The notes: generated by a model not told the origin, from the letters alone. Shown: positions 1 through 64,000, numbered from the stretch's first letter. The stretch: DNA of 64,000 nt from Macrostomum lignano (GCA_002269645.1 NIVC01000368.1:248001-312000); one strand, 5' to 3'. A program made the numbers and translations.

Positions 1-3000
1 TTGACGACGCTGGCGTTGTTGTTGCTTAGCAACTGAAACCGGTTGCCTAGCAACAGCTGATCGACGAACTCCGCCTCGTCCAGAAACTCCAACTGTAGGC
101 TCGGCTGCTGACAGCATCTGCCGGCACCGGGTGAGGAATGCCAAGGCTGGGTCGTAGTCCGGATCGTCAGAGTTGCTCAGAAAGGCCACAATAACAAAGG
201 AGAGAAACACGGGAACGCTGCCGCAGTAAAAGCGCCAGTCGTATTGCACCTGTGGGTGATTTTTTTGAGAGTGACGGATTTTAAAAGTGTCACTCCTGAT
301 TTTATTGAGAGTGACGGATTTTAGAAGTGTCACTCCTGATTTTATTGAGAGTGACGGATTTTAGAAGTGTCACTCCTGATTTTATTGAGAGTGACGGATT
401 TTAGAAGTGTCACTCCTGATTTTATTGAGAGTGACGGATTTTAGAAGTGTCACTCCTGATTTTATTGAGAGTGACGGATTTTAGAAGTGTCACTCCTGAT
501 TTTATTGAGAGTGACGGATTTTAGAAGTGTCACTCCTGATTTTATTGAGAGTGACGGATTTTAGAAGTGTCACTCCTGATTTTATTGAGAGTGACGGATT
601 TTAGAAGTGTCACTCCTGATTTTATTGAGAGTGACGGATTTTAGAAGTGTCACTCCTGATTTTATTGAGAGTGACGGATTTTAGAAGTGTCACTCCTGAT
701 TTTATTGAGAGTGACGGATTTTAGAAGTGTCACTCCTGATTTTATTGAGAGTGACGGATTTTAGAAGTGTCACTCCTGATTTTATTGAGAGTGACGGATT
801 TTAGAAGTTTCACTCCTGATTTTATTGAGAGTGACGGATTTTAGAAGTGTCACTCCTGATTTTATTGAGAGTGACGGATTTTAGAAGTGTCACTCCTGAT
901 TTTATTGAGAGTGACGGATTTTAGAAGTGTCACTCCTGATTTTATTGAGAGTGACGGATTTTAGAAGTGTCACTCCTGATTTTATTGAGAGTGACAGGTT
1001 TTAGAAGTGTCACTCCTGATTTTATTGAGAGTGACGGGTTTTAGAATTGTCACTCCTGATTTTATTGAGTGACAGGTTTTAGAAATTGTCACTCCTGATT
1101 TTATTGAGAGTGACGGGTTTTAGAATTGTCACTCCTGATTTTATTGAGTGACGGGTTTTAGAAGTGTCACTCCTGATTTTATTGAGAGTGACGGGTTTTA
1201 GAAGTGTCACTCCTGATTTTATTGAGAGTGACAGGTTTTAGAAGTGTCACTCCTGATTTTATTGAGAGTGACAGGTTTTAGAAGTGTCACTCTTGATTTT
1301 ATTGAGAGTGTCGGGTTTTAGAAATTGTCACTCCTGATTTTATTGAGAGTGACGGATTTTAGAAGTGTCACTCCTGATTTTATTGAGAGTGACAGGTTTT
1401 AGAAGTGTCACTCCTGATTTTATTGAGAGTGACGGATTTTAGAAGTGTCACTCCTGATTTTATTGAGTGACAGGTTTTAGAAGTGTCACTCCTGATTTTT
1501 TTGAGAGTGACGGATTTTAGAAGTGTCACTCCTGATTTTTTTGAGAGTGACGGATTTTAGAAGTGTCACTCCTGATTTTATTGAGTGACAGGTTTTAGAA
1601 GTGTCACTCCTGATTTTATTGAGAGTGACAGGTTTTAGAAGTGTCACTCCTGATTTTATTGAGTGACAGGTTTTAGAAATTGTCACTCCTGATTTTATTG
1701 AGAGTGACGGGTTTTAGAAGTGTCACTCCTGATTTTATTGAGAGTGACAGGTTTTAGAAGTGTCACTCCTGATTTTTTTGAGAGTGACGGATTTTAGAAG
1801 TGTCACTCCTGATTTTATTGAGAGTGACGGATTTTAGAAGTGTCACTCCTGATTTTTTTGAGAGTGACGGATTTTAGAAGTGTCACTCCTGATTTTATTG
1901 AGTGACAGGTTTTAGAAGTGTCACTCCTGATTTTATTGAGAGTGACGGGTTTTAAAGGTGTCACTCCTGATTTTTTTGAGAGTGACGGATTTTAGAAGTG
2001 TCACTCCTGATTTTATTGAGTGACAGGTTTTAGAAGTGTCACTCCTGATTTTATTGAGAGTGACGGGTTTTAGAAGTGTCACTCCTGATTTTATTGAGAG
2101 TGACGGATTTTAGAAGTGTCACTCCTGATTTTATTGAGAGTGACGGATTTTAGAAGTGTCACTCCTGATTTTATTGAGAGTGACAGGTTTTAGAAGTGTC
2201 ACTCCTGATTTTATTGAGAGTGACAGGTTTTAGAAGTGTCACTCCTGATTTTATTGAGAGTGACAGGTTTTAGAAGTGTCACTCCTGATTTTATTGAGAG
2301 TGACGGATTTTAGAAGTGTCACTCCTGATTTTATTGAGAGTGACAGGTTTTAGAAGTGTCACTCCTGATTTTATTGAGAGTGACGGATTTTAGAAGTGTC
2401 ACTCCTGATTTTATTGAGAGTGACAGGTTTTAGAAGTGTCACTCCTGATTTTATTGAGAGTGACAGGTTTTAGAAGTGTCACTCCTGATTTTATTGAGTG
2501 ACAGGTTTTAGAAGTGTCACTCCTGATTTTATTGAGAGTGACGGGTTTTAGAAGTGTCACTCCGGATTTTATTGAGAGTGACGGATTTTAGAAGTGTCAC
2601 TCCTGATTTTATTGAGAGTGACAGGTTTTAGAAGTGTCACTCCTGATTTTATTGAGAGTGACAGGTTTTAGAAGTGTCACTCCTGATTTTATTGAGAGTG
2701 ACAGGTTTTAGAAGTGTCACTCCTGATTTTATTGAGAGTGACGGGTTTTAGAAATTGTCACTCCTGATTTTATTGAGAGTGACGGATTTTAGAAGTGTCA
2801 CTCCTAATTTCATGGAGAGTGACAGGTTTAGAAATTGTCACTCCTGATTTTATGGAGAATGACAGGTTTAGAAATTGTCACTCCTGATTTTATGGAGAAT
2901 GACAGGTTTAGAAATTGTCACTCCTGATTTCATGGAGAGTGACAGGTTTAGAAATTGTCACTCCTAATTTCATGGAGAATGACAGGTTTAGAAATTGTCA

Positions 3001-6000
3001 CTCCTGATTTCATGGAGAGTGACAGGTTTAGAAATTGTCACTCCTGATTTCATGGAGAGTGACAGGTTTAGAAATTGTCACTCCTGATTTTATGGAGAGT
3101 GACAGGTTTAGAAATTGTCACTCAGCTGATTTCATGGAGAGTGACAGGTTTAGAAATTGTCACTCCTGATTTCATGGAGAGTGACAGGTTTAGAAATTGT
3201 CACTCCTGATTTTATGGAGAGTGACAGGTTTAGAAATTGTCACTCAGCTGATTTCATGGAGAGTGACAGGTTTAGAAATTGTCACTCCTAATTTCATGGA
3301 GAGTGACAGATGTAGAAATTGTCACTCCTGATTTCATGGAGAGTGACAGATGTAGAAATTGTCACTCCTGATTTCATGGAGAGTGACAGATGTACAAATA
3401 GCTACAAAAATCCAACAGAACTCACTTTATCGATAAGGAAGTCCGCAGCCATAGTCAGTGGAATGGTTAAACTAAGAGACAGAGTAGCCAGTAGACTCGT
3501 AGCCAGAAAGCAGCCCCAGAGCCACAACAGCTCAGACAAGGTGGTTCCAACAATCCCATTCAAGGTCAGGAAGCCCCAGTCTGTATTGTTAGGCAAGCGG
3601 AACGATTCCACTTTCGTGTAATGCACCACAAAGAAGCCGGGCCACAGGAGCAGTGCGTTGAACAGACCGACGAAACCTGTGAGAAGTTAATCATTAATAC
3701 GGGATTAACAATTGGACAGGTGTTATCAATCAGAACGACTCGGAACGACGGAACGACTATCAATTAAATCTCACCCCTCTCTCAGTCAGTGTCTCACTAT
3801 CCATCTAATCTCACCCCTCTCTCAGTCAGTGTCTCACTATCCATCTAATCTCACCCCTCTCTCAGTCAGTGTCTCACTATCCATCTAATCTCACCCCTCT
3901 CTCAGTCAGTGTCTCACTATCCATCTAATCTCACCCCTCTCTCAGTCAGTGTCTCACTATCCATCTAATCTCACCCCTCTCTCAGTCAGTGTCTCACTAT
4001 CCATCTAATCTCACCCCTCTCTCAGTCAGTGTCTCACTATCCATCTAATCTCACCCCTCTCTCAGTCAGTGTCTCACTATCCATCTAATCTCACCCCTCT
4101 CTCAGTCAGTGTCTCACTATCCATCTAATCTCACCCCTCTCTCAGTCAGTGTCTCACTATCCATCTAATCTCACCCCTCTCTCAGTCAGTGTCTCACTAT
4201 CCATCTAATCTCACCCCTCTCTCAGTCAGTGTCTCACTATCCATCTAATCTCACCCCTCTCTCAGTCAGTGTCTCACTATCCATCTAATCTCACCCCTCT
4301 CTCAGTCAGTGTCTCACTATCCATCTAATCTCACCCCTCTCTCAGTCAGTGTCTCACTATCCATCTAATCTCACCCCTCTCTCAGTCAGTGTCTCACTAT
4401 CCATCTAATCTCACCCCTCTCTCAGTCAGTGTCTCACTATCCATCTAATCTCACCCCTCTCTCAGTCAGTGTCTCACTATCCATCTAATCTCACCCCTCT
4501 CTCAGTCAGTGTCTCACTATCCATCTAATCTCACCCCTCTCTCAGTCAGTGTCTCACTATCCATCTAATCTCACCCCTCTCTCAGTCAGTGTCTCACTAT
4601 CCATCTAATCTCACCCCTCTCTCAGTCAGTGTCTCACTATCCATCTAATCTCACCCCTCTCTCAGTCAGTGTCTCACTATCCATCTAATCTCACCCCTCT
4701 CTCAGTCAGTGTCTCACTATCCATCTAATCTCACCCCTCTCTCAGTCAGTGTCTCACTATCCATCTAATCTCACCCCTCTCTCAGTCAGTGTCTCACTAT
4801 CCATCTAATCTCACCCCTCTCTCAGTCAGTGTCTCACTATCCATCTAATCTCACCCCTCTCTCAGTCAGTGTCTCACTATCCATCTAATCTCACCCCTCT
4901 CTCAGTCAGTGTCTCACTATCCATCTAATCTCACCCCTCTCTCAGTCAGTGTCTCACTATCCATCTAATCTCACCCCTCTCTCAGTCAGTGTCTCACTAT
5001 CCATCTAATCTCACCCCTCTCTCAGTCAGTGTCTCACTATCCATCTAATCTCACCCCTCTCTCAGTCAGTGTCTCACTATCCATCTAATCTCACCCCTCT
5101 CTCAGTCAGTGTCTCACTATCCATCTAATCTCACCCCTCTCTCAGTCAGTGTCTCACTATCCATCTAATCTCACCCCTCTCTCAGTCAGTGTCTCACTAT
5201 CCATCTAATCTCACCCCTCTCTCAGTCAGTGTCTCACTATCCATCTAATCTCACCCCTCTCTCAGTCAGTGTCTCACTATCCATCTAATCTCACCCCTCT
5301 CTCAGTCAGTGTCTCACTATCCATCTAATCTCACCCCTCTCTCAGTCAGTGTCTCACTATCCATCTAATCTCACCCCTCTCTCAGTCAGTGTCTCACTAT
5401 CCATCTAATCTCACCCCTCTCTCAGTCAGTGTCTCACTATACATCTAATCTCACCCCTCTCTCAGTCAGTGTCTCACTATCCATCTAATCCCACCCCTCT
5501 CTCAGTCAGTGTCTCACTATCCATCTAATCTCACCCCTCTCTCAGTCAGTGTCTCACTATCCATCTAATCTCACCCCTCTCTCAGTCAGTGTCTCACTAT
5601 CCATCTAATCTCACCCCTCTCTCAGTCAGTGTCTCACTATCCATCTAATCTCACCCCTCTCTCAGTCAGTGTCTCACTATCCATCTAATCTCACCCCTCT
5701 CTCAGTCAGTGTCTCACTATCCATCTAATCTCACCCCTCTCTCAGTCAGTGTCTCACTATCCATCTAATCTCACCCCTCTCTCAGTCAGTGTCTCACTAT
5801 CCATCTAATCTCACCCCTCTCTCAGTCAGTGTCTCACTATCCATCTAATCTCACCCCTCTCTCAGTCAGTGTCTCACTATCCATCTAATCTCACCCCTCT
5901 CTCAGTCAGTGTCTCACTATCCATCTAATCCCACCCCTCTCTCAGTCAGTGTCTCACTATCCATCTAATCTCACCCCTCTCTCAGTCAGTGTCTCACTAT

Positions 6001-8472
6001 CCATCTAATATCACCCCTCTCTCAGTCAGTATCTCAAACTCTATCTCAAGCCACAGATTCCCCAACCCAATCTCACCAAAAAACATGGGAAACGATAGCG
6101 CAGTCTCCGATCTGGCCTTCCGTTTAAGCATCACCAAATAAATTGCATAGCATAGCGAGCCAAGCAGAGCAAAAGCGGTGCCCCAGGGCACGTGACTGTG
6201 CTGGTGAAACACGGTCAAGTCTGACCAGGAAATCATGGCCACTCCGGCGGAGCACAGCAGTACTGCCAATAGCTTACTAAGCGAAAATTTATCTCTAACA
6301 TCAGACGGGAACATTGATGATAGAATCAGGGTGAAAAGGGAAGACGAAGTTGATACGACGTTGACTACACCGGCTGGACTGCGATTCAGAGCCTCTTGAT
6401 AGCTCCAGTTGCCGAGGAACCAGACTAGGCAGAATAGTAGAGCCAGCTGTTGGGATAGAACGGAATATATTAGTAATTACTCTTTACCCTTTAGAAGCCT
6501 CTGATTGGTTGGCGTCTCAATCTCTACTCTTTAGAGGTCTCTGATTGGTTGGCGTCTTAATCTCTACTCTTTAGAGGTCTCTGGTTGGTTGGCGTCTTAA
6601 TCTCTACCATTTATAGGTCTCTGGTTGATTGGCGTCTCAATCTCTACCCTTTAGAGGTCCCTGATTGGCTGGTGTGTCTTTCTATACCCTGCAGTGGTCT
6701 CTGATTGGCTGGAATATTTAAAACCTGTTTCCCAGAGTATATGACTGGCTATTGTCTCTAAACAAGCTAGCACAGGATTAAGAATCGAGCATAAACCACT
6801 AGAAACCCACTTTAGCAACTTCCATAACAGACAGGGGAGCCAGCCGTCTTCCGGACACGCCATAGAATCTTCCAGTAGGATCTCGACCACTCTCAATCGC
6901 TCTCAAATAAGCCACATAGGATAGCCGGGCCATATTGGCGGCATGAGCGTGACTGTCGCTTAACTGCCTGACCTCGGACAGTCGCGAGAATCGAACGCCT
7001 CTATTGCCACCGCCGCTGGATTGACCGCTGTTACCATGACTACCATCAGCATTTAAATCTGAACTGCTTGGAGATTGAGCACTGTTAGTTGAGTCAGCTT
7101 GAGCTTGAGCATTCGAGCCTAGCAGAGCTGATTGCTCGTCTCTTGGGGTGGCTGCCGTTACTGCAGATGGGAGTATTTAATGATTCGTTATTGTTAGTTT
7201 CTTAAGTAAAATGATGTTTACAAGCGTAAAGCAAAAAAGCATCATGTCTTTTTAAGCCTCCCTTTAAGGCTTAACCCTAACTCATGAATACAAACTATAA
7301 ATGTTTCAGTGTCGTTGACCCTTGGCATCTTAGCAGTGTCCGCACTGTGAGCCTCAGAATTTCAGCAACTCCCTCATGAGTCTTTATGGTTGACATGACG
7401 ATTCTTTTACGGTTCGCGTGACGCTTCTTTTATGCTTGACATGACTCTTCTTACATGACTGACATGACGGTTTCTTTATAGTTGACATGACGATTTTGTC
7501 ATGGCTAACATAACGTTTCTTTTATTTATCTTGTATTTATTAATTTCGTTATGTCTGCCTCAGTTCAAAGCTGGGCTAGCTCTCATCCAATCGACGACAT
7601 AAATTGTAGCACTTGTAATTCAATTCCGACATCAAGTCTGTTAGAGTAAAAGCCACAGGAAGCAGTTATGACGCAATAAATTTCTTAGTCAGTCATTACA
7701 AGTCTCCAATAAAGTTCTGTCATACTGTGTTATAATGGACAAGCAATTTAAGTCCGATTGATCAGAAATCAGAAATTACTCAATGCAGTTGTTCTCGAAA
7801 ATTCTGCTTTACCTCGCCGCAAAAAAGCAAGTTTTCCGAATGTAAAATGCACTTTAGCATTGAGAAATTTTTATCACGGCACACGTACCGTCAAGTTGCA
7901 AAAAGTTTCAAAGGATTGGGTCCCTTTATTTCAAAGGAAAGGAGTGGAGGATGTAAAAAAGCTGCGCAATGATTAGACTTACTAGATCTATCATCTAATT
8001 AAAAAATAACTGAAGGCAAATAGAAGTGTTCAGTAGAACTACGAGTAAATTAGTAAATGGAGTAAAAACGTCAATAAACAACATCAAGTTATAATTAAAA
8101 CTAATGCACACCAACTACACCGATGGATGCTTAGTAAAGTAAAAACTAAAGGATTAAAACACCTATTCAACACTGGCAACTAAAAAAACACACACACACA
8201 GGATGATAAGTTGAATTCAATTGAACATTATACACTAAGAAGCCTATAGCTACAATACCTGTCAAAGTAACCGCAGGTCGAGTCTGATCGCTGTTGATCG
8301 AATGAATTTCTTCTAAAAATTGAAGTACGCAATTTCAAACACAATACTTCTGAATCAATCAATCAATCAATCAATCTATCTATCTACCATCTATCTACAA
8401 TCTATCTATCTGTCTATCTACCATCTATCTACCTATCTATCTACCTACCTATCTATCTATCTATCTATCTAC

Positions 8473-8508
<36 letters not shown>

Positions 8509-8516
8509 TTATCTAT

Positions 8517-8557
<41 letters not shown>

Positions 8558-10824
8558 AGATGATACATCACGAACAATCAACAGAAAGCGCCACTCACTC
8601 AAAGCAGAGCCGGTTCCCTCCTGCTCCGGCCGAGCAGAATCCAAGTCTGAGTTGATGCTCAAACTTGCCACACTCTCAGCGTCGCTGCTCGAGTCAAAAC
8701 GTACCGGCACGTAGCGAGGATCGCTCTGTGATGGCGAAGTTATTTTAGTTCAAACAAAACTCTGAAAGCACTTTTTTAGACCTTTCAAATAATTTCAACA
8801 GATTGTACAGGTCAAGGGTGAGAGTACAATGCCTTGTCATCTACTTAGTTTGTCTTAGAAGTAACAATAACAATTCAAAAACACCAGACGAATTGGATCA
8901 CAATGTGATGCAGCTGTAGTTTGTAATTTTTTTTAATAAGAAACAGTTTCGAAAATTCCATACAAGGTAGTTATCTTAATAGTTTACTCAAATAAGACAA
9001 AGCCGCATTGTACCATTTTTGTAATAAACTATTTAATTTCTAGATGACCATATTTTAGCAGTACCTTACCCATTGAAGCGTATCGCATCTGATGCAGTGC
9101 AATTCTATAATAACAGTGCCGAAATCAATGGTTAACTGATTTCCGTCACAAAAAGAATACAGAAAGTGCAAATTTTAGAAAGCAAGTGTGAGTGTTAGCG
9201 CCGCATTTTAACAAAAAAGACGAAACAGACGGTTTAATGGAGATTCTAGGCCCACTTTAAGGGCGATTTTATTGCCAGTTTAAGGGCGATTCTAGGGCCA
9301 GTTTAAGGCGATTCTAGGGCCAGTTTAAGGCGATTCTAGGGCCAGTTTATGGGCGATTCTATGGCCAGTTTAAGGGGCGGTTCTATGGCCAGTTTAAGGG
9401 CCGATTCTATGGCCAGCTTAAGGGGCGGTTCTATGGCCAGTTTAAGGGGCGATTCTATGGCCAGTTTAAGGGGCGATTCTATGGCCAGTTTAAGGGGCGG
9501 TTCTAGGGCCAGTTTAAGGGCCGATTCTATGGCCAGTTTAAGGGCCGATTCTATGGCCAGTTTTTTAGGGGCGATTCTATGGCCCGTTTAAGGGGCGGTT
9601 CTAGGGCCAGTTTAAGGGGCGATTCTATAGCCAGTTTAAGGGGCGATTCTATAGCCAGTTTAAGGGGCGATTCTAGGGCCAGTTTAAGGGGCGATTCTAG
9701 GGCCAGTTTAAGGCGATTCTAGGGCTAGTTTAAGGCGATTCTATGGCCAGTTTAAGGGGCGGTTCTATGGCCAGTTTAAGGGGCGATTCTAGGGCCAGTT
9801 TAAGGGGCGATTCTATGGCCAGTTTAAGGGGCGATTCTAGGGCCAGTTTAAGGGGAGATTCTATGGCCAGTTTAAGGGGCGATTCTCTGACCAGTTTAAG
9901 GGGCGATTCTATGGCCAGTTTAAGGGGCGATTCTCTGACCAGTTTAAGGGGCGATTCTAGGACCAGTTTAAGGGGCGATTCTAGGGCCAGTTTAAAGGCG
10001 ATTCTAGGACCAGTTTAAGGGGCGATTCTAGGGCCAGTTTAATGGCGATTCTAGGGCCAGTTGAAGAGCGATTCTTTAAGCAGTTTAAGGGCGATTTTAG
10101 GCTATTCCTATTTAAGGGGCGATTCTAGGCTATTTTAAGATTATATTTTAGTATTTAGGGCAATTTTAGAAGATATTATATTTCTATTTCTATTAATAAA
10201 ACCAAAAAATAAAACACAGAGTGCTCAACATTCCAGCATCCTTACCAGCGCAGGTATGCCTTCTTCATCCTCAAATCCATCATCCACATCTTCATCTTCG
10301 CCATCAACAGCAACGCCTTCGTCAACTTCGTCAGCATCTGACGCGTCTTCCTCGTCGCCAACTCTGGTGTACCCGCCGCGACTGTCTCGCTGCCGTCTGC
10401 GCCGATTAAAGCTGGGCCCGCTGCCCCATCCGCCTGCGGCGCCTTTGCTGCACAGGTGTCGCCAATTAGGCAGACAGAGAAAGCCAGTCAAGTACAAAGT
10501 GAACAGCGCAGTTTTGAAAAAGGTAGTAAAAAACGGCTTATTAAAGTGCCGCTGTACGAATATGAATCTGGTCAGCTCAGACGATAAGACCCAGATAATG
10601 ACTACTCCGAGTAGACAGGCGATGCCCACAGCTAGGCGGGTTCTCGGTTGAACAATGTCGGGCAGCTGAAAGCAACAGAACACAGCTTTCTGCTGCTGTT
10701 GCTGCTGCTGAGAAGAACATCGCGAACTTCTATTAGAATTATTTACATTTCTAACTGTTGCCGATGATGTAGCTGGTGCAGAATCCTGGCTCATGACCGC
10801 TGCGAGGTCATTAGGCTCATGCAT
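1..10824 (-). CDS. SLC35F5: Solute carrier family 35 member F5 (EamA/DMT-type transporter); 6 exons visible, last exon runs off the window
   Basis: Exons complement(10246..10824, 8599..8725, 6811..7160, 6077..6446, 3426..3676, <1..249). All junctions are GT-AG and phase-consistent. Motifs [76 protein letters not shown] and [15 protein letters not shown] match the recalled SLC35F5 sequence in order. Confidence 0.93.
21..54. promoter_or_regulatory. Two tandem RFX X-box-like palindromes inside the SLC35F5 last exon
   Basis: GTTGCTTAGCAAC (21-33) and GTTGCCTAGCAAC (42-54). Confidence 0.4.
257..3392. repeat. 40-bp minisatellite (~78 copies) with internal inverted repeat, filling SLC35F5 intron 5
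   Basis: Unit AGAAGTGTCACTCCTGATTTTATTGAGAGTGACGGATTTT containing GTCACTC...GAGTGAC. A second subtype appears from ~2800. Confidence 0.97.
3767..6031. repeat. 40-bp near-perfect minisatellite (~56 copies) in SLC35F5 intron 4
   Basis: Unit AATCTCACCCCTCTCTCAGTCAGTGTCTCACTATCCATCT, with only a few substitutions. Confidence 0.98.
6482..6712. repeat. 40-bp minisatellite (~5-6 copies) in SLC35F5 intron 3
   Basis: Unit CTGATTGGTTGGCGTCTTAATCTCTACTCTTTAGAGGTCT. Confidence 0.9.
8354..8557. repeat. (TCAA)n/(TCTA)n microsatellite
   Basis: Direct reading. Confidence 0.95.
9243..10130. repeat. 24-bp minisatellite, array 1 (SLC35F5 intron 1)
   Basis: Unit GGGGCGATTCTA(G/T)GGCCAGTTTAA; it produces the 8-aa-periodic spurious ORFs. 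Confidence 0.95.
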
Positions 10825-10830
10825 GGATTC

Positions 10831-11690
10831 GGATTCTAATAGCTAATACTCAGGCTACTCAATTAGGATTCTAATAGCTAATACTCAGGCTACTCAATTA
10901 GGATTCTAATAGCTAATACTCAGGCTATTCAATTAGGATTCTAATAGCTAATACTCAGGCTATTTAAGTAGGATTCTAATAGCTAATACTCAGGCTATTC
11001 AATTAGGATTCTAATAGCTAATACTCAGGCTATTTAATTAGGATTCTAATAGCTAATACTCAGGCTATTTAAGTAGGATTCTAATAGCTAATACTCAGGC
11101 TATTCAATTAGGATTCTAATAGCTAATACTCAGGCTATTTAATTAGGATTCTAATAGCTAATACTCAGGCTATTTAATTAGGATTCTAATAGCTAATACT
11201 CAGGCTATTTAATTAGGATTCTAATAGCTAATACTCAGGCTACTTAATTAGGATTCTAATAGCTAATACTCAGGCTACTTAATTAGGATTCTAATAGCTA
11301 ATACTCCGGCTATTTAAGTAGGATTCTAATAGCTAAAACTAAGGCTATTTAAGTAGGATTATAAAAGCTAATAGTCAGGCTATTCAATTAGGATTCTAAT
11401 AGCTAATACTCAGGCTATTCAATTAGGATTCTAATAGCTAATACTCAGGCTATTCAATTAGGATTCTAATAGCTAATACTCAGGCTATTCAATTAGGATT
11501 CTAATGGCGAACACTCAGGCTATTCAATTAGGATTTAAATGGCGAATACTTAGGCTACTCAATTAGGATTCTAATAGCTAATTACTTAGGCTATTTAAGT
11601 AGGATTATAAAAGCTAAGACTCAGGCTATTTAAGTAGGATTCTACTAGCTAATAGTCAGGCTATTTAATTAGGATTCTAATCTAATAGCT
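10831..11690. repeat. 35-bp minisatellite (~24 copies) starting 7 bp upstream of the SLC35F5 ATG
   Basis: Unit GGATTCTAATAGCTAATACTCAGGCTATTCAATTA. Confidence 0.95.
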
Positions 11691-12344
11691 ATTAATTATG
11701 AAAGAATGGACATTAAAGACTTTTAAAGACATTATCCAAGCATTCACTCAGACTAAATATCAAGCATATAACCCTCTATATATTTATTATTTAATAACGT
11801 TTTAACAAAAGAAGCATTATATATTAATTCTATTAGCATATTTTTTAAATTGCACAGTATTTCAAAGTTCACTCACAATCCATAGCACTTTTTAAAGTTG
11901 GTTAAGTGAATAATTTAATTAAATTTGTACAACAAATAGCCAATTGAGAGTAATCAACGCCAGAATTCCTATGAAACATTAGTAGGAAGTATGGAAGACC
12001 CAGCATATACAGTATAATGATGTTATGAAATATATTTATAATTTCACATAAATATTGTCAGTATTAATTTAAATTATTATTATTATTAAGCTACAAACTT
12101 CATGGCACAGGAATTTTGCAATAATAAAATTTATAAAATTTCTTAACACAGTACTATTAACTCAACTCTGAAACCTGTTTTTAAAGATTTACATCATGAC
12201 AATAAACATAAATAAGCAATTGTTTAATAATTTTTGCCAACAATAACACGCTACCAGTGAGTGACTAAAGCAAAAATACAACAATGCACAACATTTAATT
12301 TTATCGTTCATCATAGCTTATTCAATGGAAAGTAAAATTTAAAA

Positions 12345-13355
12345 GGGCCATTTTATGGGCGATTCTAGGGCCAGTTTATGAGGCGATTCTAGGGCCAGTT
12401 TAAGGGGCGATTCTAGGGCCAGTTTATGAGGCGATTCTAGGGCCAGTTTAAGGGGCGATTCTAGGGCCAGTTTATGAGGCGATTCTAGGGCCAGTTTATG
12501 GGCGATTCAAGGGCCAGTTTAAGGGGCGATTCTAGGGCCAGTTTATGAGGCGATTCTAGGGCCAGTTTATGGGCGATTCTATGGACAGTTTATGAGGCGA
12601 TTCTAGGGCCATTTTATGGGCGATTCTAGTTATGGAGCGATTCTATGGCCAGTTTATGAGGCGATTCTAGGGCCAGTGTTTGGTTCGATTCTAGGGCCAG
12701 TGTTTGGTTCGATTCTAGAGCCAGTTTATGGGGCGATTCTATGGCCAGTTTTTGGGGCGATTCTATGGTCAGTTTTTGGGGCGATTCTATGGCCAGTTTT
12801 TGGGGCGATTCTATGGCCAGTTTTTGGGGCGATTCTATGGCCAGTTTTTAGGGGCGATTTTATGGCCAGTTTTTGGGGCGATTCTAGGGCCAGTTTTTGG
12901 GGCGATTCTAGGGCCAGTTTTTAGGGCGATTCTATGGCCAGTTTTTAGGGCGATTCTATGGCCAGTTTTAGGGGCGATTCTAGGGACAGTTTATGGGGCG
13001 ATTCTATGGCCAGTTTTTGGGGCGATTCTAGGGCCAGTTTATGGGGCGATTCTAGAGCCAGTTTTTAGGGGCGATTCTAGGGCCAGTTTATGGGGCGATT
13101 CTAGGGCCAGTTTATGGGGCGATTCTAGAGCCAGTTTATGTGGCGATTCTAGGGCCAGTTTACGGGGCGATTCTAGGGCCAGTTTATGTGGCGATTCTAG
13201 GGCCAGTTTATGGGGCGATTCTAGAGCCAGTTTATGTGGCGATTCTAGGGCTAGTTTATGGGGCGATTCTAGAGCCAGTTTTTAGGGGCGATTGTAGGGC
13301 CAGTTTTGGGGCGATTTTAGGGCCAGTTTATGGGGCGATTCTAGGGCCAGTTTAA
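12345..13355. repeat. 24-bp minisatellite, array 2 (same family and orientation as 9243-10130)
   Basis: Unit GGGGCGATTCTAGGGCCAGTTTA(T/A)x; ends ~90 bp from the EMC8 stop codon. Confidence 0.95.
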
Positions 13356-13444
13356 GTGGTCAATCAATATTTTCACCACTGCTCTATCAATGTGTTAAAA
13401 AAGTGGAAACCAAACGCCAAATTGATAGTCTGTATGCTGGCAGA

Positions 13445-15545
13445 TCAGTTGCGAATCTGCTCAGCCAGCCTAGAGTTTGTCCAATCCAATCCGATATCGT
13501 CCAGATGATTGTCAAAGTCCACCAGACTTCGATAGGCCTGCCTCACTAACAGGTTAGCCAGCGTTTCTAAGCAATCTTCTTCGTCGTCAATAGCAACAGC
13601 TGAATTAGGCAGTCGTTCAAGTTTCTGGCTTTGTCCAGCTTCTTTACGTTGATAATAAATCAATGGAATTGTGGAGCATTTCCGATCAATAGCTTTGTTA
13701 TCGACTAGAATGTACAGACTTCTCGGCAGGGGGCAATTCTCAGCGATCTTCTGATAGATATGAGCGCCGACACCTTCAGGTGAGGCGTCGTTAAGCAGCT
13801 CGTTAGCCTGGTTTAATGTTTGTTATTATTAGAGATTTAATTTGAAAAAATAAAATCGCGTGAAATTTTATTAACTACGATACATATCGGCAAAATGCTT
13901 TAATTTACTTTCTACAATATATCTGCCACATAATCCCACCCTTGACCCAAAGTCGTTTCAAAGTCGTGGCAAGCAGGTAAAACAGATAAAATAAGAAAGA
14001 AGTGACTCTAGGAAACAAGGAAAAAACGACGGAATGTCATGGTTAAAGTCGCCAAAAAGTCATTAAAGAGTCTTCCAAGAGAGTCACTTTGAAGTGTTTT
14101 ATTAAAATAGTCAGAGTTATGTTTGAAGCGCTCTAACTAGCCTACTGATTTAGTAGAAAGCATAGCACCAACACAACAATTTCGGAATATGTTTTTGCAA
14201 CTCTTTTGCGATTCTACAAGTCACGTGACGCGCTTGTGATAGAAAAGTCGCCTCTCCTTCGCATTAGACGTGGTTAAAGTCACAAAGTCACAAAAGAGAC
14301 ATAATTGAGGCGGCTGTTACACTTGCCAACAAACTGCTTTCGAACATGTCAAAACACAAGCAGAAAATTTCTGAGCCAACCTGAGGGAATACCTGTCAAA
14401 CGGTTTATTCAATTATATTATTATTGCACTCAGACCAAAAGACACCTGCACACTAGAACCAGGGAGCACTGGCTCAAACCGTCGGCCATCCAAACCCACC
14501 TTTTGGAATGTAAAAGCTGCTCTAATTGTACACCTGAAGAACGCTTTAAAATCATCGATCAATGCCCATCTGATCACAAGCTCAAGATCTTAGAAGCCTT
14601 GTACATAAAAAGCCAGTCGCCCACCCTTAATACGCAACTCCAACACAGAGGTGCAGGCCATGTTCTCCGTGTGTTCTGAGTGAGAGAGCACACTGACCTT
14701 GTTGACCTTGTTGTAACCAGTGCTCATTCAATTATATTTTGTTTTCTGCCTATTAGTCTTTGCCCCGCCCTACGGACTATCAACCTCCTACTACTCTGTA
14801 ATACTTACTCACCAGCTACATACGTTTCATTGACAAATAATTTATAAATTCGCTTACTCACACCTTTCGTTTCAAACAATATACCCGACGATGCACCTTG
14901 GTGTGCGAAACGCGTCGAAAAAACCGCATGTTGATTTTCGGATTTCTCTTTATTTTACTTGCCAAGCGAGCCACTTTACCTGATTATAAATAAATATTCT
15001 CAGGAGGGCTATGTGGACAATTCTGCCCATTAAACTGACTCATACAAGCGCGCCAATAGTGTATGTACGCTCACACAGGGTGTACACTCTCTGCGCCTTA
15101 GGGCTTGGCACTTATTAAATCTAAACCCAAAAAAGAAATAAATGAACTGATCAATGGCAACAACAGCGATAATAGTAACAATTAAAATTATTAATGTTAA
15201 CTCACCTGATAATAGCCAACAATAGCATAGTTTTTGTAAGTTGCTTCAATTTGCATCAGGGCAGCTTCCAGCATTGGTGCCAAATTCAAATTGCTATGAA
15301 ACAATGGTACAGTATTACAGATCACAATAGGCTTAGAGCTTGAATTAGAGCTATCCGGCGAAGGTTTCTCAGCCAGAAGCACCTGTCATTAACAATAAAT
15401 TAGTAAACAATTTATTAACTCCAACTCCCAAGATACAAATCATTAGTCTAGACCTACTCACCCCATTGACAGCAGTGTGTGGATATTTGCAGGCATGCAA
15501 TACTATCTTAGCAACTGCCAGTGGTTCCACAAGGAATTGTGACAT
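13445..15545 (-). CDS. EMC8: ER membrane protein complex subunit 8/9 (MPN-like)
   Basis: Exons complement(15462..15545, 15206..15382, 13445..13807), all phase 0. Motifs KIVLHACKYPHTAVNG, PLFHSNLNLAPMLEAAL, GYYQANE and LVDFDNHLDDIGLDWTN are characteristic of EMC8/9. Confidence 0.95.
14305..14960 (+). mobile_element. Penelope-like element 3' fragment: GIY-YIG endonuclease ORF end, 3' UTR and hammerhead-like motif, in EMC8 intron 2
   Basis: YCTQTKRHLHTRTREH..SAI..HL..C..C....FKII....L.ILEALYI....P.LNTQ is the typical PLE GIY-YIG C-terminus. CCGACGA-t-GCAC..GTGC-GAAAC-GCGTC lies at 14885-14916. Confidence 0.8.
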
Positions 15546-16289
15546 GACAACTATTTTAGTGTAAACTATATCTGAAAATATAACAAAGTTAATAATGAGC
15601 TTGTAAATATATTCATTATAAATTATGTACTAGCAACTCTAGATACATTTTGTTATACTCATACTTCAGAGCAGTATCTACTTTATATAAAAATACATCA
15701 ATAGAAATTGCTTTGTTATACTTGAAAAAGTTTTTAGTTCATATAATTAAAATATTTCTTAGCAAAATCTATAAATACTAAAAATGAGTGTGGGTGTTTC
15801 TTGATTTAAAAAAGGCTTAGCTAATGTTAAAAAACCTTGCATTGTTTAATCATTAATTTTCTATGATAGTATGTGTATGGCTATTAATTAGTAAAATAAT
15901 AATAATAATATTATTAATAATTTATTACACCTCTTTAAATAGGCAAATGTGCAACCAAATAATAGCTTAGCTATAGCTACTTTTTGGCATATCTAAAAGA
16001 CTGCATATAGCTGTTCTATTAAAAGACTAGGGGTTGCTGTGCACATCCTCAATTATCCCTGCTAATCACTAAGATAGAAAACCAATTAGCATATCACTAG
16101 CAATCTACGCCCCCCGTTGGGGAGCCAAAGAAATGCAATACCCATTTTTTTAATAAGCTACATGTATCCTTGAAAACTTAAAAAATCACCTGTCAAACCT
16201 TGTAAGCCTTGACATGTCAGTAATTCCCCCCCTTGACATCTCAGCAATGCCCCTATAAGCCTTGGAAATCTAAAAATATCTGTCAACCT

Positions 16290-16380
16290 TCTAACCCTAA
16301 CCCTAGCCTGACCCTAACCGTAGTCTAACCCTAACCCTAACCCTAACCTAGCCCTAACCCTAACCCTAACCTAACCCTAA
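16290..16380. repeat. Interstitial degenerate telomeric (CCCTAA)n tract
   Basis: About 14 imperfect CCCTAA units. Confidence 0.9.
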
Positions 16381-16640
16381 AGCATTGACATTTCAGTAAT
16401 TCTCTCTAAGAGTCATTATAGCACTACTACAGCATTATAGCGATTCCCTGCAAGCTTCAACATTGTAGGGATTCCCAAATGAATCTCTTAACTTCGACAT
16501 GAAGCTTCTTTTATTTTTTACATTACGCTTTTTCTATCAGCGATCCCTCCCCTGAGGAGCCAACAAAAAATGTAATAAAAAGTTTTCATTAAACTACATG
16601 TAGCTTCTGACTTTAGCCTTGAAATCTCATTTATATCCCC

Positions 16641-19600
16641 GTGAGCCCAACCCCCAACCCCCGACGCCCAACCCCCTTGAGACTGACAGCTGACAGCAAG
16701 CCCCTGACAGAGCTGCGACCGCTGGCGACGAAGCCGAGGCCAACTGCCAGTCATTATCAAGACTCACAGAGGTCGCCCACCAGTTTTAGCAGTTTGACAT
16801 GTTGCCCTACTAGGAGCCACCGACTACTAGCTAAAGGTGACGAGGACAGCGACCACAGTGCAGCCAGAGATGACCGCTGCCAACCCGCTTGCTGCCCTAA
16901 GTTCACGAAGGTGAGATTCAGCAGCGACACCGATAGCTCCGCTGACTCATCAATATCTGCTGACAATACAAACTCTAACGACAGTGACGCCGAGGCCACC
17001 GACACGGATTGGCCTCCAAATACCGCAACAGCCCAACCACCGGTCCAAGTAGCGACCATGCGTAGGGAGCTCTAGACCCCAAACCATGCCTCCACAGCCG
17101 ATGCCCCGCCAGCCAATCCTACAGACAGACGCCGTACTCTGAATCTAACTGATCACATCCCAAGGCCAGTCACTTGTGAGGAGCTCCAGACCCATCAGCG
17201 AGCTGACTCTGCCATCGCCATGGTGATCAATCTATTGGAAACCCAACAACCAGCCGCTAAATCAGCATCTGAACATGACAAGAGACGAGCGAAACCTGTT
17301 AGCATTTTATGAACAATTAGAAGTCTGAGACGATGGACTATTAGTTATACATATCGACGATGTCGGAGAAGAGGACAAAGCGCGAATCATCCTGCCAAAG
17401 AGTCTCGATGCCAACGTGTTCGCCGACCTGCATGGTTCGCCCTACTGCGGACACATGGGCCAAGACCTCACCATTGCTAAAGTACGCGAACGTTTCTGGC
17501 GACCTGCCTTGGCCAAAGCAGTGTACGACTATGTCGCTTCCTGCCAGACCTGCACTTTAAGCAAAGGACGGCGAAGAATCCCGGCGCATGTACAGTCGTT
17601 TCTGGTCTGCGAAATCTACGGGCAATGCGCTATTGACATCCTGGGCCCCACTGGAGATCCAACAGATTGCGGAAATTAGTACATCTTAACCTACGTCGAC
17701 ACAACATCGAAGTACCCATTCGCTTTCGCCATGAAGAACCAGCGCGCCAAAACAATAATCACACTCCTGCAAGAGCAAGTCTTTCCAATCACAGGAATCC
17801 CCGCTTGGATTCACTCGGATCAAGGCAAGCAATTTACAGGGCATGAGTTCCGACACTTCTGCGAAGTCTACGGCATGAGGCAGACAACGACACCGCCATA
17901 CTCGCCCTGGGCGAATGGACAAGCTAAATCGTGCAATAAGAATATTAAGAAAGTGCTCACCTGTCTCCTCGAAGACCACCAACAGTGGGACAAAATTCTG
18001 CCAGCCGCTTTGACTGCTCTAAGATCCGCCGTCAATCGTACTACTAGATTCTCGCCGCACTATGTAGTCTACGGAGTGCCCTATCGATACCCTATCGACA
18101 ACACCCTAGACCGCCTAGACGTATCAGCTGACCTCCCGGAGTACATCACTAAACATCAGCACAGACTGGCCGAAACTGAGCGCATTGTTCGCCAACGACT
18201 GGGAGCAGAGATCCAACGCCGAGAAGAGTACTATGAGAACCGGCCGAGGCCAGCAGAACTGCTACCCGGAGATCTGGTCTGCCTGGCCAACCAGAAGCTC
18301 GAGCTGGGAGAGTTGCCCAAGTTTCACCAGCCGTATAAGAGCATGTATAAAGTTGTGAAGAAAGTCGGCAAAGTTGCCTATTGGATCAGACCTGCCACAG
18401 CACGACGAGGATGCCCAGCCGAAGTGCTTGTACACCGGAACAATATCATCAAAGTGCCGCAAACAATGGCTGAATGACCGCAGGAGCCGCCGCAACAAAC
18501 TGAATGGCCAATATTGCCCTACGAGTCGAGCGAGGAGAGCGAAACCAACTCAGTTAATCAGCCCATTTCAGAGCCGCAGACCGCAGCTCAGCCTGAACTG
18601 CGAGGCAGCCAATTATTTGAACCAAGCCTGTGCCATCCTGAAGTGCTAGAAGAAGACAATCTGGACCTACCAGACATCGGAATGGAGGTCGAAATTCAAG
18701 GTAATTAACTGCGAAATTTATGTATGTGCGCCTTTCTGCAAATTTTACTTGCGCACTACTGCCAGTAGTCACGTTTGCGAATGCGTTTAATTTTCCCTGC
18801 CGCTGTAAAACCTTCTTTGCACCTGCCAATGTGCTGAAGGTTAATTTAGTATTCTCTACTGTAAACCTTATGCTTGAGGGTAAAAGCAAATTCTCTACTG
18901 TAAACCTTATGCTTGAGAGTAAAAGCCAAAATTCTCTACTGTAAACCTTATGCTTGAGGGTAAAAAGCAGATTCTTCAATGTAACATTTTGCTTTTCTGA
19001 AAAAAGCAGTTCTACTCTTCTCCTTAAGCTTTCCGGATAAAAGCTGCAATCTGTAAATTTCTACATGCTCATGCTTATGTGATGCGTTACAATAAGTTGC
19101 ACCCTTGCACTCATATTTAGCCTTAGGCTTTCTAGTAAAAGCCTGCACAAATGTGTTTGTATTTATCCTCATGCGATACAATAATTTAGTATGAATTTTC
19201 CTTTTTGTCCTGCAAAATTTTGCTGTAAATTTCTCTGCTCATGCCCAGAGTGCTGAAAGTTTATGCTCATCTCTGTAATATATTCGCATGCTAATTTTTG
19301 TTATTTTGTAAACCTTCTCAGCTCCTTGTTCAAAGCTGAAGGTAATTTTGTTCAACCCGCCATTTTTGACTGCCCTGCTGCACCCGGGTCAGGCCCACTT
19401 GTTAGAGGCTATTCCCAGTGGGGGCATCTAGGGTGACTTGAGGCTCCAGATCTCTGTTCAGATCGAGCCGAGCCTGGGAAAATTCTTCTCTAGTGTTCTT
19501 TTCCTCCTTTTGTTTGTATAGCTCCTTATGGAGACCTGCGCACTATTTTGGTTAAAATATATTATTTAGCTATTTCTTATTATTAATGCTGGTTAGGAAC

Positions 19601-21450
19601 CTCAGTTTGTTACTCAAAGCCAGTTGTCTCTTTTCTAACTTATGTTTGTGAAAACTCTGATGCGTTCCCCCTTCTTTGCTACCCCCATTTGTGTGAGCCC
19701 ATTTGGGGCCTTCTTGTTTTCAAATAATCTGGCATGTAGCCTAAACCCTAGACAGGCGGTACCGCACCCCTCTCTAGAAGTTTATCATTTTATTGCCCCT
19801 TGATTTCTCTCCACCCCCAATCTCCAGGCGCAACCTCAATTGAAGTGCGCCACGGGGGGTGTATTTTTTTCACTGACCGTTTTCTGGCCCCCTTTGTTCA
19901 TTATCTGGCCAGCCATAGAAGTATATAAGCGTTTAATTTTGCTGTGTTAATTTTCTGAATTTTGTTTCTCCGGCCATCCAGCTAATAATCTGACACTTGA
20001 TTCTCCGGCTAATATCATTCGAGGATCAATTTATTTTGCCTGACTCACATTTTGCTCTGGACTGATCAGCATCAAACATGTTCAGCGACCCTATGTGTAA
20101 TGGCGCCTCAGCTGCCTCGCCGAACTGGTCGCTACTGGACTCGGTCGATTTGGACAAACTGCAACCCGAACCTCTGGAGGCCGCTTATAGCCCAGGACCG
20201 GAGATAAATGATTTCATGGAGGAAGTGTACGCTGTGCCCTTGGCACCTGAGCCGGATCTGGTGCGTCTGCTTGAGCCGGACCGCCATGAGACGCCCCCGC
20301 CTCCGCCATCAGCCTGGACTAGCGAGTCCAGTGGCAGCCCTCGCGGAGCTCCAATGGCTGCCCCTGCTAGTGACCCTGCGGCCCCTGCGGAAATTTGGGC
20401 ACAACATTTGGCAGAGCTACTGCTCCTGGAAGCCGAGGGGGCCTCCGCCCAGTGGCAAGCCAGCGACGGCCGGAATTGGTCCCTTTATGCGCAGCACTTC
20501 GACCCAGCTGATGTGACCCTGGTGCTCGATATGGTCGCTGCTGCTACTGTGGCCTGGCTCGGCGACAAAACCGAGGGGCAGCAAATCGGCCCGTGCTGCA
20601 CGCTGGTGGCGCTAGCCATCGACAACACCACCACCCGCCACCAAGGGCTACCTCTGTCGCTCGAGCGACTTTGCTACGGCGCCTGGGCAGCCAGCGCGGC
20701 CGATGCTTGCAGTTGCCCAAACCCAGCCACCACGACTAGCAGCCCGGAGCCTAACAGTCAGGAGCCCGCCGCCCAACCTACTACCAGTACGCCCAACGGC
20801 CTGGTCCGCGGCAGCCAGGCCCCAGCTAGCCGCGGCCGGTACCCTTAGACCGGGAGTTCTAATCGATTTATCTCATGCCACGGCCCGCTGGCGCATGTGG
20901 TAGTTGCGGACTCCCACTAACGAATATTTAAATTTTATAATAACATTTTATGGACTGTCCCATTTGCCGCCACCCCATTTCTGGCCCTATCCATTCACCC
21001 TTTGGCAAAATCTATGACGTATTTTGTTCCTTTTTCTGGCATAACTGCCCTCTTTCTGGTTCTTCACGCCCTTTTTCTGTTTAGTTTGTTTTTCCATGCC
21101 ATGTTCTGGGCCTTGGTGTCCACATCCTGTCCCCATTCACTGGACCACCTTGCCCACCTTTGCTTTTTTGTGTTATTTACCTTGGCTCTCTCTTTCTCTT
21201 CTACCCCCATGTCTTTTCCTCCCCCCCCCCTTTGCTCCTCCCTTCTCGCTCTCGCTACATAAACTTAATACATAAATTTAATACTTGTTATTTGTTCCCA
21301 GTTGAGTAAACCTAAATACTAAGACTAGTGACTCGAATTTAACTTATTTAGACCCCTGCACCGCAGCTCCCCCGGAACTTTTCTGTTGTCTGGTCAACTC
21401 CGGTATATTAATAATATTCAGCAATTGGTTAATAAACTGACATCAACTGT
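16641..21450 (+). mobile_element. 5'-truncated, decayed Gypsy LTR retrotransposon (linker, integrase, long 3' region, extra ORF)
   Basis: HHCC zinc finger (LHGSPYCGHMG..CQTC), D (AIDILGP), D (HSDQGKQF), catalytic E replaced (NGQAKS), GPY/F-like tail. Stops at 17073 and 17677 and a frameshift near 17290. The right boundary is inferred. Confidence 0.8.
20078..20848 (+). CDS. Uncharacterised 256-aa ORF downstream of the Gypsy integrase
   Basis: Intact ATG-to-TAG ORF, GC-rich relative to its flanks. Pro/Ser-rich ends surround a more complex core (EIWAQHLAELLLL..WSLYAQHF..CCTLVALAID). No recognised domain. Confidence 0.5.
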   Translation: MFSDPMCNGASAASPNWSLLDSVDLDKLQPEPLEAAYSPGPEINDFMEEVYAVPLAPEPDLVRLLEPDRHETPPPPPSAWTSESSGSPRGAPMAAPASDPAAPAEIWAQHLAELLLLEAEGASAQWQASDGRNWSLYAQHFDPADVTLVLDMVAAATVAWLGDKTEGQQIGPCCTLVALAIDNTTTRHQGLPLSLERLCYGAWAASAADACSCPNPATTTSSPEPNSQEPAAQPTTSTPNGLVRGSQAPASRGRYP

Positions 21451-22204
21451 TCTTCATTTAATACTTAATTAAAATCCATAGCCTGTAGGGCGTAAAACAA
21501 CCAAATCTCATTTCAAAGAAAGCTTTGAGACTTCAACGTCCATAATACGTAAATTATGGTGGTGGCAGTGCTACTCTACTAACAGTAATCAGTCAAGCAA
21601 TCGAAGTGCATTAACTACGGTGTCTAAGGACCCTCTCTGAATGCTCGCGCCTAACGAAGACCGCTTGTCTATAACCGAAACTACCCTCCCCCCGGAATTA
21701 AGGACTTCGGCAATTGGAGTAAAACAGGAGGCAAACTTCTGTTGTGATTCATCTGCGCAATCTTCCGGCTTCAATTCGTGCGAATGCAATGACAACCGGT
21801 TTCGAAGAAACCTTGAGTTAAAAATCCGCAATTGCCAAGTCTACCATAAATTTTCTTCTTCTGCCCCTACCTCAATTCCTTCTTTACGAATCACGGCACT
21901 ATAACAATTTCCACCAAGCTTTGACATCGTAGCAATTCCCAAATGAATCTTTTAACTTTGACAAGACTTTTCTTTTATGTATACATAGTGCTACTTTTAT
22001 TTTTTACATGACTCTTCTTCTATCAGCGCTCCCCCCCCCCCGTGGTGAGCTAACAAAGAATGTAATAAAAAATTGAGTAAAGTAAATGAACTTTGAAGTA
22101 GCTTCTGACTTTTGCTTTGACATCTTTGAAACTCCCCCCTGTAATGTCAGTTACTCTCTGTGAGCCTTGACGTCTCAGTTTTTCTCCCTAGCACAGCACT
22201 ATAG

Positions 22205-22995
22205 CTTCATTTAATTTTTACATGACACCTTTCATGTCTGACATGACGCTTCTTTTATTCTACCATGATGCTTCTTAATTTTTTAAATGACACTTTTATT
22301 AGTTTTTAAATGAGGCTTCTGTGATTTTTACATGACGCTTTTAAGATTTTTATATGATGCTTCTATGATTGTTTACATGACGCTTCTATGATTGTTTACA
22401 TGACGCTTCTACGATTTTTTACATGATGCTTCCATGACTTTTTACATGACGTTTTTATGATTTTTACATGACGCTTCTATAATTGTTTACATGACGCTTT
22501 AATGATTTTTACATGATGCTTCCATGATTGTTTACATGATGCTTCTATGATTTTTACATGACACTTTTATGATTTTTACATGACGCTTCTATGATTGATT
22601 ACATGGCACTTCTATGATTCTTACATGATGCTTCTATGATTCTTACATGACACTTCTATGATTTTACATGATGTTTCTATGATTTTTTACATGATGCTTC
22701 TATGATTTTTTACATGACGCTTTTATGATTGTTTACATGACGCTTCTATGGTTGTTTACATGACGCTTCTATGATTTTTTTCATGACGCTTGTATGATTT
22801 TTTCATGACACTTCTACGATTTTTGCAGGACGCTTCTATGATTTTTTACATTTTGCTTCTATGATTTTTACATGACGCTTACTATGATTTTTTACATTTC
22901 GCTTCTATGATTTTTACATGACGCTTCTATGATTTTTATATGATGCTTCTATAATTTTTTGCATGACAATTCTATGATTTTTTACATGACACCTT
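22205..22995. repeat. ~22-bp degenerate minisatellite (TTTTTACATGACGCTTCTATGA), part of a dispersed repeat family
   Basis: About 35 copies. Related units occur at 7380-7520, and family flanks are shared with 7250-7720 and 16180-16640. Confidence 0.9.
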
Positions 22996-23744
22996 TAGTC
23001 CTTTAGTTATTTTTTTTAACAAAAGCTTTTAATAAAAAAATTTTCACTACTAAGTTTTGAACACAGGTTGCTGCATTAGCAGTCCAGTCTGTTCATATCT
23101 AGGCTAGATCTTATCAAATTTATAAATGAAATTGTAGCACTTATATAATTCAACACTCACTCATGAAGCAGTTATGACAATCAATTTCCTAGGCAAGTTA
23201 GTATCAGTCTCAATTAAAGTTTAGAATATGGTTACGCAATCTAAATCAAGTCTGGTGCTACGCTTCCACACTGCATTTTCAATACTGCGACGCAATTCAA
23301 GTTGGAGTTACATTTCAGTTATGATGCAATCTATTTCAGAATCAGAATTCAACCAGTCAGTTTTTTCTCTAGCATTTTTACAATGCATTTCAAGTCAAAA
23401 AGTTTGCTTGACCTTTGCAAAAAGCATGTTTTTCGAATATTTAATCCCTTTAGCATTTAGCAATTTCTTAGCAAAGATATATGTACCGTCCTGGGAAAAT
23501 TTCTGATTGAACAGTGCAAATTAGAACAAAATCGGTCTAGCCATTTTTTCTCTAATTGATTGCGTACAAACAAACAAACATACAGACAACTCATTTTTAG
23601 TATATAGGACAAAATGTTGTCAAAATAAAAAATCTATAGTATAAAATATTAGTTAGGCAATATGCCTAACTAATATTCTAAAAGATACTATTTTGAGAAA
23701 TTTTTGTAAGCAACAAAGTGTTTATAGATTGTATGTTAGGTAAC

Positions 23745-24312
23745 CAATTGTTTTACCCATAAACCATTTTGGCCATAGAAATTTTGCCCCAAACCATTTT
23801 GCCCACAGGCTGTTTTGCCTATAGACCATTTTGCTTCAAAGCCAATTGAACTAGGCCTAGTTTTGCCAAGGTGGCAATAAATGCCTAAACTTAGAGTTGA
23901 AAAAAGTTGATAGATCTTATTCTTTTAGTATTTCTGGTTTTACCAAAACCTTTTTTTACCTTCTGATTAAAATGGCTTATTGCACTTTTAAAATAAATGA
24001 CTTTCTTAGAAAAAAACTTGTAAGAATTTACAATTATAATAAACATAAACAAATAACTAACTCATGACACATGTTGTAACAACAAATCATATTTTCTAAC
24101 AAATTAAAACTAAAATTACAATTGAAAAAAGACAAAATTAAATATACATGTATAGTGATATCTGTAAATTACATAGGCCTAATTACCATTTTAGCCAAAA
24201 TGCATATAGCCAAATTGGTTTATGGGCAAAATGGACTATAAAACTGGAAGAAAGAGCCTAGGAGCAAAATTTCCATGGCCAAAAATCAAAATGGTTTAGG
24301 GGTAAAACAACA
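23745..24312. mobile_element. MITE-like element with ~100-bp imperfect TIRs built from CCATTTTGCCC subrepeats
   Basis: 23745-23848 (TTGTTTTACCCATAAACCATTTTGGCC..) is the reverse complement of ~24210-24312 (..GGCCAAAA..AATGGTTTAGGGGTAAAACAA). Confidence 0.65.
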
Positions 24313-24539
24313 ACTGGAATTTGTATGTCACATGCAACAAGATCTTATTAGATAGTCATGCTAGTCTATTTTTTATATATAGTACTCAGTAGGGACCTTA
24401 TTAATATTTAATGTATTAACCTTAATTATTTTTATTATTAATATTACAAATACCAATGTTAGATATTATATTAGTTTATTAACTAGTTTATTTAGCTTAG
24501 CTCTTGGCTTAAATGCTATAGATAGACAGCATTTCTGAC

Positions 24540-25400
24540 ACCCTGGTGATGGTAGTTATAGACCTATATCACAACTCTAAGGCTTTTGTTGACTCCAACA
24601 ATAGCCTTAAAAATAAGTTTGATACTACTTCTGGGATATTGCAAGGGGACACACATCTCCTCTGCTTTTCATTTTCATTGACTAAATCTTGCACTACTGC
24701 CTTTGAGATGACAATAGCTTTGTCTTTGTGCCTCAGTGTAGCTTTTACCACACTGCCATGACATTCTTAGCCCTTGCTTACATTGATAACATTGCGCTAT
24801 TATGCTGAGACCCTATAGCAACCTTGCATGCTTTTACTTAACTCTCCTGAGAAGGCACTTGGATTGGCTTGCAGATTAATGTACACAAAATAAAGATACT
24901 GCACATAGGTGCTAACAATTCTCTACCACTGACCTTGACCAATGGTGAGGCCATCTTAATGTGCAATGACTTCCAATACCTAGGCACCTTTATGCTTGTG
25001 ATGAACCCAAAGGCAATCATTATAGACAGGAGGACCTAGGCCTAGCGCGCCATGGGTCATCTCAATCTTAGGCCAATCCTCACTTCTAGAGTGCAAAACA
25101 ACCTAAAGATCTATCTATACCTATTATGCATTGCTAGGCCTAAGTAGAGCCAATCATTCTTTATGCTATGGCATAGAAGCTATCCTGATGTCTGATGATA
25201 ACCATGCAAGAATGGGCCTTGGACATAATGCACCACAACCTGCTATGCAAGTTGAAGGTGCTAGGCATATGCTACTTGGCCATTCTCTCAATAGCCTAGC
25301 TGATAGCAAAACCAAAATTGCCATTCCTTAATATTATCTTCTACTGGCATTGCTAGGCCCTGCTGGCTGCTAGGACACTGCCTGCAGCAGTTTACCTGCA
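24540..25400 (+). mobile_element. Heavily decayed non-LTR retrotransposon (RTE-like) reverse transcriptase relic
   Basis: Across frames: FDTTSGILQGDT (24618), AYIDNIALL (from YADD, 24776), LQINVHKIKILHIG (24869), DFQYLG (24968). Confidence 0.7.
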
Positions 25401-27909
25401 GCAAAAACAACCCATTTGGAGTCAACCATATTAACTAAGCTTGCTTTTCATCTGTGCTATAGTATATTTATATAAGCTTAATTGACTTTAACTTTTACTC
25501 ATATTTATTTAGGTGCTAAATTATTGCATTTTTAAAACAATAAAACCCCATGTGTGTGTCAAGTTGTTTACAACACCCATCTAATAACACTAGGCCTACA
25601 GACACAGTATATTACTTAATTATAATTTTTACTATTTTTATTAATTTTAGGTTTCTCTCTATTTCTACAGGCCTATATTTGAAATGAAAGCAATAAGCTA
25701 TTTCAAAGCAACTGCAAGTAAAGAACTCTGTAGTGTAAACTGCAAAAAGCAACACAATGTGGCAACTATACACAAGCTAGGTTAGGTACAAGTACAACAA
25801 ATTTTATTAGGCCTACCTACGAAGTTTAATTCCTGTTAATAGTAAACCTTGTTCTTGATCTTGATGGCTTTGGCTATCTGGTGCAAAGGCAGTGCAATTG
25901 CTCATTTTTCATAGCAATTTATTAATTACTGTTTATTTAACCAATTAAATGACAATGTGACTTTTTTGAGCTATTTTAGGTACTTTTCAGTAGCCGAATG
26001 TTATAGTTCTTTCTTTTCTCTCACGTAGGTCCTTGGCTGTCGAGCGGAGCGGCTGGCGAAAGCTTTCCAAGAAAACTGCAATGTCAAATGATTTATACTT
26101 AAAACTACTTGAACGTATTTTAAACTAAATGTTTAATATTTTATATCTTTTATTATAACTTAAGATTAATATTTATCAAATTTTTACGTCAGAATTTTAA
26201 AAGCATTGTTGCTTTGCGCTATAAAATTATCGTATTTGAAATTGGCATTTTTCTAGAAATCGTACGTATCAATTACTTATATTCGTTAGCGAAATGAATA
26301 AATATACACAGACGACAAGGACAGGGAGGCATGTACCTGTTTTTTAAATGAATTGATTGCAGAGAGCCTGCATTCGAAATAGCTCGAAAATGGTTACTTC
26401 ATGGGTGTTACTTAGTTTTTACCTAACACAGACTGTACATCTTTGAAATTGAACATCCCCTTATATATTTTTTTCCTCGTGGTGTCAGGTACACCACCGA
26501 AGTTTATAACTAACATTTATGTACCTTAACTCACAATTTTCTGTTGCCTTTTGTGGAAGTTAATTCGAAACTTCTGCATAAATAGCATAATAAAATTCTA
26601 GCTTTATAAATTTGTATGGATATATAAGAGAGTTATGTATACCAAACCCAAAACTTGCCAAAATAAATCCATGTTTTATGCCTAAATTTTATTAAACTAC
26701 CGATAGATTGCAGCGTAAATTGAATTCGATTTTAAAAATAGTTTCTTTAGAAGACTTTTAATTGTGTTTTATACTATAATTTATGTGAAAATACTAGTTA
26801 CTTTAGTTTTCCTAATTTAATTTATTTTTTAATGTGATATATTTTTAATAAGGTTTTTAAATAGCGACTAGGCCCCTATATGACAAAACACAGTCAAAAG
26901 ATGTTTTGTTGAGCATTATTATATGCTATAACTAGTTGATTGTAACTGTTTTTACATTTCAATACTAGCTTCAATATTTAAAATATATTATGACAATTAA
27001 TGCGGTGGCCTCGAAAGTAATCAACGAAGACAAATACGGCAGAGGCAATTTTGTAGCGGTAGCACTTGATGATAATAACGACTGATGCGGGCAATGGCCG
27101 CAGACTTTATTTATTGTAACGTATGAGAGGATGGTTAGGCTTGCTATTATTAATTCCGTCTGGGCGGTCAACAGAGATAGGTCAAAGTACTGGCTGAATC
27201 CATAAGAAATGCACTGGGCGGCTACGCAATGATAAGTTAGATGGTAGACAATAGAGTGAGTCGATGGGCCTGAGGCAATGGTGACGATGTGATGGCGGTA
27301 AACATGCGGTGGCAGTGCTCTTAGCAAGAGCTCGTACAAACAGTAGGAGTGGCGTGACTGAGATTGGCAGATGCGTGGTTTAGAACCGTAGCGGAGCGAG
27401 GCAGAAAGGGAAGGCAAACAAACAAGGAGTGCCGGGGTGGTGAGAGCCTATGGGTGGGTAGAGTGGTGGCCAAGGGTGGAAGGGTCTAACCCCGAGCGCC
27501 CCAGCCAGACAAGACTGATAAGGAGCGGGCTGGGGTGGGTGCGCGAGGAGAACTTAATTTCAGGCTAACATAATTTATGCGCGGCTTTTCTATTGGCCGG
27601 CAAGAAAAATAGAAATTATCAATCGCGTACTGTACTTAGGCTTTAAAAATGTATGCAAGTTGTTTAAAATTCTTTGGGCACTACTTTAAGCAGACGTGAG
27701 AGTACGAGACCATTAAATTAACAATTATTATAGATTGGTACCGTATGCTAAAATGGCCCTTAAACGGACAACGTCACAATATTGTTATTTCTCAGGCTAA
27801 CTATCATATATGAACTATCGTCTAGCAGCCCAACCTTAAAACAATTGGACATTATATTTATTAATCATCTGTATATTGAATTTAGTGTAAAATAAGTTTC
27901 CTTTAATGC

Positions 27910-30900
27910 ATGAAAATGGAACTACAGGATGTACATAAACACTGGAGAACAACATATGAAAGAATTGAAAAGTTTATTTCACCGCATTACTTTTGTGATT
28001 CAAACTTACTTTCAAGGTATGTACTTATATCTTTCGTAAAATACAATTAAATAATATTGTAATGAGAAAATTTAACACTTTAAAACGTTTTCTTTATTCA
28101 GGCAAACATCCAATCGAGCAGCTGCTCTGAGCATACAGCATCTGAAGTCACAAGAGTTCCTTGGTTCATGGCTGGACAAGAAAACTCTAACAACTGAAAG
28201 CTTATGGGAGGACATTGACCTTGGTTTTAAATTTGGTCCAGTGTAAGCCTTGATTGTCTCTTATTTCTCTTGGCTATTTGTTTTATTTATAAAATGTTTT
28301 TTCACTTTTCTGTTTTAGTTGGAGCATCCACTGGTTCCGTGTACAGCTACCAAAAGCTGACTGGCTTGAAGAAGCATTTGCTGCTAGCAAACAGTCTGGC
28401 AGCATCAACAGTGAAGTCCATTTTCAATGGAACTCCGACACGGAGGCACTGATCTTTTCTCCAACTGGTCGCATCATTCAAGGCGTAACTTCACTTCACG
28501 ATGGTACAAGAGAAACTGCGGAGCTATCGCCAGATGACCAGAATGATTTACAATCGCCATTCAATGAGTCGCAGCTGATGCTGTACTTGCAGTGCTCTGT
28601 CAGTGAACTGTTTGGAGCTGGTCCTTCATGCGTTCGGCCACCGGATCCCAAAAGGCAGGGCAATCTGTCCAAATGCCAACTCATCCGTAGGGATCCTATA
28701 ATTAGTCGCTTAATCCAAGATCTTCACCTGCTAATGGAGATTGCCAAAGAGCTCAAAGAGACAGATCAAGGTCATCGAGCTCTCTACTGCGGCAATAGCA
28801 TTGTGAATTTGTGCCTGCAGTGCCGCTATGACGATGCAATCAAATTGGCTGACGAATTTTTCAAAGCGTCGAGAGGCACAACAATGGAGCCTGCAGGTAC
28901 CTCGAAAGACCGGATGCTGCTTCACGCCATGGGCCACTGCCACATCGACACCGCTTGGCTGTGGGATTACGCCGAGACTAGGCGTAAAACTGCTAGAAGC
29001 TGGTCAAGTACGCTGCGTCTCATGCGCAAGCATCCAAAGATGACGTTTGTCGTGTCTCAGGTGTGTTGATTGCTCCTAGTAATCTTCTGTCTATTGGTTT
29101 AATGTCTATTATCAATGATTCTGTCGGCTAAAGTTGCATTCTACCCCAGTGCTTTGGAGGAGTATTAAAATGATAATGCAATTACGAGCTGTTTATTACA
29201 CCCGTCCCAATTAGGGCAGACGTGCAACCGACAGCTCAGCCGCAGCTATTGGGCGGTGCGACTGAAGGCTGCGTACGGCTGTTCAGTTCAAGGACTGGCG
29301 GTCGCCACACATTTTACCCTCAATCACTCCAGCTAATGCTGGAACCCATTTTACAGCTGGGTGAACCGACGCAATGCAGAGTTAAGTGTCTTACTTAAAG
29401 GACACAAATTGTTCCAAGTGGCTCGGGAATCGAACCCCTGACCTTGGAGTCGCGAGTCCGACTGCTACAACTCCCTTTTGTAGGAGTGCAAATCTTTGAC
29501 AAGGCGTTTTTTAATAAAAAGCAAAATCGTTTTTCTCATTTCTTCAGAGAGTTGTTAGAAAGTTGTTTTATTATTACCAGGTAACAATGATAATTGATGT
29601 TGAATATTTCTTTTCCAGGCTCAACAGCTGGACTGGCTGAAGACGGACTACCCAAATCTGTTCTCAGAGATTGTCAGCCTAGCTAAGCAGGATCGCTTCC
29701 TACCTGTTGGCGGCTGCTGGGTCGAGATGGACACTAATCTGCCCTGCTGCGAATCGTTACTACGTCAATTTCATTACGGTCAGAAATTTTTTCAACGCCA
29801 TTTCGGACGAAAGTGTCCGGAATTTTGGCTACCGGACACGTTCGGTTACAGCGGCCAGCTGCCCCAGCTGATGAGGCACGCTGGAATGAGCTGGTTTCTA
29901 ACCCAGAAGCTTAGCTGGTCGCTGGTGAACAAATTTCCGCATCATTCGTTTGTCTGGCGCGGCATTGACGGCTCGGAGGTGTTGGCTCATTTTCCACCTG
30001 GCGACTCGTACAACATGCAGGTAGGTTTGTGTGGTATGTCATGTGACTTTATTGAATCTATGTTATGGTTGTTTGCGCTTGCACTTACCCAATTAACTAA
30101 TCTTTGCACAATGTACACTTATCGAGCTGCACTCCGATGTACACTAATCGATCTGCACTCCGATGTACACTAATCGATCTGCACTCAGATGTACACTTAT
30201 CGAGCTGCACTCAGATGTACACTCATCGAGCTGCACTCAGATGTACACTCATCGAGCTGCACTCAGATGTACACTCATCGAGCTGCACTCAGATGTACAC
30301 GTATCGATCTGCACTCAGATGTACACGTATCGATCTGCACTCAGATGTAAACTTATCGATCTGCACACAGTGTACACTTATCGATCTGCACACAGATGTA
30401 CATGTATCGATCTGCACTCAGATGTACACCTATCGATCTGCACACAGTGTACACTTATCGATCTGTTCTCGAATTTAAACTTAAATCGATCTGCACTCAG
30501 ATGTACACTTATCAATCTGGCTTTAAATGTACACTTATCGATCTGCACTCAGATGTACACTTATCGATCTGGCTTTAAATGTACACTTATCGATTTGCAC
30601 TCAGATGTACACTTATCGATCTGCACTCTCAATTAAGGTTCTCCCATCCGAGCTGGCCTTCTCAGCCAGCAACCACCGGGACAAGGGTCGGACACAGCAT
30701 GCCGGGTTTTTGTACGGCCACGGCGACGGTGGCCAGGGACCAGGGCCGGACATGTTGGACAGATTGGAAAGACTGTCCGACTGTCCGGGACTGCCTCGGC
30801 TGAGCCACGGCACGCCTCGAACGTTATTTACCGGGCTAGAATCTGATAGGGCGAACTTGCACAGCTGGACTGGGGAGCTGTACTTGGAGCTGCACAATGG

Positions 30901-33841
30901 CACCTATACTACTCATCGCAGCATTAAGCTGGGCAACTTTCGATGCGAAAGCGCACTCAGGGTGGTTGAATTTCTGCTGGCTTTGGGAGTTCTTGACGAG
31001 ACTGCGACTGTCGAGGTGAGTAGATTATTATATGGTTGCTATGGTGATTAGGGACGTTTGTTATGTACGTTTAGAACAGGGATTTCTGTGACTTAAAAAC
31101 AATTTTAAGAAACTTGCTTAGGTCATTTGTTTTGAGGATCAGTGACGTACGTATACAGGTGTTTTTATGGGGAAGGATTGCAACCTTCAGGGCCGTAAAT
31201 TGCATGTCTTGGAGTTGACCCTGTCTCTTGGTGGGCGTCCCTGTCTCTTGATGGACGTCCCTGTCTCTTGATGGACGTCCCTGTCTCTTGGTTGGCGCCC
31301 ATGTCTCTTGGTTGGCGCCCCTGTTTCTTGGTGGGCGTCTCTGTCTCTTGGTTGACGCCCCTGTCTCTTGGTGGGCGTCTCTGTCTCTTGCTGGGCGTCC
31401 CTGTCTCTTGGTTGACGCCCCTGTCTCTTGGTGGGCGTCTCTGTCTCTTGGTGGGCGCTCCTGTCTCTTGGTTGGCACCCCTGTCTCTTGATGGGCGCCC
31501 CTGTCTTTTGGTGGTCGTCCCTGTCTCTTGGTTGGCGCCCCTGTCTCTTGGTTGGCGCCCGTGTCTCTTAGTGGGCGTCCCTGTCTCTTAACGGGCGTCC
31601 CTGTCTCTTGGTTGGCCCCCCTGTCTCTTGGTTGGCGCCCGTGTCTCTTGGTTGACGCCCCTCAATACCCGTTTCTACCAGAGCTGTTGTGACACTCGCT
31701 GGTGCTTATATACTGGCTACCGTATTGATAGTAGACGGATATGGTTCACTCGTTCACTCTGTACAAGCTGCTCCGCTCTCACCAGGGTAATGACGCTCTT
31801 GGAAAATAATAATAAAATAAAATAATAAAAATAACAGCACCCTTTGACGTAATCAAGCTTACCGGAAAATAATAACTCGAAATATGAAAAAATCTGTAAA
31901 TTTGAATCAATCTCGTTTTGAATCAAAGTTTGCTTTCTCTCTGCTATTTCAATGTAAATATCTAACTAATTCATCAATTAGTGTTTAATATTTGTATATA
32001 CGAGCAGCTCTGATAGCGCAGCCGATTGACTTATTTCTCTTGTAAAGACAAAGAGCCAGAAAAACCCCACCCCAGCAGCGAATCAAAACCAAGCACGGGG
32101 CAGGGCGCAGCCCACGTGCCTCAACAGGGCCGGTTGCAGCCAGCCAGAGCAGAGCACGGGGCAGACGGACGGCAGGGCAGGGGGACACTAAAGCCCAGCA
32201 GCTATAGGCAGATCCACCATGCACGCCAACCCTAATTTATTGATTTTTTCATCAAGTATTAATCTCCTTAATTGTTCCACCTCGCAGTCGCTCGACTCTT
32301 TGGACACAGCCTGGCATCTGCTGCTGCTGAACCAGTTTCACGACGTCCTACCCGGATCTAGCATTGGTCGCGTGTACGCCGACTCAGCTCGTCACTACAA
32401 TCAAATCCTGTCCGTTTGCAGTCGCTTTCGCTCCATGGACGAAGTCTCGACACCGGCTGCAAGTGTGTCGGAATTTGCTCTCGTAAATCCTACTCAGTGG
32501 TCGATGTCTTTGACGCTTCCTGAAGATCATGGCCGTCGACTTGTGAGTCTGCCGCCTCTCTCAGTTTGCCGACTTGATCAATTGCTACTAAAAGAAGCAA
32601 CACCACCAGAGCCGACAGCAAAACTGCTGGATTCTAAAGTTGTTGTACTTGAGAATGAGCATTTGAAAGCTGAAATCGATTCGTTCGGTCGAGTTGTCTC
32701 TCTGATTAGCAAATCAATTGGCGCCGGCCGAGAATGCCTATTGGCACCTGTCCAATTGACTTATTATCACGATATGCCGTTATTCTGGGACGCCTGGGAC
32801 ATTATGGACTATAGCTGGGAGACTCGAGCCACAGTTGCTGAGGACGCCACTGGCAAGGGTAGACTGATTGAATCGTGTCGAATTGATAGTTCGCACAGCT
32901 GTCAGACTGTCTACGAGCTGACTAGCTATCCCACATCCTCGGATGCTACCGATTCCAACCTTGTGTCCCGGATCGAGCATCAGGTCGCTCTACTGCCAGA
33001 ACGGCCTCACTGTCTGACCTTCTGCACCCGGGTGACGCCCTGGCGAGCCGCTCACACGTTGCTCCGCGTTGAACTGCCCTGCAATGTACGAGGCGTCACC
33101 CGAGCTAGCGCGGAGATTCAAGCCGGCCGAGTTGACCGGCCAACTCGAGGCAACACCAGCTGGGATTGGGCCGCGCACGAGCACTGCTCGCATCGGTACT
33201 TGGATCTGTCCGAGGCCAATTTCGGTTTGGCTACAATAAAACAGGCAATCTACGGCGGTAGCGTACGCGATGGTAGCGTTGTAAACTTGAGTCTGTTGCG
33301 CTCTCCTCGCGGCCCAGATGCTGAAGCGGATTTCAATAGCGAGCACTGCCTGCGCTATGCTCTGATGCCTCATCAAAGCTTGGCTGGCCTGACGGACAGC
33401 TCCAGTTGCCGCAGTCTGGTTGCCACAGCTTGTCAGTTTGGCTATCAATCCGATGTTGAACTGACGCGATTGCGTCTGACAGATCGAACAGCTGTACCGC
33501 TGACAACGAGCCCACTGGTTACCTTTGAACAGCCTGCACCGGGTAGCAGCCAATCTGTAGTGCTAGACTGGATCAAACCGGTCCGCTCTGTTGACAAGTC
33601 CAAGTGGTTTCTAGTTCGTCTGTACGAAAGTGTGGGCGGTTTCGTACCGAATTGTTGCCTGCGAATTTATCTGCCAAGAACTGGTGGTCGATTGACTGCG
33701 GCTTTCGAGTCCAACGCGTTAGAGGAACAGCTGCGACCGCTGAAACTGCAGTCTGCTGCTGATGGCGGGGTTGCTGTTGAACTGCCGGCACCGATTGCGG
33801 CCTATCAGGTGCTGTCCGTGTTGATCTGCTGGACGCTTTGA
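27910..33841 (+). CDS. MAN2C1: Cytosolic alpha-mannosidase 2C1 (GH38), complete
   Basis: Exons 27910..28016, 28102..28242, 28319..29060, 29619..30020, 30638..31015, 32288..33841, phase-consistent. Motifs [57 protein letters not shown] and [15 protein letters not shown]. Confidence 0.95.
29185..29475 (-). mobile_element. CORE-SINE (tRNA head plus MIR-like CORE) in MAN2C1 intron 3
   Basis: The minus strand has B box GGTTCGATTCC, then GTGTCCTTTAAGTAAGACACTTAACTCT...CAGCTGTAAAATGGG, matching the recalled MIR CORE (GTGACCTTGGGCAAGTCACTTAACCTCT...CATCTGTAAAATGGG). Confidence 0.75.
30107..30628. repeat. 26-bp minisatellite in MAN2C1 intron 4
   Basis: Unit AGATGTACACTTATCGATCTGCACTC; ends 9 bp before the acceptor. 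Confidence 0.93.
31218..31662. repeat. 21-bp minisatellite in MAN2C1 intron 5
   Basis: Unit CCCTGTCTCTTGGTGGGCGTC, ~21 copies. Confidence 0.93.
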
Positions 33842-34539
33842 TTTCTTGGAATTAAAGAAGCAGCCAAACGAACTGAAGTTTACTTTATCACTTTGTAGTT
33901 ATTAATAGAAGTTTGTTCATTAATCTGATTTTAGCAGAAGTAGATTTTTTTATTGGTGGAAGATGCCCATGTTATTGGAAGAGTGAAACGCCACTTTGTT
34001 TAGGCCAGCGGTTGTCAAACACTCCATTGAAACTTTACAATAGCAATCCAGACCGTTTAAGGTTTATGACTCTTCTCAGCTTGCCGACCCCTGGTTCAGG
34101 TGCGTGGAACCCTGGTACCTGGAACCGCACTGTGGGTTCCATATATTGTTTAAATATCTGATGGTGAACCAAATCGTTTGGTTCGATAACACGAGCATAT
34201 AGTCAGTTATTTCAAAAAGCTCTCTACGCAAGAAGTTTGCTTGTTGTTGAAAAATATTGACTGAGAACAGAAATGTTTCATTGCTGACTTCCTTAGACAA
34301 ATTGATTAAGGAAAAAGTAAAATCAATAATAATTATTTATTTGGTGATTGTAGCCTTGCGAATATCTAGATACGTGTAATGATTATTGACAAGCATGTAA
34401 TTTTTCTCTTTCATAATTATTCTTTTTTGAAACTTTTAATTTTCAATAATTTCAATAAAATTTCTGTAGTTTATGCAAATAAATACAAAATCTTCAAGTC
34501 TTAACAGTAAAAATACCGAAGGAGAGGGTAATCCTTCGG

Positions 34540-35170
34540 TAAGCAACGCAGGCACACAAAATTCAAGAACACGAACCAACTTTTTGTTGCGCACCCTCTC
34601 GAACGGGAATCAAGTCGCCAGCCCTCCGGACCGTGAGATTTTCGACTATTCTGTCAGAAGGTCGGATTTTTACCATAAGCGCTAGTGTGTTCAGTACACC
34701 TCTGTGCGCCGGTCAGCACTGCGTCTCAGTGCAGCCTTGCCAAGCCTTTAAGTTTCATCATGACTTCGTTGGTCACTGGCCTTCACCCAAGCGGAGCCTC
34801 TAGACCTTCAACAGGTGGCACCAGGTGACTATGGACACCCTGGTGTGAATTTCTCGAGTTTCGCTGATCAAGCCATCGACAGTGGGCAAGCCTCAACTGC
34901 TGGACATCCTCATCTAGCCTCTCAAGCACTCACTCATCAAGACTGCACTGAGGCGCATTGCTGATTGGCGCACAGGGTTGCATTGAATTCACTAGCGCTT
35001 ATGGAAAAAACTGGACCTTCTAGCAGAATTCTCGAATATCTTGACGGCCCGGATGGCTGGCCACTTGATTCTTGTTTGAGAGGGTGCGCAACTGAAAGTT
35101 GGCCCGTGTTCTGAAATTGTCGTGTGTCGGCGTTGCTTCGTTCTGGTGTAGCAAAAACATTGTCAGGAGG
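34540..35170. mobile_element. Foldback-type element with ~200-230-bp imperfect inverted arms around a ~200-bp spacer
   Basis: 34540-34745 is the reverse complement of 34940-35170 (CCATAAGCGCTAGTG / CACTAGCGCTTATGG). Other copies lie at 44011-44510 (-) and 35570-35690. Confidence 0.7.
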
Positions 35171-35242
35171 GTTAGGAAATTGCCCACCCTCGGTAGCTTG
35201 GCTGGACAAGAATAATTTGCTTAATTGGTATTCCTACTGTTT

Positions 35243-35568
35243 ATCGATTTTGCGCACGGTTTGAGAGCCCCAAAACAATGTTTAACAATAGAAGCAGTCG
35301 TGGAATTGTTTTGAAGAAATTGGTTTGCCAAAATTATTTAAAACTTTTTGCATGAAAAGGCTAATTTGAATTGAATGAGAATGTGGAATTCATAAATTTT
35401 AGTTATCTTTTTTCCATACTTAGCTTTTCTAGAGCAGGAATTGAAGCAATAAATATTTTCCTGGTATTTTACTTGATATTGACTTCTGATCAATTTTAGC
35501 GTCTTTTGCCCTACTTTGAAGTTACGGCACCGTATTCAGATCACGGCACAAATACTTTGTAGAAATAT
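35243..35568. repeat. ~330-bp dispersed repeat, left copy; direct repeat of 38600-38942
   Basis: Shared TCGATTTTGCGCACGGTTTGAGAGCCCCAAAACAATG...CACAAATACTTTGTAGAAATAT. Confidence 0.85.
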
Positions 35569-35891
35569 GTCCGTGTTCTTGAATTTCGTGTGCCTGCGCT
35601 GCTCCGTTCCGTAACAGAAAAAAATGGTCACCCCCTCCTCTTGGTAGTTCGACGGGCGGAAAAATGGCTTTGTAATTCCTACTGTAAAAATAGTGCTGAA
35701 TATAAATTCTCATTGTTCCTTTGTCCTCATGTCAACGATTCATCGATAGTAAAACAAGAGCTGCTAACGCAGAAAAGTGCATTTTAGATTGCAACAATAC
35801 GTTTTCACTCTTCGAGCATCAGCTGTTACTTGACTTCTGTCAGACATTTTATTGTTAACTTCGGAATCAGTCCAAGATTTAGAGTTCTGTG

Positions 35892-38480
35892 TCAAGAGCA
35901 GATTAAGGCCAGCGTCTTACAGCACTCAGACTTCACCTGACTGCAGTAGTAGCTCTTGGTCTCTGCACTCCAAGCCTCAGCGATTTTCTGATAGAAGTTG
36001 TTGCACTGCTCGGCCGAGGCATTGTCGCCGAAAAAGCAGGACATATCGATGACTGGGACCTGCGAGTCGTAGGTACACTGTCCGTTCCAGTTGCAGCTCT
36101 TCTGACTGCCGCATGGGGTGCCGACCGGAGCGCGAAGGCCGCCATATGTCGTCGCCATCGATCCCCCGGTCTTGTAGCAGTACAGTTTGGCGCACATCAA
36201 ATCTGGGTTTTTTCTGAAATGCTCATGCACGTAACATTTGCCAGGACTGAGTGGGTAACTGAGACGGCACACCTGATCGAGGGACATGCGAGCTCCTTCG
36301 CGGACAGAGCCTGTCAGTTGACTGACTGAGGTACCTTGTGGAGACTTCAGACACGCTGCTTTACCTTGTTAAGAGGTATATATAATAAAGTTTACGAGTG
36401 TCAATAAAATAATCTCCTGACCAAAATTGTATAATACCTTTCTCCCCATGCGCGTTTAATCCGATCTCATGCAACCCCGGATATTCAGGTCCTAATTCCC
36501 GATATCACTCATCAGATGACCCACTAGCTGCCACACCACTCCTTTGTCACCTAACCCAACCTAGCTCCGCGCAATTATTTAAAATCACTCAATTGTTGAG
36601 CACGCTTGACGAAACCCATATGCCCGCAGACTATTTTTTCTAGTACCGCGTGAATCCTCGTTTCGATTCCCTCGTAAAGGGGGTGGGGCATTTTACTAAA
36701 CCAATGGTTATAAGCGCCTCGGCGTTATAGCTCGTTTCTGCCCTCTGCAGCCCATCAATATTGGTATAATAGTGCAGATAACTCCATGGCCAGTCCGTGC
36801 AAAAGACAAACAGACGAAATCTAGAATTCCCCGGTGAAATTCCTCGCTCTAGAATTTGTCTTCGCTGCCTATTTATTGGAAAACCTCGCATCGAGTCAAG
36901 AATCTCAGTAGCTATCACTATTGATATACAATTACGAGTACTTAACTATGTACTAACTACGTACTAGGTACTTACTAGTCTAGCCGTAGTATCCTAAAAA
37001 CTTCAAGTCGCAGGCTGGGAATCCCGTCTCATTAGCAGCAGTTTGGTCACTCCACCACGCCACAAGCTACTCAAGTTCCCAACATTAACTGTTTAGGTGG
37101 ATTTTCCTAGGGAATGAGGCCTGCATGGCGGTCGTACATTATTGACACCAAAACCCGAAGTCGGCGCCAACTAGGACAGCGCACAGGTTACAGCACTTAC
37201 AGAAGCACTTACATTGTCCTAATAGACTTTCAATACACTGCTTTACCTACACTCGTATATTCAGCTGGCTATGGGATCCAAAATTACAGTTAGTGACGGA
37301 TTGGTTAATGATCTTCATTGAGTAAGATATATCGACTAGCTGAATCTACAGGCTTCGCAATCTGATTAAAACAAAAATTCAGTTTAAATGCTTACTGGAT
37401 TTGATGTAGCTTTGGATGTGCCTCACTGTGCACGGAGAGAACCGATAGGAATTGGCTACGTTGCTGAGATTGTCGCCGCACCCCAACTGTGGAGGCCCAA
37501 ATCTTCGACAATGCTGACCTTCCACTGTCCGCAGGCGCCCCTTATGTAAGCCATTCCTGCGGGGCCCGAGTTTCCGTCGGCCCCAATGTCCCTGCGCGTG
37601 AAACCCATCACGTGATCGGCCCTGCTACCTTTCGCGTACATGTACGCTATGATGCTGCTGAGAATGGTGATTCCATCTCTTGCTAAAAAGGAGCAGTTTA
37701 AGTAAATGCTTCAACGTTTAAATCCTAATAAGTAACGCTATGAGTAACTTTTTTGTCACTGCATCGCATACCGTCAGCCGAGTTATCCGGTGGCATCCAC
37801 TTTGCATCGGCTTCAGTCTTAGCCAGTGTTAACCCAATGCACCTGACACTGATTGACGGACGGCCGATGTTCCTGAAGATCGTGTCCATGCCAATCACAA
37901 TGTGAGAATAGTAGAAGTGCAGCTCAGTCAACGCTTTGTCGTCAGTACCGAAAATTGTCTTGAAAGTCTTCCAAACGGTGTGATCAATGAGGATGTGGAT
38001 CTCAACTTGATAGTCGGTAGCCTCTCCATTCACTCGACGCTTCTTTCGACTCAGAACGCGCTCGAACTGCGGACCATCTGTCTGCGAGTCAGTTCCGTTG
38101 CTTTTAGAAACGCGGTGCCCGGAGTCGCCGATTGGCTGGATGAAATACAAGGCGTCTTCGTGTGTCACGTGACCGCTGATGCGCTTTACGTCGTTCTCGT
38201 GTCGAACGCTAAGCACAGCTTTGCGATCGATGTTTCTGTAGTGAGCGTGATCTCCGTGTTGGGCTTGTCGGCCAGAGAACGTCCTGGAGACTCCATCGCC
38301 CGTCACAGTGACTACAGCATCATCCAACGGAGCAGTTTTGGTCAGTGGAATGCGGACTTTCTTGGTGGTGTTGGGCAGCTGGAGCTCGATCTCCATGGAT
38401 GATGGGTGAGGTCCGTCACCACTGGATCGCGTCACTGACACCGAGGCCTTGGCCACCGTAAAAGCAATGGACAGCAACAG
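35892..38480 (-). pseudogene. ADAM/ADAMTS-like M12B metalloprotease with the zinc-binding motif deleted and a frameshift; probable pseudogene
   Basis: Exons complement(37772..~38480, 37396..37682, 35892..36364). Signal-like hydrophobic N-terminus, prodomain, furin site RKKRR, VEIHILID, DHVMGFT..DI, GMAYIRGAC..SIVED, then a stop at 37456. FSPC resumes in another frame with no HExxHxxGxxH between. The Cys-rich domain (DQVC...C..LYC...GTPCG..KSC...GQC) follows. Confidence 0.8.
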
Positions 38481-38599
38481 GACTGAAAATGCGGCAGATT
38501 TATCTCTTGCATATTTGGTTTGGTTTTAAATTTGAAAAAAGAAAGAGCGGCTCAGCCGGCAGAGGACTAACCTGTTTTTAGCATTTTTATCGATTTTTT

Positions 38600-38942
38600 T
38601 CTCGATTTTGCGCACGGTTTGAGAGCCCCAAAACAATGTTAAAAAATAGAAGCAGTCGTGGAATTGTTTTCAAGAATTTGGTTTGCCAAAATTATTTAAA
38701 ACTTTTTGCATGGAAGGCTCCTTTAAATAGTATAAGAGTGCAGCATTCTTCAATTTTTTATAGTAATCTCTCTTCATTACTTTAGCTTCTCTAGAACAGG
38801 AATTAAAGCAACACTTCGGTTTTTGACTCGATATTGACTTCTGATCAATTTTCTCCTCTTTTTCCGTGGAATTCCTGCCCTGCCCGACTTTGAAGTTACG
38901 GCATCGTATTCAGATCACAGCACAAATACTTTGTAGAAATAT
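38600..38942. repeat. ~340-bp dispersed repeat, right copy; direct repeat of 35243-35568
   Basis: Same start and end strings as the left copy. Confidence 0.85.
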
Positions 38943-39055
38943 TATACCAATATTGTTGGGCTGCAGAAGGCAGAAATGAGCTATAACGCCGAGTCGCGTA
39001 GCGCCGAGGAGTGTTAGCTCGTTTCTGCCCGATGCGGCCCATCCATATTAGTGTT
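38942..39055. repeat. Short palindromic MITE-like element; a half-copy lies at 36715-36770
   Basis: GGGCTGCAGAAGGCAGAAATGAGCTA...TAGCTCGTTTCTGCCCGATGCGGCCC. The reverse complement of 38942-38995 matches 36718-36770. Confidence 0.65.
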
Positions 39056-40312
39056 ATAGTTAGCGGGCGTCAAACCGCGTTTCACAGCCCGCTGAGACTG
39101 TCTATGGTAAAATCCCATTTACTCCAATGCATTCAGTTGGTTTCACTCATGGATGAATAATATAACTGGATCGCTAGAAGCTCTATTTTTTTGGTCCTAG
39201 CCATAGACAAGCACCAGCATCACAAGAGGCTCATAATGCCGTACTTTCACACATAGACAAATAGCCGCTGCAGAAGCTGCAAACCTTTATTTATAAGTAT
39301 TCTATTTTATGGACATGCCGTACTTTCACACATAGACAAATAGCCGCTGCAGAAGCTGCAATGGTAGCTATTTGGTAGGATGCGGTTTAAGTCATTTTAA
39401 AGAAGAGACTTGCCGCTTTCAAACGACACCAAAATCCAAATTTATGTCAATGCAGCCTACCAAACGTCCACAACAAATAAAAGTAACACTTACTTTCCGG
39501 ACAGCCCTCGTAGCTGCGGTGTAGTTCCAGATCACCAACCTGCTTTGAGGAGCAAGACCAGGACCAGATTCTATCAACAATTCGTATTTCAACTCTTTTC
39601 CGCGATTTTTATGCCTTTGTCGTCTCCCCATGTTTGTGCCTTCGTGCTTGTGTTTGTTATGTTATTCCTTCTTTTTGGTCACAAGCTCTTTGTACACGTG
39701 GCTCTGTACATTCTATCCTCTGCCCCTGAGAGGTAAATCGTTTTTATTCATAATCGTTATTCTATCGCTGACAATTTATAAATTTAATGCTATATCGATC
39801 ATTGATGCCAATATTTACTCTCGTACTTCGTTTACTTTGTTCGACAATCTTAACCCTTGCTTACATATCAAAAGTTTATATCTGGTCTTCCTCTTATTAA
39901 AAACAATAAAAATTGTGTACTTAAAAAATTAAAACCTCCATTCTCCGTAATGTATTTTTTCGGTAAACTCCCCTCCAAAATATTTTCCAAGAAATTTTGT
40001 TTCCTGTCCGTCTACTTGAGTAGTGCTGACGTGTATACATAATTGTACTTACAGTATGACCCTAATCTTAAAATATACCTTACTTGCTTACACTGTAGAA
40101 GTATCTAAACTAACAATTGCACCCATCAAAACTAATTGAATGGCATCAGAAATGAAAATAAATGCTCTGGCCTTCCATTCCTTCCATTCCTTTTTGAAGC
40201 ATTCAAAATATGTACACAGCTGCAGTTGGCTTTACAGAAATAATGAAGAAATTAAATTCATCGCTGACAGGCTGTCCATAGTCACCTGGTGCCACCTGCT
40301 GAAGGTGCCAAC

Positions 40313-40570
40313 TGTAATGACTCAGAAGTCAGTCTCAATTTTGCAGTGCGAAAACGCTTGGCCCTCCAAGTAGGGCGAGAGCGCCGATATATATTTTTTG
40401 GCTTTAGGTCTCGACCAATCACGTGCGGCCGCGTAGGCATAACAGGCATAAAAAGGGGGGAGGAAAGCCGGGGGTACAGTGTACACAAACTAAGTACAGT
40501 GCGTGAGCACCCCACACTGCTAGGCACCCCGTTTAGCAAAAACAAGCGAGTGCAGGGCTGCGGCATGACA
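40313..40570 (-). repeat. 3' LTR, 258 bp
   Basis: Begins TGTCATG right after the PPT and ends CATTACA (imperfect terminal inverted repeat). Confidence 0.75.
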
Positions 40571-40695
40571 ATTCTCCCCGAGTGGAATAAAAATAATAGG
40601 AATTTGGACTAAAAAAGGAATATTGGAGGCAACATGATTGCCAGAAATAAATAGCGAAGCGCGCACGAAAGTTCGCAAAGAAATCAAACAGTCAG

Positions 40696-43512
40696 TTAGC
40701 GCATGCGCAAATCAGCTTCTTTATAGTTCTTGTCTCCGCCTTTGGCCTGGCGCGGGTGCGGCCGAGCCGCGATCGGCGACTCCACCTCGTCCGAGCTGCC
40801 TGGGATGCCACGCGGCTGCGGCGCCGGCCCGGCTGGCTGGTCTGGTGGTTCTGGCAGCCACTTGACCTGCGTGGCGTGCCTGCGGCAGGTGGTGTCGTCG
40901 CGCTGCATGACCAGCGAGTCGCCGAGCACTTCGGACACGACCCACGGCGTCGACTCGTAGAAGGCGTCGGCCTTTTGTCTGGACTGCAGCCGTCGCAGGA
41001 CGCGGTCTCCTGGCCGAATGTCGTGGTCTGCTGCCTTGGCCCTTTGGTCGGCGTAGTGCTTCATCTTCGCCTTGGACTGCTGGTCCTTGTCCTTGATGGC
41101 TGCTCTCGTCGCGTCCACCGGCTGCGATTGCTGGAGGTTGGGAATCGTGTCGGTGATCTGCCGCCCGAACAGGAGGCTGGCGGGCGCGATCCCAGTAGCG
41201 CTGTGCGGAGTGCGTCTGTACGCGGCCAGGTACTCGTCGATCGCTGCCGTCCAGTCCCTGCCTTCGGCCACGGCCGCACGGATGGCCTTGTTGAGTCCCT
41301 GGTTGCACCTTTCCGTAGCGCCGTTGGCCTGTGGGTACAGCGGAGTGATTCGGTGGTGCCTGGCGCCTTGGTCCGCCAGGAAGCTGCTGAACTCGGCCGA
41401 CGCGTAGGGCGGGCCGTTGTCGGTCGTCACTTTCATCGGCTGCCCGAAGATGCTTAACCAATTCCGCAGCACGCGAATGACTGCGGCGGCGGTGGTGCTG
41501 GACATGACCTCGACCAGTGGGAAGCGCGAGAAGTGATCCGTGCAGACGAGCAGCGACTTGCCGTTGACGGGCCCGAGGAAGTCCATGCCGAGCTCCAGCC
41601 AGGGCGCCGCCGGTAGTTCGGTCGGCTTGAGCGGCGTCCCCTTCGGCGTGGTCTCGCGGGTGCGGGTGCAGATCTGGCAGCTCAGGCAGGCCGCCACGTG
41701 AGACTCGACTGATGCTCGCATGCTGGGCCACCAGACCTTGGCTTGAAGGCGATCCAGCGTCTTTCTGATGCCCTGGTGGCCTTGATGCGCCAGCTGCAGG
41801 CATCGGTAGCGCAGTGCTGTTGGCATGAAGATCTGGCCCTGACGCAGCAGCAGGCCGTCGAGCTCGGACAACTCGTGGGCGACGCCGTGCAGCCCCCTCA
41901 GGTTCGGGTCGCTCTTGTCCCAGCGATGACCGCGGATGCCATGGAGCGCAGCTTGGACTGTGGCATCTTGGTCGGAGGCCGCTTTGATGGTCGCCAGGCT
42001 GATGGACACCGGCGTTGCCGCTTGGACTGCCGTGGCCACGTAGATGGCGTCTTCTTGCTCACCAACGTTGTTGGGTGGCATCGGCAGCGGCTGGCGGCTC
42101 AAAACGTCGGACGGGTTGTTGGCACCGGGCTGGTACACCACCTGGAACACGAGGTCTTGCAGCCGCAGTGCCATTCGCTCGATCCTTGGCGGTGGACGAG
42201 ATCCCGGACTGAACAGCGAGATCAGCGGCTTGTGGTCGGTGATGACCTTGAACTGTCCGCCGCCGCTGAGGTAGTGATGGAATTTCAGTCCGCCGTACTT
42301 CACTGCCAGGGCCTCGCGCTCCGTCTGGGAGTAGCGCTGCTCCGTCGGGCTCAGACTGCGGCTGGCGTAGGCCACCGGCCGTGTCGATCCGTCAGGCTGC
42401 ACCTGGGCCAGGATGGCGCCGACGCCGGTCGGGTTGGCGTCGATGATCAGCTGGGTCTGCAGTTCGCTGTTGAAGAACGCCAGCGCCTGGCTGCTGGAGA
42501 TCGTGCGCTTGATGTCGTTGAAAGTGGCTTCCTGCTGCTCGCCCCAGGTCCACTCGGCGGCTCGCTTCGTCAGCTCCCGCAACGGCCGGGCTCTGTCGGA
42601 CAGGTTGCTGATGAAGCGGGCCACGAAGGTGACGAGGCCCAGGAAGGAGCGGACCTCGGTCGCGTTGGTTGGCCGCTTGAAGCTGCGGACGGCCTCCACC
42701 TTCTCCTTGCTCGGGTGGATGCCGGCGGCCGTGAGGCGCATGGCAAGGAAGTCGACCTCCCGCTGGGCGAATCGACACTTCTTGGCGTTCAGTGTGATGT
42801 TGCTCTCCTTTAGCCGAGCCAGGCAGTCTCGAAGACGCTGATTGTGCTCCTTGATGTCCTTCGCGTACACCAGGATGTCGTCATGCACCCAGCGTACGCC
42901 CGGGAGACCGCTCAGGACGGAGGTCATCACCCGCTGCAGGATCTCCGAGGCGGATGTATAGCCCATGCAGAGACGGCGCAGTCGCAGGAGGCCGATGGGC
43001 GTGGAGAACGTCAGCAGGTCCCTGGACTCCTCGGCGACTTCAATTTGATGGAAGGCTTTGGCGACGTCAAGCTCTGAGAAGTACTCAGACCCGGCCATCT
43101 CATCAGTCACCTCCTCGAATGTCGGGATCGGTTGTTTTTCCGGGACCACGTACATGTACTTGTTGACCTGGCGTAGATCTTGGGTGATGCGCACCTCTCC
43201 CTGCTCGGCCTTCGGGACCGCCACCATCCTGGAGCACCAGGCTGTTGGGCCGTGCATGCGCTCGACGATGCCTTGTGCCAGTTGGTCCTCGAGCTCCTTG
43301 ACAACTGCTGTCCTCAGGTGGACTGGTACGCGGGACGGTGGCTGGCAGACTGGGTTGGCATCTGGCCTCAGCTTGATGGTGACGCTGACTCCCTTGACGC
43401 ATCCGATGCCTTGGAAGCGGTCGCTGAAGCCTGCCAGGATGCTCTGGAGCTGCAGTTGCTTGGGCAGATGACGGTCCTCGCAGTCCGCTGGCTTGGCCAG
43501 GCTGGCCACCAT
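40696..43512 (-). CDS. pol: Gypsy Pol (RT-RNase H-integrase), 938 aa, uninterrupted
   Basis: ORF track and the motifs above; in frame with the gag-PR ORF across a single TAA at 43519-43521. Confidence 0.9.
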   Translation of the reverse strand: MVASLAKPADCEDRHLPKQLQLQSILAGFSDRFQGIGCVKGVSVTIKLRPDANPVCQPPSRVPVHLRTAVVKELEDQLAQGIVERMHGPTAWCSRMVAVPKAEQGEVRITQDLRQVNKYMYVVPEKQPIPTFEEVTDEMAGSEYFSELDVAKAFHQIEVAEESRDLLTFSTPIGLLRLRRLCMGYTSASEILQRVMTSVLSGLPGVRWVHDDILVYAKDIKEHNQRLRDCLARLKESNITLNAKKCRFAQREVDFLAMRLTAAGIHPSKEKVEAVRSFKRPTNATEVRSFLGLVTFVARFISNLSDRARPLRELTKRAAEWTWGEQQEATFNDIKRTISSSQALAFFNSELQTQLIIDANPTGVGAILAQVQPDGSTRPVAYASRSLSPTEQRYSQTEREALAVKYGGLKFHHYLSGGGQFKVITDHKPLISLFSPGSRPPPRIERMALRLQDLVFQVVYQPGANNPSDVLSRQPLPMPPNNVGEQEDAIYVATAVQAATPVSISLATIKAASDQDATVQAALHGIRGHRWDKSDPNLRGLHGVAHELSELDGLLLRQGQIFMPTALRYRCLQLAHQGHQGIRKTLDRLQAKVWWPSMRASVESHVAACLSCQICTRTRETTPKGTPLKPTELPAAPWLELGMDFLGPVNGKSLLVCTDHFSRFPLVEVMSSTTAAAVIRVLRNWLSIFGQPMKVTTDNGPPYASAEFSSFLADQGARHHRITPLYPQANGATERCNQGLNKAIRAAVAEGRDWTAAIDEYLAAYRRTPHSATGIAPASLLFGRQITDTIPNLQQSQPVDATRAAIKDKDQQSKAKMKHYADQRAKAADHDIRPGDRVLRRLQSRQKADAFYESTPWVVSEVLGDSLVMQRDDTTCRRHATQVKWLPEPPDQPAGPAPQPRGIPGSSDEVESPIAARPHPRQAKGGDKNYKEADLRMR

Positions 43513-45452
43513 CGCAGATTATTTTCCGACGTCTGGACCAACCCTCAGCATGCCGAGTTTGGTGCTGGACGCTCTGCCGAGTATCGGAGTGCAGCTGCTG
43601 TTGATGATGATAAAGGTGGCCTCCAACTCGCGGTGGTTTGCACTGACTGGTAGCTTGATCTGGCCCGCCACCTCCAGCGGTTCGCTGGCGCCGAGTGCGA
43701 AGACTCTGGTGTTGGACGGTGTCAGCGGCGTGCCAGGGCGGCAGACTCTGCAGAACGTCGCCTTGTCCAGAACGTTGCAGCTTGCCCCGCTGTCAATAAG
43801 GGTGCGGGTTTGCTGTCCGTTGATGTTGATGCTGAATTTGGCTCCGTCATCTTTGGCGCTGAGGGTGCAGAACACTTTGCTCACCGACTGGTCGGCTGGC
43901 TGATCTTGCTCTGGCTGCAGTGCGTTGATCTTTGAGCGGCCGCTGAGGCAAGCCTTGGCCAGATGATTCATTTTGCCGCAGCTGCTGCACCGCCTGCCTT
44001 GGCGTCCGGGTGATGACGGAATGCTTGAGAGACTAGCTGAGGATGTGCAGCAGTTGAGGTATGCCCACTGTCGAGGCTTGATCAGCGAAACTTGAGAAAT
44101 TCGCACCAGGGTTTTCATAGTCACCTGGTACCACCTGTTGAAGGTCCAGAAGCTCCGTCTCGGTGAAGGCCAGTGACTAACGAAGTCAGAGATGATGCAG
44201 ACACATGTGGTCGACGTGCTGATGAAATTTGGAGGCTTGGCAAGGCTGCAGTGAGGCGCAGTGCTGACTGGGGTGTACTGAATACACTAGCGCTTATGGG
44301 AAAATTCAGACCTTCTAGCAGAATCGTCGAATATCTCGACGGTCCTGAGTGCTGGCGACTTGATTCATGTTTGAGAAGGTGCGCAACTAGAATTTGGTAA
44401 GTGCTCTTGAATTTCGTGCGCCTGTGTTGCTCCAGTTTGGTGCAGCAAAAATTGTCAGTGGGGATTCCCCCATCTTGGTAGTTCAACGGGCGGCAAATGG
44501 CTTGTTGTTCCTTTAAGGACCACTGTAATGCAATTGTTGTACTATAGCGGTCCTTGGCCTTAATTTTGAGCCCAAATGTTGATACCTCTAAAGCAGAAAC
44601 GGACCTTTTGTTGTTGATATTCTTTTTTATTTCTGTAATTCATGATTAGCTTTACCTATGTTACTTACTTACCTACGTAGAAGTCGTTTGTAGCATTTCC
44701 AATCCGGTTCTATAGTGTTGCTAAATATATATACATTTATTTAACAGTTACACTTGTATATAGTACGGTTTAGAAAACAGTATAAATACAATACATGTGC
44801 TCCGAAGCTTTGTCAGGAATTCATAATCAACTTTAATGTACCCCGAGGAGCGCCCCCCTCTCAGCCCCGGCCTGAGCGACATCATTTCGATGGAAGTCAT
44901 TGGTTGCCAGGGGCTAGCGAAATGGGCGATCCTCTCCGCCCACACGCTGTGTCAAGTCAATGGCACTACATGTACTGTATATCCCAGGCAGTACCATATT
45001 CTTTGAGAAATTATTCCCAAAATTATTCAAACAAAAAGACCCAAAACCGATTAAAATTCTGTTTAATCGCCTTTTTGCCACGAGAGCAGTGAAGTAGGGT
45101 CTGTTCTTAAAGGCTCAGACCCACCTCACACTGGCTTACACTGAGCTTAAACTACTTATAAACGAGCACATTTCGACTCATTCAAGGTCTCTTCCTTTCT
45201 TCTCTGTCTCTCTCTGTCTCTCTGTCTCCCTATCTACTCTTCAATAAGCTCAACCAGTCCTGACCTATTGTGCGATGTGCTACGCTTGTGCTGCGCTTTG
45301 CGTTACCACCTACCTTGCAGTGCAGACATTTTATCTTAGCTCCAGCCAATCAGTCATTTATACAGCTCCTTCTCAGTGCAGAATTGCACATTGCAATTGC
45401 TCTTTACTCCAGCCGTCTCTCTCTCCCACTCCTCGCCGCTCTCTTCTCTTAT

Positions 45453-45467
45453 GTCGTCATTGACAAC
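45453..45467. promoter_or_regulatory. X-box-like element ~270 bp upstream of the DCX gene ATG
   Basis: GTCGTCATTGACAAC resembles GTNRYC-N(0-3)-RRYAAC. Confidence 0.3.
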
Positions 45468-45735
45468 GGCAATTTAAATTGCGCGCGAATTCAGTTTTCT
45501 ATGCGCGATCTTTATAAAAATTATATACTCGTAATACGAGAAAATCTTATACACTGACTTGTTGGACTCTTTAGCTTAGACTTTAAAAAACACTTAACTG
45601 ATTATCTACACTTTCTTATCTTAAGATATTTGAATATCAACTTATTTACTTCGAATATTAAAGACGCTATGCAAGTTTTGGTAGCTTAAAAACTAAGTAG
45701 CTTCAACTAATATTTCTTCAAATAATCAACTTCTG

Positions 45736-48587
45736 ATGGCGACAGCGCATCAAGCTGACAATTATCAACCAGCTGCTGCTGACACTGCTCATGCCGCTGA
45801 GCAAAATGGAGGTCAGCACGCCGATCCAGCTGGTGGCTATGGAGGTGGCGGTAGTGGCGGCACCCAACGGGACAACGCTGGCTCCTCATCCACGGCCAGC
45901 TCGCGGAGCTCCACCAGCAGCGTCAAGAGCGTCTATCTGTACCGAAACGGTGACGTGTTCGCCCCGTCGAAGAAGCTTGTGCTGAACCCGCGCCAAACTC
46001 GCGACTGGGACGTGTTTCTTGAACAGGCAACTCATTCGGTGAATCCTCTGAGAGGTGCCGTGAGAACTGTCGTCACGCCGAGGAGGGGTCGGCGCAAAGT
46101 GGCTGACCTGGACTCTCTCGAGGACAAGGGGCACTATGTGGTCTTGGCTAGAGGCGAGAGGTTCAAGCCGATGCCGTGAGTATAGCTGTGCTGCTCCCGC
46201 ACCTGCTCATTTAGTCAGACACTCACTCCTTCAAGTCAGTCAGTCAGTCAGACACTCACTCCTTCAAGTCAGTCAGTCAGACACTCACTCCTTCAAGTCA
46301 GTCAGTCAGACACTCACTCCTTCAAGTCAGTCAGTCAGTCAGACACTCACTCCTTCAAGTCAGTCAGTCAGTCAGTCAGTCAGTCAGTCAGTCAGTCAGT
46401 CAGTCAGTCAGTCAGTCAGTCAGTCAGTCAGTCAGTCAGTCAGTCAGTCAGTCAGTCAGTCAGTCAGTCAGTCAGTCAGTCAGTCAGTCAGTCAGTCAGT
46501 CAGTCAATCAGTCAGTCAGTCAGTCACTCACTCACTCACTCAAGTCAGTCAGTCAGTCAGTCAATCATACTCAATCGCAGGTACGTACCCGAGGATGAGA
46601 CAGGCGCAGGTCACGGCGGTCCGGAGACGGCGCGGGACCACTCGCCAACAGGCGTCAGCCCTCGCCGCAATCTGGCTAACAACAGAGTCGTACTGGAGCC
46701 GGTAAGAAATTGACTGCACTATATAAATTTGCTGTTTAAAGCTTCCATATATCTCTGCTATTCATTCCCCCAGATTCGACCAGTTTTTCACAACAGAAAG
46801 CTGATGTCAACCCAGGCCCGATTCAATGCTCAAATAGACGTTATCAGTACTCAGTCTAAGTCTATCCGGTAAGTACTGAAAATCACCTTATGTGGCAATA
46901 GAATCACGACAATCGTATTGTATTAAATCCGGAAAATTCGCGATTTTCTACTATTCAGAGTCTACCGAAATGGTGACGAGTTCACCCCGGCTATTGTCGT
47001 ACTGCTCAAGCCCAGCGAGCAGGCTTCCATTGATTCCGTGCTCAAAGCTGTCGAAGAGCGAGTAGTGCTACCATCGAATCGAGCAATTAGAAAGTGAGCA
47101 CCTTTGAGTACCTCAGATCAGTGTGTATAGGAAAATCAGTTTTAGAGTGTAGCTAAAAGTCACTGAACTAAACCATTCAGACTCTACGACATCAGCGGCC
47201 GGCGTATTTGGAAGCCGGAGTACATCGAGCACGAGAAGTATTACGTGGCGGCTGGTCACGAGCCGTTTCTGAGCCGGCCTTACGGGCAGAAACTGCCAGT
47301 GCTGATTGTTGGCAAGGCTGATCGCAGGTGAGATTGAGTTTTGTGATTTTCCTGCAACGGTTCTATGAAAAACACTTTGGGAACAATGAAAAACACATCC
47401 CACGCACATACCAGATCCCAAACACATCTCAGATCCCACCACCCATAGATCCCACCCATCTATCAGATCCCACCATCGATCAGATCCCAATCACACATCA
47501 GATCCCACCCATCCATTAACTTCCACCCACACATCAGATCCCACCCACACATCAGATCCCACCCACACATCAGATCCCACCCATCCATCAGATCCCACCC
47601 ACCCATCAACTCCCACCTACCCATCAGATCCCACCCACACATCAGATCCAACCCACTCATAGATCCCACCCATCCATCAACTCCCACCTACCCATCAGAT
47701 CCCACCCACACATCAGATCCAACCCACTCATAGATCCCACCCACCCATCAACTCCCACCTACCCATCAGATCCCACCCACACATCAGATCCAACCCACTC
47801 ATAGATCCCACCCATCCATCAACTCCCACCCATCCATCAGATCCCACCCACACATCAGATCCAACCCACTCATAGATCCCACCCATCCATCAACTCCCAC
47901 CCATCCATCAGATCCCACCCACACATCAGATCCAACCCACTCATAGATCCCACCCATCCATCAACTCCCACCTACCCATCAGATCCCACCCACTCATAGA
48001 TCCCACCCACCCATCAACTCCCACCTACCCATCAGATCCAACCCACTCATAGATCCCACCCATCCATCAACTCCCACCTACCCATCAGATCCCACCCACT
48101 CATAGATCCCACCCACCCATCAACTCCCACCTACCCATCAGATCCCACCCACACATCAGATCCAACCCACTCATAGATCCCACCCATCCATCAACTCCCA
48201 CCCATCCATCAGATCCCACCACCTTAAATGCACAACTGCAAGCTGGTTATTGTATACTAATAAAATTTATGTCTGTTAATCGGATGTCTGACGTTCACAA
48301 TTTGTAAAACTCTCGTGAACATTTATTCACCGCCACGTCCAGTCAGTATTCAAGTAAGTACCTGAGAAGATGGCAGATGAAACTGCTCAACATTAGCAGT
48401 CCGCTTACAGATCTCAGCTGTATAAATGCGTGAGTGGTAGTCGAATAGCTAAATAGGCAATTCGTCTACAAAAACATATCTTAGTGAGACCTCGGTTAGA
48501 TATTTATTGCATATTATATCATCAAATTCACTGTCTGGTACAGCAGGGCTATTCATTTATGCTGGCTAGTTAGTCCTTATCTGTTTA

Positions 48588-48646
<59 letters not shown>

Positions 48647-48681
48647 TTCTGTCTGTCTGTCTGTCTGTCTGTCTGTCAGAG

Positions 48682-48728
<47 letters not shown>

Positions 48729-49707
48729 TGTGTTGTGTTGTGTTCTGAAAAAAACGTCATGCACACGGAGGCTGTATGACCTAAGATTTTGCACTGAAAC
48801 CTTTATTATTTTGCACTGACTTAGTATGAAGCGGAGTACAATGAGAAGCCATCAGATATTCAAGATTAACCTTGATTGCCTTGGTTGCCCCCTGGTGGGC
48901 AGTCAATGAATTATTAATTTTCATGCGAACTTGCATCTCCCGTGCAGCTCTGGTCTGCTAGGGACATTATTTATGCTTTTACGACTTCGTACGTAAGCTT
49001 GACCCAGTTGGCGTTGCCATGGTTGCGAAAAAGCACGCGCTTCAATGTTTTGTATATAAAGTTGTTAATTTCATTGCATGGTTTCTATGAAGATGTTAAT
49101 GAAATTTAACCCACCCCCTGCTGTGTTTAAAAAAATATTGCTACAGCGAAATTCACGCTTGGTAAAGGAAATTTCGTACTTCATCTTTACTTGGCTTTAA
49201 AAGTAGTGCTTGCATTTTTTTAAATTTTTAAAAATGTTTTTTTCATCTTCCTCAAAGACCTCGACGTCAGAAACTATATGTTAGAAGCCTGCCTTCAACA
49301 TCATGCATTACTAACAGTAGCTAGTTGCCAACTGGCTTGTTTTTCGTACTTTCGTGCATGGTATTATGCATTTTACTAAAACATTTCGAACTGTTACGTT
49401 AAAATACTAATTCATGGATAATTACATAATTTTCGATGTTCTCAACAACACCGCGCAGGTCCACTATCAAGTACTTGGCTCAGCCAATCACACCTGCCAA
49501 GGATTCTTCAAGAAGGTAAGAGTTACACAAGGACGTTGGTAACCAACAAGTTTTGAAATGTATGAAGATCTTAAACTAAGAATTCTGTGGCTTCAAAATA
49601 GTTAAAGTAGCTATAACGAACATACATACTTTGAATTCTTAGCTCATTGCTTCGGCATCTTACAAAAAACATATTTTAGACCAAAGGACAATCAACAACA
49701 ACAACAA

Positions 49708-49738
<31 letters not shown>

Positions 49739-50798
49739 CAGCGAAGCAACAACAGTCTCAAGCTAAAAAGCCAACTAAGGTAATCAAAAACCGTTTACTT
49801 GATTGTAGTACTGAGTGTACATTTTTAACGCTGAGCAAGGGGCGAATTCAGTAGCTCAGTTGTGCTCAAGTTGTCTAACTGTCGCACCAGTGTATAAGCT
49901 TTGAGTTGGAATCCGTGCACGGCATGAATTATTTTCATTAATTTCGGGCAGGGCACGAGCAAATTCGCCTTGTGCACGTCTTGTGCACGTCTCAGGACAT
50001 GAGCGAATCGGGCCATGACTGCGTCATACTTCAGTTCCTGTTATTTTTCGTAAAGTTGAAGAGGTCGACTCAATCTTTATTCAAATACCGACTCGCAGAG
50101 TTCGAACAATTTCCAAGCATTTGACGACGATTCAACCGGCAATGAATCAGATGCTGATGCTGAGCAGCGATCAGCATCTCATGTTGACCTGCGGCTTCAT
50201 CATGATGATGAGGCTGAATCGCACTCACATTGGCCCAACAATGATCAGGTCTTGCTATTGTATTTTAGCCTTGTTGTGGCTCTTTCCGTATCTAGAAGCG
50301 AACAAATTAGCATTTTTGTTCACCACTTTGACACTAATTTAAAGTTGATTTTTTTACCAAACTATTGAATATAAGTCGAAATGAAATTTCCTTAGATTTG
50401 TTGTTCTATCGTAGACATGCCAAGTTATCGTTTCTTATGTAGCATGATCACTCAAAATGCACTTAAATTACATATCATAATCGTTGTTGTGCATTGATGT
50501 CGCACTCAAATGTCATGGCAACAAAACGTTACTCACCCATAGCACGAAATAAAAGCTGTTAAATATCCTCACCTCAGGCTGAGAAAGAGCAGGCCGCTAG
50601 CCAGATACAATCGAGTGTCAAAGGCTTCAAGACTAGGAAGACCGCTGCCGAGAAGCAGACTGCTCAACCCGTGCAGATCCAGTCGGATAAAAACAATTCG
50701 AAGGCTAATCAGCCCCCAAAGAAGCCGCAGCAGCAGAAGCAGCAACAGCAACAGCAGCAGCAGCAACAGCAGCAGCAGAAGCAGCAACAGTCGCAACC

Positions 50799-50835
<37 letters not shown>

Positions 50836-51002
50836 CAGAAGCCAGTCCAGGCAGCCAGCACAGGGGAAAAGGACAAAGCTGCCACAACAATCCAGAGCAG
50901 CATTCGAGGCTTCGATACAAGAAAGGCCGCGGCTCAGAAGGTGACCCAAAGACCGGTGGAAGTGAAGCCAGACCAGAGCAACTCCAAGGCCAACAAGCAG
51001 CC

Positions 51003-51046
<44 letters not shown>

Positions 51047-51516
51047 ACAGCGGCAATGATAAAGACAAAGCTGCCACCACTATTCAGAGCAGCGTAAAAG
51101 GCTACCAAGCTAGAAAATCTGCCGCTGAAAAAGTTGGCGCCAACGATGGCAAGCAGCAACAACAGCAGAAGCAACAGCAACAGCAGAAGCAGCAGTCAAC
51201 GCCGCAAGAGTTGGACAAGGCCGCCACAACGATTCAGTCGGCTTACAAGGGGCATCAGACTAGGAAGCAGGCTGTAGCAAAATCTGCCGCTAAGACGCCT
51301 CAACAGCAGCAGCAGCAGCAACCCCAGCAGCAGCAAGGAGCCACAGCCAAGCCCGAAAAGACGCCGTCAGAAGCGGCCGCCGCTGGCAACATTCAAGCCG
51401 CGGTGAACAGCTACAAGACTAGGAAGGACGCCGCCAAGTCTGAGGCCTCCAAACAGCAGGCGACGACTTCTGGTGCAAATCAGCCGTCTCAGCAGCAGCA
51501 GCCGCCGCCGAACTAA
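45736..51516 (+). CDS. DCDC2-like tandem doublecortin-domain protein with polyQ tracts and five IQ-like motifs
   Basis: Exons 45736..46175, 46581..46701, 46774..46868, 46959..47093, 47181..47327, 49459..49515, 49680..49779, 50578..51516, phase-consistent. DCX1 is KSVYLYRNGD...GAVR..VTP...YVV..GERFK. Linker IRPVFHNR. DCX2 is RVYRNGD...RKLYDISG...YVAAGHEPF. IQ-like motifs follow AAxxIQxxx(R/K)Gxx(T/A)RK. Confidence 0.85.
46210..46565. repeat. (TCAG)n microsatellite with larger compound units, DCX gene intron 1
   Basis: Direct reading; ends ~15 bp before the acceptor. Confidence 0.95.
47405..48220. repeat. 17-18-bp minisatellite with ~71-bp higher-order structure
   Basis: Monomers ATCAGATCCCACCCACAC, ATCAGATCCAACCCACTC, ATAGATCCCACCCATCC and ATCAACTCCCACCTACCC recur in order. 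Confidence 0.85.
48575..48740. repeat. (CTGT)n microsatellite
   Basis: Direct reading. Confidence 0.95.
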
Positions 51517-51819
51517 CGGTCTGAATTATTTAAAGCGTAGCTACCGTAGCTCGTACTTGGCAAGCAGCTCCCGGTTACTGGTAGTAACAGTTGCTAGGAG
51601 GAATTGAAACCCCAAACTAACAAAGATTAAAAAATATTTAACGCTGATTTTCGCGCTTACATGGTTAACTGAATTACTTTAATTAATCACGCTTTTCTCA
51701 CTTAAATTTTCTCACTAATTTTGCTTGCTGTATATTGCTGATTAATATTTAATTTGACTCAATAAGCTAAATAAGATTTTGAGTAGCTAATCTTGATTCT
51801 CTATACTTCCATTACTTCC

Positions 51820-53700
51820 TAACCTATCTACGTCCATAGTTCTACTTAACCAACCACTTCCTGACTCTGCCTACCCAATCTACCCAACCACTTCCTGACT
51901 CTGCCTACCCAATCTACCCCAACACTTCCTGATTCTGTCTACCCAATCTACCCAACCACTTCCTGACTCTGCCTACCCAATCTACCCCAACACTTCCTGA
52001 TTCTGTCTACCCAATCTACCCAACCACTTCCTGACTCTGCCTACCCAATCTACCCCAACACTTCCTGATTCTGTCTACCCAATCTACCCAACCACTTTCT
52101 GACTCTACCTACCCAATCTACCCGACCACTTTCTGACTCTACCTACCCAATCTACCCGACCACTTTCTGACTCTACCTACCCAATCTACCCGACCACTTC
52201 CCGACTCTACCTACCCAATCTACCCGACTCTGCCTACCCAATCTACCCGACTCTGCCTACCCAATCTACCCAACCACTTCCTGACTCTGCCTACCCAATC
52301 TACCCCAACACTTCCTGATTCTGTCTACCCAATCTACCCCAACACTTCCTGATTCTGTCTACCCAATCTACCCCAACACTTCCTGACTCTGCCTACCCAA
52401 TATACCCCAACACTTCCTGATTCTGTCTACCCAATCTACCCCAACCACTTCCTAACTCTGTCTACCCAATCTACCCAACCACTTCCTGACTCTGCCTACC
52501 CAATCTACCCAACCACTTCCTGACTCTGCCTACCCAATCTACCCCAACACTTCCTGACTCTGCTTACCCAATCTACCCCAACACTTCCTGATTCTGTCTA
52601 CCCAATCTACCCCAACACTTCCTGATTCTGTCTACCCAATCTACCCCAACACTTCCTGATTCTGTCTACCCAATCTACCCCAACACTTCCTGATTCTGTC
52701 TACCCAATCTACCCCAACACTTCCTGATTCTGTCTACCCAATCTACCCCAACACTTCCTGATTCTGTCTACCCAATATACCCCAACCACTTCCTAACTCT
52801 GTCTACCCAATCTACCCGACTCTGCCTACCCAATCTACCCGACTCTGCCTACCCAATCTAAACCAACACTTCCTGATTCTGTCTACCCAATCAACCCCAA
52901 CCACTTCCTAACTCTGTCTACCCAATCTACCCGACTCTGTCTACCCAATCTACCCGATTGGGTAGATCTAACCACTTTCTGACTCTACCTACCCAATCGA
53001 CCCAACCACTTCTCGACTCTACCTACCCAATCTACCTGACCACTTCCCGACTCTACCTACCCAATCTACCCGACTCTGCCTACCCAATCTACCCGACTCT
53101 GCCTACCCAATCTACCCGACTCTGCCTACCCAATCTACCCCAACACTTCCCAATATACCCCAACCACTTCCTAACTCTGTCTACCCCAATCTACCCGACT
53201 CTGCCTACCCAATCTAAACCAACACTTCCTGATTCTGTCTACCCAATCAACCCCAACCACTTCCTAACTCTGTCTACCCAATCTACCCGACTCTGTCTAC
53301 CCAATCTACCCGACTCTGCCTACCCAATCTACCCAACCACTTTCTGACTCTACCTACCCAATCGACCCAACCACTTCTCGACTCTACCTACCCAATCTAC
53401 CTGACCACTTCCCGACTCTACCTACCCAATCTACCCGACTCTGCCTACCCAATCTACCCGACTCTGCCTACCCAATCTACCCGACTCTGCCTACCCAATC
53501 TACCCCAACACTTCCTGATTCTGTCTACCCAATCTACCCCAACCACTTCCTAACTCTGTCTACCCCAATCTACCCGACTCTGCCTACCCAATTTACCCAA
53601 CCACTTTCTGACTCTACCTACCCAATCGACCCAACCACTTCTCGACTCTGCCTACCCAATCTACCCAACCACTTCCCGACTCTACCTACCCAATTAACCT
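51820..53700. repeat. Mixed 23/34-bp minisatellite
   Basis: Units ACCCAATCTACCCAACCACTTCCTGACTCTGCCT and ACCCAATCTACCCGACTCTGCCT are interspersed. Confidence 0.92.
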
Positions 53701-53862
53701 ACTAATCTAATACTTCATAGCTTCACTTGCATCAATCTTTCCATTCTAGAAGCATATCTAAGCCGCCTTTATCCAAGAAACCTCTTTCTCAGCTAATCAA
53801 ACAATCCTATTCAATTAGTTTAGACCTCTCGCACAGCGTTTGTTGCTAAATTGGCCATGCAG

Positions 53863-54869
53863 TGCAAATTTCTAACGCCTCGCACTTACAGCGCGCAACC
53901 AATAGCAACGCCGCACTAACCAACGGCGATGGCTCTGGTCAAGGTGGCAACGCCACTTACAGAGCTCCGCTGGCATCACCGCCGCCTCAACAACGCAATG
54001 ATTTGTCGTCACCAACTAACCAAGACGCTAATCTGATAAATGGCCAACACGCTAACGATAGTCGCTTTGATTTTAACCAAGATGATGATTATAATGCGGT
54101 AATTATATTTTAGGGATAAATTATAGCTAATTATATCGATTACCTATATGCTTATGTAGTGCGCCGTCAGATTATTGATTTAGCTCGTATAGTCTAAGAC
54201 TTTAATAATTATGGCTTAGTTATTTTTAGCCTAATTGGACCTTTACGTAACCATATTGTACCTACTCGTAACTGACTGTACCTACTCGTAACTCGATTGT
54301 ACCTACTCGTAACCTGATTGTATCTACTCGTAAACTGAGTGTACCTACTCGCAACTTGATTGCACCTACTCGTAACCTGATTGTACTTACTCGTAACCTG
54401 AGTGTACCTAATCGTAACTTGATTGTACCTACTCGAAACTTGATTTTACATTATCTACTCGTAACCTGAGTGTACCTACTCGTAACCTGAGTGTACCTAC
54501 TCGTAACCTGAGTGTACCTACTCGTAACCTGGGTGTACCTACTCGTAACCTGAGTGTACCTACTCGTAACCTGAGTGTACCTACGATCGTAACTAAGTAC
54601 CCTAGATACCAGCTACAAAGAAATCGAGTTCATAGGTACTGTAGGCCGTGTAATACGCATTTACCTGTAAGAATTAGCTATAGAACAGCTGACAGAACAG
54701 TAATGATCAATTTAAGCTAAATAAAAAAAATTATTGCATTCTCATCCCACAGCAGGCAGACTTTGACTATGTGCACCATCAAGCGGCCACTAAGATCCAA
54801 GCTAATTATCGCGGCTACATCACCCGGAAGCACCTGGCAACGAATAGCAATTCTAATAACTCTACATAA
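53863..54869 (+). CDS. Two further exons ending in a canonical IQ motif; probably an alternative 3' end of the DCX-IQ gene
   Basis: Exons 53863..54098 (AG acceptor, GT donor) and 54753..54869 encode ..DDDYNA|QADFDYVHHQAATKIQANYRGYITRKHL..stop. The upstream join is uncertain. Confidence 0.6.
54230..54590. repeat. 21-bp minisatellite
   Basis: Unit GTAACCTGAGTGTACCTACTC. Confidence 0.9.
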
Positions 54870-57569
54870 AAAGATCAGTGAATTAATTATTTTTTATTTG
54901 TAAACAAAGTATAGGACACTGTTTATTTTGTTTTTTTTTCCTGTGGTCGGATAACACCTATAGATGTACTTTTCTATCTTAAACTATTAACCTTCTTCCC
55001 GAAACAAGTTTATTATTTTTAATCCAGCTCTTTGCATCCCAATAAAGTTTGAACGCTGTTTAGGACCTGCAGCGCTCTTTATTAATTGTTTAACTTTTAT
55101 TGTTTTATTTTAAATTGACTTCGATTTTAGAAGTATTTTTCGTTCACTTGAAACTAAAATCTATGAATTGATAATTGATCACCGTTGTGTTAACTTTCTG
55201 CTGTATTTTTATCTGCTATAGTAGTAAACAAGGTGTTAATAATATTGAAATTTAACGTAATAAACCAACGCAAATCACAAAACCCTTGACCAATCACGTT
55301 CATTTCCCAGAATTTGCACAATCCTTTTTATTTTACAATAGGCTGTAGAGCCTTCTTGTTGAGACTAAAATACATATGATGATTTAAGTGGTATTTTAAC
55401 GTTTCGAGATCTCTAATTTTTACAGTCATGAGTCGTTAAAAAATCTTCTAAGCTGCAGTCGTTGACTTCCAAAGTAGCTTTTAATTTATTCAATAAGATT
55501 CTGAACTGAAAAGTCTAAAACAATGATTTTAAAAAAATAGACAACTCGTTCTGCATCTTACGTGTTCAAGTTCATCGTTTTTTACGAACTAACTACGACC
55601 TATGAGCTAATAAGACAATGATTCTCAGTCCTCAACGTTGCGTATGGTCAAAGGCCATTCTAGAACATTGCTCTCAGATATCTATTTTGAAGGTATATAG
55701 CTATCGATTTAGCTTACCGAAATGATCCCCGTGAGTGTTATAATAAGTATAATTATTTCTAAATTTGAACCTACAGTGACATGATTCAGGCTAGTCAAGT
55801 GACTATAAGTCTGCCACAAACTAGACGCGAGATCCAAAGCACTTGGCTTCCGTGCAAAAAATAGAATTGTAGAAGGACCACTGTACGCAGTACGCTTGTA
55901 TAACAGGACGTACGCTAAAATATCGTATAATTTTTAATGCCGATTTCCTGGAAAAAACACACTTCAGAGATACGAAATTTAGCCACTGCATTCGATCTGT
56001 GGCTTTTTAAAAGATTACTATTATTTTACGTTAGCATGCAGAACATGATGTTACTCTGTTTTATTTTATGTATCTGTGTAGTAAAGGTTTCTTTTTTTCA
56101 AATTATTTTCTTTTTGTTACATAATCACAGACCCAAAGCATTGTTAAATACTCGCAAGTGGTATGCGTTTAATTTTTAGTTTTGTTTCTTCCTGAATCAA
56201 ATTTTTAATAAAAAGTAACATGCTACATAATCTTCATTCACTGCCCCAGATCAAATGCAATCATTGGTTTCATGATGAAAAAAATATTCTTCATACCTTT
56301 GCAATGTTATAGTTTTTTTCAGGAAACTGCCCTCCAAAAAATTCACGATATTTGAGTTTTATCTTCTGGTATACTACGGTGGTCCTTGGGATTGGATCGG
56401 ACTGCACGAGTCATGTTTGGCACTAGCAGAACTACGCACTCAGTGATGAGTCATAGGGGAATGAGTCATGAAGGTTCTAGTTAGGTAGCTCGAGAGATAG
56501 TTAAGCATGTACATTCTGAGAGCAAATTAATTAAAGCAGACCTATCCTTGATACACAAAGTAACAAACTAAATAAACTAAGCGAAGTTTTTAATTGCATT
56601 CAATAAGATTTCTTAGAAAATGAAAAGGTTGTGGATCAGAATAGACATAGGTCTATTTTTTAGCTAGAAAAATAAAACTATAGCTGCTCGATGTACCAAA
56701 ATTACTGAAATAAATAAAAGCTTACAAAACAAATATTAATTGAACTAACTATAGCTATGCACAACTATAATGCACAAAAATAACTGCAATAAGTTGTGAA
56801 GCCTGCGATCAGTTTTAATTCACTTTGACATGAGTGTGCTCAAGTGTACATAGACCAGATTAAAGGAATGAAGGTTACGTGTATGTCGCCTTATACAATT
56901 GTCATATTGAATGAAGTAGATAAAAATCTGTCACGATATCAATTGCTTTATATAGCTTTGATAAAAAAACTTTCAAACAAAAGCTGATGAAGGAGAGTAT
57001 GGATGAATTGTAAAAACACAATGGTGCACGTATGACATTTGTAACTTGTCAAGCGCCAACTACGAGAGAGTTTACTTACAGCTGGACAACGATGCACTGG
57101 TAGCATATACAATTATATTTACGTGTAGACATGCTATAAGGTAACTTTAATTTGAAAAAAATATTACACTTTTTCAATTACCATGTAATGGTATATCATC
57201 ACCTACACAGACATACTTACCATTACGCAACAGTGACTTCAACTTGTCATTTTAGTGGGTAAATTATCACTGTACACAATGTCTACTGGTCTTTAACCGC
57301 TAACCTAAGCACCCTGAACACTGACGCGGTACGCAAGGCACTCGCTCACACAGAATGTTCACGATAATTTGCGTGCACAATTAAGCCAAAATTCATTTGC
57401 AGCTCGAATTCGACATCTTTATATACCGTTGTGTGCTGCTCTGCCATTCTTTTCCACGTGGCTACTAGACGGGTCATAGGCTTACTTCAATTGTCAAAAT
57501 AAAAAAAACTGTCAATGAAAACCAAACTAGAAAAACAAATGAATCTTATCAAAGTCTCATTTGAGTCTT

Positions 57570-60500
57570 TTAATCCACCCGTTTTCTTTGCTGCTGCTGT
57601 TGCTCTTTCAGTGCAGTCGCGACAGCCGATGGCAGATCCAGCTGATCCTCGTCAATGATAGACAGCTGCCGCCCGATGCCGAGCTCGCTGTTGATGACGC
57701 CGACAGAGGCTGAGCGCTCCTGATGGCTTGCGCCCACCGGCGACTCGGAGTCATCCGGGCTCATGTCGATCTCGCGGACGTCGCTGGAGGATCGCGGCCT
57801 CAGCTGCTCAATGTCAAGCGTCAGAAGGTGCTTGCCAGAGCAGCAGCTATCGGCTTTCCCAGCGCGATCCTTGGTGGCAAGATCTGGCGACAAACTTTGC
57901 CTCTGCTGCTGCTCCTGCTGCTGAACTCGCTGCTTAATTGGCTGCTTTGATCTTGATGGCGAAGACATGTTCATGTCTAGAAACTTATTCGGCAGCTGAA
58001 GCTGCTGATATTGATTTGGGCCCTGCGGTTGCTGCTGCTGTTGCCTTGGCGACAGCGGCCGGTTAATGCGCTGGCCTCGCTTACCGATGGAACCAACGCC
58101 CGGGTCGATGACAACGCTGACGCCCTCCATGGTGTGAAGCGTCGGCGACAGTGGCGGCGAGAATGGCGCGTTGACTTTCACGATGTAGCTGAGATCGGCG
58201 TCGTCGTCTTCGATGGCCTCAAGAATTCGGTCGGACGCGGCGAGCTGCTTCTGCTGCTGCTTGGCCGCCTGGCCGGGGCGCCGGCGGTGCTGCCAAGGAA
58301 TTCGTTGGATTGCTTGCCAATTGAAGCAGTTGGTAACAGAACAGCTTTTTATGGTTAAGTGTTACTTTAAGTTTAGAATTGTTACATTTGAGTTTTACTT
58401 CAAGGATGCATGCATATACACGGTTAACAAAATTGTTTTAATGCCGTAAGTAGTGTAGTAAGAACATGCGTATTTAAATCTAAAAAGCAGAAAGTGAATC
58501 ACTATTGAGTAAATGCGCAAGCGTGAACCAACCAATTAAAATGTCATTCCACAACGTCTCTGATCGTGACCTGGGATTGTCAATCGAAAGCAAAACAATA
58601 AGTTTTTTTAGTTGTAACCGTATCTACGTACTTCAAGAAAATCATCATTCAAAGAATTAAGAATAAGGTAGAAATCAGCTCGAGTATTTATTAGTTCTAA
58701 AAAACTTGTTTCAGCTTATCTTCTCACCTGGCCAATGCTACTTCCGCTGATGCCGCTTCCCGCAGCGGCACCAACCGTCATCAGCGATGCCGTTCGTCGC
58801 TTAGCCCTGGCACTTTCGCCTCTGCTAGTCGCAGCGGTAGCCGGCGACAGCGACAAACGCTGCCGATGCTTGCGATGTCGAACAACGTCCTCAGTTGACA
58901 ACGCCGCCGCGCCGTCTGACTCGTCGTCGCCTTCATCCTCATCTACGTCGTCTCCAGTTGCATCGTCGGCATCGTCGTCGTCTTCGTAGTCGTCGTCGTC
59001 GTCGTCGTCAAGGAGATCTGTTTTGGCGTCGTCCTCGTTCTCATCCTCCTCGTTGATGTCCTCGCAGTTAGAGCTTTCGATGCCAGCCTTGCTGGCCGAC
59101 GCGCTGATGGGGACGTCTTTTCCAGATCCACCGGATCGACGCCGGGCCGGCTGCTGCTGCTGCTGGTGCCGCTGCCGCTGCTGTTCGCGCATCTGCATTC
59201 GCTGCATTTTGCTCATCAGCCTTCTGTGCGTGTTGGTCCGGGGACTGTTGGCGGCCACGGTCATTGCCAGCTTGCATTTTAGCTTCTCCTGGAAGCGCTG
59301 CTGCGACTGGCGTAGACTGTCGAGCCAAGCAAGCTGCATGGTTGATGCATTTGACGTGGGTGGAATTTAGCTGCGCCCTCAATGGCAAATAAGGACACGT
59401 AAAAAGAGTCTTTTAAAGTGACCCCATGAGAAAGATGCTGAGGTCAAAGGTAGCAACCGGATCAGAATGTAAAAAGTACAGAAGCGGGCTTCGTGCTGAT
59501 AAAGATTCCTCCTTATTAGAAGCAGGGGGTTGTGTGCACCCTGGTACACTTAAGCGACACTGTCACACAACCGGCGAGAGGCATCACTGCCCGTTCCGCC
59601 GACTCCTCTGAGCAGGCACACAAGCGCGCGGATACGTACGCAGTCATACGCACAGGCACAAACTCACACAGGAGTGTACAGCGGCCCTAAATTTATTTAT
59701 CGTTAGGCATGTACACTTCATTGTGCCTTGGGGGGTTGGCCCTCAAGCTGGGAGTTAATTGCCGGGAATTTGCTGCGAGTTCAAGCTGGGATGTGACTGC
59801 ACTTGGAATCGAGCCTGGGCCTCTGGCACATCAGAGCGCCTTTCTAGACCACTGGGCTACGGCCTCTCTTAACTATTGCTGTGCGTACAGTGCACATGTA
59901 TCTATAATTAACATTTCGATAGTTGAGTCAAAATAAAACTAACAAACCTCTTTCCCATCCGCATATATTCCTCAGAATACGACCATAAAATATGTACGTA
60001 AGGAAAGGATGATGATGCGGAAACTGCACTATTCCAAAACTTCTCTGCCGCAAGAAAGTCGGACAACACAATCGTGTCCACAGGCGCAAAGTTTTACCTT
60101 CTGCTGATCTCCGGCCGACTGGAGAGTGTAAACTCCGATGATCTGTTGAAATCGGCTGATATGGATGAGCACAAATGCGTGCTTGAGACCGTTGGCTGAA
60201 AAGTTTTTAAAGCAAAATGTGTTTGCTACAAACTGTCAAAAATAACTATTTATGCAAAGCTAGGTACTTCATTGCGAGCACGTCACGAGTTCTTTACCAA
60301 ACCGAGTAAGTCAAAAGCCATGAACCCTTGTAATTCTTCATGAGTCTGTGCTTGTGTCAAATCATGCAGTTCTCAAGGAGCCCTGTACATGTAGTACTTT
60401 CGCAGAAACTTCTTTGCTGCCTCGACAAAATCTATTTCCCATTACTCGTATGTAATTCTCTACAATTCGTGTCACGAACCAACACGGCTTCTACCATAAG

Positions 60501-60933
60501 TCCCGAGCAAACATCACTTCACTTTCACACTGCATGGGTTCGAAATTTGAGCTTGCAAAGACTCACCATTCGCTTCAACGTAGCCAATATCGTGAATGCT
60601 GAATCGATCCAGCGCGATTGGCTGCCGATAGACCACGAACAGTGCGCCATCCGTTGGGGACATGGAGTACACTGAGCTGCTCTCGTTTACCGATCGCTGT
60701 TGGAAGAAATGGTTAATACAAAACTTGAAACCTGAAATCGATTTTTAATAGAACATTAAATGCAGTTTAATCTCACCTTCTTGGGTGGCTTCTTCACCTT
60801 GGTCAGAAGTAGTATGTCGTCAAAGAGAAAGCAGTAAACTTCTGTACTACGATTTGTCTCTGAAATTTGGAGTAGAATGAAAAATGTCTGCCTGCGTGTC
60901 TTATCTTTCTGTCTGTCTGTCTGCCTGCCTGCC

Positions 60934-61026
<93 letters not shown>

Positions 61027-64000
61027 GCCTGCCTGCCTGCCTGCCTGCCGGTCCGTATGTTCAGCTCACCAACGAGGCTGAGCAGTCCCTCGTGAATGAG
61101 TTGTCGCTTCGGATTGGCGATGAGTTTCTCGCACGGCTGGCAGCTCAGGCTGCTCTTGAGAAAGTCGGGAATGAAGGCTTTGGTCTCGAGCTCGGTAATC
61201 GGAGGCCAGATCAGCTGCTGCTGGATGTTCTGCAGGCGTTCAAAATTTCTCAGCCACTTCAGCTTGTCCTCAAGACTCTCTGTGTGTTAGGTAGTGAGAA
61301 GAAAATTAATATTGCGATTAACAAATTCTTCGAACTTCAAGAATCTATGACATAATTTTGCTTTATTTAACGTACTTAGCGAGTTTTCCACTCGCTTGAG
61401 GCTCTCAGTAAGCATAGCCTTGTTGCAGTCTTCGCTGGTGTACTTGCGTATTTGAGCCAACAGCAGGGGCATCTTGGTGCAGTGCTGCATTGGGGCCACT
61501 AAGAGATCCGTGATCTGCAGTCTGTGGCATCGAGGATCGACTTCGCATCGCTGAAGTTGATGTTATGGGCCGGGAGTATTGATTCGCCCAGTTCCGTGAC
61601 AAGTAGCCTCAAATTTTAAAGAAAAAGTTATCTTAAGTAAAACATTCAGTTGGGGCTTGTGTATGGGACCTGACGATTAGAAAGTCAGGATCTACGAGGA
61701 TGTACACCCTGTGTGAGCGTGTGTATGAGTGCTGTGCTTGCGTACAGTATTGGCGCGCTTGCATGCCTTCAGGAGTCAGCCGAATGGACAGAATTGCCTC
61801 AGCGTTAGTTGTAAGACAATGTCGTCGAAGGCGTTTGCTAGGGTGCCCGCAATCTTAATGCAATTATTATTATAAAATAGTGCGTGTGGGTTATATTTGC
61901 CTTTCCAAATCTTGGTATTGATCTTGGTATTGGTCCTACGAGACGTTGGGGCGCCCGACACTACCAACGGGGCGAACTTCGTCCGCTCTCAGGCTCTGCG
62001 GCGCGCCATCTGATGCATCCTGCTCTGTGACTTTGCTTGGGGTAATTTTTGTTGTTGTTTTTCTGTATGGTGTATGGCAAGCCAAGCAATTTAGGATTAA
62101 GATTCGCTGTATCGCTTACTAACAAGTAGAAATACGTGAAGTATCAGAATAAAACGTCTGAAATTTGCCGGTCCCAAGAAGCTTTTTCAGTGGATTTAAA
62201 TAATTCATCCCCTGCATGCATACGTTTTTGAATTTATGTATGCGCGCCTGTAGTCTGTTATTTACTGTTCGCTCGTTCTTCTTCGTTTCGTTACTATTTG
62301 TTTAGCGTCTGCGCGTCTACAGAATGAAAGACTGCTTGGAGTTGATCGCGTCCGTGAAGGCTTGTGTTTGCTTAGGAGAATTTGCTTTTGCTACTAGCAC
62401 TACCGGCCCGTATCAGTTTACAATCCTACAAGCAGACAGGTAGGCATAGGTAGAAGCGCGAAACTACACGTGAGCTGTCGACAGTTGGAAAAATCCACGC
62501 ACTTGTGTGTATCTGCCCTAACCGCGACAACGGTAACTCAATAATAGTGCCATTTTGCCCGCTAGCAACTAACTGCTCAATCAACTGGATTAATAGTGAA
62601 TTTAGTGCAAGTAAAAGTACAAATGGGAGCTCTCTGTCATACTTGAAACTCTTGCGCCGTGTTGATACCTAGTTCATTAGTATCCAAATTTATTTCTTGA
62701 TACGTGTGTGCACATGCAGACGATGAAGTAATTGTCAGTGCCGTTATCGATCCATCAAATGCCCCCGCGCATCACCTTAGAATCTTCAGATCCTGCATAC
62801 AAAATACTAATTATTCAAAAACTAATTATTACAAAGTTGTAACACTGTCTGACCAAGAAAAGCTGAGGTAGAAAGATGATGCACTTCATTTTCTTAGAAA
62901 TTAATGAGCTCGTAGGAGATCGGAATTTTCTCGAATGATTTTGTCTATGGAAAAACCCCTATCCAGCGCTATGCTTTCTGTGGAACATACTAAATGCACT
63001 AGCAATACCATGAATGCAGAGAGGTTCTTTACAGAACATGGTAACGAGTATGTGTCGTAGTTTATCAACAGATTAGCATTCTTAATTGGCTACCCCCCTG
63101 CATATGACAACAAGCTTTGTCAAGTATAAACTCTTGGAGCATGACTATCAGTAGGTAACGATGCATACGAGAAAATTCTTCAAAGCGCTCCGTGCCTATA
63201 ATGACAATAATTTTCTGAGAACTTTTCTATAAAATCTGTTCTTTCTTTTTTTCTGTAGCGTAAAAATCTACTTTTTACCAGCTTAGCTACGAGCCAAAAA
63301 TATGCCTATCTATATATATCAATCAGCTGAATTACAGACTGCTGCTTGTAATATCTACTTCATAGGTAATGATTAACGGCTGCAGTAATGCTCATACATC
63401 TGCTATTAGAAGGATTCTTATCTTGAACCTCATAGTTGCTTCCTGAAATCTCTAGGATACTATAGGATAAGAGATACCTCTTTATACTATAGCGTACATT
63501 CGGTGTTTAAAGAATTGCAATTTGTCAAACGCAAAACAATATTTACCTTCTCAAATTCAGAGAACTGCTCTTGTCTTCTCAGGATCTCCAGATAAGTGAT
63601 CGCACAGTGGTAGTTTAGGCAATAATTATGAAACACTTCTCCGTCTTTTGAGGACAGACTCCACTGGAAAGTAAGTTGGACTTTAAACAATAAACGATCT
63701 GTCTTTAACAATAAATTCGATAATTACAATCAGACTATCTGCTCACTCTTTTAAAAGCTTTCAACAGCCCAGAAGTTGTTCCGAATTGACCTCGTTTAGC
63801 TTCCTTGCAAAGCGTCGAGATTAAATCCCTTGAGAACGTGTAGCTTACCTATAGGGAGTTGTTTAAAACAAAATCATAATTCAACAAAAGTAATTATAAA
63901 GGTTATACACTTCATCAAAAACTGCTCAGGGAACTCACGTAACACAGCTCGTCAATATTTCCAAATAGGTCCTCAGGCTCAACAAACATCAGGTGGCCAT
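57570..64000 (-). CDS. PLEKHG7: PLEKHG7-like DH-PH RhoGEF, 3' part; 5' end lies beyond the window
   Basis: Exons complement(63939..>64000, 63747..63848, 63547..63663, 61376..61550, 61070..61279, 60777..60859, 60567..60696, 60098..60195, 58728..59333, 57570..58289), phase-consistent. Motifs YCLNY..AITYLE.LR, LLVAPMQ, LEDKLKWL.NF...Q....WPP, FIPDFLK, VYCFLFDDILLLTK and QPIALDR match recalled PLEKHG7. Confidence 0.85.
59705..59870 (-). mobile_element. tRNA-derived SINE-like element in a PLEKHG7 intron
   Basis: The minus strand has A box TAGCCCAGTGG (59849-59859) and B-box-like GGCTCGATTCC (59805-59815), followed by a non-tRNA body. Confidence 0.6.
60905..61050. repeat. (CTGT)n/(CTGC)n microsatellite in a PLEKHG7 intron
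   Basis: Direct reading. Confidence 0.95.

Follow-up and report, generated by a model that had tools for sequence, protein, structure and literature searches.

Does the plus strand at 45736–54869 encode one protein in which a doublecortin (DCX) pair is followed by an array of IQ motifs, and what would such a protein do? Positions are those of the 64-kb window, the whole stretch of DNA that was analysed. We found this interval to be a single multi-exon gene. Its full model comprises 8 or 10 exons (Table 1) and predicts a protein of 677 aa in a short form and about 771–780 aa in a long form. The start and end of the model, an ATG at 45736 and a stop ending at 54869, agree with those of the first-pass annotation. 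Its in-phase splice from the DCX exons to the IQ exon, 49779/50578 (AAG/gtaatc ... cag/GCT, phase 0), was also upheld and is kept as TK/AEK in a Macrostomum lignano orthologue, although the rest of its junction list left out three exons (46581–46701, 46774–46868 and 49459–49515). All junctions from exon 1 to exon 8, with that from exon 6 to 7 provisional, have GT-AG sites and compatible phases.

Table 1 Exons and predicted IQ motifs of the window gene (a slash marks the splice site).
Feature	Start	End	Strand	Description
Exon 1	45736	46175	+	Start codon, low-complexity N-terminus, DCX domain 1; phase 2 end, CC/gtgagt; Pfam DCX 4.4e-13
Exon 2	46581	46701	+	First linker exon, YVPEDETGAG...NNRVVLEP; ag/G...CCG/gtaaga
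Exon 3	46774	46868	+	Second linker exon IRPVFHNRKLMSTQARFNAQIDVISTQSKSIR, putative DCDC2-type linker motif; ag/ATT...CG/gtaagt
Exon 4	46959	47093	+	DCX domain 2, first half, VYRNGDEFTPAIVV...; splice sites and phase checked
Exon 5	47181	47327	+	DCX domain 2, second half, LYDISGRRIW...GHEPFLSRPYGQKLP...; Pfam DCX 4e-06, profile positions 31-60
Exon 6	49459	49515	+	57-nt exon STIKYLAQPITPAKDSSR; ag/GTCC...AG/gtaaga
Exon 7	49680	49779	+	PolyQ exon PKDNQ17PAKQQQSQAKKPTK; ag/A CCA ... AAG/gtaatc
Exon 8	50578	51516	+	IQ-array exon, 312 codons and TAA stop (51514-51516); Pfam IQ 2.4e-21 in 4 stretches
IQ-like motif 1	50593	50640	+	AASQIQSSVKGFKTRK; orthologous to M. lignano AAGQIQASIRGFETRK
IQ-like motif 2	50878	50925	+	AATTIQSSIRGFDTRK; orthologous to M. 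lignano AAGTIQSSVKGFEARK
IQ-like motif 3	51070	51117	+	AATTIQSSVKGYQARK; extra unit, no M. lignano counterpart
IQ-like motif 4	51220	51267	+	AATTIQSAYKGHQTRK; extra unit, no M. lignano counterpart
IQ-like motif 5	51379	51426	+	AAGNIQAAVNSYKTRK; degenerate, N-S for R/K-G; orthologous to M. lignano AAKSIQASVNSYKTRK
Exon 9 (probable)	53892	54098	+	RATNSNAALTNGDGSGQGGNATYRA...DDDYNA; open frame; donor GCG/gtaatt
Exon 10 (terminal)	54753	54869	+	QADFDYVHHQAATKIQANYRGYITRKHLATNSNSNNST and stop; holds IQ motif 6; Pfam IQ 2.9e-07
IQ motif 6	54783	54830	+	AATKIQANYRGYITRK, canonical, in terminal exon

The window gene is the orthologue of an M. lignano gene that has two public models, BOX15_Mlig018380g2 (P0168) and UniProt A0A1I8ID92 (P0003, 'Doublecortin domain-containing protein'), and a genomic locus, L001. 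BLASTP of the window protein against P0168 gave 4e-175, with 71% identity across the DCX pair, and P0003 was the third-best match among 1.84 billion representatives in a search using half the query. The exons are collinear with matching phases, save for the exon 8 to 9 donor, and the M. lignano gene is the best match in both searches; at L001, exon order and junction phases agree from the start through the IQ exon, except from exon 6 to 7. The MATA... start of exon 1 aligns to the MATD... start of P0168 (pN 0.15 and pS 0.66 for the exon), exon 2 is collinear with the M. lignano exon YVPEAEVGAN...SNRVLLEP, and exon 7 is collinear with one that ends ...ATK, as is exon 8 with the M. lignano IQ exon. 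Identity to the M. lignano exons is 68% for exon 3, 71% for exon 5 and 83% for exon 6 (pN 0.09, pS 0.73); the last of these is both entered and left in phase 2 and so may be of the cassette type. Purifying selection acts on both the DCX and the IQ blocks: across these and the terminal-IQ block, pN is 0.09–0.28 versus a pS of 0.49–0.82. Because synonymous sites are saturated, the window gene belongs to a different species from M. lignano Mlig018380 or is a deep paralogue of it. The two genes share the start, and IQ units 1, 2 and 5, like the terminal IQ exon, pair off one to one. In contrast, the window protein carries two IQ units more and has polyQ spacers, whereas the M. lignano spacers are Lys/Ala/Pro-rich and its gene has one 3' exon more.

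These comparisons also bear on whether the DCX exons and the IQ exon could be two adjacent genes, fused by prediction only. Repeat-rich introns of 2.1 kb and 0.8 kb do separate them. However, the IQ exon and the two exons preceding it (exons 6–8) are without any Met codon, so no separate protein can start in them, and all the phases match. Furthermore, M. lignano conserves the junction: both of its public models join the DCX and IQ exons and the orthologue carries a DCX and IQ annotation in public databases, and the identical fusion is seen in at least six phyla. We consider two separate genes highly improbable.

The two DCX domains proposed for the locus were recovered by Pfam (DCX, 1.9e-26 on the spliced protein, in two stretches) as a tandem N-type and C-type pair of the DCX superfamily (PF03607). 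Matches of the window protein in the PDB include DCX, DCLK and DCDC2 domains. The best of them by sequence is 2dnf, a DCX domain of DCDC2, aligned over query residues 88–169 at 3.2e-08, with the DCX domain at 1.3e-06. In agreement with the DCDC2-type assignment of the first-pass annotation, the pair is closer to DCDC2 than to DCX, DCLK or RP1: the named top matches are all DCDC2-like, members of the DCDC2 family score 85–125 bits versus 54 for RP1, and the best non-flatworm matches of the orthologue are all DCDC2. A profile built from IQ-bearing homologues likewise gives about 1e-100 for vertebrate DCDC2 and 1e-27 for RP1. The linker, too, may be DCDC2-like as claimed. Exon 46774–46868 resembles the family consensus PVxHSRxxxSARxxK, which we derived from 75 homologues; in RPVFHNRKLMSTQARF P, V, H, R, S and ARF are recognisable, but with a two-residue insertion.

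Vertebrate DCDC2 (DCDC2A) and DCDC2C share the tandem DCX pair, and perhaps the linker, with the window protein (human DCDC2, 31% identity, 2e-28; fish DCDC2C, 34%, 9e-31), however their tails differ. The precomputed Pfam annotation of the vertebrate proteins holds only DCX, and a regular expression found no IQ motif in them. The vertebrate DCDC2 tail is acidic with a mid-tail motif, GVFKA...(D/E)T.V(D/E)LPIDQ..AE, whereas that of the window protein is basic and Gln-rich, and the motif was not found in the window protein or in either M. lignano model. The DCDC2 proteins of human, lamprey, sea cucumber, sea urchin and acorn worm have it, as do six IQ-bearing homologues, including those of the nemertean Tubulanus and the annelid Owenia.

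All five IQ-like motifs reported among the polyQ tracts are present in the translation of 50578–51513, the sixth was found at 54783–54830, and Pfam IQ matched the spliced protein at 9.6e-26. Four of the five internal motifs, as well as the terminal one, fit the strict pattern [FILV]Qxxx[RK]Gxxx[RK], the sequence consensus of PF00612. The IQ array of exon 8 is not chance: the strict pattern occurs four times in the 312-aa exon versus a mean of 0.0046 in 20,000 composition-preserving shuffles, with two or more in 0/20,000. The internal motifs nevertheless deviate from the full consensus, in that three of the five have Lys in place of the consensus Arg and all five are missing the distal hydrophobic residue. 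None of the three internal IQ-like motifs of P0168 is called by Pfam at E<=0.001, and the window exon as a whole has 31% Gln, few hydrophobic residues and a net charge of +26 over 312 aa. Such features would suit a basic, disordered extension that binds or bundles microtubules, with an IQ-likeness that comes from basic amphipathic repeats and no bound calmodulin. Several results argue against this. The I-Q, G and R/K positions are kept between the window and M. lignano while the spacers have been replaced (pN 0.21 and pS 0.59 for the degenerate motif 5), Pfam IQ matches exon 8 at 2.4e-21, and homologues in other phyla have up to 17 canonical IQs. In addition, the terminal motif AATKIQANYRGYITRK aligns with AATKIQASFRGHITRK, the neuromodulin IQ that was crystallised with calmodulin (PDB 4e53), and matches it at 15 of 18 residues, bearing out its GAP-43-like label. 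We regard a purely basic extension as unlikely, if worth keeping in mind, and this resemblance makes calmodulin binding by the predicted IQs plausible.

Myosin light chains and other calmodulin-like proteins are among the partners of IQ motifs. The IQs of the window protein could thus recruit non-calmodulin EF-hand proteins such as centrin, calmodulin-like light chains or axonemal Ca2+ sensors, which would make the protein a structural adaptor with no Ca2+/calmodulin switch. In the PDB, the closest matches to the IQ motifs lie in axonemal complexes, with RSP23 at 1.5e-08 and CFAP91 at 3.4e-04; the IQ of the terminal exon also matches the RSP23 IQs, and Sp17 and FAP305 are among the closest axonemal motif matches. 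However, nothing in the sequence sets such partners apart from calmodulin, and 4e53, the nearest single motif whose partner has been solved, has calmodulin bound, so that we think this reading improbable. The likeness to neuromodulin (GAP-43), neurogranin, RSP23, CFAP91 and Sp17 is at the level of a motif of ~20 residues, beyond which no homology extends, and those proteins are without DCX domains.

Exon 8 can end in two ways, at its TAA stop or at a donor near 51472/51474 that leads to the last two exons. Because this in-frame stop (51514–51516) lies within the exon itself, a short isoform could be made that lacks the sixth IQ, and P0168 likewise ends inside the IQ exon. The M. lignano donor from the IQ exon to the last exons, CAG/gtggcc in phase 0, has no conserved equivalent in the window, where the alternatives are a weak GT donor or a GC donor. 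It could be, then, that only the short form is made and that the GAP-43-like IQ exon belongs to another transcript or is a relic. However, the terminal exon has an open frame and shares 83% identity with its M. lignano counterpart, with a pN of 0.10 versus a pS of 0.73, and P0003 joins it to the IQ exon. The window also offers two in-frame splice routes, through an exon 9 acceptor homologous to that of M. lignano (ttacag/CGC, phase 0) or an alternative acceptor at 53863 (gcag/TG, phase 1), although exon 9 is only weakly collinear with the M. lignano exon ALSNSNSPVTSHAGPGQQQHNHATTYRA. Since a C-terminal IQ is, furthermore, the commonest form in other phyla, we doubt that the short form is the sole product.

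The first-pass annotation knew of no DCDC2-type protein with this architecture. This did not hold, as 12 of the best 150 DCX-pair cluster representatives have a Pfam IQ after the DCX pair. It had also allowed that DCX-DCX-IQn proteins might prove common and already described; they are common by this count, but a literature search found no paper on the combination of DCDC2 and IQ. Besides Macrostomum (flatworm), the order DCX-DCX then IQ is found in Tubulanus polymorphus XP_074657000 (nemertean), Owenia fusiformis CAH1774299 (annelid), Lymnaea stagnalis CAL1538719 (gastropod), Adineta vaga UJR16130 (rotifer) and Styela clava XP_039253834 (tunicate). A predicted DCX pair with an IQ tail thus occurs among the annotated proteins of six or more animal phyla and is not a unique invention. 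These invertebrate DCDC2-like or DCDC2C-like homologues are 30–36% identical to the window protein across the DCX pair and carry one to seventeen AAxKIQxxYRGxxxRK motifs behind it, with all seventeen in Lymnaea. In most of them a lone IQ sits at the very C-terminus, whereas the window protein has five or six, and none has the polyQ spacers of the window protein (Q content 3–9%). The mid-tail motif of DCDC2 is kept in Tubulanus and Owenia, in contrast to Lymnaea, Adineta, Styela and the window protein.

DCDC2, a ciliopathy and deafness gene, encodes a microtubule-binding protein of primary cilia and kinocilia. We infer that the window protein would bind microtubules and tether calmodulin, possibly in a cilium or flagellum; the clues to this location are the known biology of DCDC2 and DCDC2C and the axonemal proteins whose IQs are most similar. 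DCDC2C has been studied in human spermatozoa (PMC13515645). The best explanation, which we hold with moderate confidence, is that the locus is one protein-coding gene in the genome of a Macrostomum-like flatworm, that its product is a divergent microtubule-associated protein of the DCDC2 family, and that this protein acts by such tethering. The DCX pair would anchor the protein on the microtubule lattice, from which the flexible tail would project, and each IQ helix would hold one calmodulin or calmodulin-like EF-hand protein, the calmodulin probably being Ca2+-free as with neuromodulin and neurogranin. CAG/CAA expansions in the window lineage have converted Lys/Ala/Pro spacers into polyQ, in a gene with two IQ units more than that of M. 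lignano. Given that the domain combination occurs in at least six phyla, the window gene is a lineage-expanded member of a group that already exists, though unstudied. The window protein may concentrate calmodulin on microtubules, or its own microtubule binding may be made Ca2+-sensitive.

The gene at 45736-54869 on the plus strand is a series of open exons encoding a tandem pair of DCX domains followed by a tail with IQ motifs. Placing P0168 (BOX15_Mlig018380g2) and P0003 (UniProt A0A1I8ID92), two protein models of the M. lignano orthologue Mlig018380, on the window and on the locus of that gene (NIVC01000387.1) gave a ten-exon model, in which all the junctions from exon 1 to the IQ exon are canonical GT-AG and agree in phase. 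The first-pass annotation had described tandem DCX domains spliced in phase to a C-terminus with five IQ-like motifs and a sixth downstream; this observation and its gene model were borne out and extended, with three exons added to the model. Joining exon 1 straight to the DCX2 exon is coincidentally in frame, and was rejected when the M. lignano comparison showed that two linker exons and the 57-nt exon were missing; a frame-1 reading of 46581-46701 was dropped after the same comparison.

Exons of the DCX-IQ gene, tandem arrays in its introns and neighbouring features of the window
Feature	Position	Strand	Description
Exon 1	45736-46175	+	start, DCX1
Exon 2	46581-46701	+	linker
Exon 3	46774-46868	+	linker
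Exon 4	46959-47093	+	DCX2, first half
Exon 5	47181-47327	+	DCX2, second half
Exon 6	49459-49515	+	57-nt exon
Exon 7	49680-49779	+	polyQ
Exon 8	50578-51516	+	IQ array, own stop
Exon 9 (probable)	53892 (or 53863)-54098	+	
Exon 10	54753-54869	+	terminal IQ, stop
Intron array	46234-46567		(AGTC)x82
Intron array	47397-48220		18/53/71-nt units, ~0.8 kb
Intron array	48580-48728		(TCTG)x37
Intron satellite	51850-53694		1.8 kb, 34/102-nt units, strong C-over-G skew
Intron array	54246-54593		21-nt units
ORF	10225-10824	-	polyQ and acidic low-complexity runs, no Pfam match
Second retroelement integrase fragment	17731-18477	+	rve core domain, 6.7e-09
GH38 alpha-mannosidase gene exons	28578-33841	+	540-aa uninterrupted exon with Glyco_hydro_38C and Alpha-mann_mid
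ORF	35892-36287	-	matches ADAMTS cysteine-rich domain 2 (3.3e-07)
250-aa ORF	37725-38477	-	no Pfam match
Ty3/gypsy-type retroelement	40696-44124	-	938-aa uninterrupted pol ORF (RT, RNase H, integrase zinc-binding and core domains); separate 201-aa ORF with aspartyl-protease match; ends ~1.6 kb upstream of the DCX-IQ start codon
ORF	57570-59339	-	polyQ and acidic low-complexity runs, no Pfam match

The window as a whole reads as animal-type genomic DNA: its introns are GT-AG, and it contains retroelements and numerous tandem arrays. The introns of the DCX-IQ gene are crowded with such arrays, several of which are long open frames that could mislead exon finding.

That the DCX exons and the IQ exon belong to two separate genes is very unlikely. 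Met codons are absent from exons 6 to 8, and the IQ array therefore cannot be a separate protein that starts there; the phases match, the junction 49779/50578 (TK|AEK) is identical in position and phase in M. lignano Mlig018380, and the same fusion recurs in other phyla. At the 3' end of the gene, a rival explanation is that of a short isoform alone. The IQ exon closes with its own TAA, as it does in P0168, and the phase-0 GT donor that follows the IQ exon in M. lignano Mlig018380 is not conserved in the window. P0003 splices from the IQ exon onward to exons bearing the terminal IQ, and the window offers two in-frame routes to its last exons. One would run from a weak GT donor at 51472 to the more upstream acceptor at 53863 (GT-AG, phase 1), the other from a GC donor at 51474 to the acceptor at 53892 that is homologous to the one in M. 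lignano (GC-AG, phase 0); either would continue from 54098 to 54753. The two M. lignano models conflict over positions 10001-16146 of their locus: the P0168 stop falls inside the IQ exon, and P0003 lacks the N-terminus and bypasses part of the IQ array through an odd exon (LHVLSPLFNIC) before running on to the terminal IQ exons. Likely neither is the full major isoform.

Pfam assigns exon 1 a DCX domain (E=4.4e-13) and exon 5 the second half of a further one (4e-06); it also matches IQ motifs in four stretches of 50563-51513 (2.4e-21) and a single IQ in 54693-54866 (2.9e-07). The large exon, once translated, contains all five IQ strings listed in the first-pass annotation; the sixth lies at 54783-54830. 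The strict IQ pattern [FILV]Qxxx[RK]Gxxx[RK] matches four times in this 312-residue exon, compared to a mean of 0.0046 in composition-preserving shuffles, none of which (0/20,000) had two matches. These Pfam matches and the shuffle test indicate that the IQ motifs are real and not a by-product of Gln/Lys-rich composition. The terminal IQ shares 15 of 18 residues with the IQ of neuromodulin, whose crystal structure was solved in complex with calmodulin (4e53). In the PDB, the IQ motifs are closest to the IQ repeats of RSP23, a radial-spoke protein of the axoneme (1.5e-08), and of CFAP91.

The window gene and Mlig018380 differ at synonymous sites to saturation (pS 0.49-0.82), with few non-synonymous differences: pN amounts to 0.15-0.19 for the DCX blocks, 0.21-0.28 for IQ blocks 1, 2 and 5, and 0.10 for the terminal IQ exon. 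The low pN against saturated pS shows that the IQ units and the terminal exon code for protein and are subject to purifying selection. Units 3 and 4 have no counterpart in Mlig018380, and the spacers between units, which are Lys/Ala/Pro-rich in that gene, are CAG/CAA-encoded polyQ in the window gene. Within the exon, the IQ units share only 60-73% DNA identity, and the duplications are therefore old. The polyQ itself seems to be a general trait of this genome's coding sequence and not peculiar to the IQ tail.

Over the DCX pair, identity reaches 71% with M. lignano Mlig018380, 30-36% with DCDC2-type proteins from a range of animals and 26% with RP1. The closest solved structure by sequence is a human DCDC2 DCX domain (2dnf), the best matches of Mlig018380 outside flatworms are all DCDC2, and a profile of the IQ-bearing homologues finds vertebrate DCDC2 at ~1e-100 and RP1 at 1e-27. 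In the linker exon the family motif PVxHSR...SAR can be made out, though with an insertion of two residues. A second, mid-tail motif (GVFKA...LPIDQ..AE) is common to human, lamprey, echinoderm and hemichordate DCDC2, and extends in the form GVFKA...DT.V.LPIDQ..AE from the human protein to homologues in a nemertean and an annelid (compared in P0016, P0063, P0002, P0041, P0050 and P0110); we know of no function assigned to it. It is absent from the window protein and from the M. lignano protein, both of which have lost it. With a DCDC2-like DCX pair and no mid-tail motif, the window protein is therefore a divergent DCDC2-family member and not a plain DCDC2 orthologue.

The first-pass annotation knew of no DCDC2-type protein with this architecture, but that claim of uniqueness fails. 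A word-index search with the first spliced DCX pair gave no match and missed the M. lignano orthologue, which was recovered when the DCX1-encoding portion of exon 1 was searched exhaustively with HMMER, where P0003 was among the best matches; P0168 came from a further search. The strict IQ pattern follows a DCX pair in 13 of the 150 top-ranking cluster representatives (1.84 billion proteins clustered at 50% identity), and a Pfam IQ does so in 12. The IQ-bearing proteins come from Macrostomum lignano, the nemertean Tubulanus polymorphus (annotated 'DCDC2C-like'), the gastropod Lymnaea stagnalis (17 IQs), the annelid Owenia fusiformis, the rotifer Adineta vaga and the tunicate Styela clava (annotated 'DCDC2-like'), with six more from transcript or metagenome contigs, one with nine IQs. 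A profile built from the 13 IQ-bearing proteins retrieved mostly vertebrate DCDC2 and a sole new IQ-bearing member, from Adineta ricciae. Six IQ-bearing proteins keep the mid-tail motif, which ties this group to DCDC2 proper. Most carry one AAxKIQxxYRGxxxRK at the extreme C-terminus, equivalent to the terminal-exon IQ of the window gene, and no IQ was found in the vertebrate, echinoderm and hemichordate members examined. DCX plus IQ is already recorded for the M. lignano protein in public databases. Our literature search found no paper describing DCX/DCDC2 together with IQ, its other returns being unrelated co-mentions, and a survey of the DCX superfamily (PMC1550402) mentions neither IQ nor calmodulin. 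The window protein belongs to an existing group of IQ-tailed invertebrate DCDC2-like proteins, annotated in databases but unstudied, of which it is a lineage-expanded member with polyQ spacers.

In DCX, DCLK and DCDC2, paired DCX domains are known to bind microtubules and to stabilise them. The tail behind them in the window protein has a net charge of +26, is Gln-rich and has few hydrophobic residues, so that it is likely extended, and it would display six IQ helices, five of them internal and one terminal. Most likely the protein would be a microtubule-anchored scaffold carrying several calmodulin or calmodulin-like molecules, which would either store apo-calmodulin locally or switch microtubule binding in response to Ca2+. 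Several features count against this mechanism: the internal motifs are imperfect, with Lys for Arg in three and Asn-Ser for Arg/Lys-Gly in one, none has the distal hydrophobic residue, and in the M. lignano orthologue the internal motifs are not recognised by Pfam. Rival explanations are that the tail is a purely electrostatic microtubule binder with no EF-hand partner, or that its IQ motifs bind EF-hand proteins other than calmodulin. The role proposed in the first-pass annotation, that of a calmodulin/Ca2+-regulated ciliary or axonemal microtubule-associated protein, is a reasonable but putative one.

DCDC2 is a ciliary protein, and the human gene is a ciliopathy, deafness and dyslexia-candidate gene. 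DCDC2A is found among invertebrate ciliome proteins (10.1101/153437) and DCDC2C has been studied in sperm (PMC13515645). Together with the axonemal look-alikes of the IQ motifs, these make a ciliary or flagellar site plausible by analogy for the window protein. It is possible, but in our judgement unlikely, that a C-terminal IQ was ancestral to bilaterian DCDC2 as a microtubule-anchored calmodulin tether, was lost in vertebrates and ambulacrarians, and was independently amplified in Macrostomum (5-6), Lymnaea (17) and one other lineage (9), the arrays being a ciliary or flagellar store of apo-calmodulin released by Ca2+.

The significance of this locus alone is modest: the gene was correctly spotted, and it is an expanded copy of an annotated, unstudied architecture. 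RNAi and transgenesis are both available in Macrostomum lignano, which is kept as a laboratory flatworm. To our knowledge, how the microtubule binding of DCDC2 is regulated is poorly understood, and that many invertebrate DCDC2-type proteins end in an IQ of the calmodulin-binding type, multiplied in some lineages, suggests a Ca2+/calmodulin input that vertebrates lack.
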